In this document: piece by piece, positions 1 through 64,000 of the stretch
How the letters are laid out: each line of letters starts with the position of its first letter
Numbering within the stretch: position 1 is the first letter of the stretch
Position numbers and translations under genes: made by a program
DNA from: a virus
IMG/VR virus record: IMGVR_UViG_3300018080_000116
Location: 1 to 64,000 of that record
Reading direction: 5' to 3' (one strand)
Length of the DNA: 64,000 nt
Notes under the pieces: model-generated
Seen by the model: the letters and a program-made list of their open reading frames with translations, nothing else
Database searches by the model: none
What the model was told of the DNA's origin: nothing

Positions 1-1
1 A

Positions 2-487
2 ACGGAAGAAGCCGAACAACTCGCTGACGAGATCGATGAGAACGACAAGCAGTTGGCCGATTACGAAGCGCAGCTTCACGAAATGGTGCGTGAACTGAAG
101 CAGATCGACCAAGAGAAAAGTTCGACTATCGCCGACGTGACCATCGCCAAGCAACAGGCCGAAGCGAATGACCTGATCGCCGGTATCAGTCGCAGCAGCA
201 GCACCGAGGAACGTCAACGTCTGCAAGACATGCGACAGCGACTCAAGGCCGAAGCCAAGATCTCGGCCAAACTCGCCGGTGCCGATGCCGACCGTGCCGA
301 AAAAGAATTCTTGGAGTACGCCGAGACGGAGGTGGCCACCGATGAATTCGCCAAGCTCATGGGTCTCGCCGCCGAAGCCGAGACGCCGAAGCTGGAAGAT
401 CAGCGAGCCGGTCAAGTAAGTTACGAGATCGGTGGAGCCGCCACACCGGAGAAAGAGGAGGTTCGTTCTCGTCTTCCCGAAGGCTAA
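2..487 (+). CDS. PspA/IM30(Vipp1)-like coiled-coil protein, C-terminal part (5' truncated by window)
   Basis: The frame is open from base 2 (TEEAEQLADEIDENDKQLADYEAQL...), so the track start at 53 is not the real start. Long heptad coiled coil ending in AEKEFLEYA...DEFAKLMGL, resembling PspA-family C-termini. Confidence 0.5.
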   Translation, partial: TEEAEQLADEIDENDKQLADYEAQLHEMVRELKQIDQEKSSTIADVTIAKQQAEANDLIAGISRSSSTEERQRLQDMRQRLKAEAKISAKLAGADADRAEKEFLEYAETEVATDEFAKLMGLAAEAETPKLEDQRAGQVSYEIGGAATPEKEEVRSRLPEG

Positions 488-493
488 ACCTCA

Positions 494-519
494 GGATACA
501 TCCTGAGCGTGATACATCC
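494..519. repeat. Two GGAT-NN-ATCC-type palindromic boxes
   Basis: GGATACATCC at 494-503 (within CTCAGGATACATCCTGAG) and TGATACATCC at 510-519; same box type as 8339-8446. Confidence 0.6.
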
Positions 520-528
520 TGGTCCACA

Positions 529-558
529 ACAGCCCGCCCGGCACGCCGGGCGGGCTGT
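529..558. other. GC-rich hairpin (CCCGGC family), no U-tract
   Basis: ACAGCCCGCCCGGC-AC-GCCGGGCGGGCTGT, a perfect 14-bp inverted repeat 20 nt upstream of the pilM ATG. Confidence 0.7.
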
Positions 559-578
559 ATTTCACACCGGAGATTTCA

Positions 579-1787
579 ATGGCAAAGCTACAAACTGCGT
601 GGGGCATCGACATCGGCAACAATTCCCTGAAGGCACTTCGATTAAGGGCCTCTCAGGATGGTGCGGCTGTGGTGCCGGAAGCAATCCATTGCCATGAATA
701 TCCCAGGCCGCTCGATCATCCCGACGCTCACATGCCCACATTGATCGAAGAAGCCGTTGACCAGTTTATCACCAACAGGAACATTGCGGTCGGCGAACCC
801 ATCGCCGTTAATGTGAGTGGTCGCTGTTCTATGGCTCGTTTCATGCGACCACCACCGGTGATGGAAGATAAACTGCCCGACATCGTAAAGTACGAAGCCC
901 GGCAGATGATTCCCTTCGACTTGGAAGATGTCTATTGGGATTGGGTTCGCACATGGGGCTTCTCGGAACAAGGCATGGCCATTGATGGCGAATTCATGCT
1001 TCAAGCTGTGAAGCGTCCTATCGTGGATGAACTGGTCCAGCCATTCAAGGATCGCAAAGTTCGTGTGCGCATCATGCAATCTGATCCAATCGCTCTCATG
1101 AACGCCCTCTACTTCGACCGGTTGCAAGATGATCTCGCCAACTACGATCCCGATGACGATGTTGAAGATGAGCCCTACTACGCTGTGTTGAGCATCGGCG
1201 GTGCCAGCACGGAATTGCTGTTGACGAATGGGTTCAAGATCTGGCATCGGAACATCCCGCTCGGTGGCAGCCATTTCACTCGCCAGATCGGCCAGGAATT
1301 GAAGCTGACGTTCGCCAAGGCCGAGTACCTGAAGATCAATGCCAGGACGGCCAGCGACCCGATGCCCATTTTCAAGGCCGTGAAATCAGTTTTCGAGGAT
1401 CTGGCTGTAGAAACCAAGAGGAGTCTCAGCTATTTTGCATCAATTGAGAAAAAAGCACAGATTAAAATGGTGCTGTTGACTGGCGGTGGCACTCTCCTGC
1501 CCGGCCTGAGTAACTTTCTTCAGACGCAATTAACGGACGTTGAAAGTGTGGAGCCTTGGGCGAGCTACTCGAAGATGCAAGATACCAACAAAATCATGAC
1601 CGAAGAGCACGGTTGGTCAGGCCCCCTCTTCCGAGTGGCCTATGGCCTGGGGTTGCAAGCCCTTGGGATTTCAAGGTTTAAGACAAATATGGTTGGGAAA
1701 AAGGCGTCGGCAGTATTTTCATTCAGCAGCCTATTTTCCTCCTTGAAGAGGTGGATTCCCAGAGTTAGAATTGATTGGGAACGTTGA
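579..1787 (+). CDS. pilM: Type IV pilus assembly protein PilM (actin/FtsA-like fold)
   Basis: N-terminal WGIDIGNNSLKAL, IVKYEARQMIPFDLEDVYWDW, SIGGASTELL, RNIPLGGSHFT and LLTGGGTLLPGL: the full PilM motif set. Confidence 0.85.
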   Translation: MAKLQTAWGIDIGNNSLKALRLRASQDGAAVVPEAIHCHEYPRPLDHPDAHMPTLIEEAVDQFITNRNIAVGEPIAVNVSGRCSMARFMRPPPVMEDKLPDIVKYEARQMIPFDLEDVYWDWVRTWGFSEQGMAIDGEFMLQAVKRPIVDELVQPFKDRKVRVRIMQSDPIALMNALYFDRLQDDLANYDPDDDVEDEPYYAVLSIGGASTELLLTNGFKIWHRNIPLGGSHFTRQIGQELKLTFAKAEYLKINARTASDPMPIFKAVKSVFEDLAVETKRSLSYFASIEKKAQIKMVLLTGGGTLLPGLSNFLQTQLTDVESVEPWASYSKMQDTNKIMTEEHGWSGPLFRVAYGLGLQALGISRFKTNMVGKKASAVFSFSSLFSSLKRWIPRVRIDWER

Positions 1788-1807
1788 AGCGTTCGTCCCT
1801 CTGCCTT

Positions 1808-1844
1808 AACCCGCTTCGGGGTTTATCCCCCGTGGCGGGTTTTC
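1808..1844. terminator. Possible bidirectional terminator between convergent genes
   Basis: AACCCGC...GCGGGTT stem with an inner CGGGG/CCCCG stem, followed by TTTT; lies between the pilM stop and the radical-SAM stop. Confidence 0.45.
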
Positions 1845-2794
1845 TATTGAACATTCCCCAGGTTTGTGTCTTTTTGGAAGATTGGGTCGGTTAATAATGC
1901 CACGAGTTGTTCGTGTTCGGGGTGATCTTTATCCACAACGTCCAGTGAACGATATTGCTCTGGCGTGAATGTTCCCCAGTTCATCAGCCGGTCGAACTGC
2001 GCTCGTGCTCCATATCGATGGCTCATCTCCACAAACTGTTTCATCTCTCGCCAGTTGTTTTGTTGTACGACCATGACGAAACACAGGTATTCTATTTTCT
2101 TTTGTGCCAACAAGTCGTATGCGAATTGAAGGTTCTCGTGCAACAGTTCCCAATCACCCCCACGATTTTTAGCGTAAGTCTCAGGCGTGGCGGCATCGAT
2201 GGAGATCTGAATCTCTGTAACCTTGTTCTTGACCTTGTGCCAATGCTTCTTGAGCAGCAAGCCATTGGTTGCCAATTTTATTTTCACATCTTTGGTGCTC
2301 AAAAATTCTATCACATCCATATAGGCAATGAATGGTTCGCCAGATCCGCAGACACTCACTACTTCCAGTTTGTCGGCGATCTGTGTTAAGATCTCTTTTT
2401 CACGAACGCATTCTCTTCTTTTATCTTTGGTGATCCTTTCAACCCTACATGCTGGACAATGAAGGTTACATGCACGGTTGGTGTCGAGATGCATGTGTTG
2501 AGGGCCCGACATTGTTAGGTAGAACGGGTCCACGATTTCATCTTTCCTGAGCATCCATGTTGTCTTGGGGAGTTGGCATAGCCGTGGGCAAGTGTCTTTG
2601 CAGAACTTGTAGGAACCATTTAGAATGGATTGACGGATTTCGTGCGCTACGGGCCCGTTCCAGATTTCCTCAATGTCGTCATCAATGGTGCCAATAGGTT
2701 TGGAGAGCCATTGGCAGTTAAACACCTTGTCTCCGATTATCACAATGTAAATGAAAGGGCTGGGGCAAAGAAATTGTGATTTGTCTACAGACAT
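1844..2794 (-). CDS. Radical SAM protein with N-terminal SPASM/twitch-like domain
   Basis: CxxxCxxC motif (RACNLHCPAC), GSGEPF, LATNGLLL, ISIDAATPETYAKNRGG; N-terminal CPSPF...WNG...CKDTCP. Confidence 0.8.
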   Translation of the reverse strand: MSVDKSQFLCPSPFIYIVIIGDKVFNCQWLSKPIGTIDDDIEEIWNGPVAHEIRQSILNGSYKFCKDTCPRLCQLPKTTWMLRKDEIVDPFYLTMSGPQHMHLDTNRACNLHCPACRVERITKDKRRECVREKEILTQIADKLEVVSVCGSGEPFIAYMDVIEFLSTKDVKIKLATNGLLLKKHWHKVKNKVTEIQISIDAATPETYAKNRGGDWELLHENLQFAYDLLAQKKIEYLCFVMVVQQNNWREMKQFVEMSHRYGARAQFDRLMNWGTFTPEQYRSLDVVDKDHPEHEQLVALLTDPIFQKDTNLGNVQ

Positions 2795-3399
2795 AGTACA
2801 TCCGCATGGGTGAGGAACAGAGCGTCGGCCATGCTTAACTCCAACAGCAATTCATACATGTATTCCCAGTTGGCCTTTTTATCATAGGGTTTTATACCGG
2901 CCATTTCATAGCTGTGTCCCCATATGGAAAATAATTGCGCTGTTCGGCTGCGATTGAATTCCCTTAGGGCCTTTAAGGCGTGGCTGTAATGACACGTCGG
3001 TTGCCAAGCGAACCTGTCTTTGGGCATATCAAAGTTCGTTGTGTTCCAAGCAACAGTACGTGCATAACGCATTCCAGACTCTTGCGCCATGTCAGCAGCC
3101 TCTTCGCTGTACTCTCCGAACGGATAGGCAAACCCCACAACGTCCTGGCCGCTCATTTGTTCCAGGCTGAATTTGTCATCACGCACTTCTTGCAGAGTTA
3201 GATCTGAGATGTGCGGGTGGTTAATTGAGTGCGATCCTATCTCATGGGCGGCATATGGCGTATAGGACGACATGTATTCATTGCCTCGTCTTCCTGAGTT
3301 TAAAAAGAACGTGGCGGGCATTCGATATGTTTTTAGCATGTCGATTAGTTGTGCGTCATGGATTGTGCCGTCGTCAAAACTCAGTGTAATTATCTTCAT
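2785..3399 (-). CDS. Polysaccharide deacetylase (CE4/NodB family)
   Basis: LSFDDG, ATFFL, HEIGSHSINHP, FAYPFG motifs. Confidence 0.85.
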   Translation of the reverse strand: MKIITLSFDDGTIHDAQLIDMLKTYRMPATFFLNSGRRGNEYMSSYTPYAAHEIGSHSINHPHISDLTLQEVRDDKFSLEQMSGQDVVGFAYPFGEYSEEAADMAQESGMRYARTVAWNTTNFDMPKDRFAWQPTCHYSHALKALREFNRSRTAQLFSIWGHSYEMAGIKPYDKKANWEYMYELLLELSMADALFLTHADVLCL

Positions 3400-4217
3400 A
3401 GGAAATGTTTGCCTCCTTCCTGGAAAGCCTGTTTGTCTATAGGTGGGAGAAAGTGGGTTCTTACCGAATCGAAGTCGATGTCATTTCCGTGAGGCATAGT
3501 GTTCACTAGGTTGTGATCGTGACACACTTTAATCCAAAATGGGCCCTCATCAATCTTGACAACTTTCCCCAGTCGTTCTATTAGATGGTGCTGTTCGCTA
3601 AGCACAGTGGTGGTTTGGTCGGGGTCAACTGGAGTGTGCAAGAAGGAAACGAAACTGTTGGTGAAATCTCGGTCGTGGATTACTCGAACGACATTGGCTT
3701 TGGGGTCTAGGCCCAGTCCCTTGTTGAAGTTTATAACGCACGGCCCCTTCCAACCCTTCCATTTCTCCTGCACGGTTTCGACGAAGTTTTTTCGGATCAT
3801 GTCGTCACTGTCCAGTCGTGTGGTGATAACGCTTGTGCCGGGGTTTTTACCAACATATTGACGCACATAAGCCAGGAAGGGGCACGGGGCGAAATTCTTA
3901 AATCTGAACAACTCTGGGTTGTCAGGAACGTGAAGCCACACCCATGCGGGCGCATCAATGAGTTCGTGCGGCACTGTTACCAGTGATTCTATTTCGTCAA
4001 TGTGTTTTTGGGGCGTATTGGGATCGACGGCTAAGAGCCAGACAAAATTCTTGGAGGTTTGGTTTTGGATGGAGGGTATTGTGTATTTCTTGAAAAACTC
4101 CATTCGAGCTTCCATCCATGTTTCAGGGTCGTTGTACGGCTCCGATAATTGGTAAAGTCGATGTGCCTCACCGTAAATTCCTTGATTGATCCTAGTTAAT
4201 ATGAAGTGTTTTTTCAT
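3396..4217 (-). CDS. Putative glycosyltransferase (rhamnosyl-transferase-like)
   Basis: HFILTRIN..., YTIPSIQNQTSKNFVWLL, TTRLDSDDMI (DxD-type motif). Confidence 0.6.
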   Translation of the reverse strand: MKKHFILTRINQGIYGEAHRLYQLSEPYNDPETWMEARMEFFKKYTIPSIQNQTSKNFVWLLAVDPNTPQKHIDEIESLVTVPHELIDAPAWVWLHVPDNPELFRFKNFAPCPFLAYVRQYVGKNPGTSVITTRLDSDDMIRKNFVETVQEKWKGWKGPCVINFNKGLGLDPKANVVRVIHDRDFTNSFVSFLHTPVDPDQTTTVLSEQHHLIERLGKVVKIDEGPFWIKVCHDHNLVNTMPHGNDIDFDSVRTHFLPPIDKQAFQEGGKHFL

Positions 4218-5182
4218 GATCCTATTCCGTGCTTCTTAGAAAGCCAGTTGAGAGTTTCATGGTTATTTAAGTGCCTGTCACGCCAAAAATAATACCTTAG
4301 ATCAGGTTCGCCCTGAATCATCCCTATTTCACGCATGTAAATTCGACTGGGGCACACATCAGTGGTGCATGTTTGTGGTGTCTTCTGCCATTGAACGTCA
4401 CCAATGGTTCCCAGGGACTCTCCATACCAGCAGCGTACCACATGGGGTGTGCGGTGGCGGTAAATCCAGCCCATGCGGCACCCTGAATCACACACACGGC
4501 CCTTAAAGGTGGTGGATGGGTCGAACAGGAATGGCCTATCCATCCCATCCAGGATGATTTCTCGCTCCTTGTCGGTGAAAGCAGCGGGGTAACTCTTTCC
4601 CTCATATGGCCCACGATAAGGAAGGATGAGCATTCTGAAGCCCGCCCTGCGAAACTCTTCTTGGCTCTTCTGCAACTGGCCCGATCTGATTCTGCGGGGG
4701 TGCGCAATGTATTTGATCGAAGTGTTGTATCCGTGGTCTCTCGTCCATTGTGCCTTGTGGAAGAACTGTTTCTTTAAGGGTGCCGTCTCTTCTGAGGGGC
4801 TGTGGTAGCTCGCACTGATGAGGACTACGTTTTCTGGTGGGATGTGTTCTAGGTATTTGGCCCAGTCGTGTATGGCGAAGTTGGTGGAGATCCCCAACCA
4901 ATGACCGTGTTCAACAAGCATGTTGGAGATTTCAAGGGTGTCTGGATATAGCATTGGCTCCCCGCCCCCACTCAGGTTTACGAATACACAGTTGGATAAA
5001 CTGTCTACGCTCTTTACGATCTCCTGTGGAGGGGCAATCTTTGTGTTGGGTAGTGGCGGCGGGGCGCTTTTGTTGAAACAATAGAAGCATTTGTAGTTGC
5101 ATATTTCGGTTGGAGAAAGGGTGAATACGTTCGCCATGGCCGTATCGAATCGTTCTTGTAATTTATCGACTAATTTAAGCAT
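4214..5182 (-). CDS. Radical SAM protein
   Basis: TEICNYKCFYC, NLSGGGEPMLYP, ISTNF and a C-terminal Cys cluster. Start placed at ATG 5182; the track's longer start overlaps the divergent gene. Confidence 0.78.
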   Translation of the reverse strand: MLKLVDKLQERFDTAMANVFTLSPTEICNYKCFYCFNKSAPPPLPNTKIAPPQEIVKSVDSLSNCVFVNLSGGGEPMLYPDTLEISNMLVEHGHWLGISTNFAIHDWAKYLEHIPPENVVLISASYHSPSEETAPLKKQFFHKAQWTRDHGYNTSIKYIAHPRRIRSGQLQKSQEEFRRAGFRMLILPYRGPYEGKSYPAAFTDKEREIILDGMDRPFLFDPSTTFKGRVCDSGCRMGWIYRHRTPHVVRCWYGESLGTIGDVQWQKTPQTCTTDVCPSRIYMREIGMIQGEPDLRYYFWRDRHLNNHETLNWLSKKHGIGS

Positions 5183-5884
5183 ATGCTTCATCCTAAACGT
5201 ATCACTGCTAACATGGCCACATTCCCCCAGAGAAGAAAATATCTGGAGGACGTAGTAAACACTTTGTTGCCTCAGGTGCAAATTCTAAGAATCTACCTTA
5301 ACGGTTATCAAGAAGTGCCCGAGTTTCTTCAACACCCTAAGGTAGAAACGTTTATCGGCGATGATATTGGAGATGCGGGCAAGTTTTTCTGGTTGGGTTG
5401 TGGGCATGAAGTGTACTTCTCTGTGGATGATGATTTTTATTATCCACCCACATATGTTCGAGACCACTTGCAAACACTCCAATTTTATCGCAATAGGGTC
5501 ATTGTGACGCTTCATGGCTGCCTGCTCAAGTTCCCCGTAGAACGATACTATCGTGATCGTGCGGAAATCTATGGGTGGTACGAGTCTGCGCCATCTAAGT
5601 TTGTTCATGTTGGCGGCACAGGGGTGATGGCTTTTGATACAGAAGCTTTCCCCCTTCAATTCATAGATGTGCCCTCAAAAAACATGGCGGATATTTGGGT
5701 GGCGTTGAAAGCACAAAAACTGCAAATGCCGATTCTGGTAAGAGAGCACCAAGCGGACTATTTGACCTTGATTGATGAACCTGCGGGCGAGAGTATTTGG
5801 AACCGGCAGCAAGATGACCCTCGTCCAGCCTATGTAATCAATAGCGTCCCAGAATGGAAGTTGCATGTTGAAGAACACGCCTGA
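5183..5884 (+). CDS. GT-A fold glycosyltransferase
   Basis: ITANMATFPQR, YFSVDDDFYYPPTY (DDD motif), GGTGVMAF, MADIW. Confidence 0.65.
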   Translation: MLHPKRITANMATFPQRRKYLEDVVNTLLPQVQILRIYLNGYQEVPEFLQHPKVETFIGDDIGDAGKFFWLGCGHEVYFSVDDDFYYPPTYVRDHLQTLQFYRNRVIVTLHGCLLKFPVERYYRDRAEIYGWYESAPSKFVHVGGTGVMAFDTEAFPLQFIDVPSKNMADIWVALKAQKLQMPILVREHQADYLTLIDEPAGESIWNRQQDDPRPAYVINSVPEWKLHVEEHA

Positions 5885-6515
5885 GCTAATTAAGGTTTAT
5901 TCGCACCCCAGATCGGGTACACATATGATGATGAATCTTCTGGGTCGCAACTTCTACCCCACCAGGGATCTTTCATGGCTAGAAACGGAGTGGGGACATT
6001 GGTCTGACAGGCACAAGGATAAAATCCGCAACCCCTATGCACGTCTATTTGGTAGCCATGATTTTGTAGATGAGGTTCAATATGCCGGGCCCAAGGTTTA
6101 CGTTTATCGAGATGGTCGTGCCGTTGCTTTGTCTGTTTGGAAGTTCCTGGGCTCCGAGCAGCCCTTTCCTAAGTTCTTGAGGACGAAATTGGATTGGAGT
6201 GGCACGCCGGGTCGGCGTGCCACTCCCACCAAGACGATAGCCGAACATTGGTACGATCATGTTTCGGGTTGGCTTAATAAGATGCCGCCACGAACCGTAT
6301 TTGTGCGATATGAAGATTTGCTTGCCGATCCAGCTACGCAACTACAAAGGGTGTCTTATGAGTTCAATTTACACATTTCCAAGCACGTTGATGTAGATGA
6401 GCGAGTTGGCATTCTTCCTGGGGACGACCCATTCGTTTGGAAAAAACAATTTACTACTGCCGACTTAGACTACTTTCACACAGTTGTTCCCGAAGACAGC
6501 TACTATCTTTTATGA
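5865..6515 (+). CDS. PAPS-dependent sulfotransferase
   Basis: 5'-PSB loop SHPRSGTH, 3'-PB motif YVYRDGRAVALS, VRYEDLL. Confidence 0.8.
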   Translation: MLKNTPELIKVYSHPRSGTHMMMNLLGRNFYPTRDLSWLETEWGHWSDRHKDKIRNPYARLFGSHDFVDEVQYAGPKVYVYRDGRAVALSVWKFLGSEQPFPKFLRTKLDWSGTPGRRATPTKTIAEHWYDHVSGWLNKMPPRTVFVRYEDLLADPATQLQRVSYEFNLHISKHVDVDERVGILPGDDPFVWKKQFTTADLDYFHTVVPEDSYYLL

Positions 6516-6545
6516 TGGGGAGGATATATACCTTCAGGACTTATT

Positions 6546-7136
6546 ATGGAGGTGACGAACATGGCAGACGACTGGTTGAAAGAACTAGAACAACAGCTAG
6601 AGACCGAGTGCGGCACTTTACCGCCGAAGAAGAAAAGGCCCACTCCGGTTAGGCCAAACCTCGTCTTGAACCCACCTCAGAAGCAATCGAGCGGCCCTTG
6701 GCCCGCAGTATTTTTTGTGTTTTTGTTGGGCCTTGTTATTGTGGTTGGTGGCCTTTGGTTGTGGCAAGGTAACGACCTATTTGCCCTCAAGAAACAACCC
6801 GACAAGCAAGAACAGTTCCAACAGCCCGAGAGAGAACCATGGGAAGAGCCGTGGCGCATGATGTCAGCAGATGTTCAAGCTACCAGTGAAGAGGTAGAAG
6901 CACTTAAAGAGGAACATGACAGAACCAGAGAAAGAATGGATTGGATTGGTTCTCGTTTGGCATTGCTCGGAGCCCTTCATAGCAATAACTTCATTGAGGC
7001 GAAAAAGAAGGGACTGACCAACGCCGAGTTTCTTCTGCCTGATAGGCATTGGCAAATTGATCGTTTGCCCGATAATCTGAAGATGACGGATGAAGACAGA
7101 GAACGATTGGGTCGCTTTGTGAAAACAGAAGAGTAG
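6546..7136 (+). CDS. Hypothetical single-pass membrane protein with coiled coil
   Basis: One hydrophobic segment (AVFFVFLLGLVIVVGGLWLW) followed by a coiled coil; the start may instead be ATG 6561 (GGAGG upstream). Confidence 0.6.
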   Translation: MEVTNMADDWLKELEQQLETECGTLPPKKKRPTPVRPNLVLNPPQKQSSGPWPAVFFVFLLGLVIVVGGLWLWQGNDLFALKKQPDKQEQFQQPEREPWEEPWRMMSADVQATSEEVEALKEEHDRTRERMDWIGSRLALLGALHSNNFIEAKKKGLTNAEFLLPDRHWQIDRLPDNLKMTDEDRERLGRFVKTEE

Positions 7137-7811
7137 TTAAGGGGCATTGCCCAATGCTATTAAATCCATAATCGGTTTGGATAAGGCGAAAGCAGTAGCC
7201 CTAGCGGTAGATTTCTTGTGTCGCAAAGCACGGACGATCTCAAGTTGCATGCTTTGTACGCTTGGATCGGTGTATGCTGTCCATCTGCGGAAAAGCTGAT
7301 TGAGGTTATTTTTTCCACGGCCAGCATATTTGCTGTCTACTCCTTCATATACCTGCAATCCCGTTTGGAGCATGAAAGCCACCAAAGCATCTCGACGCCA
7401 CTCTTCACAACTGAAGGAGGAAAATTCAGATCCTTTTCCCGCACCGATAATTACGTCAAGATCTGGTATGCTTTGTCGAATGTGATTTCCGACTCCATGG
7501 ATGATGAAGACATAGGAATACAGGGCGCTGCGTCTTATTTGCAGGGTGTATCTTAAAAGTGGATCGAGAAATTCGTCCTTCACTACATCTTCCAAAAGGT
7601 GGGGGACGCTGTTGCAGTTTGCCAGATCGTTGAGCCAATCAACGTATGTTGCTTTTCTCCACCCCCGGTTAATCACGGCATAGCCGTCGATGTAGGTCGC
7701 AAGGGCTTCTGCCACCACAGCCGTATTGGTGTCGTCATGTCCATGAGGGGCGGCAATGATTACGGGAGTTGTGCCTTCAATCGTGCTTACTCGTTCCACC
7801 CAGTTCTCCAA
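7137..7811 (-). CDS. N-formylglutamate amidohydrolase-like Zn hydrolase
   Basis: PVIIAAPHG near the N-terminus, FIIHG, SMQLEI. The true start may be GTG 7799, which has GGAG upstream. Confidence 0.5.
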   Translation of the reverse strand: MENWVERVSTIEGTTPVIIAAPHGHDDTNTAVVAEALATYIDGYAVINRGWRKATYVDWLNDLANCNSVPHLLEDVVKDEFLDPLLRYTLQIRRSALYSYVFIIHGVGNHIRQSIPDLDVIIGAGKGSEFSSFSCEEWRRDALVAFMLQTGLQVYEGVDSKYAGRGKNNLNQLFRRWTAYTDPSVQSMQLEIVRALRHKKSTARATAFALSKPIMDLIALGNAP

Positions 7812-8328
7812 TCAAGTCTTCTTTTGATAAACCGAGTTCGTCTAACATTGCGTTAGTTATGTCGGCTACGCCTCGTAATTGTTGCTCTTTCGATTTCTTT
7901 CTGAGTCTATACAACAAAATGTTTGATCTTCCCAAGTTGGCTTGATCGCTAATGATGCGTAGGTTGCTTATTGCATAATGCCCTTTGGGATCTACTCGAT
8001 CTACTGATGGTGTGATTCCAGGGTTTTCTTTCAGGAATTTAGTCACACGTGGCAGTGCCCATTCTTTGAATTCTTTTGGAGAAACTTGTATTTCAACATT
8101 GTCATACCAGAAGCTATGTCCAACCCTATGTCGCATGCGGGCCCACATTCGATTTACAATGCCCTTGGGTGTTTTATTGTATCTTTGATTTGCCTCTTTT
8201 TGCGATTGGCTCCTATTGCGCTTCTTCCTACAAGTTTTACAAGTGCCATCCAACCCATCTGGTTGACATCTGTCTTTGTAAAATTCTGATTTTGGTTTGT
8301 CGGTTTTGCATTTGCTGCATGTTTTCAT
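7777..8328 (-). CDS. HNH-like homing endonuclease
   Basis: N-terminal KTCSKCKTDKPKSEFYKD...CKTC zinc ribbon and C-terminal PSVDRVDPKGHYAISNLRII, typical of phage His-Me endonucleases; GGAGG RBS. Confidence 0.68.
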   Translation of the reverse strand: MKTCSKCKTDKPKSEFYKDRCQPDGLDGTCKTCRKKRNRSQSQKEANQRYNKTPKGIVNRMWARMRHRVGHSFWYDNVEIQVSPKEFKEWALPRVTKFLKENPGITPSVDRVDPKGHYAISNLRIISDQANLGRSNILLYRLRKKSKEQQLRGVADITNAMLDELGLSKEDLIGELGGTSKHD

Positions 8329-8338
8329 TCGGCCTCCA

Positions 8339-8446
8339 GGATGTATCCTGCGGATATATCCTAAAGCAGTAAAATAGGGCCAAAAATTCGCTAGGATCGA
8401 TCCTACGGATGTATCCCAGCGTTATATATCCTAGCTCGATATATCC
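8339..8446. repeat. Cluster of six GGAT-NN-ATCC-type boxes
   Basis: Exact boxes at 8339, 8352, 8394 and 8407; degenerate boxes at 8422 (TTATATATCC) and 8437 (CGATATATCC). Confidence 0.7.
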
Positions 8447-9477
8447 TGGTCCAAGACAATTGTGCTATTGGGTTTTGTGCCAAGACCGAGCCATTGTTTG
8501 TGTAGGACGATAGGTCCACAGCCATCGAATTCTTCAGGTGTGTAATCGTCACAGGCGTCATTATCCAACCCCAAGGCCCTTTTTGTTTCTTGGACTAGAA
8601 CCTTTTCTAAATTACCGTAGTATCTATATCGGTAGTTGGCCTCGAAATAAGCCTTCATCTTGGGCTTGTTGTTCGATCTCATGTTCTTTTGTGCATTGTT
8701 GGGCAACAGGTGTTTGACGTTCTCGGAAAGATCGAAATAATGAATCGGGTGGTGTCTCAACCACACTCCGAGGGATTTTGTGGTGGTTGCTCCCGCCACG
8801 TGGAGGGGGCCTGAATCTATCCCGATAAAGAGCGCCGACTTCTGAATAAGGGCGGCAATTGTGCTGGCATCACCCGTCCCCGTGTTGCCCCATATCTTTT
8901 CTTTCTTACCAGGGCGAAAGATGGTCTTTGTGTTGGGCAGTGTGCTACGGCCATCCCAGTCCATAACGATGACAACATAACCCGCAGCGATTACGCTGCG
9001 GGTTACTGCTTTGGTTATGTGTTCGGGAATGTTTTTTCTGGAGCTAGATGTGTTGCCCTGATAGTGAATGGACACGAATCCTTTCTTCTGAGGCAGCTTC
9101 TCAAGGTATTCTTGCGCCAGTATGTTGGATTCCCTGGGAATAGGGACGGAGTATGTGTAGAGTTCAGGATCGGGTTCTAATCCAAGCTCTTGGACGAGGG
9201 ACTTGGTGACTTTTGTGGCTGGGCAATCAAAGCGGATTGTGGTATCGGGGTCGTGCCACCAAAGGTTGTACACCTTGTCATACGCTTTGGCATTTACCTT
9301 GTCTCGTTTTGTTCTATATGAGGCATTGCACAAACCATGAAAGCAAGAGTGCTTGCCCACTAGGCTCTCCACATCAACAAGCCAATTTTTTCGCTGTTGT
9401 TGTATGTGCTTGAGAACAATGGTGAGTTGGACGGCATCACCCAGACCGTGCCTGAAACGGATGAGGACTTTTTTCAT
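8431..9477 (-). CDS. Glycosyltransferase family 9 (heptosyltransferase-like)
   Basis: IRFRHGLGDAV and AALIQKSALFIGIDSGPLHVAGA. Confidence 0.8.
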   Translation of the reverse strand: MKKVLIRFRHGLGDAVQLTIVLKHIQQQRKNWLVDVESLVGKHSCFHGLCNASYRTKRDKVNAKAYDKVYNLWWHDPDTTIRFDCPATKVTKSLVQELGLEPDPELYTYSVPIPRESNILAQEYLEKLPQKKGFVSIHYQGNTSSSRKNIPEHITKAVTRSVIAAGYVVIVMDWDGRSTLPNTKTIFRPGKKEKIWGNTGTGDASTIAALIQKSALFIGIDSGPLHVAGATTTKSLGVWLRHHPIHYFDLSENVKHLLPNNAQKNMRSNNKPKMKAYFEANYRYRYYGNLEKVLVQETKRALGLDNDACDDYTPEEFDGCGPIVLHKQWLGLGTKPNSTIVLDQDISS

Positions 9478-9497
9478 GGAGGTATCTATTATAGAGC

Positions 9498-10463
9498 ATG
9501 AAGATCTTAGTAACAGGCGGTGCGGGCTTTATCGGCAGTCACCTCGTCGATTGGCTTATTAACGACGGCCATCAGGTCGTGGTGTGGGACAATCTGAGCA
9601 CCGGGAAGAAAGAGAACGTAAACCCACGAGCAGAATTTCACCAATACGACGTAGCACACCAGCTACAAGTAGATTTGGATTTTGAGGTCATCTTTCACAT
9701 GGCAGCGTTGGCTCGAATCCAGCCCAGTTTCGATCACCCCTTCACCACCCACGATGTCAATGTGACGGGCACTGTTAATATGCTGGAGAAGGCACGGTTG
9801 TGTGGAGCACGCTTCGTGTATCCAGGCTCTAGTTCATTCTATCACAACCCTCACGCAAACCCGTACACCTGCACCAAATGGATCGGTGAAGAATACTGCA
9901 AGATGTACCATGAAGTGTTCGGTGTGCCGGTCGCCATTGCACGGTTCTTTAACGTCTACGGTCCTCGGCAGATTGAAGAGGGTGCCTATGCAACAGTTAT
10001 CGGCATCTTTGAGAAGCAGATGCGGGAGGGCAAACCACTCACGATTACCTGGGCGGGCAAGCAACGCCGGGATTTCACTCACGTCAGTGACATCGTGTCC
10101 GCATTGATCCTAATGGGCCAAAAAGATTTGTGCGGAGAGATTTTCAACCTCGGCACAAATGTTAATTTTTCAATTAACGAAGTCGCTGGGATTTTTAAAC
10201 TAAATGCTGGGATTTTTGAAGAGGCTGGGATTTTTGACGTGTCTCCCCACGACCTATATCTCATGCTCAAGGAGTCGAGTGAAGTTGTATATCTCCCCCG
10301 CCGCCCCGGCGAGGCCATCAACACGCTCGCCGATATAAAATTTACAACGGAAAAACTAGGGTGGAAGCCACGAGTCAGCCTGCGAGATTACATTGCCAGG
10401 GTAGTCCGAGAAATGGAGCCCGACCCGCCGCAGATGGGCCTGTTTTTGAGGTCGAAAACCTGA
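9498..10463 (+). CDS. NAD-dependent NDP-sugar epimerase/dehydratase (GalE-like)
   Basis: ILVTGGAGFIGSHL, YxxxK (YTCTK), ARFFNVYGPRQ, RRDFTHVSD. Confidence 0.9.
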   Translation: MKILVTGGAGFIGSHLVDWLINDGHQVVVWDNLSTGKKENVNPRAEFHQYDVAHQLQVDLDFEVIFHMAALARIQPSFDHPFTTHDVNVTGTVNMLEKARLCGARFVYPGSSSFYHNPHANPYTCTKWIGEEYCKMYHEVFGVPVAIARFFNVYGPRQIEEGAYATVIGIFEKQMREGKPLTITWAGKQRRDFTHVSDIVSALILMGQKDLCGEIFNLGTNVNFSINEVAGIFKLNAGIFEEAGIFDVSPHDLYLMLKESSEVVYLPRRPGEAINTLADIKFTTEKLGWKPRVSLRDYIARVVREMEPDPPQMGLFLRSKT

Positions 10464-10477
10464 GTCCGTATGTATAA

Positions 10478-10610
10478 GCGCCAGCCCCCGGCGATGCGCA
10501 CTGTATTGCGCTTAGGCGCACTTCGCTGCGCTTCGTGCGCCTATTGCGCAGCGATTGCGCATTTCATTGCGCTTTGTTTGCACAGGGGGACACTTTCTAT
10601 CCCTTTGCGC
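10478..10610. repeat. GCGC array containing three GCGCA-N6-TGCGC 16-bp palindromes
   Basis: GCGC at 10478, 10496, 10508, 10516, 10528, 10537, 10546, 10557, 10569 and 10607; palindromes at 10496-10511, 10516-10531 and 10557-10572. Confidence 0.8.
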
Positions 10611-10613
10611 AGA

Positions 10614-10772
10614 TCACTTGGGCGGCTTCAAGAGCCAGATTTGGTCGAGTTTTCGAGCACGCTGCTGAAAGACTGGACCATCGGCATGTTGCTCCTTAAA
10701 CTGCTTGGCTTGCTTCGAGCCTACGCCGTGTCGGTGGAGGATGTTCGTGTACTGAATGACGAGCGGTTTCAT
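10614..10772 (-). CDS. Small basic hypothetical protein (52 aa, MKPLVIQYTNILHRH...), absent from the ORF track
   Basis: ATG with a GGGAGAG RBS, TGA stop, divergent from the first class I promoter. Confidence 0.5.
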   Translation of the reverse strand: MKPLVIQYTNILHRHGVGSKQAKQFKEQHADGPVFQQRARKLDQIWLLKPPK

Positions 10773-10857
10773 GGGTCTCTCCCTTCGTGAAGTGAATCTT
10801 CTACCACCTAAGTGCGCCGGGGCAGAAAGATTGTTTTAACCCTTGAAATCCGGCTAG

Positions 10858-10886
10858 TTTACAATTGCCTCGGCCTGGGCTACAAT
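10858..10886 (+). promoter_or_regulatory. Class I sigma70-type promoter; start of the plus-strand gene array
   Basis: TTTACA-17 nt-TACAAT. Confidence 0.75.
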
Positions 10887-10923
10887 TTGGATGGCTACAT
10901 TGTTCCAGCATGGAGGAAGAGTT

Positions 10924-11181
10924 GTGCAATACGCATTGAATTGCTGCACGTACACCGAGAGCCACGAGGGTGGCCAGCATACGTACACGTTTACTGGCCG
11001 GTGTGTGGTGACCGGGAAGCAGCATAGTGTAACGGTGCCCGCCGAGGGCCTGTTTCGCTACCACCAGGGAGCCCATATTCAGGATGCGTTCCCGAACGTC
11101 CCATCGGAGGATCGTGAGTTTCTCAAGTCGGGAATCTCACCGGAAGGATGGGCCAAGACGTTTGCCCACGATCCAGAATAA
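10924..11181 (+). CDS. Hypothetical phage-type protein
   Basis: GGAGG before GTG 10924; HIQDAFPNVPSEDREFLKSGISPEGW resembles a common small phage family. Confidence 0.6.
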   Translation: MQYALNCCTYTESHEGGQHTYTFTGRCVVTGKQHSVTVPAEGLFRYHQGAHIQDAFPNVPSEDREFLKSGISPEGWAKTFAHDPE

Positions 11182-11202
11182 AATCCAAACTCGGAGGCGA
11201 GC

Positions 11203-11748
11203 ATGGTTAAAGGCAGTCCGTACAACCGACCCAACCCTGGGCCTCGAACAAACCCGTTGACGACGCATATCAACGCTGGCATCCCGGCCAACAGTTTCAT
11301 TAAGGCCAAGGCCGAGATCGGTAGCTACGAGGATTGTGAAGCGTTCCTCGACAACAAGAATGAACGGAAGGTCGCCTCGAACGTGACGATCCGCAAGGTG
11401 CGACCGCACTTCGGTGGCGACGGTCCCCACCGTTATGACAACGGAACCGAGTGTGTGTACTGTGGCGAGCCCAAGAGCCTGGACAGGCCCTCGTTCGCCG
11501 TCAAGCTGTACGGCACCGACATCATCATTTATCACCCGGACGGCACCTTTGAGTTTGACAATGGCGGCTTCAACACGCCGACCACGGCGACTCGTGCTTG
11601 TCAGTTCGGTCCTACCGGCTGGCGATTCGGCCATCACAAGAAAAAGCTGCACGCTTGGAAAACTGACTGTGGAAGTCATTGCCAGGGATGCGGTCCCATC
11701 GACGTGAAGACCGGCGAGCCCCGACACGATGACGTGGAGGTTGCGTGA
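11203..11748 (+). CDS. Hypothetical phage-type protein
   Basis: GGAGG RBS; VKLYGTDIIIYHPDG...DNGGFNTPTT. Confidence 0.6.
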   Translation: MVKGSPYNRPNPGPRTNPLTTHINAGIPANSFIKAKAEIGSYEDCEAFLDNKNERKVASNVTIRKVRPHFGGDGPHRYDNGTECVYCGEPKSLDRPSFAVKLYGTDIIIYHPDGTFEFDNGGFNTPTTATRACQFGPTGWRFGHHKKKLHAWKTDCGSHCQGCGPIDVKTGEPRHDDVEVA

Positions 11749-12856
11749 TGCCTTTGCTAATCAGTTGCCGACAAGGGAACGGTGGGTTTCCACAAAGAAC
11801 CACGAGCAACGCCCGCTCGCTGGTTGAGGGCCTTTTGCCGAGACTCAGTAGGCCCGCATTTTCTCTAGGTCTGTGGCAAGTGAGATTCGCAACACGATCC
11901 CCGCAAGGCAGACCCGACCTGCTTGACTTCATTTCAATCTACGAAACGGATGATCCACAACTTGATCCTGGCGATTGCAAGTTCGTTTTGGAGTGGTCGA
12001 GTCGTTCTGGTTGGCGAATAATGAGCCAGGAGGATTTTGACTACATTGTGGGAACAGCATGATCGAAACCATCGAACGAGTGAGGCGGTTGGGCAAGTAC
12101 GACGAGTGGCCGAACTGCGACTTCTGTTGCGAAGACTTCTCACTCGGTTTTAGATTTTATCTCGACGGCGATCATGGCGGCGGCACACTTTGCATCTGCG
12201 ACGGCTGCCTTGAACGTGGCAAGGGCGGTTGGCACAATGGCTGGATCAGGCAGGAGGATTTAAGTGAGTCTGCAAAGCGATTTCAACGCACAACACACCG
12301 AACAGGAGAAGGTGGCGATGCTGCTGATGATGTTCGGTTGTGACGACTCGGACATCGAGTTGTGCAGGCACGCCGATACCAGGGCGATCCACGATCACCT
12401 TACGGCGATCATGTTGACCGATGAAGTTGGGGCATTACTTCGATACTTGCGGAGTTAAAAATGAGCACGCAACACCACGAAGACACGTTGGCGATCACGC
12501 CCGAGGTTCTACGGAATATGGGTTGTGAGGAAATTGTTCCGAGCAAGGAATTCAGGTTGAAGACACCGGAGGCTCACTTCCTCATTCGCTTCCACGATGA
12601 AGGTAAACGATGTACGTTCTGCACTGTGGATGAATACGAGCGATCCGGCGATGGTCGTGTCGGCAACGCCGTCACCCACGTTTCCGAGTTGATCGGCTTT
12701 GCCAGCATGAAGGGCTACGAGGCTGGTCAGGAAGACTTGAAAGCCAAGTTTCGTCGTCTCATGGACCCTCGAAGGTGAAAAGAAAATCCATCTTCGTTCT
12801 CGTTCCCCGGCAGGCCGTCCAGGTCGCCGCAGGCCCTCGGCCCCGAAAAAAAAAAG

Positions 12857-12889
12857 ACTGAACCTTTTTCGGTTTCGTGTGTATAAGGG
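12857..12889 (+). promoter_or_regulatory. Class II promoter
   Basis: ACTGAACCTTTTTCGGTTTCGTGTGTATAAGGG with an A10 tract upstream. Confidence 0.7.
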
Positions 12890-12922
12890 TCTGGAACCCT
12901 TGTTTCCAGGGAGTATAACCGC

Positions 12923-13342
12923 ATGAAAGTGAAATGTTTGGCCTGCAATACGGAATTCGAGCCGGTTATCAAGCGGACCCGAGATGGACGAGAAATCGAG
13001 TGTCACGTTTGCCATCGACGGTATCGCCATGCCCCAACCAACTTGGAATGGGACAACTGGATCGGTGATCGGCGACTCGATGTTATTGAGCCCGAGAAGC
13101 TGCCGCCGATTGAAATGCTGAAATTCACTCGAAATCTGCATCGCCACTGGTTCGACACCCAGGTGAAAAGAAACGTGGTGTGGGGACCGGAGCGAACGCA
13201 GACGACCCACCCCTGCATGAAACTCATTTGGGATGAAATTCCGCCCGAGGAACAGGCGAATGACGTGGGCATGGTGTTGGACATTTTCGCCTGCCTGGAT
13301 GAAATGGGATTCAAGGTTGTGCCAAAGGATAAAAATGAATAG
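12923..13342 (+). CDS. Hypothetical protein with N-terminal zinc ribbon
   Basis: CLAC...CHVC; directly downstream of a class II promoter; GGGAG RBS. Confidence 0.6.
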   Translation: MKVKCLACNTEFEPVIKRTRDGREIECHVCHRRYRHAPTNLEWDNWIGDRRLDVIEPEKLPPIEMLKFTRNLHRHWFDTQVKRNVVWGPERTQTTHPCMKLIWDEIPPEEQANDVGMVLDIFACLDEMGFKVVPKDKNE

Positions 13343-13749
13343 GCGACCGAACCTCGCTGCCATTCTGGACGACCCGGCAAGTCGCAAAAGGCTTGTGATA
13401 CAAGCTACGGCGTTCTTGATTGGTGTGGGAAGCGACTTTGATCTTGAATACGAGGAAGCCTTGGCTCGTGCCGAAGCGGCCCATGAGGATAAAAATGATA
13501 ATCAATGAAACGGATCGGGATGGTGTTTCCACCGTCCATCGCTGCGAAGGCGAGAGGCCGTTCGCCGAGTTGTACGCCCCGAGAGTGGTCGGCAACCGCA
13601 AGTGGGGTATCAAGTACCGAGGCCCCGGCGATCAGCCGTTCGGCGACACCTTCAACGTCTGCCCCGACACCAGGGAAGCAGCGGTTGCGGAACTGGATCG
13701 CACCATGCGTGTCTGTTCCGACCATCAACTATGCTTGGAATGAAAGATA

Positions 13750-14283
13750 ATGAACGAATACTCTCCCCTCGTGTTGTGGGATGCAGCCAAGAACCCGGAC
13801 GCCGACGAGCCCGACCTGCTTGTTTCTGATGAAACTCAAGCGATTACTGTTATGCGAAACAAGCGGCAGGGCGCTTACATTCCCCGCTGGCTTTATGAGG
13901 AACCGGTTTTCTTGCGACTATGGTCGTTACTGCCCTATCGTATGGACCACGAGCCGTTTTGGGACAAGCAGTACGAGCTAATTGCGAAGGCCACCCCCTG
14001 GCCGATTAAGACCGTCAAGTGCTGCGGTCGTAAGCTGCCTCGATACATTCAGGTCGGCTCGAATTTTATGATCTACTGCGAGGTTTGCGGCTGGCATGTT
14101 TCTACTTTCACCGGCAGCAAGGAAGATATTGTCGAGCGGTGGGAGCAAAGCCTTGCACCACAACCCCATTTGGTGGAACGAGACTGGCGATCCGCTATGA
14201 TGCGGTTCCGCAAGATCAGCGAGCAATCGTCCAGTGTCACCGAGGCAGCGATCCGCTCCAATAGTCGGATCACTGTGGGTTAG
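13750..14283 (+). CDS. Hypothetical zinc-binding protein
   Basis: CCG...CEVCG; fits the gene tiling. Confidence 0.55.
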   Translation: MNEYSPLVLWDAAKNPDADEPDLLVSDETQAITVMRNKRQGAYIPRWLYEEPVFLRLWSLLPYRMDHEPFWDKQYELIAKATPWPIKTVKCCGRKLPRYIQVGSNFMIYCEVCGWHVSTFTGSKEDIVERWEQSLAPQPHLVERDWRSAMMRFRKISEQSSSVTEAAIRSNSRITVG

Positions 14284-14323
14284 CCCCCCCTTTGGAGGGG
14301 GATTGGGAATTTTAAAATTCTCA

Positions 14324-14354
14324 ACCGAACCTTTTGCCTGCTCGTGTGTATAAG
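14324..14354 (+). promoter_or_regulatory. Class II promoter
   Basis: ACCGAACCTTTTGCCTGCTCGTGTGTATAAG with AATTTTAAAATT upstream and a GCCGGGT/ACCCGGC hairpin downstream. Confidence 0.75.
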
Positions 14355-14415
14355 TGTGTGAGCCGGGTGAGACCCGGCAGGCCGGATCAGTTTCTTTCAG
14401 CAGGAAAGCAGGAAA

Positions 14416-15522
14416 ATGGCCAACTACTCCCGAAACCGTGGCCGTCGTCGCTACCCCGACCGTCAGACCGTCACCGTCAAGGTCGGCGACCTCGAAATTC
14501 CCGGCTGCGTGGTTTTCGCCTCGCAGTACCCTGGCTTTGATCCCGTTGCCAAAAAGCGGATCAAGCCCGGCGACATGATCGCCTACAAAAAGCAGACCAA
14601 CCTGACGGCGCAGCAGAAAAAGGCCCTCTGGCCGAACGGCAAGACCTACAACCTGACGGTTCTCTGGCCGCAACAGCAAGTCGCCAACGGCAATGGCGGC
14701 AAGCCCAAATTCCCGCCTTCGGAGTACCAGCAGGCGATCCGCACGACCCTCTTCGAGAGCGAAGACCATATCGTCATGCGTGCCCTCGCTGGCTCTGGCA
14801 AGACCGCTACGCTTGTGTGGCTGGTCTACGAACTGCAAGATGCAGGCCAGTTGGCAGGCAAGCAGGTGCTCTACATGGCCTTCGGCAAGCGAGATCAGAT
14901 GGACCTCGCCGACCGGCTGGCTGGCACCGGTGTCACCGTCAAGACGACGCACAGCTTCGGCTTCGGCATCCTCAAGGGCGTTCTGGGCGACCAGATGAAG
15001 CCCCGCAAGTCCAAGCAGCAGTATGGCGATATGTTCATCCGCCTGTTGTGCGACAAGGCCGACCTGGACTACTCGGCGAAGAACTTCAAGAAAGTTCGCA
15101 AGACCCAAGAGCACACGCTGCGTGGCGGCGTGTGCGAGTTGGTGAGTTACATCAAGAATTGGGCGCACTTCCCCGAACGGACCAAGGATGGGTGGGCGTT
15201 CACCGAGGAACAGAAGGATGCCATCCGCCAGTACATCGGCATGTACGAGATCGAGCGGCCCGAGGAATGGAAGGGCACCACCGAAGAGTGGGAAGACCTG
15301 CTCGTGGAATTCGCCTGCGAGATCACCTGCTTGTCGATCCCGGTTCCCGGTCAGCAATTGGTCGAGATCGCTTTCGACGACATGCTCTACCTGCCGTTGG
15401 CCCTGGGCCTCGAAATGCCCTACTTCGACTTGCTGTTCACCGACGAATCGCAGGACTTCAATGCCTGCCAAGTGCTCCTGTTGGAGCGGCTGCAAGCCGT
15501 GAAGCCTCCGAAGGGAAAATAA
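14416..15522 (+). CDS. UvrD/PcrA-like SF1A helicase, N-terminal half (motifs Q, I, Ia, Ib, II)
   Basis: SEYQQAI, ALAGSGKT, LYMAFGK, TTHSFG, LFTDESQDFN; stops 20 codons after the Walker B. Confidence 0.85.
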   Translation: MANYSRNRGRRRYPDRQTVTVKVGDLEIPGCVVFASQYPGFDPVAKKRIKPGDMIAYKKQTNLTAQQKKALWPNGKTYNLTVLWPQQQVANGNGGKPKFPPSEYQQAIRTTLFESEDHIVMRALAGSGKTATLVWLVYELQDAGQLAGKQVLYMAFGKRDQMDLADRLAGTGVTVKTTHSFGFGILKGVLGDQMKPRKSKQQYGDMFIRLLCDKADLDYSAKNFKKVRKTQEHTLRGGVCELVSYIKNWAHFPERTKDGWAFTEEQKDAIRQYIGMYEIERPEEWKGTTEEWEDLLVEFACEITCLSIPVPGQQLVEIAFDDMLYLPLALGLEMPYFDLLFTDESQDFNACQVLLLERLQAVKPPKGK

Positions 15523-15536
15523 ATTTGGAAACAGAT

Positions 15537-15564
15537 GAACCTTTCGCCCCGAGTTGTGTATAAG
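15537..15564 (+). promoter_or_regulatory. Class II promoter between the two helicase halves
   Basis: GAACCTTTCGCCCCGAGTTGTGTATAAG with AAAATAAATTT upstream and an AAGGAA RBS before ATG 15607. Confidence 0.75.
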
Positions 15565-15606
15565 GGGGCGGAAGGTTTTCATCACCCCAAACTCAAGGAA
15601 CTTGAA

Positions 15607-16896
15607 ATGCCTCGTGTCATTTGTGTCGGCGATCCTCAGCAGTCTCTTTACCGCTTTCGTGGTGCCGACTGTCACGCCTTCGAGCGGATCATCGAAATGC
15701 TCGAACGGAATGGTCGCCCCGTCACCGAGCGGCAACTGCCGATCAACTACCGTTGCGACCGGCTTGTCATCCAGCGTGGTCGCAAGTGGGTGCCCGAACT
15801 TCAAGGCAACTCCGATGCCCTGGGCACCGTGGATATTTGCACGTTCGCCGAGGCGCTTCAGCGAGTCAACAACGACGGCGTGGACATCGCTCTGCCGGAT
15901 GGCGTCGAGAGTGCCCGCCGCAGCCTCCCCCTGCCCGGCAAAGACCCGGTGTCTTTCGCCTTCCTCTGCCGCACCAACAAGGAACTGGTTGTCACCGCTT
16001 ACCAACTGACGGCGATGGCCAAGCGGTGCTGCATCCTCGGTCGTGAGTCGTTCGGCGAGCCCTTGAAGCAACTTGTGGCCCAACTGACGCACAACAAGGT
16101 GGACGAGAGGGGCCGGATTATCGAAGATACCGAGCACGAAGACTACACCAACCGGATCAGTGACAAGCGAGACCCGGAAGGCAACATCGTCGAGGAAGGT
16201 CTGTTGACCCGGCTGGCCAACTACCGCCGAGTCCAGTCCGCCAAGCTGGCTGACGAAGGCTACGAGAACAAGCTGGAAGTGCTTGTGCAAAACTGCGAGT
16301 GCCTGGAAGTTGTCGCCACCCACGTGGCCGACGATAAGGTCACCAGCGTTTTGGCCGAACTGAACAAGTTGTTCACCGATGAACCGGCCCCCGGCGTCAT
16401 TGTCCTGTCTACGGTTCACCGTGCGAAGGGCGGCGAGTGGGACGTGGTGTTCATCCTTCGCCCCGACCTTCTGCCCTTCCCCACGGCAAAGCCGAACGCT
16501 GACGGCACCGTGAGCGATGAACAGCAGCAGGAATTCAACGCCTGCTACGTGGCTGCGACCCGTGCCCGTCATCGTTTGTACTACGTCGAGAACTGGCCGT
16601 TCGGCAACATGGCTCAACGGTCGTTGCAGTTCGATGCCGAAGACATCCTTGCCATCACGCAGTATCCGGACGTTGACCCGGAAGAGTACCTCACCGATCC
16701 CGTTGCGACTCAGTACACCGAGGCAAAGCACGCCCCGGCTGAATTGAACGATGCGGCAGTCACCGAGCCGTTGCCCTACGACAAAGAGGAAGAGCCCCAC
16801 GAACGTGGTGGCATCACCAAGCGACAGTTCGGCAAGATGCTGGACGGCATGAAGGGGGAGCACGGCCCGGTTGTCGATGATGGAGAGCCGTTTTAA
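15607..16896 (+). CDS. UvrD/PcrA-like SF1A helicase, C-terminal half (motifs III-VI)
   Basis: VGDPQQSLYRFRGAD, LPINYRC, LCRTNKEL, LSTVHRAKGGEWDVV, YVAATRAR. Confidence 0.85.
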   Translation: MPRVICVGDPQQSLYRFRGADCHAFERIIEMLERNGRPVTERQLPINYRCDRLVIQRGRKWVPELQGNSDALGTVDICTFAEALQRVNNDGVDIALPDGVESARRSLPLPGKDPVSFAFLCRTNKELVVTAYQLTAMAKRCCILGRESFGEPLKQLVAQLTHNKVDERGRIIEDTEHEDYTNRISDKRDPEGNIVEEGLLTRLANYRRVQSAKLADEGYENKLEVLVQNCECLEVVATHVADDKVTSVLAELNKLFTDEPAPGVIVLSTVHRAKGGEWDVVFILRPDLLPFPTAKPNADGTVSDEQQQEFNACYVAATRARHRLYYVENWPFGNMAQRSLQFDAEDILAITQYPDVDPEEYLTDPVATQYTEAKHAPAELNDAAVTEPLPYDKEEEPHERGGITKRQFGKMLDGMKGEHGPVVDDGEPF

Positions 16897-16929
16897 CCGA
16901 ACCATCGACCTTTTGTGTGTGTCTACAAT
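16897..16929 (+). promoter_or_regulatory. Hybrid promoter-like element (class II upstream box, class I -10)
   Basis: CCGAACCATCGACCTTTTGTGTGTGTCTACAAT, ending 34 nt before the parB ATG. Confidence 0.45.
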
Positions 16930-16963
16930 CCAACGTACCCGTTTTGACCAAAGGGAGAACCCA

Positions 16964-17875
16964 ATGTCCGACAAGTCCATCCATCGCATCCACCTTCGTG
17001 ACATCACCGTCACCCACAACCCCCGCACACCGGCCCGTGGCCTCGCCCGTGGTCTGGTCGAAGAGGGCATCGAGTGCTCGCCGATTGCTCTTGTGCATGA
17101 TCTGGCTTTGAGCGATAATGCCGCCGAGCGTGCCGAATTCTGCCGCCTCGTCGAAGCCTACGAGAGCGGCCCGAAGGGTTTGGTTGAACTGGCAGCATCC
17201 CGCAGGAAGCAAGAATTGCAGCCGATCAGTCTCCGAAGTTTCCGGTCGCAAGTGGCCGGAACCGATCCGGTCGAGTACGTCCAGCGTTACGGCGTCGTCA
17301 TGGGTGAGCGCCGTTATCTGGCCGCTGCGTACAACTACGCCAAGCACGGCGGTGCCTGCGACATCGGTGCCACGTTCTTGCGAGTCACCACCGATGAAGC
17401 CTACGATCTTGCCGTCGCCGAGAACCTGCAACGGCAGGACATGACCGACGTGGAGATTGGCCACGTGTTCCGAGAATACTACGACGATGGCATGACCATC
17501 CGGCAGGTCGCCGAGCACCTGAACCAGGACTACCAGTTTGTGCGTGGTCGTCTCGGCCTCACCTACCTGGAAGAGAAGGAACAGCAGGCCGTCGAAGACG
17601 GTCGCCTGGGCGTCACCAAGGCCATCGAGAAGGGCTTGAAGGTCAAGAGCGGCAAGTCCAACGGCGACGAAGAGATCGACCCCAAGGCCGACGAGCGGCG
17701 TCGTGTGGCCACGTTGAAGGCCGTCGAGGCGGAATTCGACGTAACACCCCGCAACCGCAAGGGCTACTTGCAGGGTCTCGCCTGGGTCATGGGTATCGAC
17801 TACGATACCGCTCTGGAAGAGAGCGAAGTCCGCATCGCCGAGGCGATGGAGAGAGAAGCCAAGAAAGCGGCCTGA
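16964..17875 (+). CDS. parB: ParB/Spo0J-family CTPase with HTH
   Basis: IHLRDITVTHNPR, LQPISL, VVMGERRYLAA (GxxRxxA), AVAENLQRQDM, TIRQVAEHLNQ helix-turn-helix; GGGAG RBS before ATG 16964. Confidence 0.82.
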   Translation: MSDKSIHRIHLRDITVTHNPRTPARGLARGLVEEGIECSPIALVHDLALSDNAAERAEFCRLVEAYESGPKGLVELAASRRKQELQPISLRSFRSQVAGTDPVEYVQRYGVVMGERRYLAAAYNYAKHGGACDIGATFLRVTTDEAYDLAVAENLQRQDMTDVEIGHVFREYYDDGMTIRQVAEHLNQDYQFVRGRLGLTYLEEKEQQAVEDGRLGVTKAIEKGLKVKSGKSNGDEEIDPKADERRRVATLKAVEAEFDVTPRNRKGYLQGLAWVMGIDYDTALEESEVRIAEAMEREAKKAA

Positions 17876-17883
17876 CAAACGAA

Positions 17884-17916
17884 CAACTCCCCCGGCACTG
17901 GTGCCGGGGGGAGTTG
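17884..17916. other. GC-rich hairpin (CCCGGC family)
   Basis: CAACTCCCCCGGCAC-TG-GTGCCGGGGGGAGTTG with one bulge. Confidence 0.7.
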
Positions 17917-17956
17917 AATATAGTTTTCAAAAACTCAGCAGGAAAGCGAGAACAGG

Positions 17957-19174
17957 ATGTCGGTTTACCAGGGACAAGAATACTACACGCTGCCGTACTC
18001 TCCGATGGACCCCGAACGCACCGAGGCAACGTCTTCGATCATGCGTAGGGGCAACGAAGAGATCAAGCGGTTGCACAAAGCGTTGCGCAAGGCCAACAAG
18101 TTGGGGCCGAATCAGTACATTCGTGCTGAATTCCGCCAGGAGTTGTTCGACTGGCTGGCTTCCATGAACGGTCAGGTGTCCAGACGTATAGACCCCAAGG
18201 GCAGGGTGGGCCGTCCGTCGAAAAAGCCGCTTTTGTTTGTGCCGAGTGTGACCAAAAACCCCCGTTGCGGTTTTGTCTTTGACGACGAAGGCAAGCGGAA
18301 GAAAGCGCCGAAGCCGAGGGGTGTCAGAATCTCGAATCGAGCCCTCTCCCGCATTGTTGCCGTCCGCAACATTCAAGATGAAGTGCTCTGTGGTTTCAGT
18401 CGGCTGTTTGAGCGGCTGGCCATTCGGTTCTGGTCAAACCACAAGGAACAGACGCTTGGAGTCCAAGACTATTACGATGAAGCTGTGATGGCAGGCATCA
18501 ACGCCATCTATCATTACACCAGGGAAGACGTGGAGTTTATCACCTACCTGTACCACTGCGTTCGTAGGCGCATGGGCACGGCCACGGTGAAAGACAATCC
18601 GTTGAGTCCCTGGTCGAATGATGCTCGTCGTCTTCATCGGATGTACGAGGATGCCAGGGCATCCATGAACCGGCCCACGACGTTTGCCGAAGTGTGTGAA
18701 TACTGCCAGTTCACCGACGCTGAGGCCCGGTTGGTGGAATTGACCTTGGCCGAAGTGGTTCAGGCGTGGGACTTCGCTGGTGGGGGTGAGAGTCGCCATC
18801 AGGCGGTGGAAGCCTACGAGGAAAATCACGTGCGAACCAACGGTCGTCAAAACAACTGCAATGGCCTGTACCGAAGCGGCCTTCACCTGGGCAACTTCCA
18901 TGATGGCGAGGAAGAGTTGCGGTTGGACATCGACCAAAGGGCGGCTGTAGAGCGTGCTCGTGCGAAGATGACCGAATTCGAGCGTGCTGTACTTGACGCC
19001 TACTTGAACGATGGCGAGTGGGGCTGGCAGTCCCGTGTAGCCGAGCAACATATCAACCCGAAAACCGAATTGCCATATAGCCGCCGAGCACCTGCGGTTT
19101 TGTGGCCCCGGATTGTGCGAACGATCCTGGAAGAGTATCAGGGCGAAGAAATCGACGCCGTGAAAGTTGCGTGA
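17957..19174 (+). CDS. Divergent sigma70-family RNA polymerase sigma factor
   Basis: Region 2-like QDYYDEAVMAGINAIYHYTREDVEFITYLYHCVRRRM; region 3-like RRLHRMYEDARASMNRPTTFAEVCEYCQFT; region 4-like AKMTEFERAVLDAYL...QSRVAE; about 140 aa of unassigned N-terminal extension. Confidence 0.72.
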   Translation: MSVYQGQEYYTLPYSPMDPERTEATSSIMRRGNEEIKRLHKALRKANKLGPNQYIRAEFRQELFDWLASMNGQVSRRIDPKGRVGRPSKKPLLFVPSVTKNPRCGFVFDDEGKRKKAPKPRGVRISNRALSRIVAVRNIQDEVLCGFSRLFERLAIRFWSNHKEQTLGVQDYYDEAVMAGINAIYHYTREDVEFITYLYHCVRRRMGTATVKDNPLSPWSNDARRLHRMYEDARASMNRPTTFAEVCEYCQFTDAEARLVELTLAEVVQAWDFAGGGESRHQAVEAYEENHVRTNGRQNNCNGLYRSGLHLGNFHDGEEELRLDIDQRAAVERARAKMTEFERAVLDAYLNDGEWGWQSRVAEQHINPKTELPYSRRAPAVLWPRIVRTILEEYQGEEIDAVKVA

Positions 19175-19253
19175 GCACCCAAGCACCATTTAACGCCATG
19201 CCACTTACAAAAGGGAGACCAACTAGAGCGACAAACAACCCGAAAGGCTATAA

Positions 19254-20534
19254 ATGGTACGCAAGAAACAACCGCATCCGAGCCTGCTTGGTACGCCCCA
19301 GTACGAGCGCACGTTCGATCATAGCGGCCTCACTGATGAAGACCGGCGATGGATCACCGATTCACGTAACCCGAAGTGCCCGTTGTCCAAGTTCATTGGC
19401 AATGAGAAGGCGCTGCGGCGTCTGTCTCGTGCTGCGTATGCGGCGTGGGGAGAGCCGAACCACGAGTGCAGCGATCAATCCTTTGCCCTGGTCGGCCCGT
19501 CTTCGACTGGTAAGACGACGCTGGCGAGACTGTTCGGAGATACGGTGCTTCTGCCGTTTGTGGAAGTCCACCCGAAGGCCGTAAAAGGTCCGAAGAACAT
19601 TTTGGAAGAAATCCAACTTGTTCTTGAGAAGATCAAAGTGTTCAGCAGAAGCCTGGGTAAGGAAATCACCCTACAGCTTGTGCCCAACATCGACAACCAC
19701 TTCGTCATTCCGCCGCTGGTGCTGTTCATCGACGAGGTTCATGCGTTGCCGAAGCAGACTGTGCAAAGCCTGCTCAAGGCCATTGAACCGAAGGATGGAA
19801 AGCTGGCCACCGAGGAAGGGTGGAGTGCCGACTGCCGGAACATTTGTTGGGTGATTGCCACCACGGATCGTGGTCTGTTGTTCGATGCGTTCGACACTCG
19901 GTTCCGCAAGGTCTACTTGAATCTCTACACCCGTGAAGAGATCGCCGAGATCGTTCAGTTGAACAACAAAGACTGGCCGATGTCGGTGTGCCGTATCGTG
20001 GCAAAGTATTGCTGGCGTGTTCCTCGTGAGGCTTTGGCCTTTGCCAAAGACATGCGGACGGAATATGAAATCCAGTCTAAGCGTGGTCGTGTGGATTGGG
20101 AACAGGTGGCAGCCGCCGTGGCGCAAGACAGTGACATTGATCCGTTGGGCATGACGCTCCAGCGCTTGCGCATCCTGGTGGCCTTGGGTCAGCAGGGAGC
20201 GATCCCGAGGGACCGTTTGTGCCACTATGCTCAGTGTAAGGTGGAAGAACTAACCAAATTCCTGATGCCGCCGCTGATTACCGCTACGTCGAATGAACCG
20301 GCATTGGTGGCCGTGACCAGCAAGGGATACTCGATCACCAGGGCTGGCTTGGAACAACTCGATGCTCGTGGCATCCCGCATCCTCCGGAAGAGAAGGTGG
20401 TTGTCATGGACATTCCGCCTTTGGATTGGGGCCAGTACGACCCCGTGGACATGGGCTATGGTGGCTCCACTGGTCGAGGCAACGCCAAGGTGGTGAAGCC
20501 GAAGCTGTGGCTGCCGTTCGGTGACAAGAAATAA
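19254..20534 (+). CDS. ruvB: RuvB-like AAA+ ATPase (Holliday junction branch-migration motor family)
   Basis: LSKFIGNEK, GPSSTGKTTLA, LFIDEVH, IATT, DTRF, LNLYTREEIAEIV, DPLGM..., and a winged-helix C-terminus (TSKGYSIT), collinear with RuvB. Confidence 0.75.
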   Translation: MVRKKQPHPSLLGTPQYERTFDHSGLTDEDRRWITDSRNPKCPLSKFIGNEKALRRLSRAAYAAWGEPNHECSDQSFALVGPSSTGKTTLARLFGDTVLLPFVEVHPKAVKGPKNILEEIQLVLEKIKVFSRSLGKEITLQLVPNIDNHFVIPPLVLFIDEVHALPKQTVQSLLKAIEPKDGKLATEEGWSADCRNICWVIATTDRGLLFDAFDTRFRKVYLNLYTREEIAEIVQLNNKDWPMSVCRIVAKYCWRVPREALAFAKDMRTEYEIQSKRGRVDWEQVAAAVAQDSDIDPLGMTLQRLRILVALGQQGAIPRDRLCHYAQCKVEELTKFLMPPLITATSNEPALVAVTSKGYSITRAGLEQLDARGIPHPPEEKVVVMDIPPLDWGQYDPVDMGYGGSTGRGNAKVVKPKLWLPFGDKK

Positions 20535-20778
20535 ATCTTAGAAAGGGGAGCGACATGGATCGCATCGAATTTCTACACGACGCTGAACTTGAGTTGGTGA
20601 CCGACTTCGATGAAGGAACCGAGCACGCCGAGACCGAAACCGAGACGTTCAAGGTTGGCTCGCAACACGAGGGCGAGATCATCGACGAGACCGACGCCGA
20701 GTTGTCATTCCAGTTTGGCGATGGCAGTGTTGCCTTCAACGTGGACAAGCTGGTGGTTCGAGTGATGGAGACCGGCAA

Positions 20779-20937
20779 ATGAAAAAGCTGTTACTGGCAG
20801 GATGCCTAGTGTTTTGTGCAGGATGCAAAACAGTTTTTGTTTTCAGTGTCAATAAGGATTGGGTGGTGGACGGTTACCACAACCCCGATCTACGAACGAA
20901 AGCCGAAGTGCGACTTGAAAGGGATTGGAAACGATGA
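20779..20937 (+). CDS. Small putative lipoprotein (52 aa), absent from the ORF track
   Basis: MKKLLLAGCLVFCAGC: basic N-terminus, hydrophobic core, AGC lipobox-like; ATGA-coupled to the upstream gene. Confidence 0.5.
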   Translation: MKKLLLAGCLVFCAGCKTVFVFSVNKDWVVDGYHNPDLRTKAEVRLERDWKR

Positions 20938-21131
20938 AAACGATGACCCATATAACGATGGTGGTTGCCACCGACCGGCCCGAGGGCATGACCAGGGAAG
21001 CCGAACAACTTCGAGTTTACCAAGCCATCGTCGATGCCGCCAATGATGCCCTGCAACAGTTCCAGCCGGTGGAGGGCACGATCAGCGGCCAGACGTTTGG
21101 TGCCGTGACGCTCGTTCCTCTTGGAAGTTAG

Positions 21132-21159
21132 TTCACAATCGGCAAACCTGTACTACAAT
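21132..21159 (+). promoter_or_regulatory. Class I promoter
   Basis: TTCACA-16 nt-TACAAT. Confidence 0.6.
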
Positions 21160-21908
21160 GTCAGCAGGGAAAACCAATGAAGCTGCAAGCCTCCTGGTCA
21201 TCAACGAAGACGTTTGAGCCATCGCCCGACCTGGATCAAATCCGGTTGGGGTGGCTCACCGACGAGCCTCCCGGCACGCCGGATCGGCCCGTCTTGGTGA
21301 CCCGAGATCAACGGCGAGTTTCTCCCGAGGATGCTGGCGAGATCAACTTGTTCTTGGAACGTGGATTGACTGCCGCCAACAGGCGGTTGATTGAGAGGGG
21401 CAAGGTGGTGGGCTACACCCTCGTGCCGAGGGATGATCGGCAGATGCCAGCGCCCAAGATCAACATGCGACTGCAAATTGCACCCGGTACGGAGGATGAA
21501 TAATGGACGCTGGCCAAACCCGAGCCCTGTTGTCAGACATAGCCATGATGGAGCACCATTTGCTCTACAATCACTATCCGCCCTATGACAGGGCGGCAGT
21601 GCCCTACGCCCTAAAGGCCGTTGAGCGAGCCGCTGAGGCCGTTCTAATGGACGACGATCAAGTGTGGAACGAAGAGATCGAATGTCCCAATGGCACAACG
21701 ACCGTTAGGGAGTTGTGCGAGGCATTTCACCTGGACGACTTTGTTGCGGCCAAGGTGGCGGAACTGGAAGCAGAGGGGGATGAAAGCCATGAATCTGAAT
21801 GAATTCCAGCATGTTTTGGGAATCGCAGTCGTAAAGCGTGCCCTTGAATCGAGTTACAGGCCATCGCCAGCCGAGCAACTGCTGGATTTGGCAAAATCTT
21901 TGGAAAAG

Positions 21909-21942
21909 ACCGAACGCTGTGGCTGTTTGGCGTGTATAAGGG
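21909..21942 (+). promoter_or_regulatory. Class II promoter-like motif embedded in an ORF
   Basis: ACCGAACGCTGTGGCTGTTTGGCGTGTATAAGGG with AAAATCTTT upstream. Confidence 0.5.
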
Positions 21943-22087
21943 TGCGAAGAGACCTGGAATCTCAGGTGCCGGAACAATTCCGGCGTCTGGCCAGGGCCTT
22001 GGCTGCCGCTCGTCCATCGTCGCAGTTCAGGGCCATGTTCGAGGAATGGACCGCCAAACAAATCGCTGAACACCTGGGCGTGAATCC

Positions 22088-22309
22088 ATGAAAGTTCAAT
22101 TGACCAGATTGCTCGCCGAGGCCGGTCAGACCGTCAGCATGAGTGAAGGCCGACGCTACGTTGTGACAGGCATCGTCAAGCTGAATGGTGAAGTTGTGCG
22201 AGACCTGGGCGTGGCTGTTGAAGTCAACCCCGGCGACACGATTCAGGTCGGCAAGCGCACCCCCATCACCGTCACCGCCGAAATGTTGGAGCACACCAAC
22301 GATGCCTAG
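22088..22309 (+). CDS. Stand-alone S4-like RNA-binding domain (TyrRS C-terminal type)
   Basis: RLLAEAGQTVSMSEGRRYVVTGIVKLNGEVV...IQVGKR matches the pattern of the TyrRS C-terminal S4 domain. Confidence 0.75.
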   Translation: MKVQLTRLLAEAGQTVSMSEGRRYVVTGIVKLNGEVVRDLGVAVEVNPGDTIQVGKRTPITVTAEMLEHTNDA

Positions 22310-22846
22310 CATTTGGAAGATCAATCGCATGTTGGAAGAGGCGGCAGCCGATGATCGGCAACGCCGGTCTGGCAACAGTCCAAGGGCTAGGGTCTTCAAG
22401 GGCAATGCCGAACTAGCAGAGATCGAAGCGGATCGCCGAGCGAAGCGAGGCGAGCCAAGTGCCGAGGAACTGGCATCGGCCACCGAGTTGCCGCCTCATT
22501 GTGTCAAGTGCCCCGAGTGCGAGACGATTCACGACGAGTCGGACGTATGCCCGCATTGTCATCTGCGAAACATGGAACGCCTGGGAGGGACCGTTTAATG
22601 CCGACATTGTGTGAACTGCCGAACGGCACGATCCTGCAAAGACGCAACAACATTTTTTGTCTACAACACGGCCTGGATGGTCGAATCTTGGTGGACGTGG
22701 AGACCGGCGTTTGGACGTTCTTGCGTGAGATCGAAAACACGTCTGCTGGCTGCACGTTCAAGATTCTGTTTGTGCCCAATGAAGACCGACGAGCCGCAGC
22801 CTCCAAGAAAGCTGCATAAATAAATTTCATAAGAGGATGCAAAAGC

Positions 22847-23467
22847 ATGTTTGGTTTACAAGTACCCGACGAAGTGACTCAAGAGAAGGGCGACCCGGTT
22901 CGCTATTGGGGTTGCCGAGCCATCGACCAAGGCACCGGTGGCATCGACATCGTTCACGACCGCATCGCCTACCGTGGTCCCGAATCCGACGAAGACCTGC
23001 CGCAGGACGAGTGGCAGCACCTTCCCTTCATCTACTGGCTGAACACCGAAGCGTTGCCGGAAGTGCGTAGACGCTTTGCGGTCGGCGAGTTGTCGGACGA
23101 GCCCACCATCGTTTCTAAGCCAAGCAAGCGTTTTGGCATCGTTGCTCGCCGTGCTGGCGGCTACGTCTACATCGGTGCCTGGGAGCACCACTTCGATGGC
23201 ACCCGTTACGACCTGACCGAGAAGCCCGAAGGCGAGTGGTCCAACGACAAATTCGACCCCAACATCGGCGACCGAGTGTTGGTCAACTTCAATGGTTTTG
23301 GCACCGGCACCGTTGTGAGCTACTTCGCCGAACACGGCTACCGTGGTGTGCGAGTCAAGTTGGACAAGCAACCGGAATGGCACCAGAAGCAGGGACAGCC
23401 GCCTTATGCTCTGGTGTTTGGACAAGAGATCAAGGCGGCGCAAGCACCAGAACCCGAAGAGGTATAG
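22847..23467 (+). CDS. Hypothetical protein, C-terminal SH3/KOW-like segment
   Basis: PNIGDRVLVNFNGFGTGTVV; fits the tiling. Confidence 0.55.
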   Translation: MFGLQVPDEVTQEKGDPVRYWGCRAIDQGTGGIDIVHDRIAYRGPESDEDLPQDEWQHLPFIYWLNTEALPEVRRRFAVGELSDEPTIVSKPSKRFGIVARRAGGYVYIGAWEHHFDGTRYDLTEKPEGEWSNDKFDPNIGDRVLVNFNGFGTGTVVSYFAEHGYRGVRVKLDKQPEWHQKQGQPPYALVFGQEIKAAQAPEPEEV

Positions 23468-23648
23468 CCATGCCGAGTGGAACCGACCACGATCAGAGTG
23501 GTGATGTACTTTCCATGCAGGATGTTGTAGACAACATCGCCGAAGTCCTACAGGGGATGGAAGGCGAACAGGTTGCCGAAGTCTACAATAACCTGTGCAG
23601 TGACACCATCGAGTACAAGGGTGACAGCCTTTGGGAGAGGGTATCCGA

Positions 23649-24545
23649 ATGAGTTTCAACCAAAACGTTTGGGATCAGGCCCGCAAGTTGATCTTCGAGG
23701 CTTCCAAGGGAGCGCCTCCCGAAGTCATGCAGCAACTCGACGAGTTGGTCTTGCATACCGATGGGGCGTTCGAGGATTGCATCGAAACCCCCGAGTGCGG
23801 CATCATCGCCCTGGGCAACTGGAACTGCACTTACGCACAGACCGACGATGGCAGTGTCCAGCCCGACAACAACACGATGCCGATGCTGGGCAATGCCCTG
23901 GAGAAGTTGGGCATTGAACTGGACTGGAGCGATTGCTACGAAATCTGTGCGTGTTGTGGCAAGCTGGTCCGAACGGAGCCGACGCATTACGGCTGGCTTC
24001 CCCGACACTGTTTCATCGAGGGCCTGGGCGACGTTTGTGCGGCGTGTATTATCGAAGATCACGCCGAAGAGTATTTCCAGATGCTTGAAGGTCACGGCGA
24101 GCGTGCCGTAGCGCTCGAAGACGTTGATCCGACCGACCATGATTATGTTCAGATCATTGGCGAGTGCGAGAATGGTCTGTATCATGGTCAGGACGACGAC
24201 CCCGAATCCATTGCCACGGCCCTCCGCAAATTGGGCATCGAGCGATTCTTGTTCAAGGTGGACTCGACCGGTCAGTTCGATACGCATTTCAGCGTGTTCG
24301 TCCACGAAGACGAGGCAGAGTTGTTTGACGTTCAGCGGTATGCCAAGGCGCTCAAGCAACCGGAGTTGTCACCGGCTGAGGCGTGTCAGCAATACTTGCA
24401 GAACGCCAGTGCGGCCATGAAAGACCAGGGCGATAAGCCCGGTGTCACTATCATCCGCCGTGACCCCGAAGATGACACCCAGCCCGTCATCAAGACCATA
24501 ACACCCCTCGAATTCGTCCAGGGGAAAGCCTTCCAAGAAAACTGA
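23649..24545 (+). CDS. Hypothetical acidic protein with CxxC pairs
   Basis: CACCG...CAAC; ATGA coupling; high-GC3 codon usage. Confidence 0.6.
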   Translation: MSFNQNVWDQARKLIFEASKGAPPEVMQQLDELVLHTDGAFEDCIETPECGIIALGNWNCTYAQTDDGSVQPDNNTMPMLGNALEKLGIELDWSDCYEICACCGKLVRTEPTHYGWLPRHCFIEGLGDVCAACIIEDHAEEYFQMLEGHGERAVALEDVDPTDHDYVQIIGECENGLYHGQDDDPESIATALRKLGIERFLFKVDSTGQFDTHFSVFVHEDEAELFDVQRYAKALKQPELSPAEACQQYLQNASAAMKDQGDKPGVTIIRRDPEDDTQPVIKTITPLEFVQGKAFQEN

Positions 24546-24682
24546 AAGGGAACCCATGAATTGGACTCGTGACCAGTGGAAAGCGCTTGTGTTCGGCATC
24601 GGTCTGTTGATCGTGCTGGTGCAGTTCGGATTGTGGCCTGCCGTGGCCGTTGGCTGCATCGCATGGAGCGTGAAGAGCTAGG

Positions 24683-24858
24683 CCCCCGAAACTCAAGGGT
24701 GGACCCGAAATGGTGCAACCGGCTTAGCGGCAGGTCGGTTTGGTCCGAAGTTCTAGCACTACCCATGAGCGGATAAGGCGTTATGTACGGTGGAGATTCG
24801 GGTGCCGACATTGCCCGATGGATCAGGGAGAAGCCGGACGCCGGGGGTTTTTATTTTT
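24683..24858 (+). ncRNA. Candidate structured RNA (unclassified)
   Basis: Gap between genes; closing stem CCCCCG(24683-88)/CGGGGG(24842-47), inner stems GGACC/GGTCC, AACCGGC/GTCGGTT and TCGGGT/GCCCGA; 3' T-tract. Confidence 0.35.
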
Positions 24859-24873
24859 AGAAGGAACTGAACT

Positions 24874-25407
24874 GTGAAGAAATTCAATCCCGTTACCGCA
24901 TTGATCGTCTTTCTCGCCGTGCTGTTCATCGCTGGTGTTGGCACCTTTATCACCAAGAGCCTGCCCGTTTGGCGTGAGCAAGCCCGAGTACGAGACACGC
25001 AGGAACTTGTGTTGCGTACATCGAAGGTCGCCGAGCGACACGGTTGGGAAGCGATCCCCGCTGACTTCGAGGCGGACGCCTGGGGCAATCCCATCAGACT
25101 AGAAAGAATACCAGCCGAAGGGTTGGACAAGACCGGCATCGGTTACCTCGTTGTGTCGCCCGGTCCCGATGGCCAGTTGGATACGATGGACGACATCAAG
25201 GCCCTGGAAATCGACTGGAACAAATCCAGGATCGTGGGCAAGTGGATGGGCAAGAAAATGCGACAGGCCGGTGAGGGCATGGCCGAAGGCATCATGGGCA
25301 AGAACGAATTCGAGACCGAGGAAGAGCATGAAGAACTGAAAGAGAAGGGGTTCTTCGGCAAGCTAAAAGACAAGTTCACCGGAGGCGATGATGAACCAGA
25401 AGAGTAA
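24874..25407 (+). CDS. GspG/T2SS-G-like pseudopilin-domain protein
   Basis: N-terminal hydrophobic helix, then DAWGNPI...LVVSPGPDGQLDTMDDI, the GspG C-terminal signature. Confidence 0.65.
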   Translation: MKKFNPVTALIVFLAVLFIAGVGTFITKSLPVWREQARVRDTQELVLRTSKVAERHGWEAIPADFEADAWGNPIRLERIPAEGLDKTGIGYLVVSPGPDGQLDTMDDIKALEIDWNKSRIVGKWMGKKMRQAGEGMAEGIMGKNEFETEEEHEELKEKGFFGKLKDKFTGGDDEPEE

Positions 25408-25590
25408 AGTCCTGTTGGCCATCCTCCTGTTTTTTGTGTTGGCGGTCGTTTTTGGGGCGGTATTGGCAGCGTTCGGTTTAACTGATGTTTTTCCCAATGC
25501 CGTCCTGAGTGGCCTCGCCGGTGGCTTCATCAGTCGAGCTATTTACGACCTGTTTCTCAAGTAGCACAACCTTACGGAGTACCAAGCACC

Positions 25591-26148
25591 ATGTCCAAGA
25601 ACGATTACGAGAACGTCGATCCGAGTTGTCACTGTGAATCCTGCGGCGAACGTATCACCGAGGATGGTGACGCTGGTGGTCGCTGCATGAACTGTCACAC
25701 GGCCATCCTGCCCTTCGGTCACGATGGCCTCAAGCAGTTTCGAGTCATCGTGACTCGCAACAAGAAAGGTCGCCCGGCCACTGATGCCTTCGAGTGTTGG
25801 GGCGAGAATGAACAGCAAGTTCGCAAGGCCACCGAAGGGGCAGGGTTCGACGTGGACGACGTGGAACTGTTGTGTGAGTGCGAACGTTATTTTCATCTGC
25901 CCATCGAGGGCGGCATCAACGTCTACTGCAACGTCGAAAACCAGCCCGGTGGCTGTATCGAATCCGGTCTGAAAGTGCCCGAAGTGGGCGACGGCGAAGA
26001 TGCCGAAAGCAACCACGACTACAACGTGGCAACCGACGCCATCGAATCCTTGATCCTGGCCCACGCCTGTGCCGGTATCGACGTTTCCTCTCTCGATTAC
26101 TTGGAGGGATTGGAAACGGCGTTGGAGGCTTGTGCCAACAACCTGTAA
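25591..26148 (+). CDS. Hypothetical zinc-finger protein
   Basis: CESCG...CMNC; GGAG RBS. Confidence 0.55.
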   Translation: MSKNDYENVDPSCHCESCGERITEDGDAGGRCMNCHTAILPFGHDGLKQFRVIVTRNKKGRPATDAFECWGENEQQVRKATEGAGFDVDDVELLCECERYFHLPIEGGINVYCNVENQPGGCIESGLKVPEVGDGEDAESNHDYNVATDAIESLILAHACAGIDVSSLDYLEGLETALEACANNL

Positions 26149-28301
26149 CCCTACGGAGTGAAAGTGCCATGAGTCAAACGACAGTCAACGTTGCCAACAT
26201 GACGGAAGTGTACCGCTACCACAGTGGTTCCAACCAGTTGTTCAAGGTCCAGCGAGCCGTTCAGGCCATTAGCCGCCTGGGCAACCTGGACATCCGAGCC
26301 GAACTGGAAGGCGAAAGCATCGTCTTTTACGCCAAGGCAAGTATCGGCGAGTTGGATCGGTGCCACCTGGACAAGATCATTTCCAGCCTCATTCAGTTGT
26401 TGGGGAAAGAATGAAGACGCTGCCGACAAAATGGGCTTTCTACGACCTGCCCGAAAAAGAACGTCTGGCCATGATTGGCCAGCCGTTCATGGAGTCGCAG
26501 GGCAGAAGTCGTTCGGTTTACTTCCCGGTGGACTTGCACCCGGATGAATTTAATTACGAAGCCCCGCAAGGTCTGATCTTCGTTACTGAAATCTTTCCCA
26601 ACGATGGGATGCAGAACTGGTTTCGTGTGGGCGTATGTTCCCCCGATGACCTGGACAAAGACCTGGACTTTGATAGCCCGGAGTCTCCGCAACATCGAGC
26701 CCAAGCAATTGAGTTTTTGAGCGACCCAACCAACCTTCGTGGCGTGTTCTACGACGACGTATTGAACATGATCCAGGAATTGGTTGGCGCAGGAACGAGA
26801 ACAAGCTGATGAACGCAACCATCTTTGTTTTGTGTATGCTTCCGACTGTCAACCCGGCACCCGTGCCCACGCAACTGCAAGGCGGTTTCGTGAGACTGAG
26901 CGAACTGCCCGAGGGTGGTCGAGTCCGAGTCTACAGCCAAGCCCTGGTCATGGACACACAGGGTCGAGCGTGGTTGCGCAAGGATTACGTTGCCAGCGTC
27001 TCAAGAACCAAGTGGGACCGCAACAAGGAACTGGAAGTCATCAATAACAAACTCGGCTGGATTGTGCGAGTGCATCCGACCTACCGGACCATCGACGGCT
27101 ACAAGATTCCAGCGTATCCCAAGTGGGAAAAGGAAGTGGTGAGCCACTACACGCATTACCCGGTCAAGGCTATCAATGTCGTTCAGCCACCGAGAGCGAG
27201 AGTGAATCGCCCCATGTACGTGCGTGTGGGCGTTTCCACCGGCCCGGTATTCCGGCCACCGTACTACCGGCATTATGTTCCAAGGTTACAAACACGATCA
27301 CCTGGGGTACAATATCGCCAATGAGTAATCAAACAAGCCCACCAACGTTGCCCCGCTGTGGCGAAAGATACAACGTGGGGACTGAGGCCCCGCCTCGTGC
27401 CAAGTGGGCGTTGTGGTTTTGGGGCTACGTCATCTTCCATCAGACCAAAGCAGCAGCCGAACGCAGCCTGGGGAAACTGAGCTACTACGAAGCCGAAGAC
27501 GCTCAAATACTACCCGTCAATCGGAAAAAGAAATGACGACCAAACCAGCACCGCATACCTCCAAGCGTTACCGATGCACCAAATGCGGTCACGTTATGGA
27601 AATTAAAACGAACCACTATGGTGCGTGCTGGTCCTGGGGCCACGTGAATTGTTGCCCAAGCTGTCCGCCCTACGCCAAGTATCCCGAGTTTGGCGGACAG
27701 ACCATTTGGGAGTGCATTGACAATCCAGGGGATACAAACTAACGGAGAGCACCATGTCAATCGTAGTAAGCAGACAAGTCATTGACCGAATCTTTGACGA
27801 GTGGGAGTTTGAGCACGAAGTCAAAGACAGCGATGGTTGGTCGTCCACTGTGTTGCCCCCCAACCAACAAGTGTCAACCCGCAACGTGTTTCTTGAAGTC
27901 GATCCCGAAGAGCCTTCGCAACTAGGCGTTTTCAAGGTGGAAGTGACTGAAACACCTTTGGGCAAGCAACCGCTGCTTTGTGCGTCGTTCAACTTCGTCA
28001 CCAGGACCATTCGATATTACGACCTGGAAGGCAATCCCATCAAGCCGCACTTCACCGACGAAGAGACAGACGGCCCGTTGTACCTCGCCGTGGCCGTGGG
28101 CTACGATCCGCCAGCCGGTCGGACCTACACTTACACCCACAACTTCCGCAGCCATGAACGGCCCGAACCGCAAGCGGTGTTCGAGGAACTGGACAAGGCC
28201 GATGGCCACCACGTCGTCTTCGAGCGAATCCTGTTGATCCAAGATGGCGAAGTCGTTAGCAATTGGGGGCTGGATGAAGATTACTTTGAGAGACCCGACG
28301 C

Positions 28302-28628
28302 ATGAATTGGGAACACTACAAAGACCGTCTCGCCGCTGGCGAGACGGTCAAGATCAGGCCCCGTGGCAATTCGATGCAGCCGAGAATCAATTCCGGCGAC
28401 GAAGTGACCATTGTGCCGATTGGCGACAGCTACGAGGATCAAGACAAGATCAAAAAGGGCGACATCGTTTTCTGTTGGGTGAACGGCCACTACTGCGTTC
28501 ATCTTGTGCAAGCGGTTCAGCAGAAGATGGGTGGCTGCCGCTACCAGATCGGCAACAACAAAAAACGAACCAACGGTGTCATTGACATCACACGCATCTT
28601 TGGCAAGGCCACAAGGGTGGAGGCATGA
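28302..28628 (+). CDS. Peptidase S24/S26 family protein
   Basis: IRPRGNSMQPRINSGD (catalytic Ser motif) and KGDIVFC...HYCVHLV. Confidence 0.75.
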   Translation: MNWEHYKDRLAAGETVKIRPRGNSMQPRINSGDEVTIVPIGDSYEDQDKIKKGDIVFCWVNGHYCVHLVQAVQQKMGGCRYQIGNNKKRTNGVIDITRIFGKATRVEA

Positions 28629-30410
28629 GCAGGAGCAGACGGCGAATAGACAGCCCAATTGTGGGTGGCCTACATTTGGTTGGCAAGTGGTTTTGTTCCG
28701 AGAGTGCGATGGGGTCGGATGGTCATGTCGTCCATCGTTATCTTCAAGAGGATGGGACGTGGGGGAAGACTACTTTCTATTTCGACAGCGAAGAGCAACT
28801 GTTAGCCGCTGAGCAATTGGGGCATCAGCCAGACTTCACGTTGTCCGAAAGAGAAGCCCAAGATCGAGCCTTAATTAGAGACGACGTGGAGAGAATGTTT
28901 GAGGAAGACTTTGAGGATTAAAAAATGGAAATGGTTCGTATCCGATCAACCGAAGAGTTACCCACGTGCCACGATGGCGTGAAGGGCCAAGTGTGGAAGC
29001 GGTGGAGCGCATGCTACCCCGACTTCTTCATCGTGCTGGTGTGGACCACCGGCGAGACCTGCGTGTTCCACGAATCACAGTTGAGGCCATTATGAAAATT
29101 ATCTCGCACTTAGAGATCGACGCCGATGGGGTTGGTCATCCCACGCTTTGTGTGGTTGAGGGCGGACAGGTCATCGAACAGGTGGAAGACAACGAAGCTG
29201 GTCGGACTCACCTGTTCACCAAGTACGACAAAGACGACATGGAATACAAGCGATGGTGCGGCAACGATCAATGTTGTTGCTCCACCGGCATCCACGAGGG
29301 CAATACGTATGGGCACGGTCGCCTGGATCAATTCGGATACTGGCAACACCCATGTCGAGTTTGTGCTGCCGCCGCCGATCACCGGCGACCCGAGTTGTTG
29401 AAAGAGTTGATCCGAGATCATGGTCCAGCGCCCGAGGATGATCCGACCCGATGGTCCTGGGCCGAACAGGATGCGTGGCCTTATGTCGGCACCGACATTG
29501 AGGCTGAGTCTGCCGTTGTCACCGCTCGTGTTCAAGAGGAAGATGAACAGTGGGACGAATTACACCAACTATTTGGGGAAGATGATGATTGACACAGCCA
29601 GCACCACACTGAAAAAGGTCTCCGACCTTGAGGTCGGAGACAAGGTTGACTTGGAGTCTTGCCCGTTTCTCAACTGTCACCCGATGGCCGAATTCGAGTA
29701 TGCGGAAGTGGTCGCTGTTCACCCCGAGAGTGCTGGTTGTATTTGTGTCTACTACGAGATCGGCGACCCGTCTGCGTGCGGTTACTCACCCGACACTGAA
29801 CTAAGGGTACTCGTGGAGGAATAAATGAAGAACGAAGCAGAATACGGTCGAGGCAAGACGAGAATCTTCGTTGGCGGCTGGCGACCGTCCAATTACGACA
29901 TCGCCTGGGCCAAAGAAATGGTCCGAGTGTTGAAGGATGGAGGGCTCTGGAAGCTGCCCGAATCCGACAACGTGTATAAGATTGACCAGAAGAAAAAGAC
30001 GTTTGATCTTGTGCAGGGCGAACCGGATGAAACCTTCTCGAAGAACTTTCTGTGCTTCGGCAAGATCGGTTATCTGGTTCGAGACGCCCGAGGCAAGAAC
30101 CCGGTCGAGCCGAAGATGGAGGGCCGCATGTTGATCGTGCCGGATGGCGAACTGCCGACCACAACGAACAGCATTGTCATCGAAACTGAAAAGGATGAAG
30201 ATTAAAGCCCCGGCTGGTTGTGCGCAGGCCAGCGAAATGACTGTTGAAGTCGTCGAATAGACAGGTGGGAGACGTTGAAGCGGTGTAGCCTATGTTCTTG
30301 CAGGGGCGAGGGTAGTTGAGCCCAAGGGACTCCCTCGCCCGTTCCAGGATTATGCTATTTCGTGGAGTCGCCAAATGCGAAACCACCCGCAGTCGGCGGG
30401 GCTTTTTAAG

Positions 30411-30439
30411 TTTACAATCCCCGAACCTCGTACTACAAT
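30411..30439 (+). promoter_or_regulatory. Class I promoter
   Basis: TTTACA-17 nt-TACAAT, preceded by a CCCGC/GCGGG + TTTTT terminator-like hairpin. Confidence 0.75.
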
Positions 30440-30478
30440 TCCGGTGTCAACTGAAACATCCGTTACGAGGAATGAGCC

Positions 30479-31576
30479 ATGTCCGTAGCACGAGATCGAG
30501 TAGTCGATAACTATGCAGCCCAAAAGCCCAACCGCAACCACGAAGGCCGTGTGGTGTGGTCTTACGAACGTGGGCCGTCGATGTATGGTGGTGGCGGCAC
30601 ACAAATCTACTGCGACGGCCAAGTTCTCTACAGCTACGGCCCGCACTTTCCTCTCGCCAGTATCATCGGCATCGAGGGGGCAGGAACCGACAAGCAACGC
30701 TTTTTGTTTGTCAAGAATGGCGACAAGGCTTCTTCCACGACAAACACCCATCAGGCATTAACGCAACGTGCCTGCGATGGTCCCACCGTGTCAGCGTCCG
30801 CTCTGGAAGCCGCAGGTATTGACTTCCTTGACTTGGTGCTCAAGCCCACCACCAGGAACAAGATCACCGTTCCCGACAAAGACACCGGCGAACGGTCGCA
30901 ACCGATCATCGTGTTCTGGCGAGAAGACAAGCGAGAGTACCTGTGGCGTGATGACGATGGGAATTACACGACCGCCCACGATTACCCCGAGAAGAAATTC
31001 ACGCCGCCCAAACAGGGTATGTTCGTTGCCTCGTCACGCCAGAAGGAAGATGGCAAAACTTATGGCTATTGGCACATCCTTGGTGCCGTAGTCATCTTCC
31101 ACAAGGGCAAATACTATCTCTGTGGCCTGGACGACGGCACGTACTTTGTGTGCGAGTTGCCGAAGACGCCTCGCAACTGCGACGACGCTTACGAAGTCCT
31201 CAAACCTCGTGAAGTGAAAAAGGCCGAGGCCGAGGGCGCAAAGGTGTTGAGGCAGGGTGAATGGTTCTTTGTGCCGACTGGCATGAAAGACAAAGACCTC
31301 GCCAACAAACTGGAATGGACGCAAACCAAGTTGCTCAAGCGGTCCAAAGTCGAAGCGTTGCCCCGGCGAAGCACCGACAGCAACAAACACGAGTGCCGCC
31401 AGTTAAAGTTGCAGGGCGGCAAGCGAGTGTATGCCAAAGGCAAAGTGTTTCATCGCTCTGCCTATGGCCGTGAACTGACCAATCAGCATCCAACCGTAAA
31501 CCTGGGCGACGAGTGGTTCGTCGTCTATCACAACACCGAAGTGCAATCCTGGTCAATGGGCGGCACGTTTGACTAA
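30479..31576 (+). CDS. Hypothetical phage-type protein
   Basis: 365-aa ORF directly after a class I promoter with GAGG RBS; YFVCELP and RQGEWFFVP motifs. Confidence 0.65.
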   Translation: MSVARDRVVDNYAAQKPNRNHEGRVVWSYERGPSMYGGGGTQIYCDGQVLYSYGPHFPLASIIGIEGAGTDKQRFLFVKNGDKASSTTNTHQALTQRACDGPTVSASALEAAGIDFLDLVLKPTTRNKITVPDKDTGERSQPIIVFWREDKREYLWRDDDGNYTTAHDYPEKKFTPPKQGMFVASSRQKEDGKTYGYWHILGAVVIFHKGKYYLCGLDDGTYFVCELPKTPRNCDDAYEVLKPREVKKAEAEGAKVLRQGEWFFVPTGMKDKDLANKLEWTQTKLLKRSKVEALPRRSTDSNKHECRQLKLQGGKRVYAKGKVFHRSAYGRELTNQHPTVNLGDEWFVVYHNTEVQSWSMGGTFD

Positions 31577-33015
31577 CAGAAGGGACCATCTACAAAGGTT
31601 AATGGGGAGAAATGAAATGGCCGAATTACTGAGCGATACGTTGGACGTTCAGATCGACACGTGGGATGATCCAGGCGATTATCCCAATGCCGTAGCGTCC
31701 GGTCCACTGCCGTCCTACGACTACGTTGAGTGTGTCGAAGGTGAAATGACGTTCAGGCTGACCCCCGAGGAAGTTGCCGAGTACCTCGAAATGAAAGGTG
31801 ACGGCGAAGACGACACGCCTGTGCAGGACTTCATCAACGACACGCTTGATCCTGGCTACCCCACTGGCATCACTTCCGCCAAGTGGGAGCACAGGCTGGA
31901 AGACGACGTGCTTACCATTAGTATTGGCGAAGACTTCGAGTCAGACCTGGGCGAGTTTGACGAACGCTATGATCCCTATTGAAAGGCATGTTAATGGGTA
32001 TCGAACGATTGAGTAAGCAGGGGCAGCATGAGATCGGAGTCTACGTCCTGGAACAGGACGTAGACAATCCTCAAGCCGATCAGCGCCACAAGTACGATTG
32101 GACCAAGGTGAAGAAATTCAAGGCCGGTAATCGTTTTGTGGTAGGCTTTGACCAATTCGATCCCGACCTTGTGCAAGACATCCCCCAACTACAGGGCCGA
32201 GGCAGAAACACGATCAACCCGATGGGCGGTGGTAGTCAAGTGATGGAAGGCGACTCCACTGGCATCTTCGAGGCGATCATGCCTCACTTGCGCAAACTGG
32301 ATTCCAACAAGCGCACCTTGGGCGTCGTGCTCAAGGTGGAAGGGTCGGACATTTGTGCTAGGGGTGATGAAGTCCTGGCGTTCTTGATCGACCACGGCAT
32401 CATCGACATCAAGCATGTGTCGTATGCTGTGGGCACAATGAGGGAGTGGAAGGATGAAGAATGGGAAGCCCATCGCCAGAAGCACGACCTGTAAGAGAAG
32501 CCTTCTACTCTGCTGAGGCTGCCGATAATTGGGGTGCTGGTGTTTACATGACACCGGACGGTCGAGAGGTTACGGCGACCGGCTTGTTCTTCACCCAAGA
32601 GCAAGGTGAACGCAAGTATGGCTACCCCGACAAGGTGTACGTGGGCACGGTGCTCATGCCAGCGATTCGAGAGTTTGACGGCAAGCGATCCCACGAGTTA
32701 GAAGAGCCGCCCGAAGACGTGCCCTTGTGGTACGACGAAGACTTCGAGCCCGATGAAGGGGACATGGAATGAATGGACAGCCGAACCCACTGCCTGTAAT
32801 CCTTCTGGTCATCGGTGGTGTCGCCCTGGCGATCTTCATTCTCCCGATTCTGCTGACGGTGGTGGTCGCCATCTTTGCGGCCCTGGCAGAAGTTCTTGTG
32901 TACCTGTTTCCGTTCATCATCATCATCCTGTTGCTGATAATCGCCAAGAACGTGGGTAAGAGCGGCCCGTAGAGGGTCGCAAAGGGTTCAATGGGCTCAG
33001 AATACCCCCGAGCCC

Positions 33016-33054
33016 AACAGGCCCTTAGACGGCCTCCTGGGGCCTCTGAGAGCC
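33016..33054. repeat. Dispersed repeat, copy 1 (copy 2 at 60133-60161)
   Basis: AACAGGCCCTTAGACGGCCTC[CTGGGGCCTC]TGAGAGCC versus AACAGGCCCTCAGACGGCCTCTGAGAGCC. Confidence 0.75.
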
Positions 33055-33057
33055 TGT

Positions 33058-33086
33058 TTTACAATCCTTGGAGCCTGTACTACAAT
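33058..33086 (+). promoter_or_regulatory. Class I promoter
   Basis: TTTACA-17 nt-TACAAT. Confidence 0.75.
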
Positions 33087-33205
33087 TTCAGTGGCATGAC
33101 CGAACCGTTTGGCTCCCCGGCGTGTCTTAGATAGCGAAGCATGATAGCCGCCAAACCCCTCTGTTGGGGGATGGCACCGAATAATTTTGATAATGGACTG
33201 GACGC

Positions 33206-33685
33206 ATGGCACAGTACGTGAATGTTTCGCAAGCGGAAATGGAAGCCCATTTGCTCCCGCAGGGGTTTCACGCCCTTCGCCTGGAAGGCACCCGAGAGTT
33301 GGTCTACGGTAAGCGAGTCGATCAAGACGGCATCCAACTCTCCCTCAGAGTCTACACCGGCATCGAACCGACCGGTGCTTCTCGTGATGTTGGCCGAGAC
33401 GCCATGAGGGTCAACATTTTCATGCGAGCCGAAGATGGCCGCATCATCAAACTCGGTGGCTCGAAGCGAGTCCATCGTGTCGTCAATTGGCGCAAGAACT
33501 TGCAGGATCGCATCGACCGTTGGGTCGATTACATGCCCGCCGAACGCTGTGAAGTTTGTGGGCTGCCGATGCTCCCCCGTGAGACCAAGAAACGGCCCAA
33601 ACGCAAGTTCCTCGGTTGTGCCGGTTATCCCGATTGCGACAACACCCGGAACATCCCCAATGGAGGAAACAATGGCAGAGCATAA
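33206..33685 (+). CDS. Hypothetical protein with C-terminal topoisomerase-type C4 zinc finger
   Basis: CEVCGLPM...FLGCAGYPDC. Confidence 0.7.
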   Translation: MAQYVNVSQAEMEAHLLPQGFHALRLEGTRELVYGKRVDQDGIQLSLRVYTGIEPTGASRDVGRDAMRVNIFMRAEDGRIIKLGGSKRVHRVVNWRKNLQDRIDRWVDYMPAERCEVCGLPMLPRETKKRPKRKFLGCAGYPDCDNTRNIPNGGNNGRA

Positions 33686-34079
33686 GCCCGCATTTGATGC
33701 GATACCGCTCTACACGTACTACCTGTTTTGCGTCTGCAACCGAGGCTTCACCAACCTGCTCGTTGCAGCACTGCAAGGCCAACAGAAACCAAAGCGATTG
33801 CCCGACCTGGGCCATGCCTTGAACAACCCGGAAGACAACGAATTCAATCATCCCGATGGTGACTTTCTGGTCTCCCGAGTGTTTGGTCGTCAGGTGTTGC
33901 TCGTGCTTCGTGAAGAGTCGGCCCGAGAACTTCGCCGGATCATCGAGGATCGTCAACACGCCCAAGACCTTGAGCCGCCGCTGTATCAGTTCATGCTCAA
34001 GATTGAAGACTTCCTTCACCAGTTGCGGCAGTTCAAGGAACGCCGCAGTCAGTTCGTACCAAACGGAGATAGCTGAACC

Positions 34080-34817
34080 ATGCCGAAAAAGAAAGTTACC
34101 AAAGTTACCGCCGGTCTCACCTTCCGCAAGGTGATCGCCGACTGCAACGCCCTGTGGAAGGTGGTTCGCCGCCGAGGCACCGGCGTGTGGTTGTGCGAAG
34201 TCGTGAACGAACCCGTCCAAATCAAGGGCGAGACCTACGATGGTGACTATGCCGGTCAGCAAGACGTGTTCCAGGAGCGAGACATCCTGGCTGCCGTCAA
34301 CATGGCATTGCTGTTCGAGTCGTTGAGCGACAGTCACGATGCGTTTTACAAGGCGCTCGTGCCCGATCAGGTGGTTCACTACAGCAACGGTTCCAACCAG
34401 TTCGTTCGCTGTAAGGTCGTCAAGACCGACCAGGGCAACAAGTTGAAACCCATCGCCCTGGTTGGCGATTGGAAACACGACCTGCCTCGCCGGATGCGTG
34501 ATGGTTCGATCTACTACCCCCGCTATGCCCAAAAGATCGTCCAGGGTGGTGATGACGCCTTGATGGAACCGAACGCCTCGAATATCTACGAGTGCAAGTC
34601 ACACTCCCCTCGTCCCGACGAATCGGACCCGAGCACGCTGCCGCCGATCAGTCTGGCCGTGCCCGACATGACCGAGGCCGAAGCGGCAGAGGCCGCTTTG
34701 TGGCGTGCCGTTTACGACGTTCAGGAGGCCGTGAGGGATGGAAGCGGTGCCAATGAAGACCCCACCAAGCGGCTGCGAACGGCCCTGAAAGTCTGCCAGA
34801 AAGCCCTGGCAAAATAG
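34080..34817 (+). CDS. Hypothetical protein
   Basis: 245-aa ORF with array-like codon usage; fits the tiling. Confidence 0.6.
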   Translation: MPKKKVTKVTAGLTFRKVIADCNALWKVVRRRGTGVWLCEVVNEPVQIKGETYDGDYAGQQDVFQERDILAAVNMALLFESLSDSHDAFYKALVPDQVVHYSNGSNQFVRCKVVKTDQGNKLKPIALVGDWKHDLPRRMRDGSIYYPRYAQKIVQGGDDALMEPNASNIYECKSHSPRPDESDPSTLPPISLAVPDMTEAEAAEAALWRAVYDVQEAVRDGSGANEDPTKRLRTALKVCQKALAK

Positions 34818-34861
34818 AACGGAATCCAGTACAAAACAGGACGCCGCCGTGCTACAATACT

Positions 34862-34994
34862 ATTGGTGCAAGTCTCCGGTATCTGACGTTGCTTTTTGCT
34901 GCAACAGTCTGCTCCTGAACCCCGGAGACAGCAGAAACCGCACCGAATCTTGGACTAGCCGCCCGGCGTCGTTCGCCGGGCGGCACTTTTTTTT
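34862..34994 (+). ncRNA. Candidate stand-alone small RNA
   Basis: TACAAT at 34853-58; stems TTGGTGC/GCACCGA, GTCTCCGG/CCGGAGAC and GTTGC/GCAAC; own terminator; no plus-strand ORF. Confidence 0.5.
34958..34994 (+). terminator. Intrinsic terminator
   Basis: GCCGCCCGGCG-TCGTT-CGCCGGGCGGC followed by ACTTTTTTTT. Confidence 0.85.
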
Positions 34995-35002
34995 GAAATT
35001 AC

Positions 35003-35033
35003 ACCGAACCTTTTCCGTTGAGTTGTGTATAAG
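35003..35033 (+). promoter_or_regulatory. Class II promoter
   Basis: ACCGAACCTTTTCCGTTGAGTTGTGTATAAG. Confidence 0.75.
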
Positions 35034-35066
35034 GCCGTGTAACAGCAACCACGTAGGGAGTTGACC

Positions 35067-36140
35067 GTGGCAAAGAAAGCCTACCAGTACGACAAGTCGG
35101 CATTGCAGGAAGCGATCCGCAAGGTGGAGAGTGAGCAAAAGCCCGCCACCCACGGCGAATTGTGGAAGCTGGTTGCTGCCGAGTACAACATCGCCAACAA
35201 GCCTCAAAAGTCTCTTCAAGCAGGGACCGCTCGCAATCGTGCCGAGCAATGGAATTTGGAAGTCACGACCGCTAAGGGGGAACGTGGCCAGAAGCCCAAG
35301 GGTGGTTCTCGGTCCAAACCCAAGCCCGCTTCCAAGCCTGCTCAAGTCCACGATACCGGTGGTCCAGGTTTCAAGCCGTGTCACAATTGCGGCAAGTTCT
35401 ATGGAGTGCGTATTTCCCACTGCCCGGCGTGCGGTGCGAAGTACAAGAAACAACCCAAACCGAAGGTGGCCAAGAAACCCAAGAAACGGAAGCCCATCGA
35501 AGACTATCCCGTTTTTGATGAAGGCGGCAAGGGTCGCAAAGAGTGCTCCAATGACACTTGCGGCAAGTTCTACTTTACCATCCTGCCCAAGTGCCCGAAG
35601 TGTGGCACCGAGTATGTCAAACCCGATCAGGGCATTAAGACTTACGATGGGCCTGGGCGCATGCGGAAGCAATGCCCCGAGTGCAAAGTTTACGTGGGCT
35701 ACTCTGCCGAGAAGTGTGCGTGCGGCCACGACTTCGCCGCCGACGTGCCCGATCCCCCTGCTGAGCCCGAACCCAAGCGAGAGCCGAAGCATAGCAAGGT
35801 GGATCGGTGGTCGCAACCAACGAATATCGAGATCGAGGCCACACAATCGTTTCAGCGTTGTGGTTGCGGTGGTCGGATCATCCTGGCACCGGCAGGTGGT
35901 TCTCCCGCCAAGCTGGAATCCACCGACGAGGAAGCGGTCCAGGTTTGGCACGATAAGGTGATGGAAGACGGCCACTCCAAGGGCAACCACTACAGCCCTG
36001 CCGCACTGCGTTACTTTGTCGCCTTCTATCACTTCGACCGCAATAGCGACGAGTATGCAGAAGTGTGCGAAGTGTTGAGGGGCCTTTATGCCCGCCATGA
36101 CAACGAGCCTGTTGAAGAGGAAGAACTAATCGAAGCGTAA
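35067..36140 (+). CDS. Basic multi-zinc-ribbon protein
   Basis: Three double-CxxC units (CHNC..CPAC; CSNDTC..CPKC; CPEC..CAC) with Lys/Pro-rich linkers; AGGGAG RBS before GTG 35067. Confidence 0.7.
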   Translation: MAKKAYQYDKSALQEAIRKVESEQKPATHGELWKLVAAEYNIANKPQKSLQAGTARNRAEQWNLEVTTAKGERGQKPKGGSRSKPKPASKPAQVHDTGGPGFKPCHNCGKFYGVRISHCPACGAKYKKQPKPKVAKKPKKRKPIEDYPVFDEGGKGRKECSNDTCGKFYFTILPKCPKCGTEYVKPDQGIKTYDGPGRMRKQCPECKVYVGYSAEKCACGHDFAADVPDPPAEPEPKREPKHSKVDRWSQPTNIEIEATQSFQRCGCGGRIILAPAGGSPAKLESTDEEAVQVWHDKVMEDGHSKGNHYSPAALRYFVAFYHFDRNSDEYAEVCEVLRGLYARHDNEPVEEEELIEA

Positions 36141-36197
36141 TGCCACTGTGGCTTTTTACTTTCCCCGTCTGTACTAACTGATCCAGGAGGATACGAA

Positions 36198-36500
36198 ATG
36201 GCAGACATGCAGAAGCGACATCACCGTCTTATCTCTGATGCCCTGGTCGAGGGTATCGTGGCCTGTGCCGACAACGAGGTCATCCGGCAGAAAACCTCAA
36301 TGGCACAGAACGCCGCCATCGCCCGTGAGACCATCTTGTGTGCCGTGGCCCGTGACGTTGCCCGGTCGATGGCTGCGAAGTTGCAGCACACGAACGACAA
36401 CTTCGATACCAGGGCCGCAGGTACGTTCGAGAGCGACCTTGTGCGGCGAGTCTCGGAAGCCCTGCGAGAGAAGCGGCAGGCCGAGAAACCCGCTGCCTAA
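36198..36500 (+). CDS. Hypothetical helical protein ending in -KPAA
   Basis: AGGAGG RBS; followed by a CCCGGC-family hairpin. Confidence 0.65.
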   Translation: MADMQKRHHRLISDALVEGIVACADNEVIRQKTSMAQNAAIARETILCAVARDVARSMAAKLQHTNDNFDTRAAGTFESDLVRRVSEALREKRQAEKPAA

Positions 36501-36509
36501 GTGAACCAA

Positions 36510-36539
36510 GACTCGCCCGGCCACCGGGCCGGGCGAGTC
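36510..36539. other. GC-rich hairpin (CCCGGC family)
   Basis: GACTCGCCCGGCC-ACCG-GGCCGGGCGAGTC, perfect 13-bp stem, no U-tract. Confidence 0.7.
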
Positions 36540-36769
36540 CCTTTCGAGGAAGATACCGATGCCGACGATGGAAGAGAGAGCACGAGAACTGGAACGCCAA
36601 CTGGAACTGGACATTGCCCGCCTAGATCGTGAGTTGTTCGAGCACCTTGAGGCCATCATGGCAACCATTCGGCAGAAGGGTGCCGAGCGTGATCGTAAGG
36701 TGGCGAGGTATCAGACTGTTAAAGGTTTGTTGAATTCTTAGCACCCATTAACCAGGAGTCAAAAGCACC

Positions 36770-37729
36770 ATGAAAGTTTATGTAGTAGTTGACGGCGAGG
36801 GTGGCCTGCAAGAACCCGTGTTGGCCACACGCAGTTACAGCAAGGCCCTGGATGCGTACCACGGCATCCTGAAAGAGAAGGCCACCGAAGTACCGGACGA
36901 GGTTCCGCAGGACGACGTGAACCTGTGTATGGTCGATGGCAAGCAGTATTTGATCCACGACCAGTACGGCGAGCCGATTGCCCGGTTGTTTGAGTTGGAG
37001 ATCGAGGGCGATCCTCTCCCCGACGCTGAACTTCCCACTGGCCATATCTACGTCGTTGTGGAAAACGTGCCGGTCGCCGAGCGAGGCGAGTACAACGTCG
37101 AGGAAGCCCTGGTCAAGATCGTGGGCTACTTCACCGACGAGAATCAGGCCGAAGTGGTGGTCGATGCGCTGAACGCCAAGCACGTTGCCAAGCTGCGAGA
37201 GGATGGCTACGACGAAGACAACGCCGAGTGGGAAGAGGATCGGTTTGGCTTTGTCTTCCTTGAGCCCGGAAAACACGATCCGGCTGCTTTGCGGAAAATA
37301 AAATGCAAAACCGATGGCAAAGGGCCACGAGTCGTCGAGGCCGTTTTGTGTGATACCGAGCCCGACGATAAGTTCGACGTGGATGGTTACGTGCTTTCGG
37401 ACGGCGGCGTGATCGAGTGGCCCGACGATGACGGCACGATCCGACGCCGAGACGTTCACGGCAACCTGGAAGAGGTTCGAGAGCCCGCCGACGAAAACCA
37501 CGGCGAGTGGATGCACCTGTTCCGAGGCCGAGGCATCTTCTACATCGGACAACGTGTTCACGTGGATGGATGCTCGACTGACCCGGAGTGGCCCGAACGC
37601 ATCGCCAGTGATGCCACGGTCGAGGAAGTCCTGGGCGGTGAGTGCGAGGGTGAAATCCTCTTGGAAGTGGACTCCGAGGGGGCCACGATCCCGTTCGAGA
37701 TAACCGACGTGAGTGCAAAGGAAAACTAA
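36770..37729 (+). CDS. Very acidic hypothetical protein
   Basis: 319 aa, D/E-rich; AGGAG RBS. Confidence 0.6.
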
Positions 37730-38131
37730 ATGCTCCCAAGAGTTGTTTACCAGATGACGGTCCACGGTGCCTACATCGTGGGTAGCTTCGCCAAGAAATT
37801 ATGCGGCGAAGACATCGAAGTCAACAACGACTTCGACCTGCTTGTGCCGTTGGAGAAATGGCAGACGGTCGCCCTGTTGATCCCGAATGATGCTCGCCCC
37901 AATAAGTTTGGCGGCTGGCGATTCAAGACAGACTTTCAGGGTGGCGAGGTTGAAGTGGACGTGTGGCCCGACACCCTGGACAACTACTTGCGGAACTGTA
38001 AGACGAAATACGGTGGCAAGGTCTACGCCGTAGACTTCGTGAACAACAGGGCCTTCTCTTCCGAGTGCGTAGACATCGACGCCGTGCTCGCCAAAGAGAA
38101 TGGCAAAAGTACCAAAGGGAAAAAGAAATGA
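37730..38131 (+). CDS. Minimal nucleotidyltransferase-fold protein
   Basis: GAYIVGS...NNDFDLLV...EVDVW: hG[GS]-DxD-D catalytic pattern. Confidence 0.6.
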   Translation: MLPRVVYQMTVHGAYIVGSFAKKLCGEDIEVNNDFDLLVPLEKWQTVALLIPNDARPNKFGGWRFKTDFQGGEVEVDVWPDTLDNYLRNCKTKYGGKVYAVDFVNNRAFSSECVDIDAVLAKENGKSTKGKKK

Positions 38132-39150
38132 ACAAGCTGATTGCTTTCCACAACACAACCAACATGATTACCACGCAGCAGTTGGACGATCTGATTAGGC
38201 GTTACGACGCCTTGAGCCAGACGGCCAATCACGACGAGGAAGCGTACAACCAGCAGACCGGTCTTGTGCAGACGCTCAAGCTGTTGGGCCTGCACGAGGC
38301 GTTCCAGATTCGTCGTCAGCAACTCGAAGACGGCTACGTGCCACGTGTGTTGATTACCGTCAGCATCGTGGGCGAGAAGGTGGCCGAGCCCACGTATTCG
38401 TTTGCCCTGTTTGCTCCCGATGGTATGAGTGCCGAAGATGCCATGCGTAAGCTGGAAGACCTGCGTGACGAGTACCTGGAAGGCAACGACGGTATCTTCG
38501 AGCCCGAAGGGTACGTGGACTTTGTGTCCGCTGTTGGTTTCGACCAGTACACGTTCTGCAATCATCTGGTGCTCGACATCAACGACAATCGAACACTGTG
38601 GGAAAACCACTACGAGTGCTCAAAGTGCGGCGAGAAGTGGACCGACACCCACACTTGCCAATGCAATGATCGTTGTCCGAACTGCAACACCGAGATCGAA
38701 CCAACGGAATCTGTGGAGATCAAATGACCTTTACATCACAACATCCCGACTGCGCCTTCCTGGGCACCTACGTGCTCTACACCGGTGACCAGGACGACGA
38801 CCAAGCCGCAGTGGCCGAGATTCACTTGGCCATGAGTGGCGGCAGCTACGAAGTGTACGTGCAGTCCCATTCCGGTGGGACTCCGATTGCCACGTTCGCC
38901 AAGTACCCGACCTACGAAGAGGTCGTCGAAGCGGCCAACAAGGCAGGCGTTGCGCCCGAACCCGATTATGAGGTTTGCCCGCATTGCGGTGGGCCGCTCG
39001 AACCCGACGTGGAGTATATGGGCGAGGGTTACCAAAACATTCCTCGCAATGAGCAAACCCTGTACTGTGACGACTGCGATCTTGCAGGAACCTACGAAGA
39101 AATCCTCAACCAAGAACCCAACGAATGACGAAGTTTATAGGGGTTGAAGT

Positions 39151-39558
39151 ATGACCAGCTTGACCCAACTGCAAACTGTTCTTCGAGAAGTGCGTGATGA
39201 ATTCTTGGAAGGTCCAGAACTGCCAATTACTTCCAGGCAGATCAACAACGGTTGGTGCGCTGACTTCGCCACGATTGTGTGGGAGAGAATGGGTAGTCCG
39301 CTCGACTTGCATTTTTATTCCGACGAAGACCTGGGGGGCGCAGAATACACCCACACCTTCCTCGAATTAAATGGGCTTTATTTTGACTCTCAGTGCATTG
39401 AAGGTGTAGATGACTGGACGCAGTTGCCGATCTTCCTAGAGGGGGAAGTGGGGTGTTGCGACCAGTGCGGCAAAATCGTCGCCGAACATGAGACAGAAGA
39501 GGGCGCATTGTGTAGGGGGTGTTGGAACAAACGAGAAGTGGAGTGTGTCGTATCCTGA
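39151..39558 (+). CDS. Putative papain/transglutaminase-fold protein (paralog of 54182-54544)
   Basis: INNGWCADFA...YTHTF...YFDSQCIEG gives a Cys-His-Asp order. Confidence 0.45.
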   Translation: MTSLTQLQTVLREVRDEFLEGPELPITSRQINNGWCADFATIVWERMGSPLDLHFYSDEDLGGAEYTHTFLELNGLYFDSQCIEGVDDWTQLPIFLEGEVGCCDQCGKIVAEHETEEGALCRGCWNKREVECVVS

Positions 39559-39657
39559 ACGGAATACTCCAAGGTGAGTCCGGTAATGACCCGAGAGCCT
39601 TGGGGAAGAGACTGCCGGGCTAGTAGCGCTCGATCCCGGCAGTCTCGAAACCCGTTC
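39557..39657 (+). ncRNA. Candidate three-way-junction structured RNA
   Basis: P1 GAACGG/CCGTTC, P2 CTCCAAGG/CCTTGGGG, P3 GAGACTGCCGGG/CCCGGCAGTCTC, with GAAA at the junction; fills the intergenic gap. Confidence 0.45.
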
Positions 39658-39687
39658 TAAATTTCACAACGATTGGAGGAATTGGAA

Positions 39688-40371
39688 ATGAGAAACCTTG
39701 TTCATTTGGTGTGTCTCGTCGTCATCTTGCTGGCCAGCCATTACGGTGCCTACAACGAAGGGCTGAGCGATGGTCTTCGTTCCCACGTCGAGTTGGACGA
39801 GCCGACGCAGACCTACACGTGCCCGCCCATCGTCGTCGAGTTAGGTGAACCGACGCAAACCTACAGCACGCCCGATCTGCAACACGAACCGTTGTTCACG
39901 CCGACCGACCTGGACGAAGTGTTCAAGAATGAGAACCCGTACCGCATCCGCAGCATCTTCGATCCCGAGTACGAACCCGACCCCGAAGTCAAGCGGCTGC
40001 CGCCTGTTGAAGACGAGGCCGAGCCCCCGAAGCGTGAGCGAGGGGGCTGTACCGGACCCGTGGAGAATTTGTGTCAGCAGCACAAGTTGCCGAGTTGGTA
40101 CGAACCGGTTTATTGGGGATACGATGACATCGAACCGAGGCTCGTTGGCGGTGGTCTACGACCGATTGCGAAAGAGCCCGGCGTGATCCTCAGTGGCCAT
40201 CCACACGCCATGATCCGAGTCACACAGTATGAGTGGAATCTGATTAACCTGCGACGTGCGCAGTATTATGCTGATCCGCTCACTCGACTGGAAGAACAAC
40301 GCCAAGACTACGACATGGTTCGCATGGACAACCACGGCCAAGTGTGCTGGTGGACGAGGAACGGAAAGTGA
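39688..40371 (+). CDS. Hypothetical exported or membrane-anchored protein with a short internal duplication
   Basis: N-terminal hydrophobic segment; VELDEPTQTY/VELGEPTQTY repeat at a 48-bp period. Confidence 0.6.
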   Translation: MRNLVHLVCLVVILLASHYGAYNEGLSDGLRSHVELDEPTQTYTCPPIVVELGEPTQTYSTPDLQHEPLFTPTDLDEVFKNENPYRIRSIFDPEYEPDPEVKRLPPVEDEAEPPKRERGGCTGPVENLCQQHKLPSWYEPVYWGYDDIEPRLVGGGLRPIAKEPGVILSGHPHAMIRVTQYEWNLINLRRAQYYADPLTRLEEQRQDYDMVRMDNHGQVCWWTRNGK

Positions 40372-40566
40372 AGACGATCCGAGTTGAAGTGCAACTAAGC
40401 GACGAAGACCTTGCGGCCTTCCTCCACTATCACCAGTTGGTGTATGGCGAGAAGCCAAAGGATGTTCGCAAGGCTCTTCGTCGCCGGTTGGGCGATGCCA
40501 TTGACGCAACAGTGAACGACTGGCACGTCCAAATGGAAGAGAATCCCATCGGCGAAGACGATTAAG

Positions 40567-40595
40567 TTTACATTCGCCTTTTGCTGGGCTACAAT
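40567..40595 (+). promoter_or_regulatory. Class I promoter
   Basis: TTTACA-17 nt-TACAAT. Confidence 0.75.
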
Positions 40596-43500
40596 TTAAA
40601 GACAAGGGGAACCCACGATGCCGAAACCGCACGGACCAAAAGACGAATTGCTCGAATCAGCGGAGATCGACGCCCTGGTTCAAGACTTGTTGAAGGGCGA
40701 CAAGCCCACCAGAACCGAAGCGGCCCGGCGAGTCAAGCAAGACCTTTGCCCCGTTGACATCGTGCGTGTGTGCATCGAAGTCTCCTGTCAGTCGCCACCC
40801 GATAACAATTGTCTGACGCACGACAACCTTACCGTTCTTGCGAACCGGATGAACCATGACGTGCCCTAAGTGTGGAAAAGACCATGCCAGCCGACGCCCA
40901 TGCGGACCAATGTCAATCGACCCTGCCACCATACGTGCAGCAGTTCGTAGACTCACACAAGGTTCATCGAGTGCAACAGGCAGCGCCGAACCTCAACGTG
41001 TGGATTGTCGAGTGGGAGTGGACCGGCAGGCCGGTTCAAGACGTGGTTTATCTGGCGTGCAACAGCGAAGGCGAGTGGCTTAACTTCAGCGGCAGTTACT
41101 ACAGTCAAGCCTGCGATCATGCAAGGAAATAAGTGATGCCACGATTGCGAATGACTAAGGCTAGGATTGAAATGCTTGTGCAGAAGCGGCATCGTTTCTG
41201 CATCGAACTGAATCCCCGAGCCAAAACCGCCAAGGGTAAGTTTGCCCGACTGTGGGAACTGCGAGCACTCACCAGCAAGATAAAGACTCGACCCGGTTTT
41301 TGGCGAACCTCGGTCGTCTTCCAAGCCGAAACATTGAGAGAAGTGGCGGCGAAGGCCAAAGAGCTATTGGGTGCCGACACGTTTTTGTGCTACTTCCATC
41401 GCTTCGCCCTGCCGGTGCCGGATGGTCGATACATGCGGTTTCACTGCATGGAAGACTTGGCGGAATATCGAAACGCCCACCCCGACGTGGAATTCGGCCA
41501 TTGGAAATCAGACACGGCCATTTCGTTGCCCATGTATTTGGATGACAAGAACGTGTTTGATAAACACGATGCAGAAGAGTGTGCGGCAGGTGGCGAAAAG
41601 ATAGGTCCAAGACCTGGGCCGTCCCCATACGACGAAGACTGAAATTTATTCTCCCCAAACCGTGAGGCAGTTGCCATGAGAACAGACGTGTACGGTCAGA
41701 TCAGTGGCGACCACAACACGCAAAGTGTTGGTGGTCGAAGAAACAACACCAGCGTTGACGCTTGGATCAACACCGACAATGCCACCAAGAGTGATTGCGG
41801 CATCCGGGTTAGTGGCCGAGTGTATGGTGAGCGCAGCCTAAACGGTCGTATGCGGAAGACCTGTCACGGTTGTGGTTACAAGTGGGGCGAAGGTCATTGG
41901 GACGAAGGGAACCACGAGTGGGTGCCCCACGAAGACGATGATCGTCGAGAGTGCCCGCAGTGCGGTGCCACTCGTCAAGGCATCGACACTCGCAAGAGTC
42001 AGTTCATCGTGCGGTTGCCCGATCAGACCGATGACAACTGCCATATCGAAATCACAACGCCTCACCATGAGGCGACCAAGATACTACAGTTTGGTGCCGC
42101 CTTGGTTACGGTCCAAGGTGTTATGCAACAGGCCGAGGGTATCGAGAAGAAAGAGCCCGAACTTGTGCAGCGTGGCAAGGTGCGGATCAAGCAGGCCATG
42201 CAGTTGTTGGAAGAACATGAGGCCGAGGGTGACAAAGCGTTGCCCAACGTCACGCTGCCCGGAGGCGTCACACTGGCACACGCCCTGGCTTGTGTCGCCC
42301 TCGTTGAAAGAATCGTCAAGGGCGAAGCCCATTCGGACAGTTGATGAAAGAGATCGTAGTCAAACTCGATGACGACGTATGGGAAGACCTTCGCCGAGCG
42401 GCAGGTGTTCGCATGAGAATGGGCGTTGCGTCTCCCACGGTTGTCGATGAATTCTCGCTCAAGTTGATCCGGGCGATTGACGAGGGCGAAACGGAAAAAC
42501 ATTTTCAGTATCGAAATCCTAACGAACCGAGGGACTAAAGCACCATGACCACTGCAATTGGCACCCAAGGTATTGTTGTGTGTGACGGCGAGAGTGGGAT
42601 GCGCCGCCTTTCCATCACCAACAACAACGGCGGCACGACGTTCTTGCCCGAGGGACGATACCTTGTTGAACTGGTTTACGGTTTCGAGGATGAAGAGACC
42701 GGCACCGTTCGTCACGGTCGCCTCCTGCGAGAGGAAGACATCCAGGTCGCTCGCAAGGTTGGCACCTGTGAGTACGATAGCGAGTATTGGCGCAAGCGTG
42801 TCGAAGGGCCGGATGCGAAACCACACGACCGTGACCACCTTCGACGTGTGCTCGAAGCCGAAAAGAACTTTGACCCGAGCTACGTTTACTTCCATGTTTG
42901 GTCCAGCAATCCAAATTGGTTCCCCGGCGAAACGGAGTGACCATGAGCGGCTACGTTATTAAGAGAACCGATCAAGGCGGTGGATACCTGGGCCACGATC
43001 CAGGCAACACCGGTGAGACCTGGGTGCGTGATCTTTCCAAGGCCCGACGTTTCCCCACTGAGGAAGCTGCCGACGAAGAACGCTGCCCGCAAAACGAAGT
43101 GGTTGTACCTGTTGAGAGTTTGTTGAAACCCATGCACTAACCCTACGGAGCACCAGTACCATGCAAAAGTATTTTGTTTGTCAGATTAACGGCGAGAAGT
43201 TGACCTTGGGTGCAATGGACGAGAAGCCTTCGCTCGAAGAGGCACTCGCACTTGTGCGAAAGATCGTCCAAGAGAACGGCGTCAAACTGACGCCCGAAGT
43301 CGAAGACGAAATCAACGGCACCTATGGATACGTCGATGAAAACCTGGAATGGTCCGTGCAGGTTGGCATCGTTGGGTGAAGGATCAAAACTAACGGACTC
43401 GGAGAGCAACCCATGAAGGTTGTTGTAATCAACTGTCTCGTCTTGCAGCGTGCAGACGTACAGGCCGTCGTCAAAAAGGTAGAGGGCAAGTCACTGCAAT

Positions 43501-44134
43501 GGCATATCGACGAATACGCCATCTGCGAGGGATTGGCCAAAACCCGTGAACGACTGACCGCTCAAGAGTTTGAGTTGAGAGACCTTCAACAGGAAGGAAA
43601 CGCCGATGGGAAGTAACTATAACATGCAGGAAATTGCCGCATTGCAAAAGATCGGTGGGTACGATGTTCCGCTGGACCAGTGGGACCACTACTTGGACCA
43701 CGAAGACCTGACCACCGACCGAACCAAGGCTCGTGACCTGACGAGCCCATACGGCAGCCTCCACTTCGCTGTTGGGTTTGGTGAGGAAGGCGACGAGAAC
43801 GGCGACTGGATGACCTGCTTTGACTATGCCGAATTGCCGGATGGTCGGATCGTGCTCCATGCCGTTGTCAACACCGACTCTGGCGGCTACATCGGCGATG
43901 CCGCTTATTTGGTCGTAGAACGCTCTGAGGCCGTTTCTGTGGCCATCCGGCTGGTTGAAGAGGCCCTAGAGGGTGTCAGCGTGAACGACGGCGAGCACGA
44001 CGCTGAGGGCTGGAATCAGACGCCTTGGTATTTCCCTTGTGCCGTCGCCTCGTTCCTGGGGGTGAGACCCTGGGCCGACCTGCCCGAGGATGAATTGAGG
44101 AAATCCCCCGGACCCCCGGAAATCTGAAAATAAA

Positions 44135-44193
44135 TCCGAACCTTTTCCCCTTTCCCGTGTATAAGGGAGTGGCAGGGCAAGCCCTGCCACTCC
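44135..44193 (+). promoter_or_regulatory. Class II promoter plus 5' stem-loop
   Basis: TCCGAACCTTTTCCCCTTTCCCGTGTATAAG, then a perfect 13-bp stem GGAGTGGCAGGGC-AA-GCCCTGCCACTCC (44166-44193). Confidence 0.78.
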
Positions 44194-45730
44194 TGCACGC
44201 TTACAGGAGACCCGAAATGACGATTACCCACGTAACCCCGACAGGAACCACCGTCAAGGCCCTGCAACTGGCGAAAGACTCGACCTGGAAGCGACACAAC
44301 CGTGGCTTCAAGATGCCCAAGGGCGACATCGTTTGGACTGACGCCCACCTGGACTTCGACAAAGACCGCAAGCGTGTCCGCATCAGCCGAGTCGAATTCG
44401 GTTACGAATATCGCCGGTACATCGACCCTCACAAAATGGTGGAATTGGTGAAGAAATGAGTTTTCCCCGGCAGCGGCAGGAACTTCTCGATCCCGTGCTC
44501 AACGACCTGAGCGGCATCCCTGGGGTCGTCTGTGTTGAGCCAGACGACTTCGACTCTACCTCCATCAACGTCTTTCTGACGTTGGACGTGGAACGCCACA
44601 CCGGTTTCCGTCTTCGACGCCCCGACGTGTTCGTGGCCCCTCTTCGATCCACGAAGGCAGGCGTCAAGCATGTCTGCAAGGAACACGGCGTCTCGTTCAA
44701 CTTCCTGGACTGGCCGGTCAAGCAGTACCAGTATTGGGACAAACGCAATCCCAAGGTGCCCGATGGTTACCAGCACGGTTACATCAAGATCGAGGTCTTT
44801 GTCTGAAAATTATTTTCATCCGCAGGAGAATCAACATGCTGGCGTTCATCATCGCATTGGTGATCCGCCTGCTACTCCGAGCGACCTGTGTCCCGTTTGG
44901 GTTTGTCCAACATCAGAATGAAGATGGACTGCAAACCGGCAGGGCGATACGGCCCTGGAAAACGGAATACGGCTAAGTGTTCTGCAACTCGGACGCAGGT
45001 GAGTTTTTATCATTGCAAGAGGATGGGAGTGGACGACGGTTCTCGGACCAACAGGCATCACAATCACACGCCGCACACGCCGGGCCATTTGGCAACACCG
45101 CCCGCCGACAGCGGCTAACCAGCCTGCGAGACACCTAGAAAAACACGATGGTGCCGGGCGTTGAGCGCTCAACTACCTGGGCCGTCGTCCACCACTTTTT
45201 CTGGAACAAGGGACATGACAACCGTACCGCTGAAAGATCGCAAGCAACCCTCCAAGTCATACGCCGATTGTGTGACCATCGAAGCAACTCGCACGTTTTG
45301 GTGTGGGGCCGACAACAACTTCTCCGGTGAATGGCGGCACGCCGGTGGCACCGAATGGAAGCCCGAAGATCAGCTTGACCCCGACGACGACGAAGCCGGT
45401 GGCCACTTGAAGTTCGGCAGTGATATTTGGGCCGATTTAATCTGTGCCATCTTCGACGACAATAGTCTTGGGGATGTATGTTACGACGTGATCGGTGGCT
45501 CCGTTACCATCGACATGAGCGAGTGTAAGTGGACCGAGGAACAGGTCATCGCCCTAATCGCCGAGGCGCTGGCACACCTGGAAGAGGGCTGGCCGATCCA
45601 CTACGACTGCGAACCCTACCTGCACAACAAGACCGGCAATCCCAACTATGTCGATCCCGAGTGGCGATTCGGCAACATTGTGCTGCCCGAACGCATCCAG
45701 GACTTGATCGGCTATAAAGTTCAAGAAAAT

Positions 45731-45762
45731 ACCGAACCCTCTTGAGCCCTCGTGTGTATAAG
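45731..45762 (+). promoter_or_regulatory. Class II promoter overlapping the end of the upstream CDS
   Basis: ACCGAACCCTCTTGAGCCCTCGTGTGTATAAG. Confidence 0.65.
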
Positions 45763-46190
45763 GGGGCGAACACGAGGAACCGTGAAATGCAATTCATCAC
45801 CTGCAACGACTTTTTCAGCGGCAAAGCCTGGGAGAACGATGTTGCTCTCAACAATCGCAATCCTTGTGTTGTGTGCGGCAAGAACTGCCGCCCCACCGCA
45901 CCGAGCATCGTTGTGGTGGATGGTGGAACCGGCGCTCTGCTTGCCACCGAAGATGAAATGGAAGCGGCAGACGATCCCGGCTTCATGGGTGCTTACGCCA
46001 TCGGCCCGGATTGTCTAAGGCAGCGACCCGAACTGAAACCGGCCATAAGGAAGTGACCATGCACCTTCGATTCTTTTTAATGCAGCAAGGCATCCGCTTG
46101 CCTCAACAGCAGGCCGATGATGAACGAGAGGAAAGTAAGCCCAAGGATGGGAGTGACAACCAAGAGCCCGAGAAAGAAAGGTAGAGATCA

Positions 46191-46316
46191 ATGGGCAAGA
46201 GTGGCAAAGAGTGGAAGAAACGACAGCAGCAGCGCAACCGGAACCGTGGTCGCAAGCGTGACGACAACGACCGACGCCAGCACGACAGCCGACGCCAGCG
46301 CCGTAGGGCTGCGTAA
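46191..46316 (+). CDS. 41-aa arginine-rich peptide, absent from the ORF track
   Basis: MGKSGKEWKKRQQQRNRNRGRKRDDNDRRQHDSRRQRRRAA; AGGTAGAG upstream. Confidence 0.5.
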   Translation: MGKSGKEWKKRQQQRNRNRGRKRDDNDRRQHDSRRQRRRAA

Positions 46317-46353
46317 CCAGATTGTGTAACCCCAAACTGTTAAGGAAACGAAA

Positions 46354-46947
46354 ATGGCCAAAGCAACCATCAATGGTGACCGGCAATTGCTGGTCTACCT
46401 CACCAAGGTGCTGACTGCGAAGACCGCAGGAAAGACCCTCGGTGATCGCATCCGAGAGGAAGAGCCTCTGCCAGTCGGCAAGCATGACGTGTCTGGCACC
46501 ATCCAGTTTAGCCTGACTGCCAACGTCAGCGAAGATTGCGAAACCGACCGCTTCAAGGGTGTCGGCCTGGATGAAGTGCTCACCTGGATCATGGCAACCG
46601 TGCCCGGCTTCATGGAAGACAAGCTGCGCAAAGCGGCTGCCATCGTCATCGAGATCAAGCGTGCTGAAATGGAAGGCCGCAAGATCAAGGCGACGACCTG
46701 GACCGACGAGAACGGCAAGGTCCACAAGATTCTTGTGCGTGAGATCAAGGCTGAGCAGGCCAGGGTTCAAGCCTGGAAAGAGCGTGCCCAAGAGACGATG
46801 GCTCCGTTCGCCAAGGTCATCAAAGAGACCGTGACGGCCAAAGGCCGAGTGTCGGTCTCCAACGTGGACGTGAAAGTCACTACGGACGAGGGGCAGCAGA
46901 AGCCCACGGTGCCCGTGGTGCGTGTCAGTAGTGTCACCGCAAAGTAG
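46354..46947 (+). CDS. Hypothetical basic protein
   Basis: AAGGA RBS; 197 aa; typical codon usage. Confidence 0.65.
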   Translation: MAKATINGDRQLLVYLTKVLTAKTAGKTLGDRIREEEPLPVGKHDVSGTIQFSLTANVSEDCETDRFKGVGLDEVLTWIMATVPGFMEDKLRKAAAIVIEIKRAEMEGRKIKATTWTDENGKVHKILVREIKAEQARVQAWKERAQETMAPFAKVIKETVTAKGRVSVSNVDVKVTTDEGQQKPTVPVVRVSSVTAK

Positions 46948-46986
46948 CGGTGTGTTCAGCAGCAGGAACCGAATAGGAGTTTCAAC

Positions 46987-47274
46987 ATGGCCCGAAAGAA
47001 ACGAGGTCGCCCCCCGGTCTACAGCAGCAAGCTGTTGCGTAGGCGAATCGCCAAAGTGGCGGAAGACGTTGGCTTGGAAGAGTCAATGTATGTCTTGCAG
47101 GCCCGCAACGGCGTCGTAGGCATCACCAAGGTTGAGCGTGAGAGAGCCGCCATCCGCCGCAAGCATGGCCTGCCGAAGCCCTTCGCCAAAATCTCGATGC
47201 CGACCATCAGCAAGTTCTGCAAAGAGAATGGCGTGACCTTCGAGCGTGGCCGACGACCGGCAAAGGCTGCGTGA
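46987..47274 (+). CDS. Basic DNA-binding protein with AT-hook-like motif
   Basis: MARKKRGRPP...ERGRRPAKAA; AGGAG RBS. Confidence 0.6.
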   Translation: MARKKRGRPPVYSSKLLRRRIAKVAEDVGLEESMYVLQARNGVVGITKVERERAAIRRKHGLPKPFAKISMPTISKFCKENGVTFERGRRPAKAA

Positions 47275-47284
47275 TCCCGTGCAA

Positions 47285-47308
47285 GCCCCCGGCACTTGTG
47301 CCGGGGGC
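47285..47308. other. GC-rich hairpin (CCCGGC family)
   Basis: GCCCCCGGCAC-TT-GTGCCGGGGGC; 21/22 identical to 17889-17910. Confidence 0.7.
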
Positions 47309-49804
47309 AGTCAGAGTTGTTCTAGCATCAGAGAATGAGAATGGAACGTCTTTTGACAAAAATAAGAATTAGAGCGCCGCCTGTAGCGCTAATGAACCAA
47401 GCCCTCGCCCGTTCGGGACCGGGCGGGCGAGGGCCATAATTTCCACCACCATCAGCACCAGCAGGAAACAAGAAACCATGTTCCATTTCAACGAAAGCCC
47501 CGGTTATGTCTTCGGCGTCAACCCCGAAGGCGAAGTGATGCGAAACGGCGATCTGCTCGTTAGCTGCGTCAACGTTTGTGACTGTGCTCGTGAAGCCTTG
47601 TCGGAAGACGATTACGAGGCATGGGTCGAGCACGGCGAAGATCGTGATGCCCTGGAAGACAGGGTGCAAGACGCCGTGGACCATGAATTCGCCCGTCAGC
47701 TTCGCACCGAGTTGACGATCAACGAATTCAAGTTGCAGGACGAGATCGGCAAGCTGCAAGCGGTCAATGATGGCCGTTGGCGTGTGTACGGTGGCATGAA
47801 GGGCAAGGATGAACACGATGCCTTGAAACACGCCTCGATCAATCTCGTCACCGAAGTCTACCAGTACACCGACGACAAGAACGCCTCGTGTCGTGAGGAA
47901 GACTTGGGTGTCTCTTGTGCCGAATTCTGGCAGCGTCTCGAAGCCCTTGCGAAAGAGTTGGGGGCCGAGGTCTATCCGTTCGATGATGGCGTCGAAAGCG
48001 AGCATAGCTGGCGAACCACCGGCGCACCGGACTACGAGAAAATCCCCGGCAGCGACAATTACGGCCCGAACCACGGTCGGCCTTACAAGCAGGTCGAGAT
48101 CGTTTGGGAGATCAAGGGTAAGAGCCTAGAAGAGGTCCAGGCCATGATCGCCGAGTTGAATCCGAAGCTGGAAGAAATCTGGCAAACATCAGGAGTCAAC
48201 GTATGCTAGGCACACCCGAAAGACTCGAAGCCATCAAGATCAACGTGCCCGATTGGTTTGCACGTGACGACTTCCAGGCGTGGCTCAACGACAAGAGCAA
48301 GGGCATCGCCACTTGGCACTACAAGGGCAGGCCCACCGAGTCGTCCGACGTGTTTATGACGTTCGATCATGGGGAAGGATCGGACATCAACGATCCCGAC
48401 CTTCCCGCAGACATTCGTGATGCCATCGTACAGTTCTGTGTGGATGCCAACATGGGCTACGGTGTCATCTGGCTAACCAACCTGTCCGACTCCGAGGAAC
48501 CATGCTACGACTTTGCCAGCAGGCGAGTCCCTTGGATCGCACCGGACAACCCTCACGATCCAGGAGAGTGAAAGCACCATGCCCGTAACGAGAACCTATC
48601 ACCCGATCCGACCGCCTTCTCGTGCGTTCATGCGAATGAATGACGAGTGGCAGGAATTGAAAGTCACCGCTTGCATCCAAGAGGGTGGCTGCACCAAGAA
48701 TGAAGTTGTTCTCCCGCAAGGCGTCAGTTTCATCGTCACCAACGCAGGACTCGAATTCGACGAGCCCGAAGAGTACAACGCCTACCCACACGTGGGCGAC
48801 AGCGAGAATCTGTTCCAGGTGTACCGTGACGGCAACGGCCAACTGTACTTCAAGGATGACGATGGCGATTGGCTCTACTTCGAGCCCGAGAATCCGCCTC
48901 GTCCCGACCAAGTGGTTCAGTTGCCCGGCGACTGCTACTGTTCCGGTGGGCGTGGTCCCATCGAAGTGGATCGCCTGGAACATGACATTCCCCTGGGTGA
49001 CGTGATCCTTGGAGAGACCTGGGAACAAGTGGCAGCCAAGAGTCACGGCGTCTGATCGAGAGCACCTTTAACCTACGGAGTTGCGTACCATGCCAAGCAT
49101 CAACCTTTGTTTCCAGGGCTACATCAACGGTGTTGAAGTCACTAAGGCAACCAACGCCGATGGAGAGTCCGTTGACGTGTCCGAAATGAGCGAGGGAGAA
49201 TTGTGCAGGAAGCTGAACGCTGGCGAGTTGTTTGTCAGCCTGGGCGACTTGCTGTACGAGGGCGATGACGAAGAGATCGAACTGCACGACTTCGCCCCTG
49301 GAATATAACTTTCAACATGACTCCCGGCCCGCATGGGCCGGGAGTCTTAATCAAGCAGGAGACCGAGACTATGTTGAAGCAGCATTGCAGCGTGGGGATG
49401 CAGGTGTACTTTGGCCGTCAGAAGGGCGAGAAGACCCTGGGCGAAATCGTCAAGCTGAACCCCCGGAAAGCCAAGGTCAAGCAACTGGAATCCAGGGGCA
49501 CCTTGAAAAGCCATCCGGTTGGAACCATCTGGACGGTGCCCTACGAGTTGATCGAACCGGCCACCCACGAGGATCGTGGCGACTACTTCCAGGTGCAGTT
49601 GCGAGACATGATCGCCGAAGTGGCGGCACGTGAGGGAACAGGCCGTCAGCAGGCCCTCAGAGACGTTCTGACGGACTTGCGGCACGTGGCCGACTCCGAG
49701 GGCCTGGACTTCGATGGGGCCGTTGTAGGCTCCGCTGACGTGTATATGGAGGAACTGGCCGAGGGTGAACTGGCCAGGGGCATCGCCTAAAAAGTGAAAT
49801 AAAT

Positions 49805-49833
49805 ACCGAACCTTTCCCCTCCCTGTGTATAAG
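49805..49833 (+). promoter_or_regulatory. Class II promoter (spacer 2 nt short)
   Basis: ACCGAACCTTTCCCCTCCCTGTGTATAAG with AAATAAAT upstream. Confidence 0.65.
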
Positions 49834-51766
49834 AGGGTCTGAGTAAACCACTTCACCTACCACCAGACTTGTGTGAGAATTACAATGCAGGTATTCCAAC
49901 TGACGCTGTTAGGCTACGACCCCGAGAACCCGACGCCCGCCTCTGAGGCGTGCATCAAGTGGGTCAAGTGCTCCGACCGCAATCGCCTGAACCTTTGGAT
50001 TGTGGGGTGCGACTTGGATCAATTGGTCCGAGACATCGACGACAACCCGCCGCCCGAGTGGGGCTTCGATGATGGCGTGGACGTGATCCTGACCGAGAGC
50101 GGTGGGGAAGAGTGGTCGCCGTCCTACGGTGGCGTGGACGCTCCGCTCGACGTGTGGCGAGAGACCGTCCAGAAAGCGTGTGCCGAACGCATCGAGTGGT
50201 TGGGCACCGTCAAAGACCCCAACTTCGTGGATGCCGGTGCCATCGGCAATCTGTTTAGCTTTGGTCTGCCCGCCGATGAAAATGCAACCACTGCCAACTT
50301 CGATCCGAACGACCCGGACGCCATCGCCGAGCAACTTGGCCTCAACTGCGTGCAGGACAAGCACGGCAAGCCAGTCTACCCCGGCACGTGGCTTTCGAGC
50401 GACAGCGACCCATCTAAGCCGCCCGTCGCCTTGGCGATCCAGGTGTATGACAATGGCCAAGTGGTGATCGACACCAATCCCAAGATACCTCACCGCCTGC
50501 GACCAAAAAGCGACTACGTGACCGTAGGCAACCTTGCGGCCTGTGGTTGGGTCCGCAGCAACGAGCAACCCGAAGATAAATCGGAGCAATTATGATCGCA
50601 TTTTTGATTATCGCCATCGTGTTGGCCGTTGGCTCTTTGTTGGCGTGGTTGTTCACGTTCACACTCAACGGCAAGGGACCGTCCGCTGGTTTCCTGGGCA
50701 TGATGATCCTGGATAATATCAAGTGGGCACTTGTTGCCGCCGCCGTCAGCTTTGCCCTCTGGTTGGGGGCGGTCCTGGAACGACTCTACGGAGGGTGAAG
50801 TGTGGTTTCCCGCTGACCTTGAACAAGTGATCGAAGAGGTACGAAATGGGTAGCATGATCGAAGTCACCGAAGGCATGGAAGTCGAGTTGCTCATTAACA
50901 CGTGGGCGGACGACAGCCTCTTCAACCACACCAAACAGCACGAGTTGAAGGCCGGTACGACCTTGAAGCACGTGGCCGCAACGGATCGAGGCGACTCGTT
51001 CTGGAAGATCATGGGCAGCGACGATGGTGCGACCTATCAATTCAGTCGGCGGTTGGTTCGCACACGTTACCCGAATGACCGTGGCGTGATCGTCGATCCC
51101 TCGGCCTTCGAGATCAAGAAAGGGTTTCCCCGCACGAGCAACAAGGCCCGTAGGCTCTTCCAGGAACGCCCGGATAACGTCTTCGAGCATCCGACCGACC
51201 TGCCTGTGCCCAAAAGCGAAATCCCCCTGGGGCCGATTGAAGGGTGGGTCTGCTTTGCGCCTCGCATGAATGGAGACCCAAGCCAGATCATCGGCCCGTT
51301 TGTGCCAGTAGTCCAAGATGAATTCGACGATGGTGGTCGGTGTATCATCACCGAGGATGGGACTAACTTTTGGTACGATCCCGAGAGCACCGAACATGGC
51401 CGACGTGGGTATCCCTGTTGGTTCCAGTCCGGTTCGACTCTCCGCTTCGTGAAAGCAAGGAAAAAAGACGGTTGAGAATCCGGACAAACCACGAGATTCA
51501 CCGTTAGTGAGCTAGTAGGAAAACGGTGGAACTTCAACATTCAAGTATCGGAGACAGTGTGATGCCAAAAGAACTCGGCTTTTACGTTCGTCGTTGCATC
51601 GAATCCGGCAGGCGTGTTCTGATTGAGGTTTTTATGTCCGAACCGGAACACGTTTTGTATTGGCGATTCGAGGGCGGTTCCGAGGTTTTTCTGGTCGAAG
51701 ATTCCCCTGCCGAAAACGACACGGCGAGATTCAAGTACATCAAAGCCATCAGGAGCAAGTGAGACC

Positions 51767-52552
51767 ATGAGTGACAAACTCGCAGTATCCGAATTCGTCA
51801 AACGTCAGACCGCCGACAGCCAGTTCAGCCACTTCGACGGTGGTTGGCAAGCCCTGTTGCTTCTCACCCTGCAACACTTCGACAAGGCAACGCCCGGCTA
51901 TCGTGACGGCGTGTGTCTTGTGCCGGTGCCCGCTGATAAATTTTATAGCGCCATCGTCCAACTCGAAGACGGCGACCTGCTTGCTGGTGACTACACGCCA
52001 CGACAGGAAGGCGAAGAGCCTCGTAAGAGCGTGAACGTGGTTGGCGGCAAAAAGATGCAGGCCAAGTCCTGCCAAATCGTGTGCTACCGCCACGACGTTC
52101 TTGCCGAGAACGAAGAGCACTCTTGTGATGCCGAGTGGGAGATCATCAGCATCAACGCAAGCCCCTTCGAGGCCGACGTGGAAATCCCGATGGGCGTGGG
52201 CACGTTGATCGCTAACTACTTCCAGTTCAGTGGTGGCACCGAAATGAAAGGTGTCGATGCTGAACAGTTCTGCCAAAAGCTGAAAGCCAGTGCCACGTTC
52301 TGGAAAGACAAGGCGCACGCAGCGCCCGCAGACCACGGCGAGTATTACGTGGCCATCATGGTGCAGTATGGCAGTGGGCCGGTGGACAGCGACAATCTGA
52401 GCCCGTCAACCGTCAAGTTCTTCGGCCATGACTACGTTGCCGCCAACAGGTGGAAGGAACAGAAGGCCCTGATCGACGAGACGTGGAACGTCATCAAGTG
52501 TGCGATGCCGAAGGTCGGCGACGAGTACATTCCGTTTGACCAGGAAGAGTAG
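51767..52552 (+). CDS. DUF3228-like hypothetical protein
   Basis: PGYRDGV, PRQEGEEP, CYRHDVLAENEE, EWEIISINA, PM.VGT, GG, SATFWKDKAH resemble my recollection of DUF3228; needs an HMM check. Confidence 0.45.
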   Translation: MSDKLAVSEFVKRQTADSQFSHFDGGWQALLLLTLQHFDKATPGYRDGVCLVPVPADKFYSAIVQLEDGDLLAGDYTPRQEGEEPRKSVNVVGGKKMQAKSCQIVCYRHDVLAENEEHSCDAEWEIISINASPFEADVEIPMGVGTLIANYFQFSGGTEMKGVDAEQFCQKLKASATFWKDKAHAAPADHGEYYVAIMVQYGSGPVDSDNLSPSTVKFFGHDYVAANRWKEQKALIDETWNVIKCAMPKVGDEYIPFDQEE

Positions 52553-53098
52553 AATGAGCCAGCCCATCCTCGAAACCGTTACGTTCAAGTGCCCCTGTGG
52601 CGCAACTGTTGATTACCCCAACACCATGAGGGGTGCAATCAACGTGGGCGATGCCGTCAAGGCGACCGGCTGGTACTCATACCACAACAACTACACCTAT
52701 GGATCAATTTGGGTTTGTCCCGATTGTGCAAAGCAGGCCCAAGAGCACGCAGAGGAAATCAAGCGACTGCTTGGCACCGATAGGGTCAACGTATCGTCCA
52801 TCATTAAATCGGAAGGGAAGAAATGAACTGGCTTTACCTTGTGCCCGCCTTCATCGTTGGCATCTTCCTGCTGTACCTCGCCCTGTCCTGGGCGGTTTAC
52901 TGGTGGCGTGAACGACGCAGGCTCCGCAAGCTGGAAACCGATCCGGTGGTCTTCAACGGTCAAGCAGCCGACCACTGTATGGCCGAGACCATCCGATCCC
53001 TCAACGAGTACATGGCCAGCCCGGCAGGCCGAGCCCTGCACGAGCGAGCCATGATGGACGATCCAGAGAACCCCAAGAGCTAGATTTATTTCAAATTT

Positions 53099-53131
53099 AC
53101 CGAACCTTTCGCCATCTGGCGTGTATAAGGG
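53099..53131 (+). promoter_or_regulatory. Class II promoter
   Basis: ACCGAACCTTTCGCCATCTGGCGTGTATAAGGG with ATTTATTTCAAATTT upstream. Confidence 0.75.
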
Positions 53132-53175
53132 GTCGAGAAGCTGTTTTTGCCCCTAAAACCCGCAGGAAACCAGTC

Positions 53176-53865
53176 ATGGCCAAAAAGCCCTTCCAAGCCA
53201 GCCAGTTCACCGCCACCGAATTCTATTCCGCCGCCGACAAGGCCAAGTTCGCCAACCACTTCGTCCGCTTTGTGCTCTCCGGTTTCAAGCGGTCCCTCTT
53301 CTACAAGTGGTTCTACAAGCAGCTTTCCAACTGCTTCGGCCATATCGCCCACTACAACCAAGCAGGCTTCTACGCCCATTTCTTCGAGTCTCCCGAAGAT
53401 CAACTCCGCTTCGTCGAGCGGACCCGTGATTATCGCCCGTGCGGCGATCCGGCGTACACCTTCTGCGACGTGGAACGTGCGATCCAGTCTTGGTTCAACA
53501 CTCACAATGGTGACGTGAAGCGTGTTCTGCGTCAGCAGAACACGCAACATCAGGCCGAGGTCAACGCCGAGGAAGAGCGAATCAGCGCTCTGCGTGGCCA
53601 TACGCATCAGGTTTTCGTGGTTGTCGCCAAGAGCCAGAATGTCGGCAGCTTCGGCCACCACGGTTATATCATGGTTGCCAAGGATGGCAGCGCATGGGAA
53701 GTTCATCGTAGTTGTTCCATGCCGTGGCAACAGGGCCAGGAGATCAGGGTGCCCCTGGGCAATGGCTACCCGAATTGGGCCAGCGTGTGTTGTGAGGCTC
53801 CGATGCGGAAGCCGAACGCCCCCAAGGAAGTTGTCGAACAGGTCTTCGGCCAGAAGGTAGCATGA
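53176..53865 (+). CDS. Hypothetical two-domain protein
   Basis: Follows a class II promoter; aromatic-rich N-domain (FYKWFYKQLSNCFGHIAHYN). Confidence 0.65.
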   Translation: MAKKPFQASQFTATEFYSAADKAKFANHFVRFVLSGFKRSLFYKWFYKQLSNCFGHIAHYNQAGFYAHFFESPEDQLRFVERTRDYRPCGDPAYTFCDVERAIQSWFNTHNGDVKRVLRQQNTQHQAEVNAEEERISALRGHTHQVFVVVAKSQNVGSFGHHGYIMVAKDGSAWEVHRSCSMPWQQGQEIRVPLGNGYPNWASVCCEAPMRKPNAPKEVVEQVFGQKVA

Positions 53866-54181
53866 ATCATGGGTAGAAAAAGACCACGTTGCGAAGGATG
53901 CGATGATGGCCGACGAAGAGCGTACCCGTGCGGCGAGTGCGGTCATTTCTTTTGCAGCGATTGCTTAGTTTGCGACGAAGACAACACGCCTTTTTGTTGG
54001 GCCTGCAATAGTGAGTTGGATCGGCTGGCCATAGAAGACTCCAAGAGGTTCTTGGGTGGAGATCGGCTAGAGCCACTCTGGTCGGAGGAAGCCGACGACG
54101 ACGCTGTTCTTTGCCGAGACTGGCATGGGAGTCGTACCGTTGGCCAAGTCAAAAACCTGGACGCAGATTACGAGTGCGAAT

Positions 54182-54544
54182 ATGCGTGAGCAAATCGCCA
54201 GGGCGATCCGGGCCGCTCTGCCCAACTTCCTGGAAGAGCACGGCCTTGAAGACCCCTACGACATCAACTGTGGACTCTGCGAAGAGTTTGCCATCGAGAT
54301 TATCGACCAGTTGGGCGGCGAGACCGAAACACTGTGTATGGTATGGATCGAGGATGTTGTTGACACTCCATTCCCCGATGCGAGCCACGCCGTCATCTGC
54401 CTCGTGGTAGATGAAACTTATATCTACTTTGACTGTGAGTGTCCCGAGGGAACAACAGACCTTCGACAAATCCCGGCGATGAAGAACCAGGGAAAATCGA
54501 GGGGCGATGTTCTCGCAGAACGAGGAACCTTTTGCTGTGGCTAA
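54182..54544 (+). CDS. Putative papain/transglutaminase-fold protein (paralog of 39151-39558)
   Basis: INCGLCEEFA...ASHAV...YFDCECPEG. Confidence 0.45.
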   Translation: MREQIARAIRAALPNFLEEHGLEDPYDINCGLCEEFAIEIIDQLGGETETLCMVWIEDVVDTPFPDASHAVICLVVDETYIYFDCECPEGTTDLRQIPAMKNQGKSRGDVLAERGTFCCG

Positions 54545-57500
54545 GAAATCTCAAGAGTTTGTGGACCTGGGCAATGAGTTTGGCCTGTCACTGACCCGTG
54601 ACGAGGCGCACATGGTACGCAGCGTGTACGTGCAGCACGTTTCCGGCGACCGTTATCGAGTGGGCATTTCCTTTGTCCCCAACAGCAGCCGCCCGGACAT
54701 ATACTCCCATCCCGTGCCCTATGCGAGCATGACGGCAGCGAACGCCCTGCGGTTGTTGGTCACCGAGAAGATTACGAGCTTCTGCAACCCCGCCGAGCCC
54801 ATTTCCAACGAGGAACTTGCGTCGTGAACGGACCAACCACCGAACAACTCACCAAGTTGCGAAGATTGGCAAAGGCGTTCTATCAGTTTCGTGATGAACT
54901 GGAAGACGAGTTCTTTGTTCAGCATCTTGGCGAGAATGGGGATTGGACCGAAGTTGAGAAGTGGCTGGCAGAAAATGATCGCCAATGCAAGTTTCGATTC
55001 GGCCCCAACAACTCGTGCGAAGAACATATTTTCGGCGCTTTGGTTTACGAGACCAACCGGAGACGATGGGCCTCGCTACTTAACCCAGGATGAAGAGCAA
55101 CAGGGAGAGAACGATGCCCCAAGCCAAGCGACAGTGTAACGTCGAGGGATGCGAACTGCACCATTGCCGCAAGTGCGGTGGTCACTACGATCCAGCGTGC
55201 AGCGAAGGTCGCCCCGACGTTTGTGATGAATGTCAACTCAATGAAATCCAAGCCGAGTGCGAGGCGCAAACACAAGCCTTCGGTGGCAACTACGAGGAAG
55301 CCGCCAAGTTCTTCGGCTGGTAGAAAGAATAAAAATGACAACGGACAGAACGTCAGCAAGTTCAGCACGCCGAGCCCTGGAAGACGCCCAACGCCAGTTG
55401 AAGCAGGCCGAGCAAAAGGTCCAGCAGATCGAGCGTGACTGCCAGCACGATTGGGACGTGAAGAACGAACCGATCTATGACGAGGGCTACACCTGTCCTG
55501 GTGATCCGCCTGGAACAATGGGTGTGGACTGGCGTGGACCCGTCTACGTTGAACCCAAAACGACGCCTCGTTGGATCAGGACGTGCAAGACGTGCGGCAA
55601 GGTAGAGCACACTTGCGTCAGCAAGCAAGAAACCAGGGGTGCCACACTCGACGATGGCACCAGGACCACCGCCCAAGTCACCGTTCCCGATTGGAGCCGA
55701 GCACAGGCCGGTCGTGGACGTGAGGGCTTCAAAAATCGTAGGTGGTAGCACTAACCACCGCAACCCAACGGAGAGTACCATGCAAAGTGTGACCCGATGC
55801 CCGTTCTGTGGAGCACCACTTGCCAACATCATTCACGATATGGTGGAATGGCAGGCGCAGTCGATGGAAGATGGCGATAATCTCGCCAAGGTTGTTGAAC
55901 ACCAGTGCGTGAAGTGTCAGCAATCGTTTTGGACTGACCCCGAGGCGGCAGCACCCAAGACCGGTCAATACTACGTGGACTACCTTGTGCGTGTGTGTAT
56001 CGACGCCCCGGTGGACGATGACGTGAACGACATGATGGACGTTTGGAATGACGCCAATATCTCGGTTGAGTTTCCGAATGACGATAGTGTCAACGTGTTG
56101 ACCACCGAGGTTTTGGACACGCAATACGCCGGTGAGTGCGACGAAGCAACAGGCACCTTGATTCGCCGTAACTCACAGGGCGAGCAAGTAGGCACCGGAC
56201 GTACAGCCTACATCGTTCAACAACCCGACGTGGAAGACGATGCCTAAAGAACACCACTTGATCGTGACCAGCAGTGAGTTGTACGACATCGTGCGTGCCG
56301 TCGTGTATGCCACGTCGCCAACTCTCTGCTACGTGGCAGCCTGCCAGATCATCGGCAAGCTGCCGAAAGGGAATCACGAACTACGTGAACGACTCTGGCA
56401 GATCGTAGGGCGTGAGTGGTATGCCAACATAGCCAGACACAACAACTGTCACGAAGACGGTGATCCGTTTTACCGTATCGACCAACATGGGAGCACCGAT
56501 CCCAAAGATTGGGAAGTGCTCGAAGTCGAGGAAGGAATGGCTCAACACTAGGGGGGAACATGGAAGTTTTAGAATGGGTGCTTGGAAGCGCCTGGGTGTT
56601 TGTCATGCTATTTTGCCTGCATGTCAGTGTGCATAAGCCACGAGAATAAAAATGAAACTCCAAGAACTACGTCATAGGTTGAATGAGTTGGCAAGGGTCA
56701 ACCCCGCCGCTGACAAGCAGGAGGCATACGTAATCATTACGTTGTGCGAGTGTGGGGAACCAGCCAAGGAAGGTCGCTTTGTCATTACCGGTGTGAAACG
56801 AAAGAGACGGAAAGACCTGCTCGAAGCCAACTACGATGGGCAGGCCACCGAGATCAACATTCATCAAAACGAAAGTCTGCGTGATTGGGAGACTGACTGA
56901 TGGGACTTGCAGCGTTAGCAGTGGGAGGGCTCGCCGCCGTACTCGCCCTAGTATGGCTGGCGCAATCCGATTGGGGACCAACGTGGCACGAGAACGACCT
57001 GGGCTACTACGCCCGTGTGAACCACGACAAGTTGTACGTCCGACCCATCGGTCAGACCTGGGCCGAAGACTATGATGGACCGTGGGCAGCGTCCATCGAG
57101 TATGAGGATAGCCACGTCGTCAAAGGTGGTGGCGTATGGGATACGGCAGGTGAAGCCAAGAAAGCCATTTATGCCAAGTACAAGCGGCTTCTCAAACAAC
57201 ACTTGAACGACCTGAAACAGATGGGGAGGGTGTGATGGCGATTCAGACCACCACCGAATTGGTTGTTTGTAGCAAGTGCGGCAAGCAACGAAACAAACGA
57301 CACAAGCCTTGGCGCATTTGTGGCAGGTGTGGCGAACCGTTCTGCCTTCGGTGCATCAATGGCCGCATGGAACTGTGCAACACTTGTTGGAACCTTGACT
57401 ATGATGAAAAAGAGGCCAAGCGAAAGCAAACGCCGGTCGAGTGCCAAGGGTGCCACAAACAAAAGTTGCCCGATGAAATGGAGAACCCATACGTCCCCAC

Positions 57501-58254
57501 AGTCTGTAAAGAGTGTGCTGAAATAACACGCAACCTCAAGGCAGCCAAAGCAAGAGAGGACAAGAAACGAAACGCCAGACCGGGACTGGTGGAAGTGGCC
57601 TATGGGGTTCACCAGCCACCTGCCGAGGATGGAGGGAGTGGATATTCCTACTATTATCACGAACCCCTCAACCTGGGCGACATCGTGCTCGTGCCTTCCA
57701 CTTGGTTGGATCAAGTGCATGAGCAAGGTGGCCCCAAGGAAGCGACCGTGGTCTCCACCTACTCTGATTATGATGGGCACGCCCAAAGCATTATTCGGGT
57801 TGTCAAGAGGAAAGCATGACCCCGGAACAACGAGCACAACAATTCCTGACTGAGCATGGATACAGCGATACAATCATCAAAGGCTCGCCCGCCTGTCGAT
57901 TGTCTGACGTGTTGGTGGCGTTCGCTAAATCGCAAGGATGTGGCTTTGCTCCCGATGGCCCCGATGACAGGATGCTCGCCGAGATCAAACAGGAGATCAT
58001 CCAGCGCATGCGTCAGCGTGCTCCCAAGATGATCCCCGACAGCGATCAAGTTCCCACGTACCTCGTTCACCGCATGGTGGACAACTACCCCATCTACCAA
58101 GAGCAAACATTTGCCCTCCTGCAAGAACTGGAAGCAGAGGGCATAGTTGAGCGACATAGCCGAGGTAAGAAATTCCTGGAAGACCACGGCATCGAAGACG
58201 ATGTAGCAGGTCACGAATTCAAATGGTCACTAACGGACAAAGGGTTCTGTGCAG

Positions 58255-59412
58255 ATGCCTAAAAAAGACCGAAGAGCGGTTTTGATAGACCGGCTCGATC
58301 AACTCAGCCAACGCCTTGACGATCCCGACCTGCCGGTCACTGTGGATAGCGTTGGCATCTTTGGGTCTTTTTGCCGAGGCAAAGAGCGACCCAAAGACGT
58401 GGACTTGGTGATAGTCCTGCATCGAGACCTTGATCCCTTGGAGACAGATGAATCAGGGTGTGGCCATTTCAAGCGAACAGCCGATCCAAAGTGGCAAGAG
58501 TGGTTGGACTTCGAGCGTAAGATGCTGCCAAAGGTTTGGCGTGCTCGATGGAAGGTGGATGACGACGAACGACCGGAGAGTTGGGCTAAGGCGGCGAAGG
58601 TGAAAAAGAAATATGTCAGGTGGTGCTCGGTTCTGTCCCGAACCCACTTCGATGAATTGAGTTGGCGAGGCGGCATCAACCCCATGATGGTCACGACCAG
58701 ATTGTTGAGAAAGGGCCTGCCCGGCATCAACATCTTGGAAAACACCTACTTCTCCTGGGAAGACATGGAAGAGGGTCTTACCACCAGCAAAGTGTTCTTG
58801 TTTTGGAGTAGAGAGAAGCCGGATTGGATGGCCAATCTCGACGCCCTGCAAAACACAGATTATTTGCGTCCACTGTTGGCGTCCGAGTACGCCAATTTTC
58901 AGTCGCAGTATGATTACAACGAAAAGAGAATCCAAGAGGTTGTCGCCCAAGTTTCAGCGATTATGGCACACCCCCGTCGCTTGCAGATGGTGCCCAAGGG
59001 TGGCGAATTTTGGGGCTTGCTGGAAGTCTTCTCAAAGCAGTTTGTGTCCGCAAATACGGAAGAGGATACTTGGTCGCCTCACGAAGGCCGAAGAGAGGCG
59101 GAAGATCGTCGCAAGGCGATTGAAGCCGCTGGCGAGTTTAATGAGTGGAATGAACAGGAGTTGGCGGCTCGTGTGGAGTCGTTGCGAGTCAGCATCAAGA
59201 AACAACCTGACAGAATGAGAGTGTGGAAAACTCTCAGGGACGGCCTGCTTAGGTTCAAGTCTGGCCTGTCCTTGGAAGGCGACCGATACCTCAACAAGGA
59301 ATTCATGCCACAAACACCAGAGAAGGTGGTGGAATGGGTTGAAGAACAAATACCCAAGAGATTGTCAAGAACACTCGATCACGTTTTGGAAAATGAATTT
59401 ACATGGGGTTGA
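58255..59412 (+). CDS. Nucleotidyltransferase (MNT-type N-domain) with large C-terminal extension
   Basis: SVGIFGSFCRGKERPKDVDLVI: GS-R...DxD motif. Confidence 0.72.
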   Translation: MPKKDRRAVLIDRLDQLSQRLDDPDLPVTVDSVGIFGSFCRGKERPKDVDLVIVLHRDLDPLETDESGCGHFKRTADPKWQEWLDFERKMLPKVWRARWKVDDDERPESWAKAAKVKKKYVRWCSVLSRTHFDELSWRGGINPMMVTTRLLRKGLPGINILENTYFSWEDMEEGLTTSKVFLFWSREKPDWMANLDALQNTDYLRPLLASEYANFQSQYDYNEKRIQEVVAQVSAIMAHPRRLQMVPKGGEFWGLLEVFSKQFVSANTEEDTWSPHEGRREAEDRRKAIEAAGEFNEWNEQELAARVESLRVSIKKQPDRMRVWKTLRDGLLRFKSGLSLEGDRYLNKEFMPQTPEKVVEWVEEQIPKRLSRTLDHVLENEFTWG

Positions 59413-60132
59413 CCAAGCTACAAGCCGAAGTGCTCCAAGCCATCAAGGATAGTCCTGGTGAAGACGCAGGCTTCGTGTGCTACGGCTGGTTGTCACCGCA
59501 GACGTTCGGCAGAGTGGCGCACACACTGATGAAAATGGGTTTGGTCTACTACTACGACAACACGAGCCAAGGCTACAGAGAATGGTGGCCAGTGAGGGAA
59601 GAGAATGACGCCTAAGCTATTCACACGAATCGACCATCCCGATCCCACGTGGTTCGTCAGGAGCCATCAACATGAATTTTATTTGCCCACCGAGGTTGTG
59701 GTCAGCGAGCCCAAGATCGTCACGCCCCGAGTGGGCAGGTACTACGAGATCGACCTGTACGTGAGAGACGAAAAAGACCTGCCCATAGCACGCCATGCCG
59801 AAGGTCGAAAGCATTTCCACAGTTATCGTGATTACCAGTGCGTCGATTGGGATAAGCAGGTGAAGTTGATCCCCTACGACGAACTGCGACAGCTTGGAGA
59901 CTTCCACGGTACAGGCCGAGAAATCCAAGTGTGCCTGTACGAGATATGGGGAGAGTTTGGAAGCGACGGTCACACGAGGTACGAACTGGTTTGCTGGATG
60001 CTGCATCCAGGTGAATGTACGGCCTGCAAACCACACGAAATGCACAACCACTTCTACGATCATTTCAGGAGCCCACAGCCGCCGCCAGACGACCACGAGC
60101 AATCACAGACGACTCAGCAGTCCCCGAAGCCT

Positions 60133-60161
60133 AACAGGCCCTCAGACGGCCTCTGAGAGCC
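60133..60161. repeat. Dispersed repeat, copy 2 (copy 1 at 33016-33054)
   Basis: AACAGGCCCTCAGACGGCCTCTGAGAGCC, 35 nt upstream of a class I promoter. Confidence 0.75.
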
Positions 60162-60195
60162 CCTGAGACTTGCCACCCGGTAGGGGGGGGGCAAG

Positions 60196-60223
60196 TTTAC
60201 AATGGCCCATCCTGGGCTACAAT
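60196..60223 (+). promoter_or_regulatory. Class I promoter
   Basis: TTTACA-16 nt-TACAAT. Confidence 0.7.
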
Positions 60224-60261
60224 TACTGCGGAAAGGAACCCACAAATGAGAGGAAATAAAA

Positions 60262-61014
60262 ATGAAAACAGATGAAAGAGTTTACATCGTACCAATCCAA
60301 GATCGTGGCACCATCACCAGCATCCGCCCGGACGATGGCAGCCCGCCCGAATCCATCTATCACGTGAAGCGTGACGAGGATGGTGGGGACCATCTTTGCC
60401 GTGAGTGTGAGTTGCGTTCACTCGAAGAGGAACGGCCCGCCCTGCACCAACTTGTGCTGGTGCCAGGGGCCACGGTCCATGACGTGTTGGTCGCTATTGA
60501 AGATGAAGAGCCCGACGACGTGGCATCTTTGCTTGCCTGTACCGACCGCTACGACTTGCTCAAGGCCCTCAAGGATCATTACCTCTACGGCGAAGAGGCA
60601 ACCAAAGAGTTGGACATGAAGGCACGCATGGACAAGATGAAGGCCGAATTCGAGGCCAAGTGTGCCAAGTATCCCGACCAACTCAAACGCTTCCGCCGCA
60701 TCGTTCACGCCAGCCGAAAGGTCGGCCTCTTTGACGTGAACTATCCTTCGGCCATTGCCGCTCAATTCAAACTCGAAGGCAAGTTCTCTGCCATCAGCGG
60801 CGACGGTCTCTTTCTGTTCGTGCTGGAAGTGCTCTCCACCGAGGGTCCAGGTCAATACAAACTTCATCGCAATCCCACTGGTCACGAGCCCGGCGACGAA
60901 GAACAAACGTTTCTTGCTGCCACCGGTGGTGAGTACGAGCGTCCATTGACCGCCGACATGGTGGCCGAGGCCCTCATGCAAACCTTTGGAGTACAAGAGG
61001 AACCCAACGAATGA
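60262..61014 (+). CDS. Hypothetical protein
   Basis: GAGGA RBS, downstream of a class I promoter. Confidence 0.6.
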   Translation: MKTDERVYIVPIQDRGTITSIRPDDGSPPESIYHVKRDEDGGDHLCRECELRSLEEERPALHQLVLVPGATVHDVLVAIEDEEPDDVASLLACTDRYDLLKALKDHYLYGEEATKELDMKARMDKMKAEFEAKCAKYPDQLKRFRRIVHASRKVGLFDVNYPSAIAAQFKLEGKFSAISGDGLFLFVLEVLSTEGPGQYKLHRNPTGHEPGDEEQTFLAATGGEYERPLTADMVAEALMQTFGVQEEPNE

Positions 61015-61536
61015 CAACCAACCGACGACATCCTGTTAATCTGCGACCCAAGGGCGGCAAGAAACTCAAACTGTTCGCCATCAACGACAAGTGCGAGGTT
61101 GTGCCGGTTGAAGGCCCGATAGCTCAATACTTTTGGGTGAAAGGCTCTCAACTACAGCAGCCCGAAGGCCGCATGTTGACCCTAGACATCCATTTGTTTG
61201 AGGAAGAACGCAAGGCCAACCTCGCCGCCCGCTTGGCCATCGTCAAAAAGAAAGCGGCATTGCAGCAAGAAATCTCCGAGTTGGAACTTCAACACCAAAC
61301 ACTCACGCAGCGAGACAGGGAGATCGAACATGGCCAAGCTGAGGTCGCTCAAGCCAACGCATCATGTTGAGTTTTTCGATAGCTCCACGATGCGGAACCG
61401 TACCGAGCCAGGGCGATTGCTTCACGCATCGGTAAGTGATGATCCCGACGTTGAGGATATGGCAACAGTGGAAGTGGACCAGCCCATCCGCAAGCGTGTG
61501 CGTGTGCCGCTCGCCTGTTGCACTCCAATAAGTTAG

Positions 61537-61565
61537 GTTACAAACCCCAATTCCTGTAGTACAAT
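61537..61565 (+). promoter_or_regulatory. Class I promoter
   Basis: GTTACA-17 nt-TACAAT. Confidence 0.6.
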
Positions 61566-61640
61566 TATTACAGGCCATGATCGCATGAGACTTGGGCTAC
61601 CGACGCCCGGTCGGTTTACTAAAGCATAAAGGGATTGCGA

Positions 61641-62564
61641 ATGAGCGACGTGCTGCGACGGCTCTACTACGGACGAGAAGCCCACAACCACCCGGAACAC
61701 GCCAGCAACAAGCAAGGCTTCATCGCCATGCAGGTCATTGCACTCGCCTATGTGGGCGTGTGTTTTCTGCTTTGGGGAATCGTCGAGCACTTCTGGCCCG
61801 ACTTCTTCTCGCCCTTCGAGTGGAGCCAAGGCAATAACGGCCTGGAACACTCCCTGATTGCCAGCTTGTGCTTCTGGCCGGTCTACATTTGGGGTGCCGT
61901 GCTCGCCACCCTCAGTTGCCTCAACCTCGTGCCCGCTCGAACAACCGGAACGACAGACGAGGGGCACGCCTTCTACGACACCATCACCAGTACCCTCGCC
62001 GGTATATGGGAAGAGCTAGGCTATCGTTGTGTGTTCATCCTGGGTGCCATGATAAGCATTATGTTTGCCAACTGGTTTTGGGGATGGCTTTTGGTAATCT
62101 TCGTTATCATCGCCATCGTTGGTGGACTCGCCATGATGGCCAAGAGCGAAGGTAATCCCATTGTTATTGGCATCGCCGCCCTGTTCATTGTCTTTTGCTT
62201 CTTCCTCATGTACTGGACCTGGAACCTGGAAGACCCGGTGTACTGGCTATACCTGAACGTCGTCTTCCCGATTCTAAGTTTCATCAGCTTTGGAGCACTC
62301 GACCCGATCCTGAACTTTCAACCAGAACATGCGCCCGCTCTGTTCATCATGGGTGCAATCTCGGCCAATGCCAAGTTCCGAGACGGTCACAAATACCAGG
62401 GCATCATCGGCTACTTCAACTCGTGGATCGCCGGTTTCGTCCTGCTGTACGCCATGCTGTACTACGGACTGTTGACCGCCATCATCGTACACGCTATCTA
62501 CGACATCGAATTTGCCGTCGTCCGGTACATCGGTCGCAAGGTGGACAACTTACAGGAAGGGTGA
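61641..62564 (+). CDS. CPBP (CAAX protease/Abi family) intramembrane metalloprotease
   Basis: Multiple TM helices; AGIWEELGYR (EExxxR), FRDGHKYQG, AIIVHAIYD (HxxxD/N). Confidence 0.8.
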   Translation: MSDVLRRLYYGREAHNHPEHASNKQGFIAMQVIALAYVGVCFLLWGIVEHFWPDFFSPFEWSQGNNGLEHSLIASLCFWPVYIWGAVLATLSCLNLVPARTTGTTDEGHAFYDTITSTLAGIWEELGYRCVFILGAMISIMFANWFWGWLLVIFVIIAIVGGLAMMAKSEGNPIVIGIAALFIVFCFFLMYWTWNLEDPVYWLYLNVVFPILSFISFGALDPILNFQPEHAPALFIMGAISANAKFRDGHKYQGIIGYFNSWIAGFVLLYAMLYYGLLTAIIVHAIYDIEFAVVRYIGRKVDNLQEG

Positions 62565-63774
62565 AGATGATTAGAGACCATTTGCTCCAATGGCGAAAAA
62601 ACAACAAGGCCGAAAACTACGCCGACTACTTAGAGTCGGTCAAGAAACTTCCCGTGGAGGATCGGCCTGCCGCATTTGCGCTGTGGGGTATTCGTAGCTT
62701 CGACGATATACCGTTTGTACTGGCGACTATGCACCACGTTGAAAGGGGTGCTAAAGATTTGGAGAACGAGCCAACAGAAAACAGGTTGGAGAGGTAAATG
62801 AGCGACTGCTATTACTGTGCATGGAAGAACGGCCACCACGATCCCAACTGCCCGCAAAGACAGTTGCACTCGGAGACCGTATTCGTCTTGCACAAGACCT
62901 TATGGGAGGCCGGGTACAAAAAGGGCAGGGGCGGACAAGAACCAACCAGCGACGATCCGGTCTACCTGCTAGGCTATGGCCGAGGCGTCGTCGCCCTTGA
63001 GGAAGCAGAGAACGGCTTTGATCCAGTACATGAAGGGAGACAATGGTGATTATCGACGACCAAACAGTAACGCCCGAAATCGCAGAGCAAGCACCCGATT
63101 ACCAACAAATTTATTGGGGGTGTGCGATCCTCGCCAGTCACGCAGACAGGAAGGGTAAGCGAAACCTCAACTGTTCGCATGACACTCTGCATATTTGCTT
63201 CCACACCGAAGAACACGAACTGGACGAGGAAGAACGTTCGATCCTCGAAGCGTGTGGCTTCGAGTGGGACGATGCCCTGGGACAGTGGGAGCGACGGACA
63301 TCATGCTGAGAGACACCATCGACTTCGACACCTTCAAGGAACACTTCATCGACCAGCCCGATGGGTACTTCCCCGTCTACGCATCCTTTGAGGAAGTGGA
63401 CGACGACGAAGACATGCCCGAAGATGCCCAATACTACAAGGTGGTCGAACTGGACATGATCTGCGAGTGGCGGATGCCCGATGGCAAGGTCAAGTTCATC
63501 CAGGTGCCCTTTGAGACCAAGGAACAACTCGAAGCCATTGTGGCCTACTTGCACGTGGCCGCTGGCCTGTTGCACGAGGCCATCAGCAAACGCAACAACG
63601 AACTGTTGCCCGAAGCCGAGGCCGAAGGTTGGTGGAAATGACTAGCTGGCAAACCATAGGACAGTACCAATACGAGTACGACGAGAACGGCTACACCGGC
63701 TGGTATCGTTGTGTAGGTGGACGCCTCGCCGATGGGCGCTGGCCAGAGTGGAACAGCAAAACAGGAGCACAACA

Positions 63775-64000
63775 ATGAAATCACAAGCCTTACCAGCGTT
63801 CTTGCCAGCCGTCGTGTTTGTAGCCGTCTGTTTCCTCGGTTCGTGCAGCCCGCCACAATCGCCACAAGCGAAAACCCACCCGATGGCGTATGACATCGAG
63901 AACCCCATCCAAATCAATACAGGGCAAAAGGTCATGTTCCTGACATGGCACAACTTCGATGAATGGCTGCAAGAGAACCGAGGAAGGGTCTCCATCCATG
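63775..64000 (+). CDS. Putative lipoprotein, 3' truncated by window
   Basis: AGGAG RBS; MKSQALPAFLPAVVFVAVCFLGSC with an LGSC lipobox; open to the window end. Confidence 0.55.
   Translation, partial: MKSQALPAFLPAVVFVAVCFLGSCSPPQSPQAKTHPMAYDIENPIQINTGQKVMFLTWHNFDEWLQENRGRVSIH

Follow-up and report, generated by a model that had tools for sequence, protein, structure and literature searches.

In the window, a 64,000-nucleotide stretch of viral DNA (positions 1 to 64,000 of the IMG/VR record IMGVR_UViG_3300018080_000116), a UvrD-like helicase is distributed over two consecutive genes, here termed the N-half and the C-half. The features of the locus are as follows, L019 being the closest relative (72% identity) and A1 our alignment with relatives, single-gene ones among them:

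14328..14354, plus strand: promoter-like motif AACCTTT-N12-TGTGTATAAG with an A/T block upstream, before the N-half gene (exact motif match)
14416..15522, plus strand: helicase N-half gene, 368 aa (ORF call, domain matches, homologues)
15523..15606, plus strand: untranslated spacer of 84 nt, 87 nt including the stop (alignment A1)
15534..15583, plus strand: strong hairpin enclosing a -10-like element, then TTTTC (-33.1 kcal/mol, z -4.0)
15538..15564, plus strand: internal promoter-like motif of the same class as that at 14328 (motif match; conserved in the L019 spacer)
15595..15600, plus strand: Shine-Dalgarno sequence AAGGAA, 6 nt before the ATG at 15607 (AAGGAA also in L019)
15607..16896, plus strand: helicase C-half gene, 429 aa (ORF call, domain matches, stand-alone C-halves in relatives)

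The N-half terminates in DESQDFNACQVLLLERLQAVKPPKGK, followed by TAA at 15520-15522, and the C-half, read from the ATG at 15607, begins MPRVICVGDPQQSLYRFRGAD. The ORFs starting at 14416 and 15607 share a frame, and reading the TAA as X joins them into 826 residues with no other stop. This arrangement, with all SF1 motifs intact on either side of the break, had been described in a sequence-only reading of the locus and is confirmed here. The motor core is not encoded as a single polypeptide, given the TAA at 15520 and the separate start at 15607, and the same holds for more than 20 relatives.

Pfam searches divided one helicase domain between the two products: the N-half matched positions 11-236 of PF00580 (UvrD-helicase; E 4.9e-11), and the C-half matched positions 242-266 of the same profile along with UvrD_C (E 9.4e-11) and UvrD_C_2 (E 2e-12). 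A PHROG helicase profile of 776 positions is likewise spanned by both, with the N-half covering 148-386 and the C-half 392-668. Helicase motifs Q, I, Ia, Ib, II, III, IV, V, and VI were all recovered across the pair. The N-half opens with an N-terminal domain of about 95 aa of unknown function and carries the Q motif, motif I (Walker A, AGSGKT), Ia, Ib, and II (DESQDF), as well as the helix that follows motif II; its unusual motif Ia (MAFGKRDQ) is common to the entire sub-clade and is therefore not a mark of decay. The C-half supplies the final core strand of domain 1A together with motif III and motifs IV-VI (motifs III-VI: VGDPQQSLYRFRGAD, INYRC, TVHRAKGGEWD, YVAATRARHRLY) and closes on an acidic tail ending in DDGEPF.

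Judged by motifs I, II, III, and IV-VI and by the PF00580 and PF13361/PF13538 matches, the two products would together form a UvrD/Rep/PcrA-like SF1A helicase. They share the domains and motifs I-VI of UvrD, PcrA, and Rep (PDB 4c2t, 1pjr), all of which are single polypeptides, and from residue 3 onward the C-half aligns with Deinococcus radiodurans UvrD from residue 249 onward (NLLVVGDPDQSIYKFRGAD). They differ from characterized phage UvrD-like helicases in their low identity (about 25%), the extra N-terminal domain, and the acidic tail, and tblastn against cultured phages returned only distant single-gene relatives at about 25% identity. The cut falls within RecA-like domain 1A, in the loop that joins the post-motif II helix to the strand leading to motif III: the N-half runs for 10 residues past this helix, and 2 residues precede the strand in the C-half.

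The search for the same split in related phages, which the sequence-only reading had proposed, recovered it in more than 20 diverged relatives. We identified 22 stand-alone N-halves (334-386 aa, 36-70% identity), every one ending 2-14 residues after the motif II signature DESQDFNxCQxxLLExL. Stand-alone C-halves number at least 7, and their first residue lies 1-3 positions ahead of the motif III strand. The C-half start conforms to the pattern M-x(1-2)-R-[IVA]-[IV]-x-VGD in the window, L019, L020, P0189, P0190, P0193, and P0197. In about 22 other relatives the helicase is one ORF of 688-891 aa lacking the insert, in line with the earlier reading; at the position of the cut they read ...LLLERLsk-tGA-RivVVGD..., with no spacer residues (alignment A1). 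The split recurs across independent assemblies from JGI, ENA, Logan, and IMG/VR at identities down to 36%, and by these homologue comparisons it appears to be an inherited architecture, present in about half of the helicase family of very large uncultured phages.

Both flanks of the break were readable in four loci (window, L019, L002, and L020), and in all four the N-half precedes the C-half on one strand; pairing was seen in these four and is assumed for the remaining N-halves and C-halves. L002, a 436-kb viral contig, was reached by scanning viral contigs with alignment A1, a scan with the C-half alone having returned no matches. The spacers measure 84 nt in the window, 74 nt in L019, about 1.5 kb in L002, and about 2 kb in L020. 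No ORFs were found in the window and L019 spacers; guest genes lie in the two long ones. The L002 spacer has genes, a terminator after the N-half, and a perfect sigma-70-type TTGACA-17-TATAAT before the C-half; the L020 spacer holds three ORFs, the first of which begins 4 nt past the N-half stop. An AcrVA2-like candidate is found among the L020 guest genes.

A comparison of the window with L019, both of which are split, gave dN/dS values of 0.15-0.20 for both halves (N-part: dN 0.115, dS 0.754; C-half core: dN 0.150, dS 0.731). Both halves are thus under purifying selection, and the neutral decay that the dN/dS check might have exposed in either one was not observed. Split branches are not accelerated, the median root-to-tip distance being 2.12 for split forms versus 2.67 for fused forms. 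In the phylogeny, the window N-half falls within a well-supported clade of six split forms. Parsimony on a quick tree required 5 changes, of which well-supported branches force at least 2, yet an AU test did not reject a single split clade (p 0.388), and the split may have arisen once or several times.

We consider it highly probable (roughly 0.85) that the UvrD-like SF1 helicase of this very large uncultured phage is encoded by two genes whose products are separately translated and assemble non-covalently as two subunits. The earlier proposal of a functional two-piece enzyme rather than a decaying one is supported by the recurrence of the split in more than 20 diverged relatives and by purifying selection on both halves. 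The two polypeptides, of a predicted 41 and 48 kDa, would be translated separately and would associate non-covalently. The C-half would insert its first strand into the N-half beta-sheet and thereby rebuild one ATPase/translocase core, as modelling suggests. A cut inside the sheet of the RecA fold demands that the halves co-fold, which is plausible. The contents of the gap vary by lineage; in the window it is short and untranslated and carries a promoter-like motif, a hairpin, and a Shine-Dalgarno sequence.

The modelled complex of the N-half with the C-half scored 0.84 against 0.29 for the best of 3 controls, a difference that may reflect the model's memory of single-chain SF1 structures. Of 80 solved complexes, 58 attain the mark used for the complex score, as do 2 of 110 mismatched pairs; these counts are only rough because our own alignments were used for the complex model. 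At least 64% of contacts are shared between runs, partner pLDDT is at least 79, and C-half residues 1-13 are placed between N-half strands 117-121 and 338-341. The predicted complex is to be taken as a likeness to single-chain SF1 structures and not as proof of binding.

The spacer carries signals for separate expression of the C-half. The promoter-like motif AACCTTTnGCC..GTGTATAAG occurs in 6 copies in the window, all on the plus strand, against 0.01 expected, and every copy has an A/T-rich block upstream and a Shine-Dalgarno sequence with a start codon 40-75 nt downstream; it is a consensus match, and no sigma-70-type promoter was called in 14000-17200. The phage encodes a sigma-like protein at 17957-19174. 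Dedicated signals for the C-half, a promoter-like motif and a ribosome-binding site, were first noticed from the letters and are borne out by the motif at 15538 and by AAGGAA at 15595-15600. The presence of the same promoter class ahead of each half suggests that the two are made together. The hairpin that encloses the internal -10-like element has a counterpart in L019 (-31.2 kcal/mol, z -3.3) and may form a 3' stem-loop of the N-half transcript or terminate it weakly; despite its great stability, a consensus intrinsic-terminator scan made no call on it. The further proposal that promoter-cassette insertion had produced the split is not supported: the split predates the window lineage and the spacers of other lineages hold quite different contents; the cassette is what the spacer contains at present in the window lineage, not a demonstrated cause of the break.

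The sequence-only reading also proposed that the halves might act apart as well, with excess or free C-half regulating or poisoning host helicases of the UvrD/Rep type as a dominant negative, or with the ratio of the halves working as a switch. Consistent with this, an internal promoter-like motif precedes the C-half, the hairpin and U-run after the N-half could reduce readthrough, and in L002 the C-half is set off by the terminator and the sigma-70-type promoter described above. However, the shared promoter class in the window suggests the same timing for both halves, and the ORF placed 4 nt past the N-half stop in L020 resembles a tight operon. The C-half, moreover, lacks Walker A, the motif II residues, and one face of the domain 1A sheet, which makes a stable fold of the free C-half doubtful. 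We regard independent action of the halves as unsupported and improbable.

Readthrough of the TAA, or a ribosomal hop from the AAA at 15517 to the AAA at 15529, would instead yield one helicase of 822-826 aa and about 92 kDa with a loop insert of about 30 residues. The common frame of the halves, the TAA as sole stop, and the AAA codons immediately before the stop and 9 nt after it fit such an event, which has a precedent in T4 gene 60, where take-off and landing codons must match for bypass and one polypeptide is retained. The gene 39/60 split of T4 resembles the present case in affecting a phage DNA-enzyme gene with a short untranslated gap near a stop. In the helicase, by contrast, neither the frame relation nor a short gap is conserved across relatives: the L019 halves lie in frames 2 and 1 around the 74-nt spacer, and those of L002 and L020 are separated by 1.5-2 kb that includes other genes. 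The C-half has its own Shine-Dalgarno sequence and an ATG exactly where stand-alone C-halves of relatives begin, and the insert residues are missing from every single-gene relative. A shared frame arises by chance in one case in three, and in the window it is probably a coincidence, since the L019 halves differ in frame. Readthrough or hopping, which the sequence-only reading had kept as a lesser alternative, is accordingly very improbable.

Equally improbable is a helicase gene freshly inactivated by insertion, or a stop at 15520 that stems from faulty assembly or sequencing, with the halves as decaying remnants: single-gene relatives without the insert do exist, but both halves keep intact motifs and low dN/dS without branch acceleration, and the same split in independent assemblies (L019; P0122-P0125) makes an error implausible. 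Other means of rejoining the halves were also considered. A self-splicing intron in the gap was rejected, as the window yielded no Rfam match between 14200 and 17000 at E up to 1; group I/II introns gave no Rfam match at the gathering score in L002, L019, and L020. A split intein was likewise rejected, with no intein Pfam match in either half and no intein fragments beside the break.

Two separately translated subunits, the reading we favor, have parallels among phage enzymes. As far as the work of Friedrich et al. 2007 is conveyed by PMC2988022 and PMC2677866, nrdA, an enzyme gene of T4-related phages, is split in the Aeromonas phage Aeh1 into NrdA-a and NrdA-b by the homing endonuclease gene mobE. 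On that account, both cases involve an enzyme gene cut in a functionally critical region, two polypeptides that must reassemble, and uninterrupted relatives; Aeh1 is a single phage with mobE, unlike the SF1 helicase, which has dozens of diverged split lineages and no endonuclease in four spacers. Gene 43 (DNA polymerase) of Aeromonas phage 44RR is split into 43A and 43B by a short intercistronic untranslated sequence, and in Aeromonas phage 25 a seg endonuclease gene occupies the same place, the 43A and 43B products co-purifying and being active (PMC2988022). The helicase spacers similarly range from 74-84 nt to kilobases with genes, but the enzyme family is different, the split lineages are far more numerous and more diverged, and the window spacer has a recognizable promoter-like motif.

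The 'fractured genes' of Dassa et al. 2009 (PMC2677866) are phage-type replication genes in two ORFs, where split inteins occur alongside a free-standing endonuclease; UvrD-type helicases are missing from the eight kinds of fractured enzyme that the study names. Here too a replication gene is broken into two ORFs at a conserved site. In two relatives, P0011 and P0014, motif III holds full inteins, placed about 10 residues away from the cut. Unlike the fractured genes, the helicase break is not flanked by intein fragments, and the halves therefore cannot be ligated by trans-splicing.

With about 22 uninterrupted relatives and both pieces intact and under selection, the split helicase is best read, on present analysis, as a new example of the phage 'genes in pieces' represented by NrdA of Aeh1 and gp43A/B of 44RR. 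It departs from them in that no homing endonuclease of the mobE, mobA, or seg type occurs in the four spacers; the ORFs in the L002 and L020 spacers gave no match to HNH, GIY-YIG, or LAGLIDADG endonucleases in Pfam and PHROGs. Literature searches, with much of the subscription literature outside their scope, found no split SF1/UvrD phage helicase, and a jumbo-phage review names split RNA polymerase and Pol III alpha subunits and does not name a split helicase.

A more tentative reading, which we hold possible though on balance unlikely, is that the loop between motifs II and III is a long-lived landing pad, cut once, whose gap has since been used for regulatory cassettes or guest genes. Guests lodged in the middle of a split gene for a replication enzyme that the phage needs would be co-transcribed with it and hard to lose, and perhaps include anti-defence genes, the L020 candidate being one example. 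If this were true, a split enzyme gene would act as a cargo-holding locus and offer a natural model for the assembly of a two-chain SF1 motor.

Naturally split enzymes reveal where folds tolerate breaks and how the pieces meet. An SF1 helicase whose ATPase-domain beta-sheet is interrupted by the cut, and which persists in this form across dozens of diverged phages, would be a ready-made system for studying motor assembly and communication, and would join ribonucleotide reductase, DNA polymerase, and topoisomerase on the short list of 'genes in pieces'. For annotation, such half-genes would be treated as subunits of one helicase rather than as truncated genes or pseudogenes. More broadly, the split of a phage gene can be ancient and widespread, and not the oddity of one phage.

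The window carries, in adjacent plus-strand genes, the two halves of a UvrD-like SF1 helicase (N-half and C-half). Both ORFs lie in one frame, and the TAA at 15520 is the sole stop from 14416 to 16896; coordinates, frame and lone stop are as the sequence-only reading had described them.

Features of the helicase region in the window
14328, plus strand: promoter-like motif copy in front of the N-half
14416..15522, plus strand: helicase N-half ORF, 368 aa, ending ...TDESQDFNACQVLLLERLQAVKPPKGK-TAA
15538, plus strand: promoter-like motif copy inside the spacer between the halves
15595-15600, plus strand: SD AAGGAA, 6 nt upstream of ATG 15607
15607..16896, plus strand: helicase C-half ORF, 429 aa; ATG 15607 opens MPRVICVGDPQQSLYRFRGAD...
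16964-17875: ParB-like gene downstream of the helicase (phrog_3264, E 7e-9)
17957-19174: weakly sigma-factor-like gene, two genes downstream of the helicase (phrog_351, E 4e-4)
19254-20534: clamp-loader-like gene downstream of the helicase (phrog_5846, E 9e-15)

For domain searches we used the 826-residue reading of both halves, with X at TAA 15520. In Pfam, the N-half covers positions 11-236 of UvrD-helicase PF00580, and the C-half covers positions 242-266 together with the UvrD_C domains. A single PHROG helicase profile (776 positions) is divided similarly (148-386 and 392-668), and in the alignment to D. radiodurans UvrD (4c2t) the C-half begins at residue 249, NLLVVGDPDQSIYKFRGAD. On the strength of these three alignments, we place the cut in the loop between the post-motif II helix and the strand leading into motif III, within RecA-like domain 1A.

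Searches with the read-through sequence recovered about 22 single-gene relatives (688-891 aa; 35-51% identity), which read ...LLLERLsk-tGA-RivVVGDxxQ... at the junction, without the window's ~33 extra codons. The N-half query retrieved 22 clusters of stand-alone N-halves (334-386 aa; 36-70% identity), every one of which terminates 2-14 residues past DESQDFNxCQxxLLExL. An exhaustive HMMER search with the C-half recovered stand-alone C-halves (P0189, P0190, P0193 and P0197) whose match begins at query residue 1-4, and their alignment revealed an opening M-x(1-2)-R-[IVA]-[IV]-x-VGD, identical in layout to the window's C-half. Separately, the distant phage UvrD-like proteins P0144, P0147, P0153, P0155 and P0156 (299-318 aa) stop just past motif IV (…SVSYRC…AQRYL); these ends may mark a natural split at another position, in a different helicase family, or be just contig ends. 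At all four loci with both halves readable, the N-half precedes the C-half on one strand.

Loci with both helicase halves readable (identity to the window)
Window: N-half 14416..15522; C-half 15607..16896; spacer 84 nt with promoter-like motif, hairpin and SD; same frame
L019 (72%): N-half ends 235; C-half starts 310; spacer 74 nt; different frames (2 and 1)
L002, a 436-kb viral contig (47%): N-half 1189..2412; C-half starts 3962, ends 5251; spacer ~1.5 kb
L020 (51%): N-half 907..2007; C-half 4016..5152; spacer ~2 kb with three ORFs

The contents of the gap vary. The L002 spacer (2412-3962) holds a GC-rich terminator hairpin after the N-half, small ORFs including an acidic-repeat ORF and a DUF3846 ORF, and a perfect TTGACA-17-TATAAT ahead of the C-half. 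In L020, 4 nt separate the N-half stop from the first guest ORF. A 382-aa guest ORF between its halves (2310-3458) has no Pfam match even at E up to 5, and in the ESM Atlas it comes closest to clusters of AcrVA2-like anti-CRISPR families (score 0.97; low recognition of 1403), a weak lead that the gap may accommodate anti-defence cargo.

On a quick maximum-likelihood tree of the N-region (56 rows), the window is one of six split forms in a well-supported clade. Split and fused states require five changes on this tree, of which well-supported branches force at least two, and an AU test did not reject a tree uniting all split forms (p 0.388). Both one ancient split with later re-fusions and several hits at one site are possible histories. 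Three relatives (P0011, P0014 and P0178) carry full inteins in motif III (GDENQ|C...HN|CIYRFRGAD), ~10 residues downstream of the cut; the motif III/cut region draws mobile elements repeatedly. The four readable spacers (window, L019, L002 and L020) yielded no homing endonuclease.

The sequence-only reading had attributed the split to insertion of a promoter cassette. As a sequence pattern the cassette holds up: six copies of AACCTTTnGCC-N5-GTGTGTATAAG are present in the window at ≤3 mismatches, always on the plus strand, against 0.01 expected, with copies at 14328 and 15538 and an SD before the C-half. Every copy follows a looser pattern of an A/T-rich block, GAACCTTT, ~12 nt and TGTGTATAAG, followed at a distance of 40-75 nt by an SD and start codon. 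No sigma-70 consensus promoter was called in the window's helicase region. At 15534-15583 the spacer copy lies in a hairpin (-33.1 kcal/mol, z -4.0) whose loop contains the -10-like element, followed by TTTTC; L019 has a counterpart (L019:241-287, z -3.3). In both, the motif sits in a 12-17-bp hairpin, whereas the other tested promoter copies do not; the hairpin could serve as a DNA promoter and also as the 3' stem-loop of the upstream transcript. As the cause of the split the cassette is not supported: it is common to the window and L019 but absent from L002 and L020, and is spacer content of the window/L019 sub-clade rather than a demonstrated cause.

Readthrough or ribosomal hopping, the lesser alternative of that reading, would draw on the halves' common frame. 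We reject it as the family's mode of expression because the frame relation is lost even in the closest relative, L019 (frames 2 and 1), and the gap reaches 2 kb in other relatives; that the window's halves share a frame is a coincidence with a one-in-three chance. Decay or assembly error is likewise excluded, since the identical split recurs in independent assemblies from four sources and every helicase motif is preserved; the unusual motif Ia (MAFGKRDQ) is common to the entire sub-clade. For the window compared with L019, 340 core codons of the C-half give a dN/dS of 0.20 (dN 0.150, dS 0.731) and the 75 codons available for the N-half give 0.15 (dN 0.115, dS 0.754), indicating purifying selection; nor are split branches accelerated (median root-to-tip length 2.12 for split N-halves vs 2.67 for fused forms). 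An intron or intein joining the halves is dismissed, as the spacers match no intron model and the break has no flanking intein fragments.

The conserved split and the selection on both halves back a functional two-subunit helicase, the main proposal of the sequence-only reading, in which the N-half and C-half polypeptides would be produced separately and then assemble non-covalently. The gene architecture, its conservation and the selection on both halves are shown, whereas assembly and activity of this two-chain enzyme are inferred. With custom alignments, the predicted complex scores 0.84 vs 0.29 for the best of three controls; 58 of 80 solved complexes attained that mark, as did 2 of 110 mismatched pairs, counts that are only rough for custom alignments. 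Runs share at least 64% of contacts, with partner pLDDT of at least 79. The model places residues 1-13 of the C-half (RVICVGD plus motif III) between two strands of the N-half, 117-121 preceding the Walker A loop and 338-341 preceding motif II, with C-half residues 37-50 (motif IV) packed alongside, so that the domain 1A sheet is predicted to be made up from both chains. Single-chain SF1 helicases are abundant among solved structures, and the score may therefore reflect memory of them; the prediction shows the two halves to be compatible with the known fold, rather than proving binding. Two secondary ideas of the earlier reading, a dominant-negative C-half and a stoichiometry switch, are not supported.

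The closest parallels are the 'genes in pieces' of T4-related phages (PMC2988022). There, nrdA of Aeh1 remains active despite being split by mobE, and mobA is associated with the T4 topoisomerase genes 39/60. Between 43A and 43B, the pieces of gene 43, lies a short untranslated intercistronic stretch in 44RR and a seg gene in phage 25; the phage 25 products co-purify and are active (PMC2988022). The helicase spacers likewise span short untranslated to gene-bearing forms. 'Fractured genes' (PMC2677866) differ in containing split inteins, of which there are none at the helicase break, and UvrD-type helicases are missing from their enzyme types. The split enzymes described in jumbo-phage reviews are RNA polymerase and Pol III alpha subunits, with no helicase among them, and we found no published split SF1/UvrD phage helicase in the open-access literature.

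Both termini of the enzyme are conserved. A ~95-residue N-terminal domain (window 14416-14700; consensus ...GVxVxxMKVMxSxYxGxCxxTGxxFxxGTxIAFKH...) without a Pfam or PHROG match lies ahead of the helicase core in every relative. Alignments A1 and A3 further show an acidic C-terminal tail, ...(F/V)DDGEPF, in every family member, whether split or fused; in the window it is located on the C-half (16876-16893). This tail is similar to the C-terminal tips of bacterial SSB and T7 gp4/gp2.5 and is probably a docking peptide for a replisome partner.

The ParB-like, weakly sigma-like and clamp-loader-like genes make up a replication/transcription module, and the ParB-like gene also comes next after the helicase in L002 and L019. 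Elsewhere in the window, positions 2000-10000 have 47% G+C vs 53-59% in the remainder, a stretch that may be foreign or differently expressed. The window derives from a 138-kb IMG/VR record estimated at 27% completeness by CheckV, and helicase relatives were found on contigs of 231-436 kb; relatives from cultured phages reach ~25% identity at best and are single genes without exception. The family is that of very large uncultured phages, in which, judging from these comparisons, the helicase split is old and widespread, passes through the motor core and leaves a gap with variable cargo.
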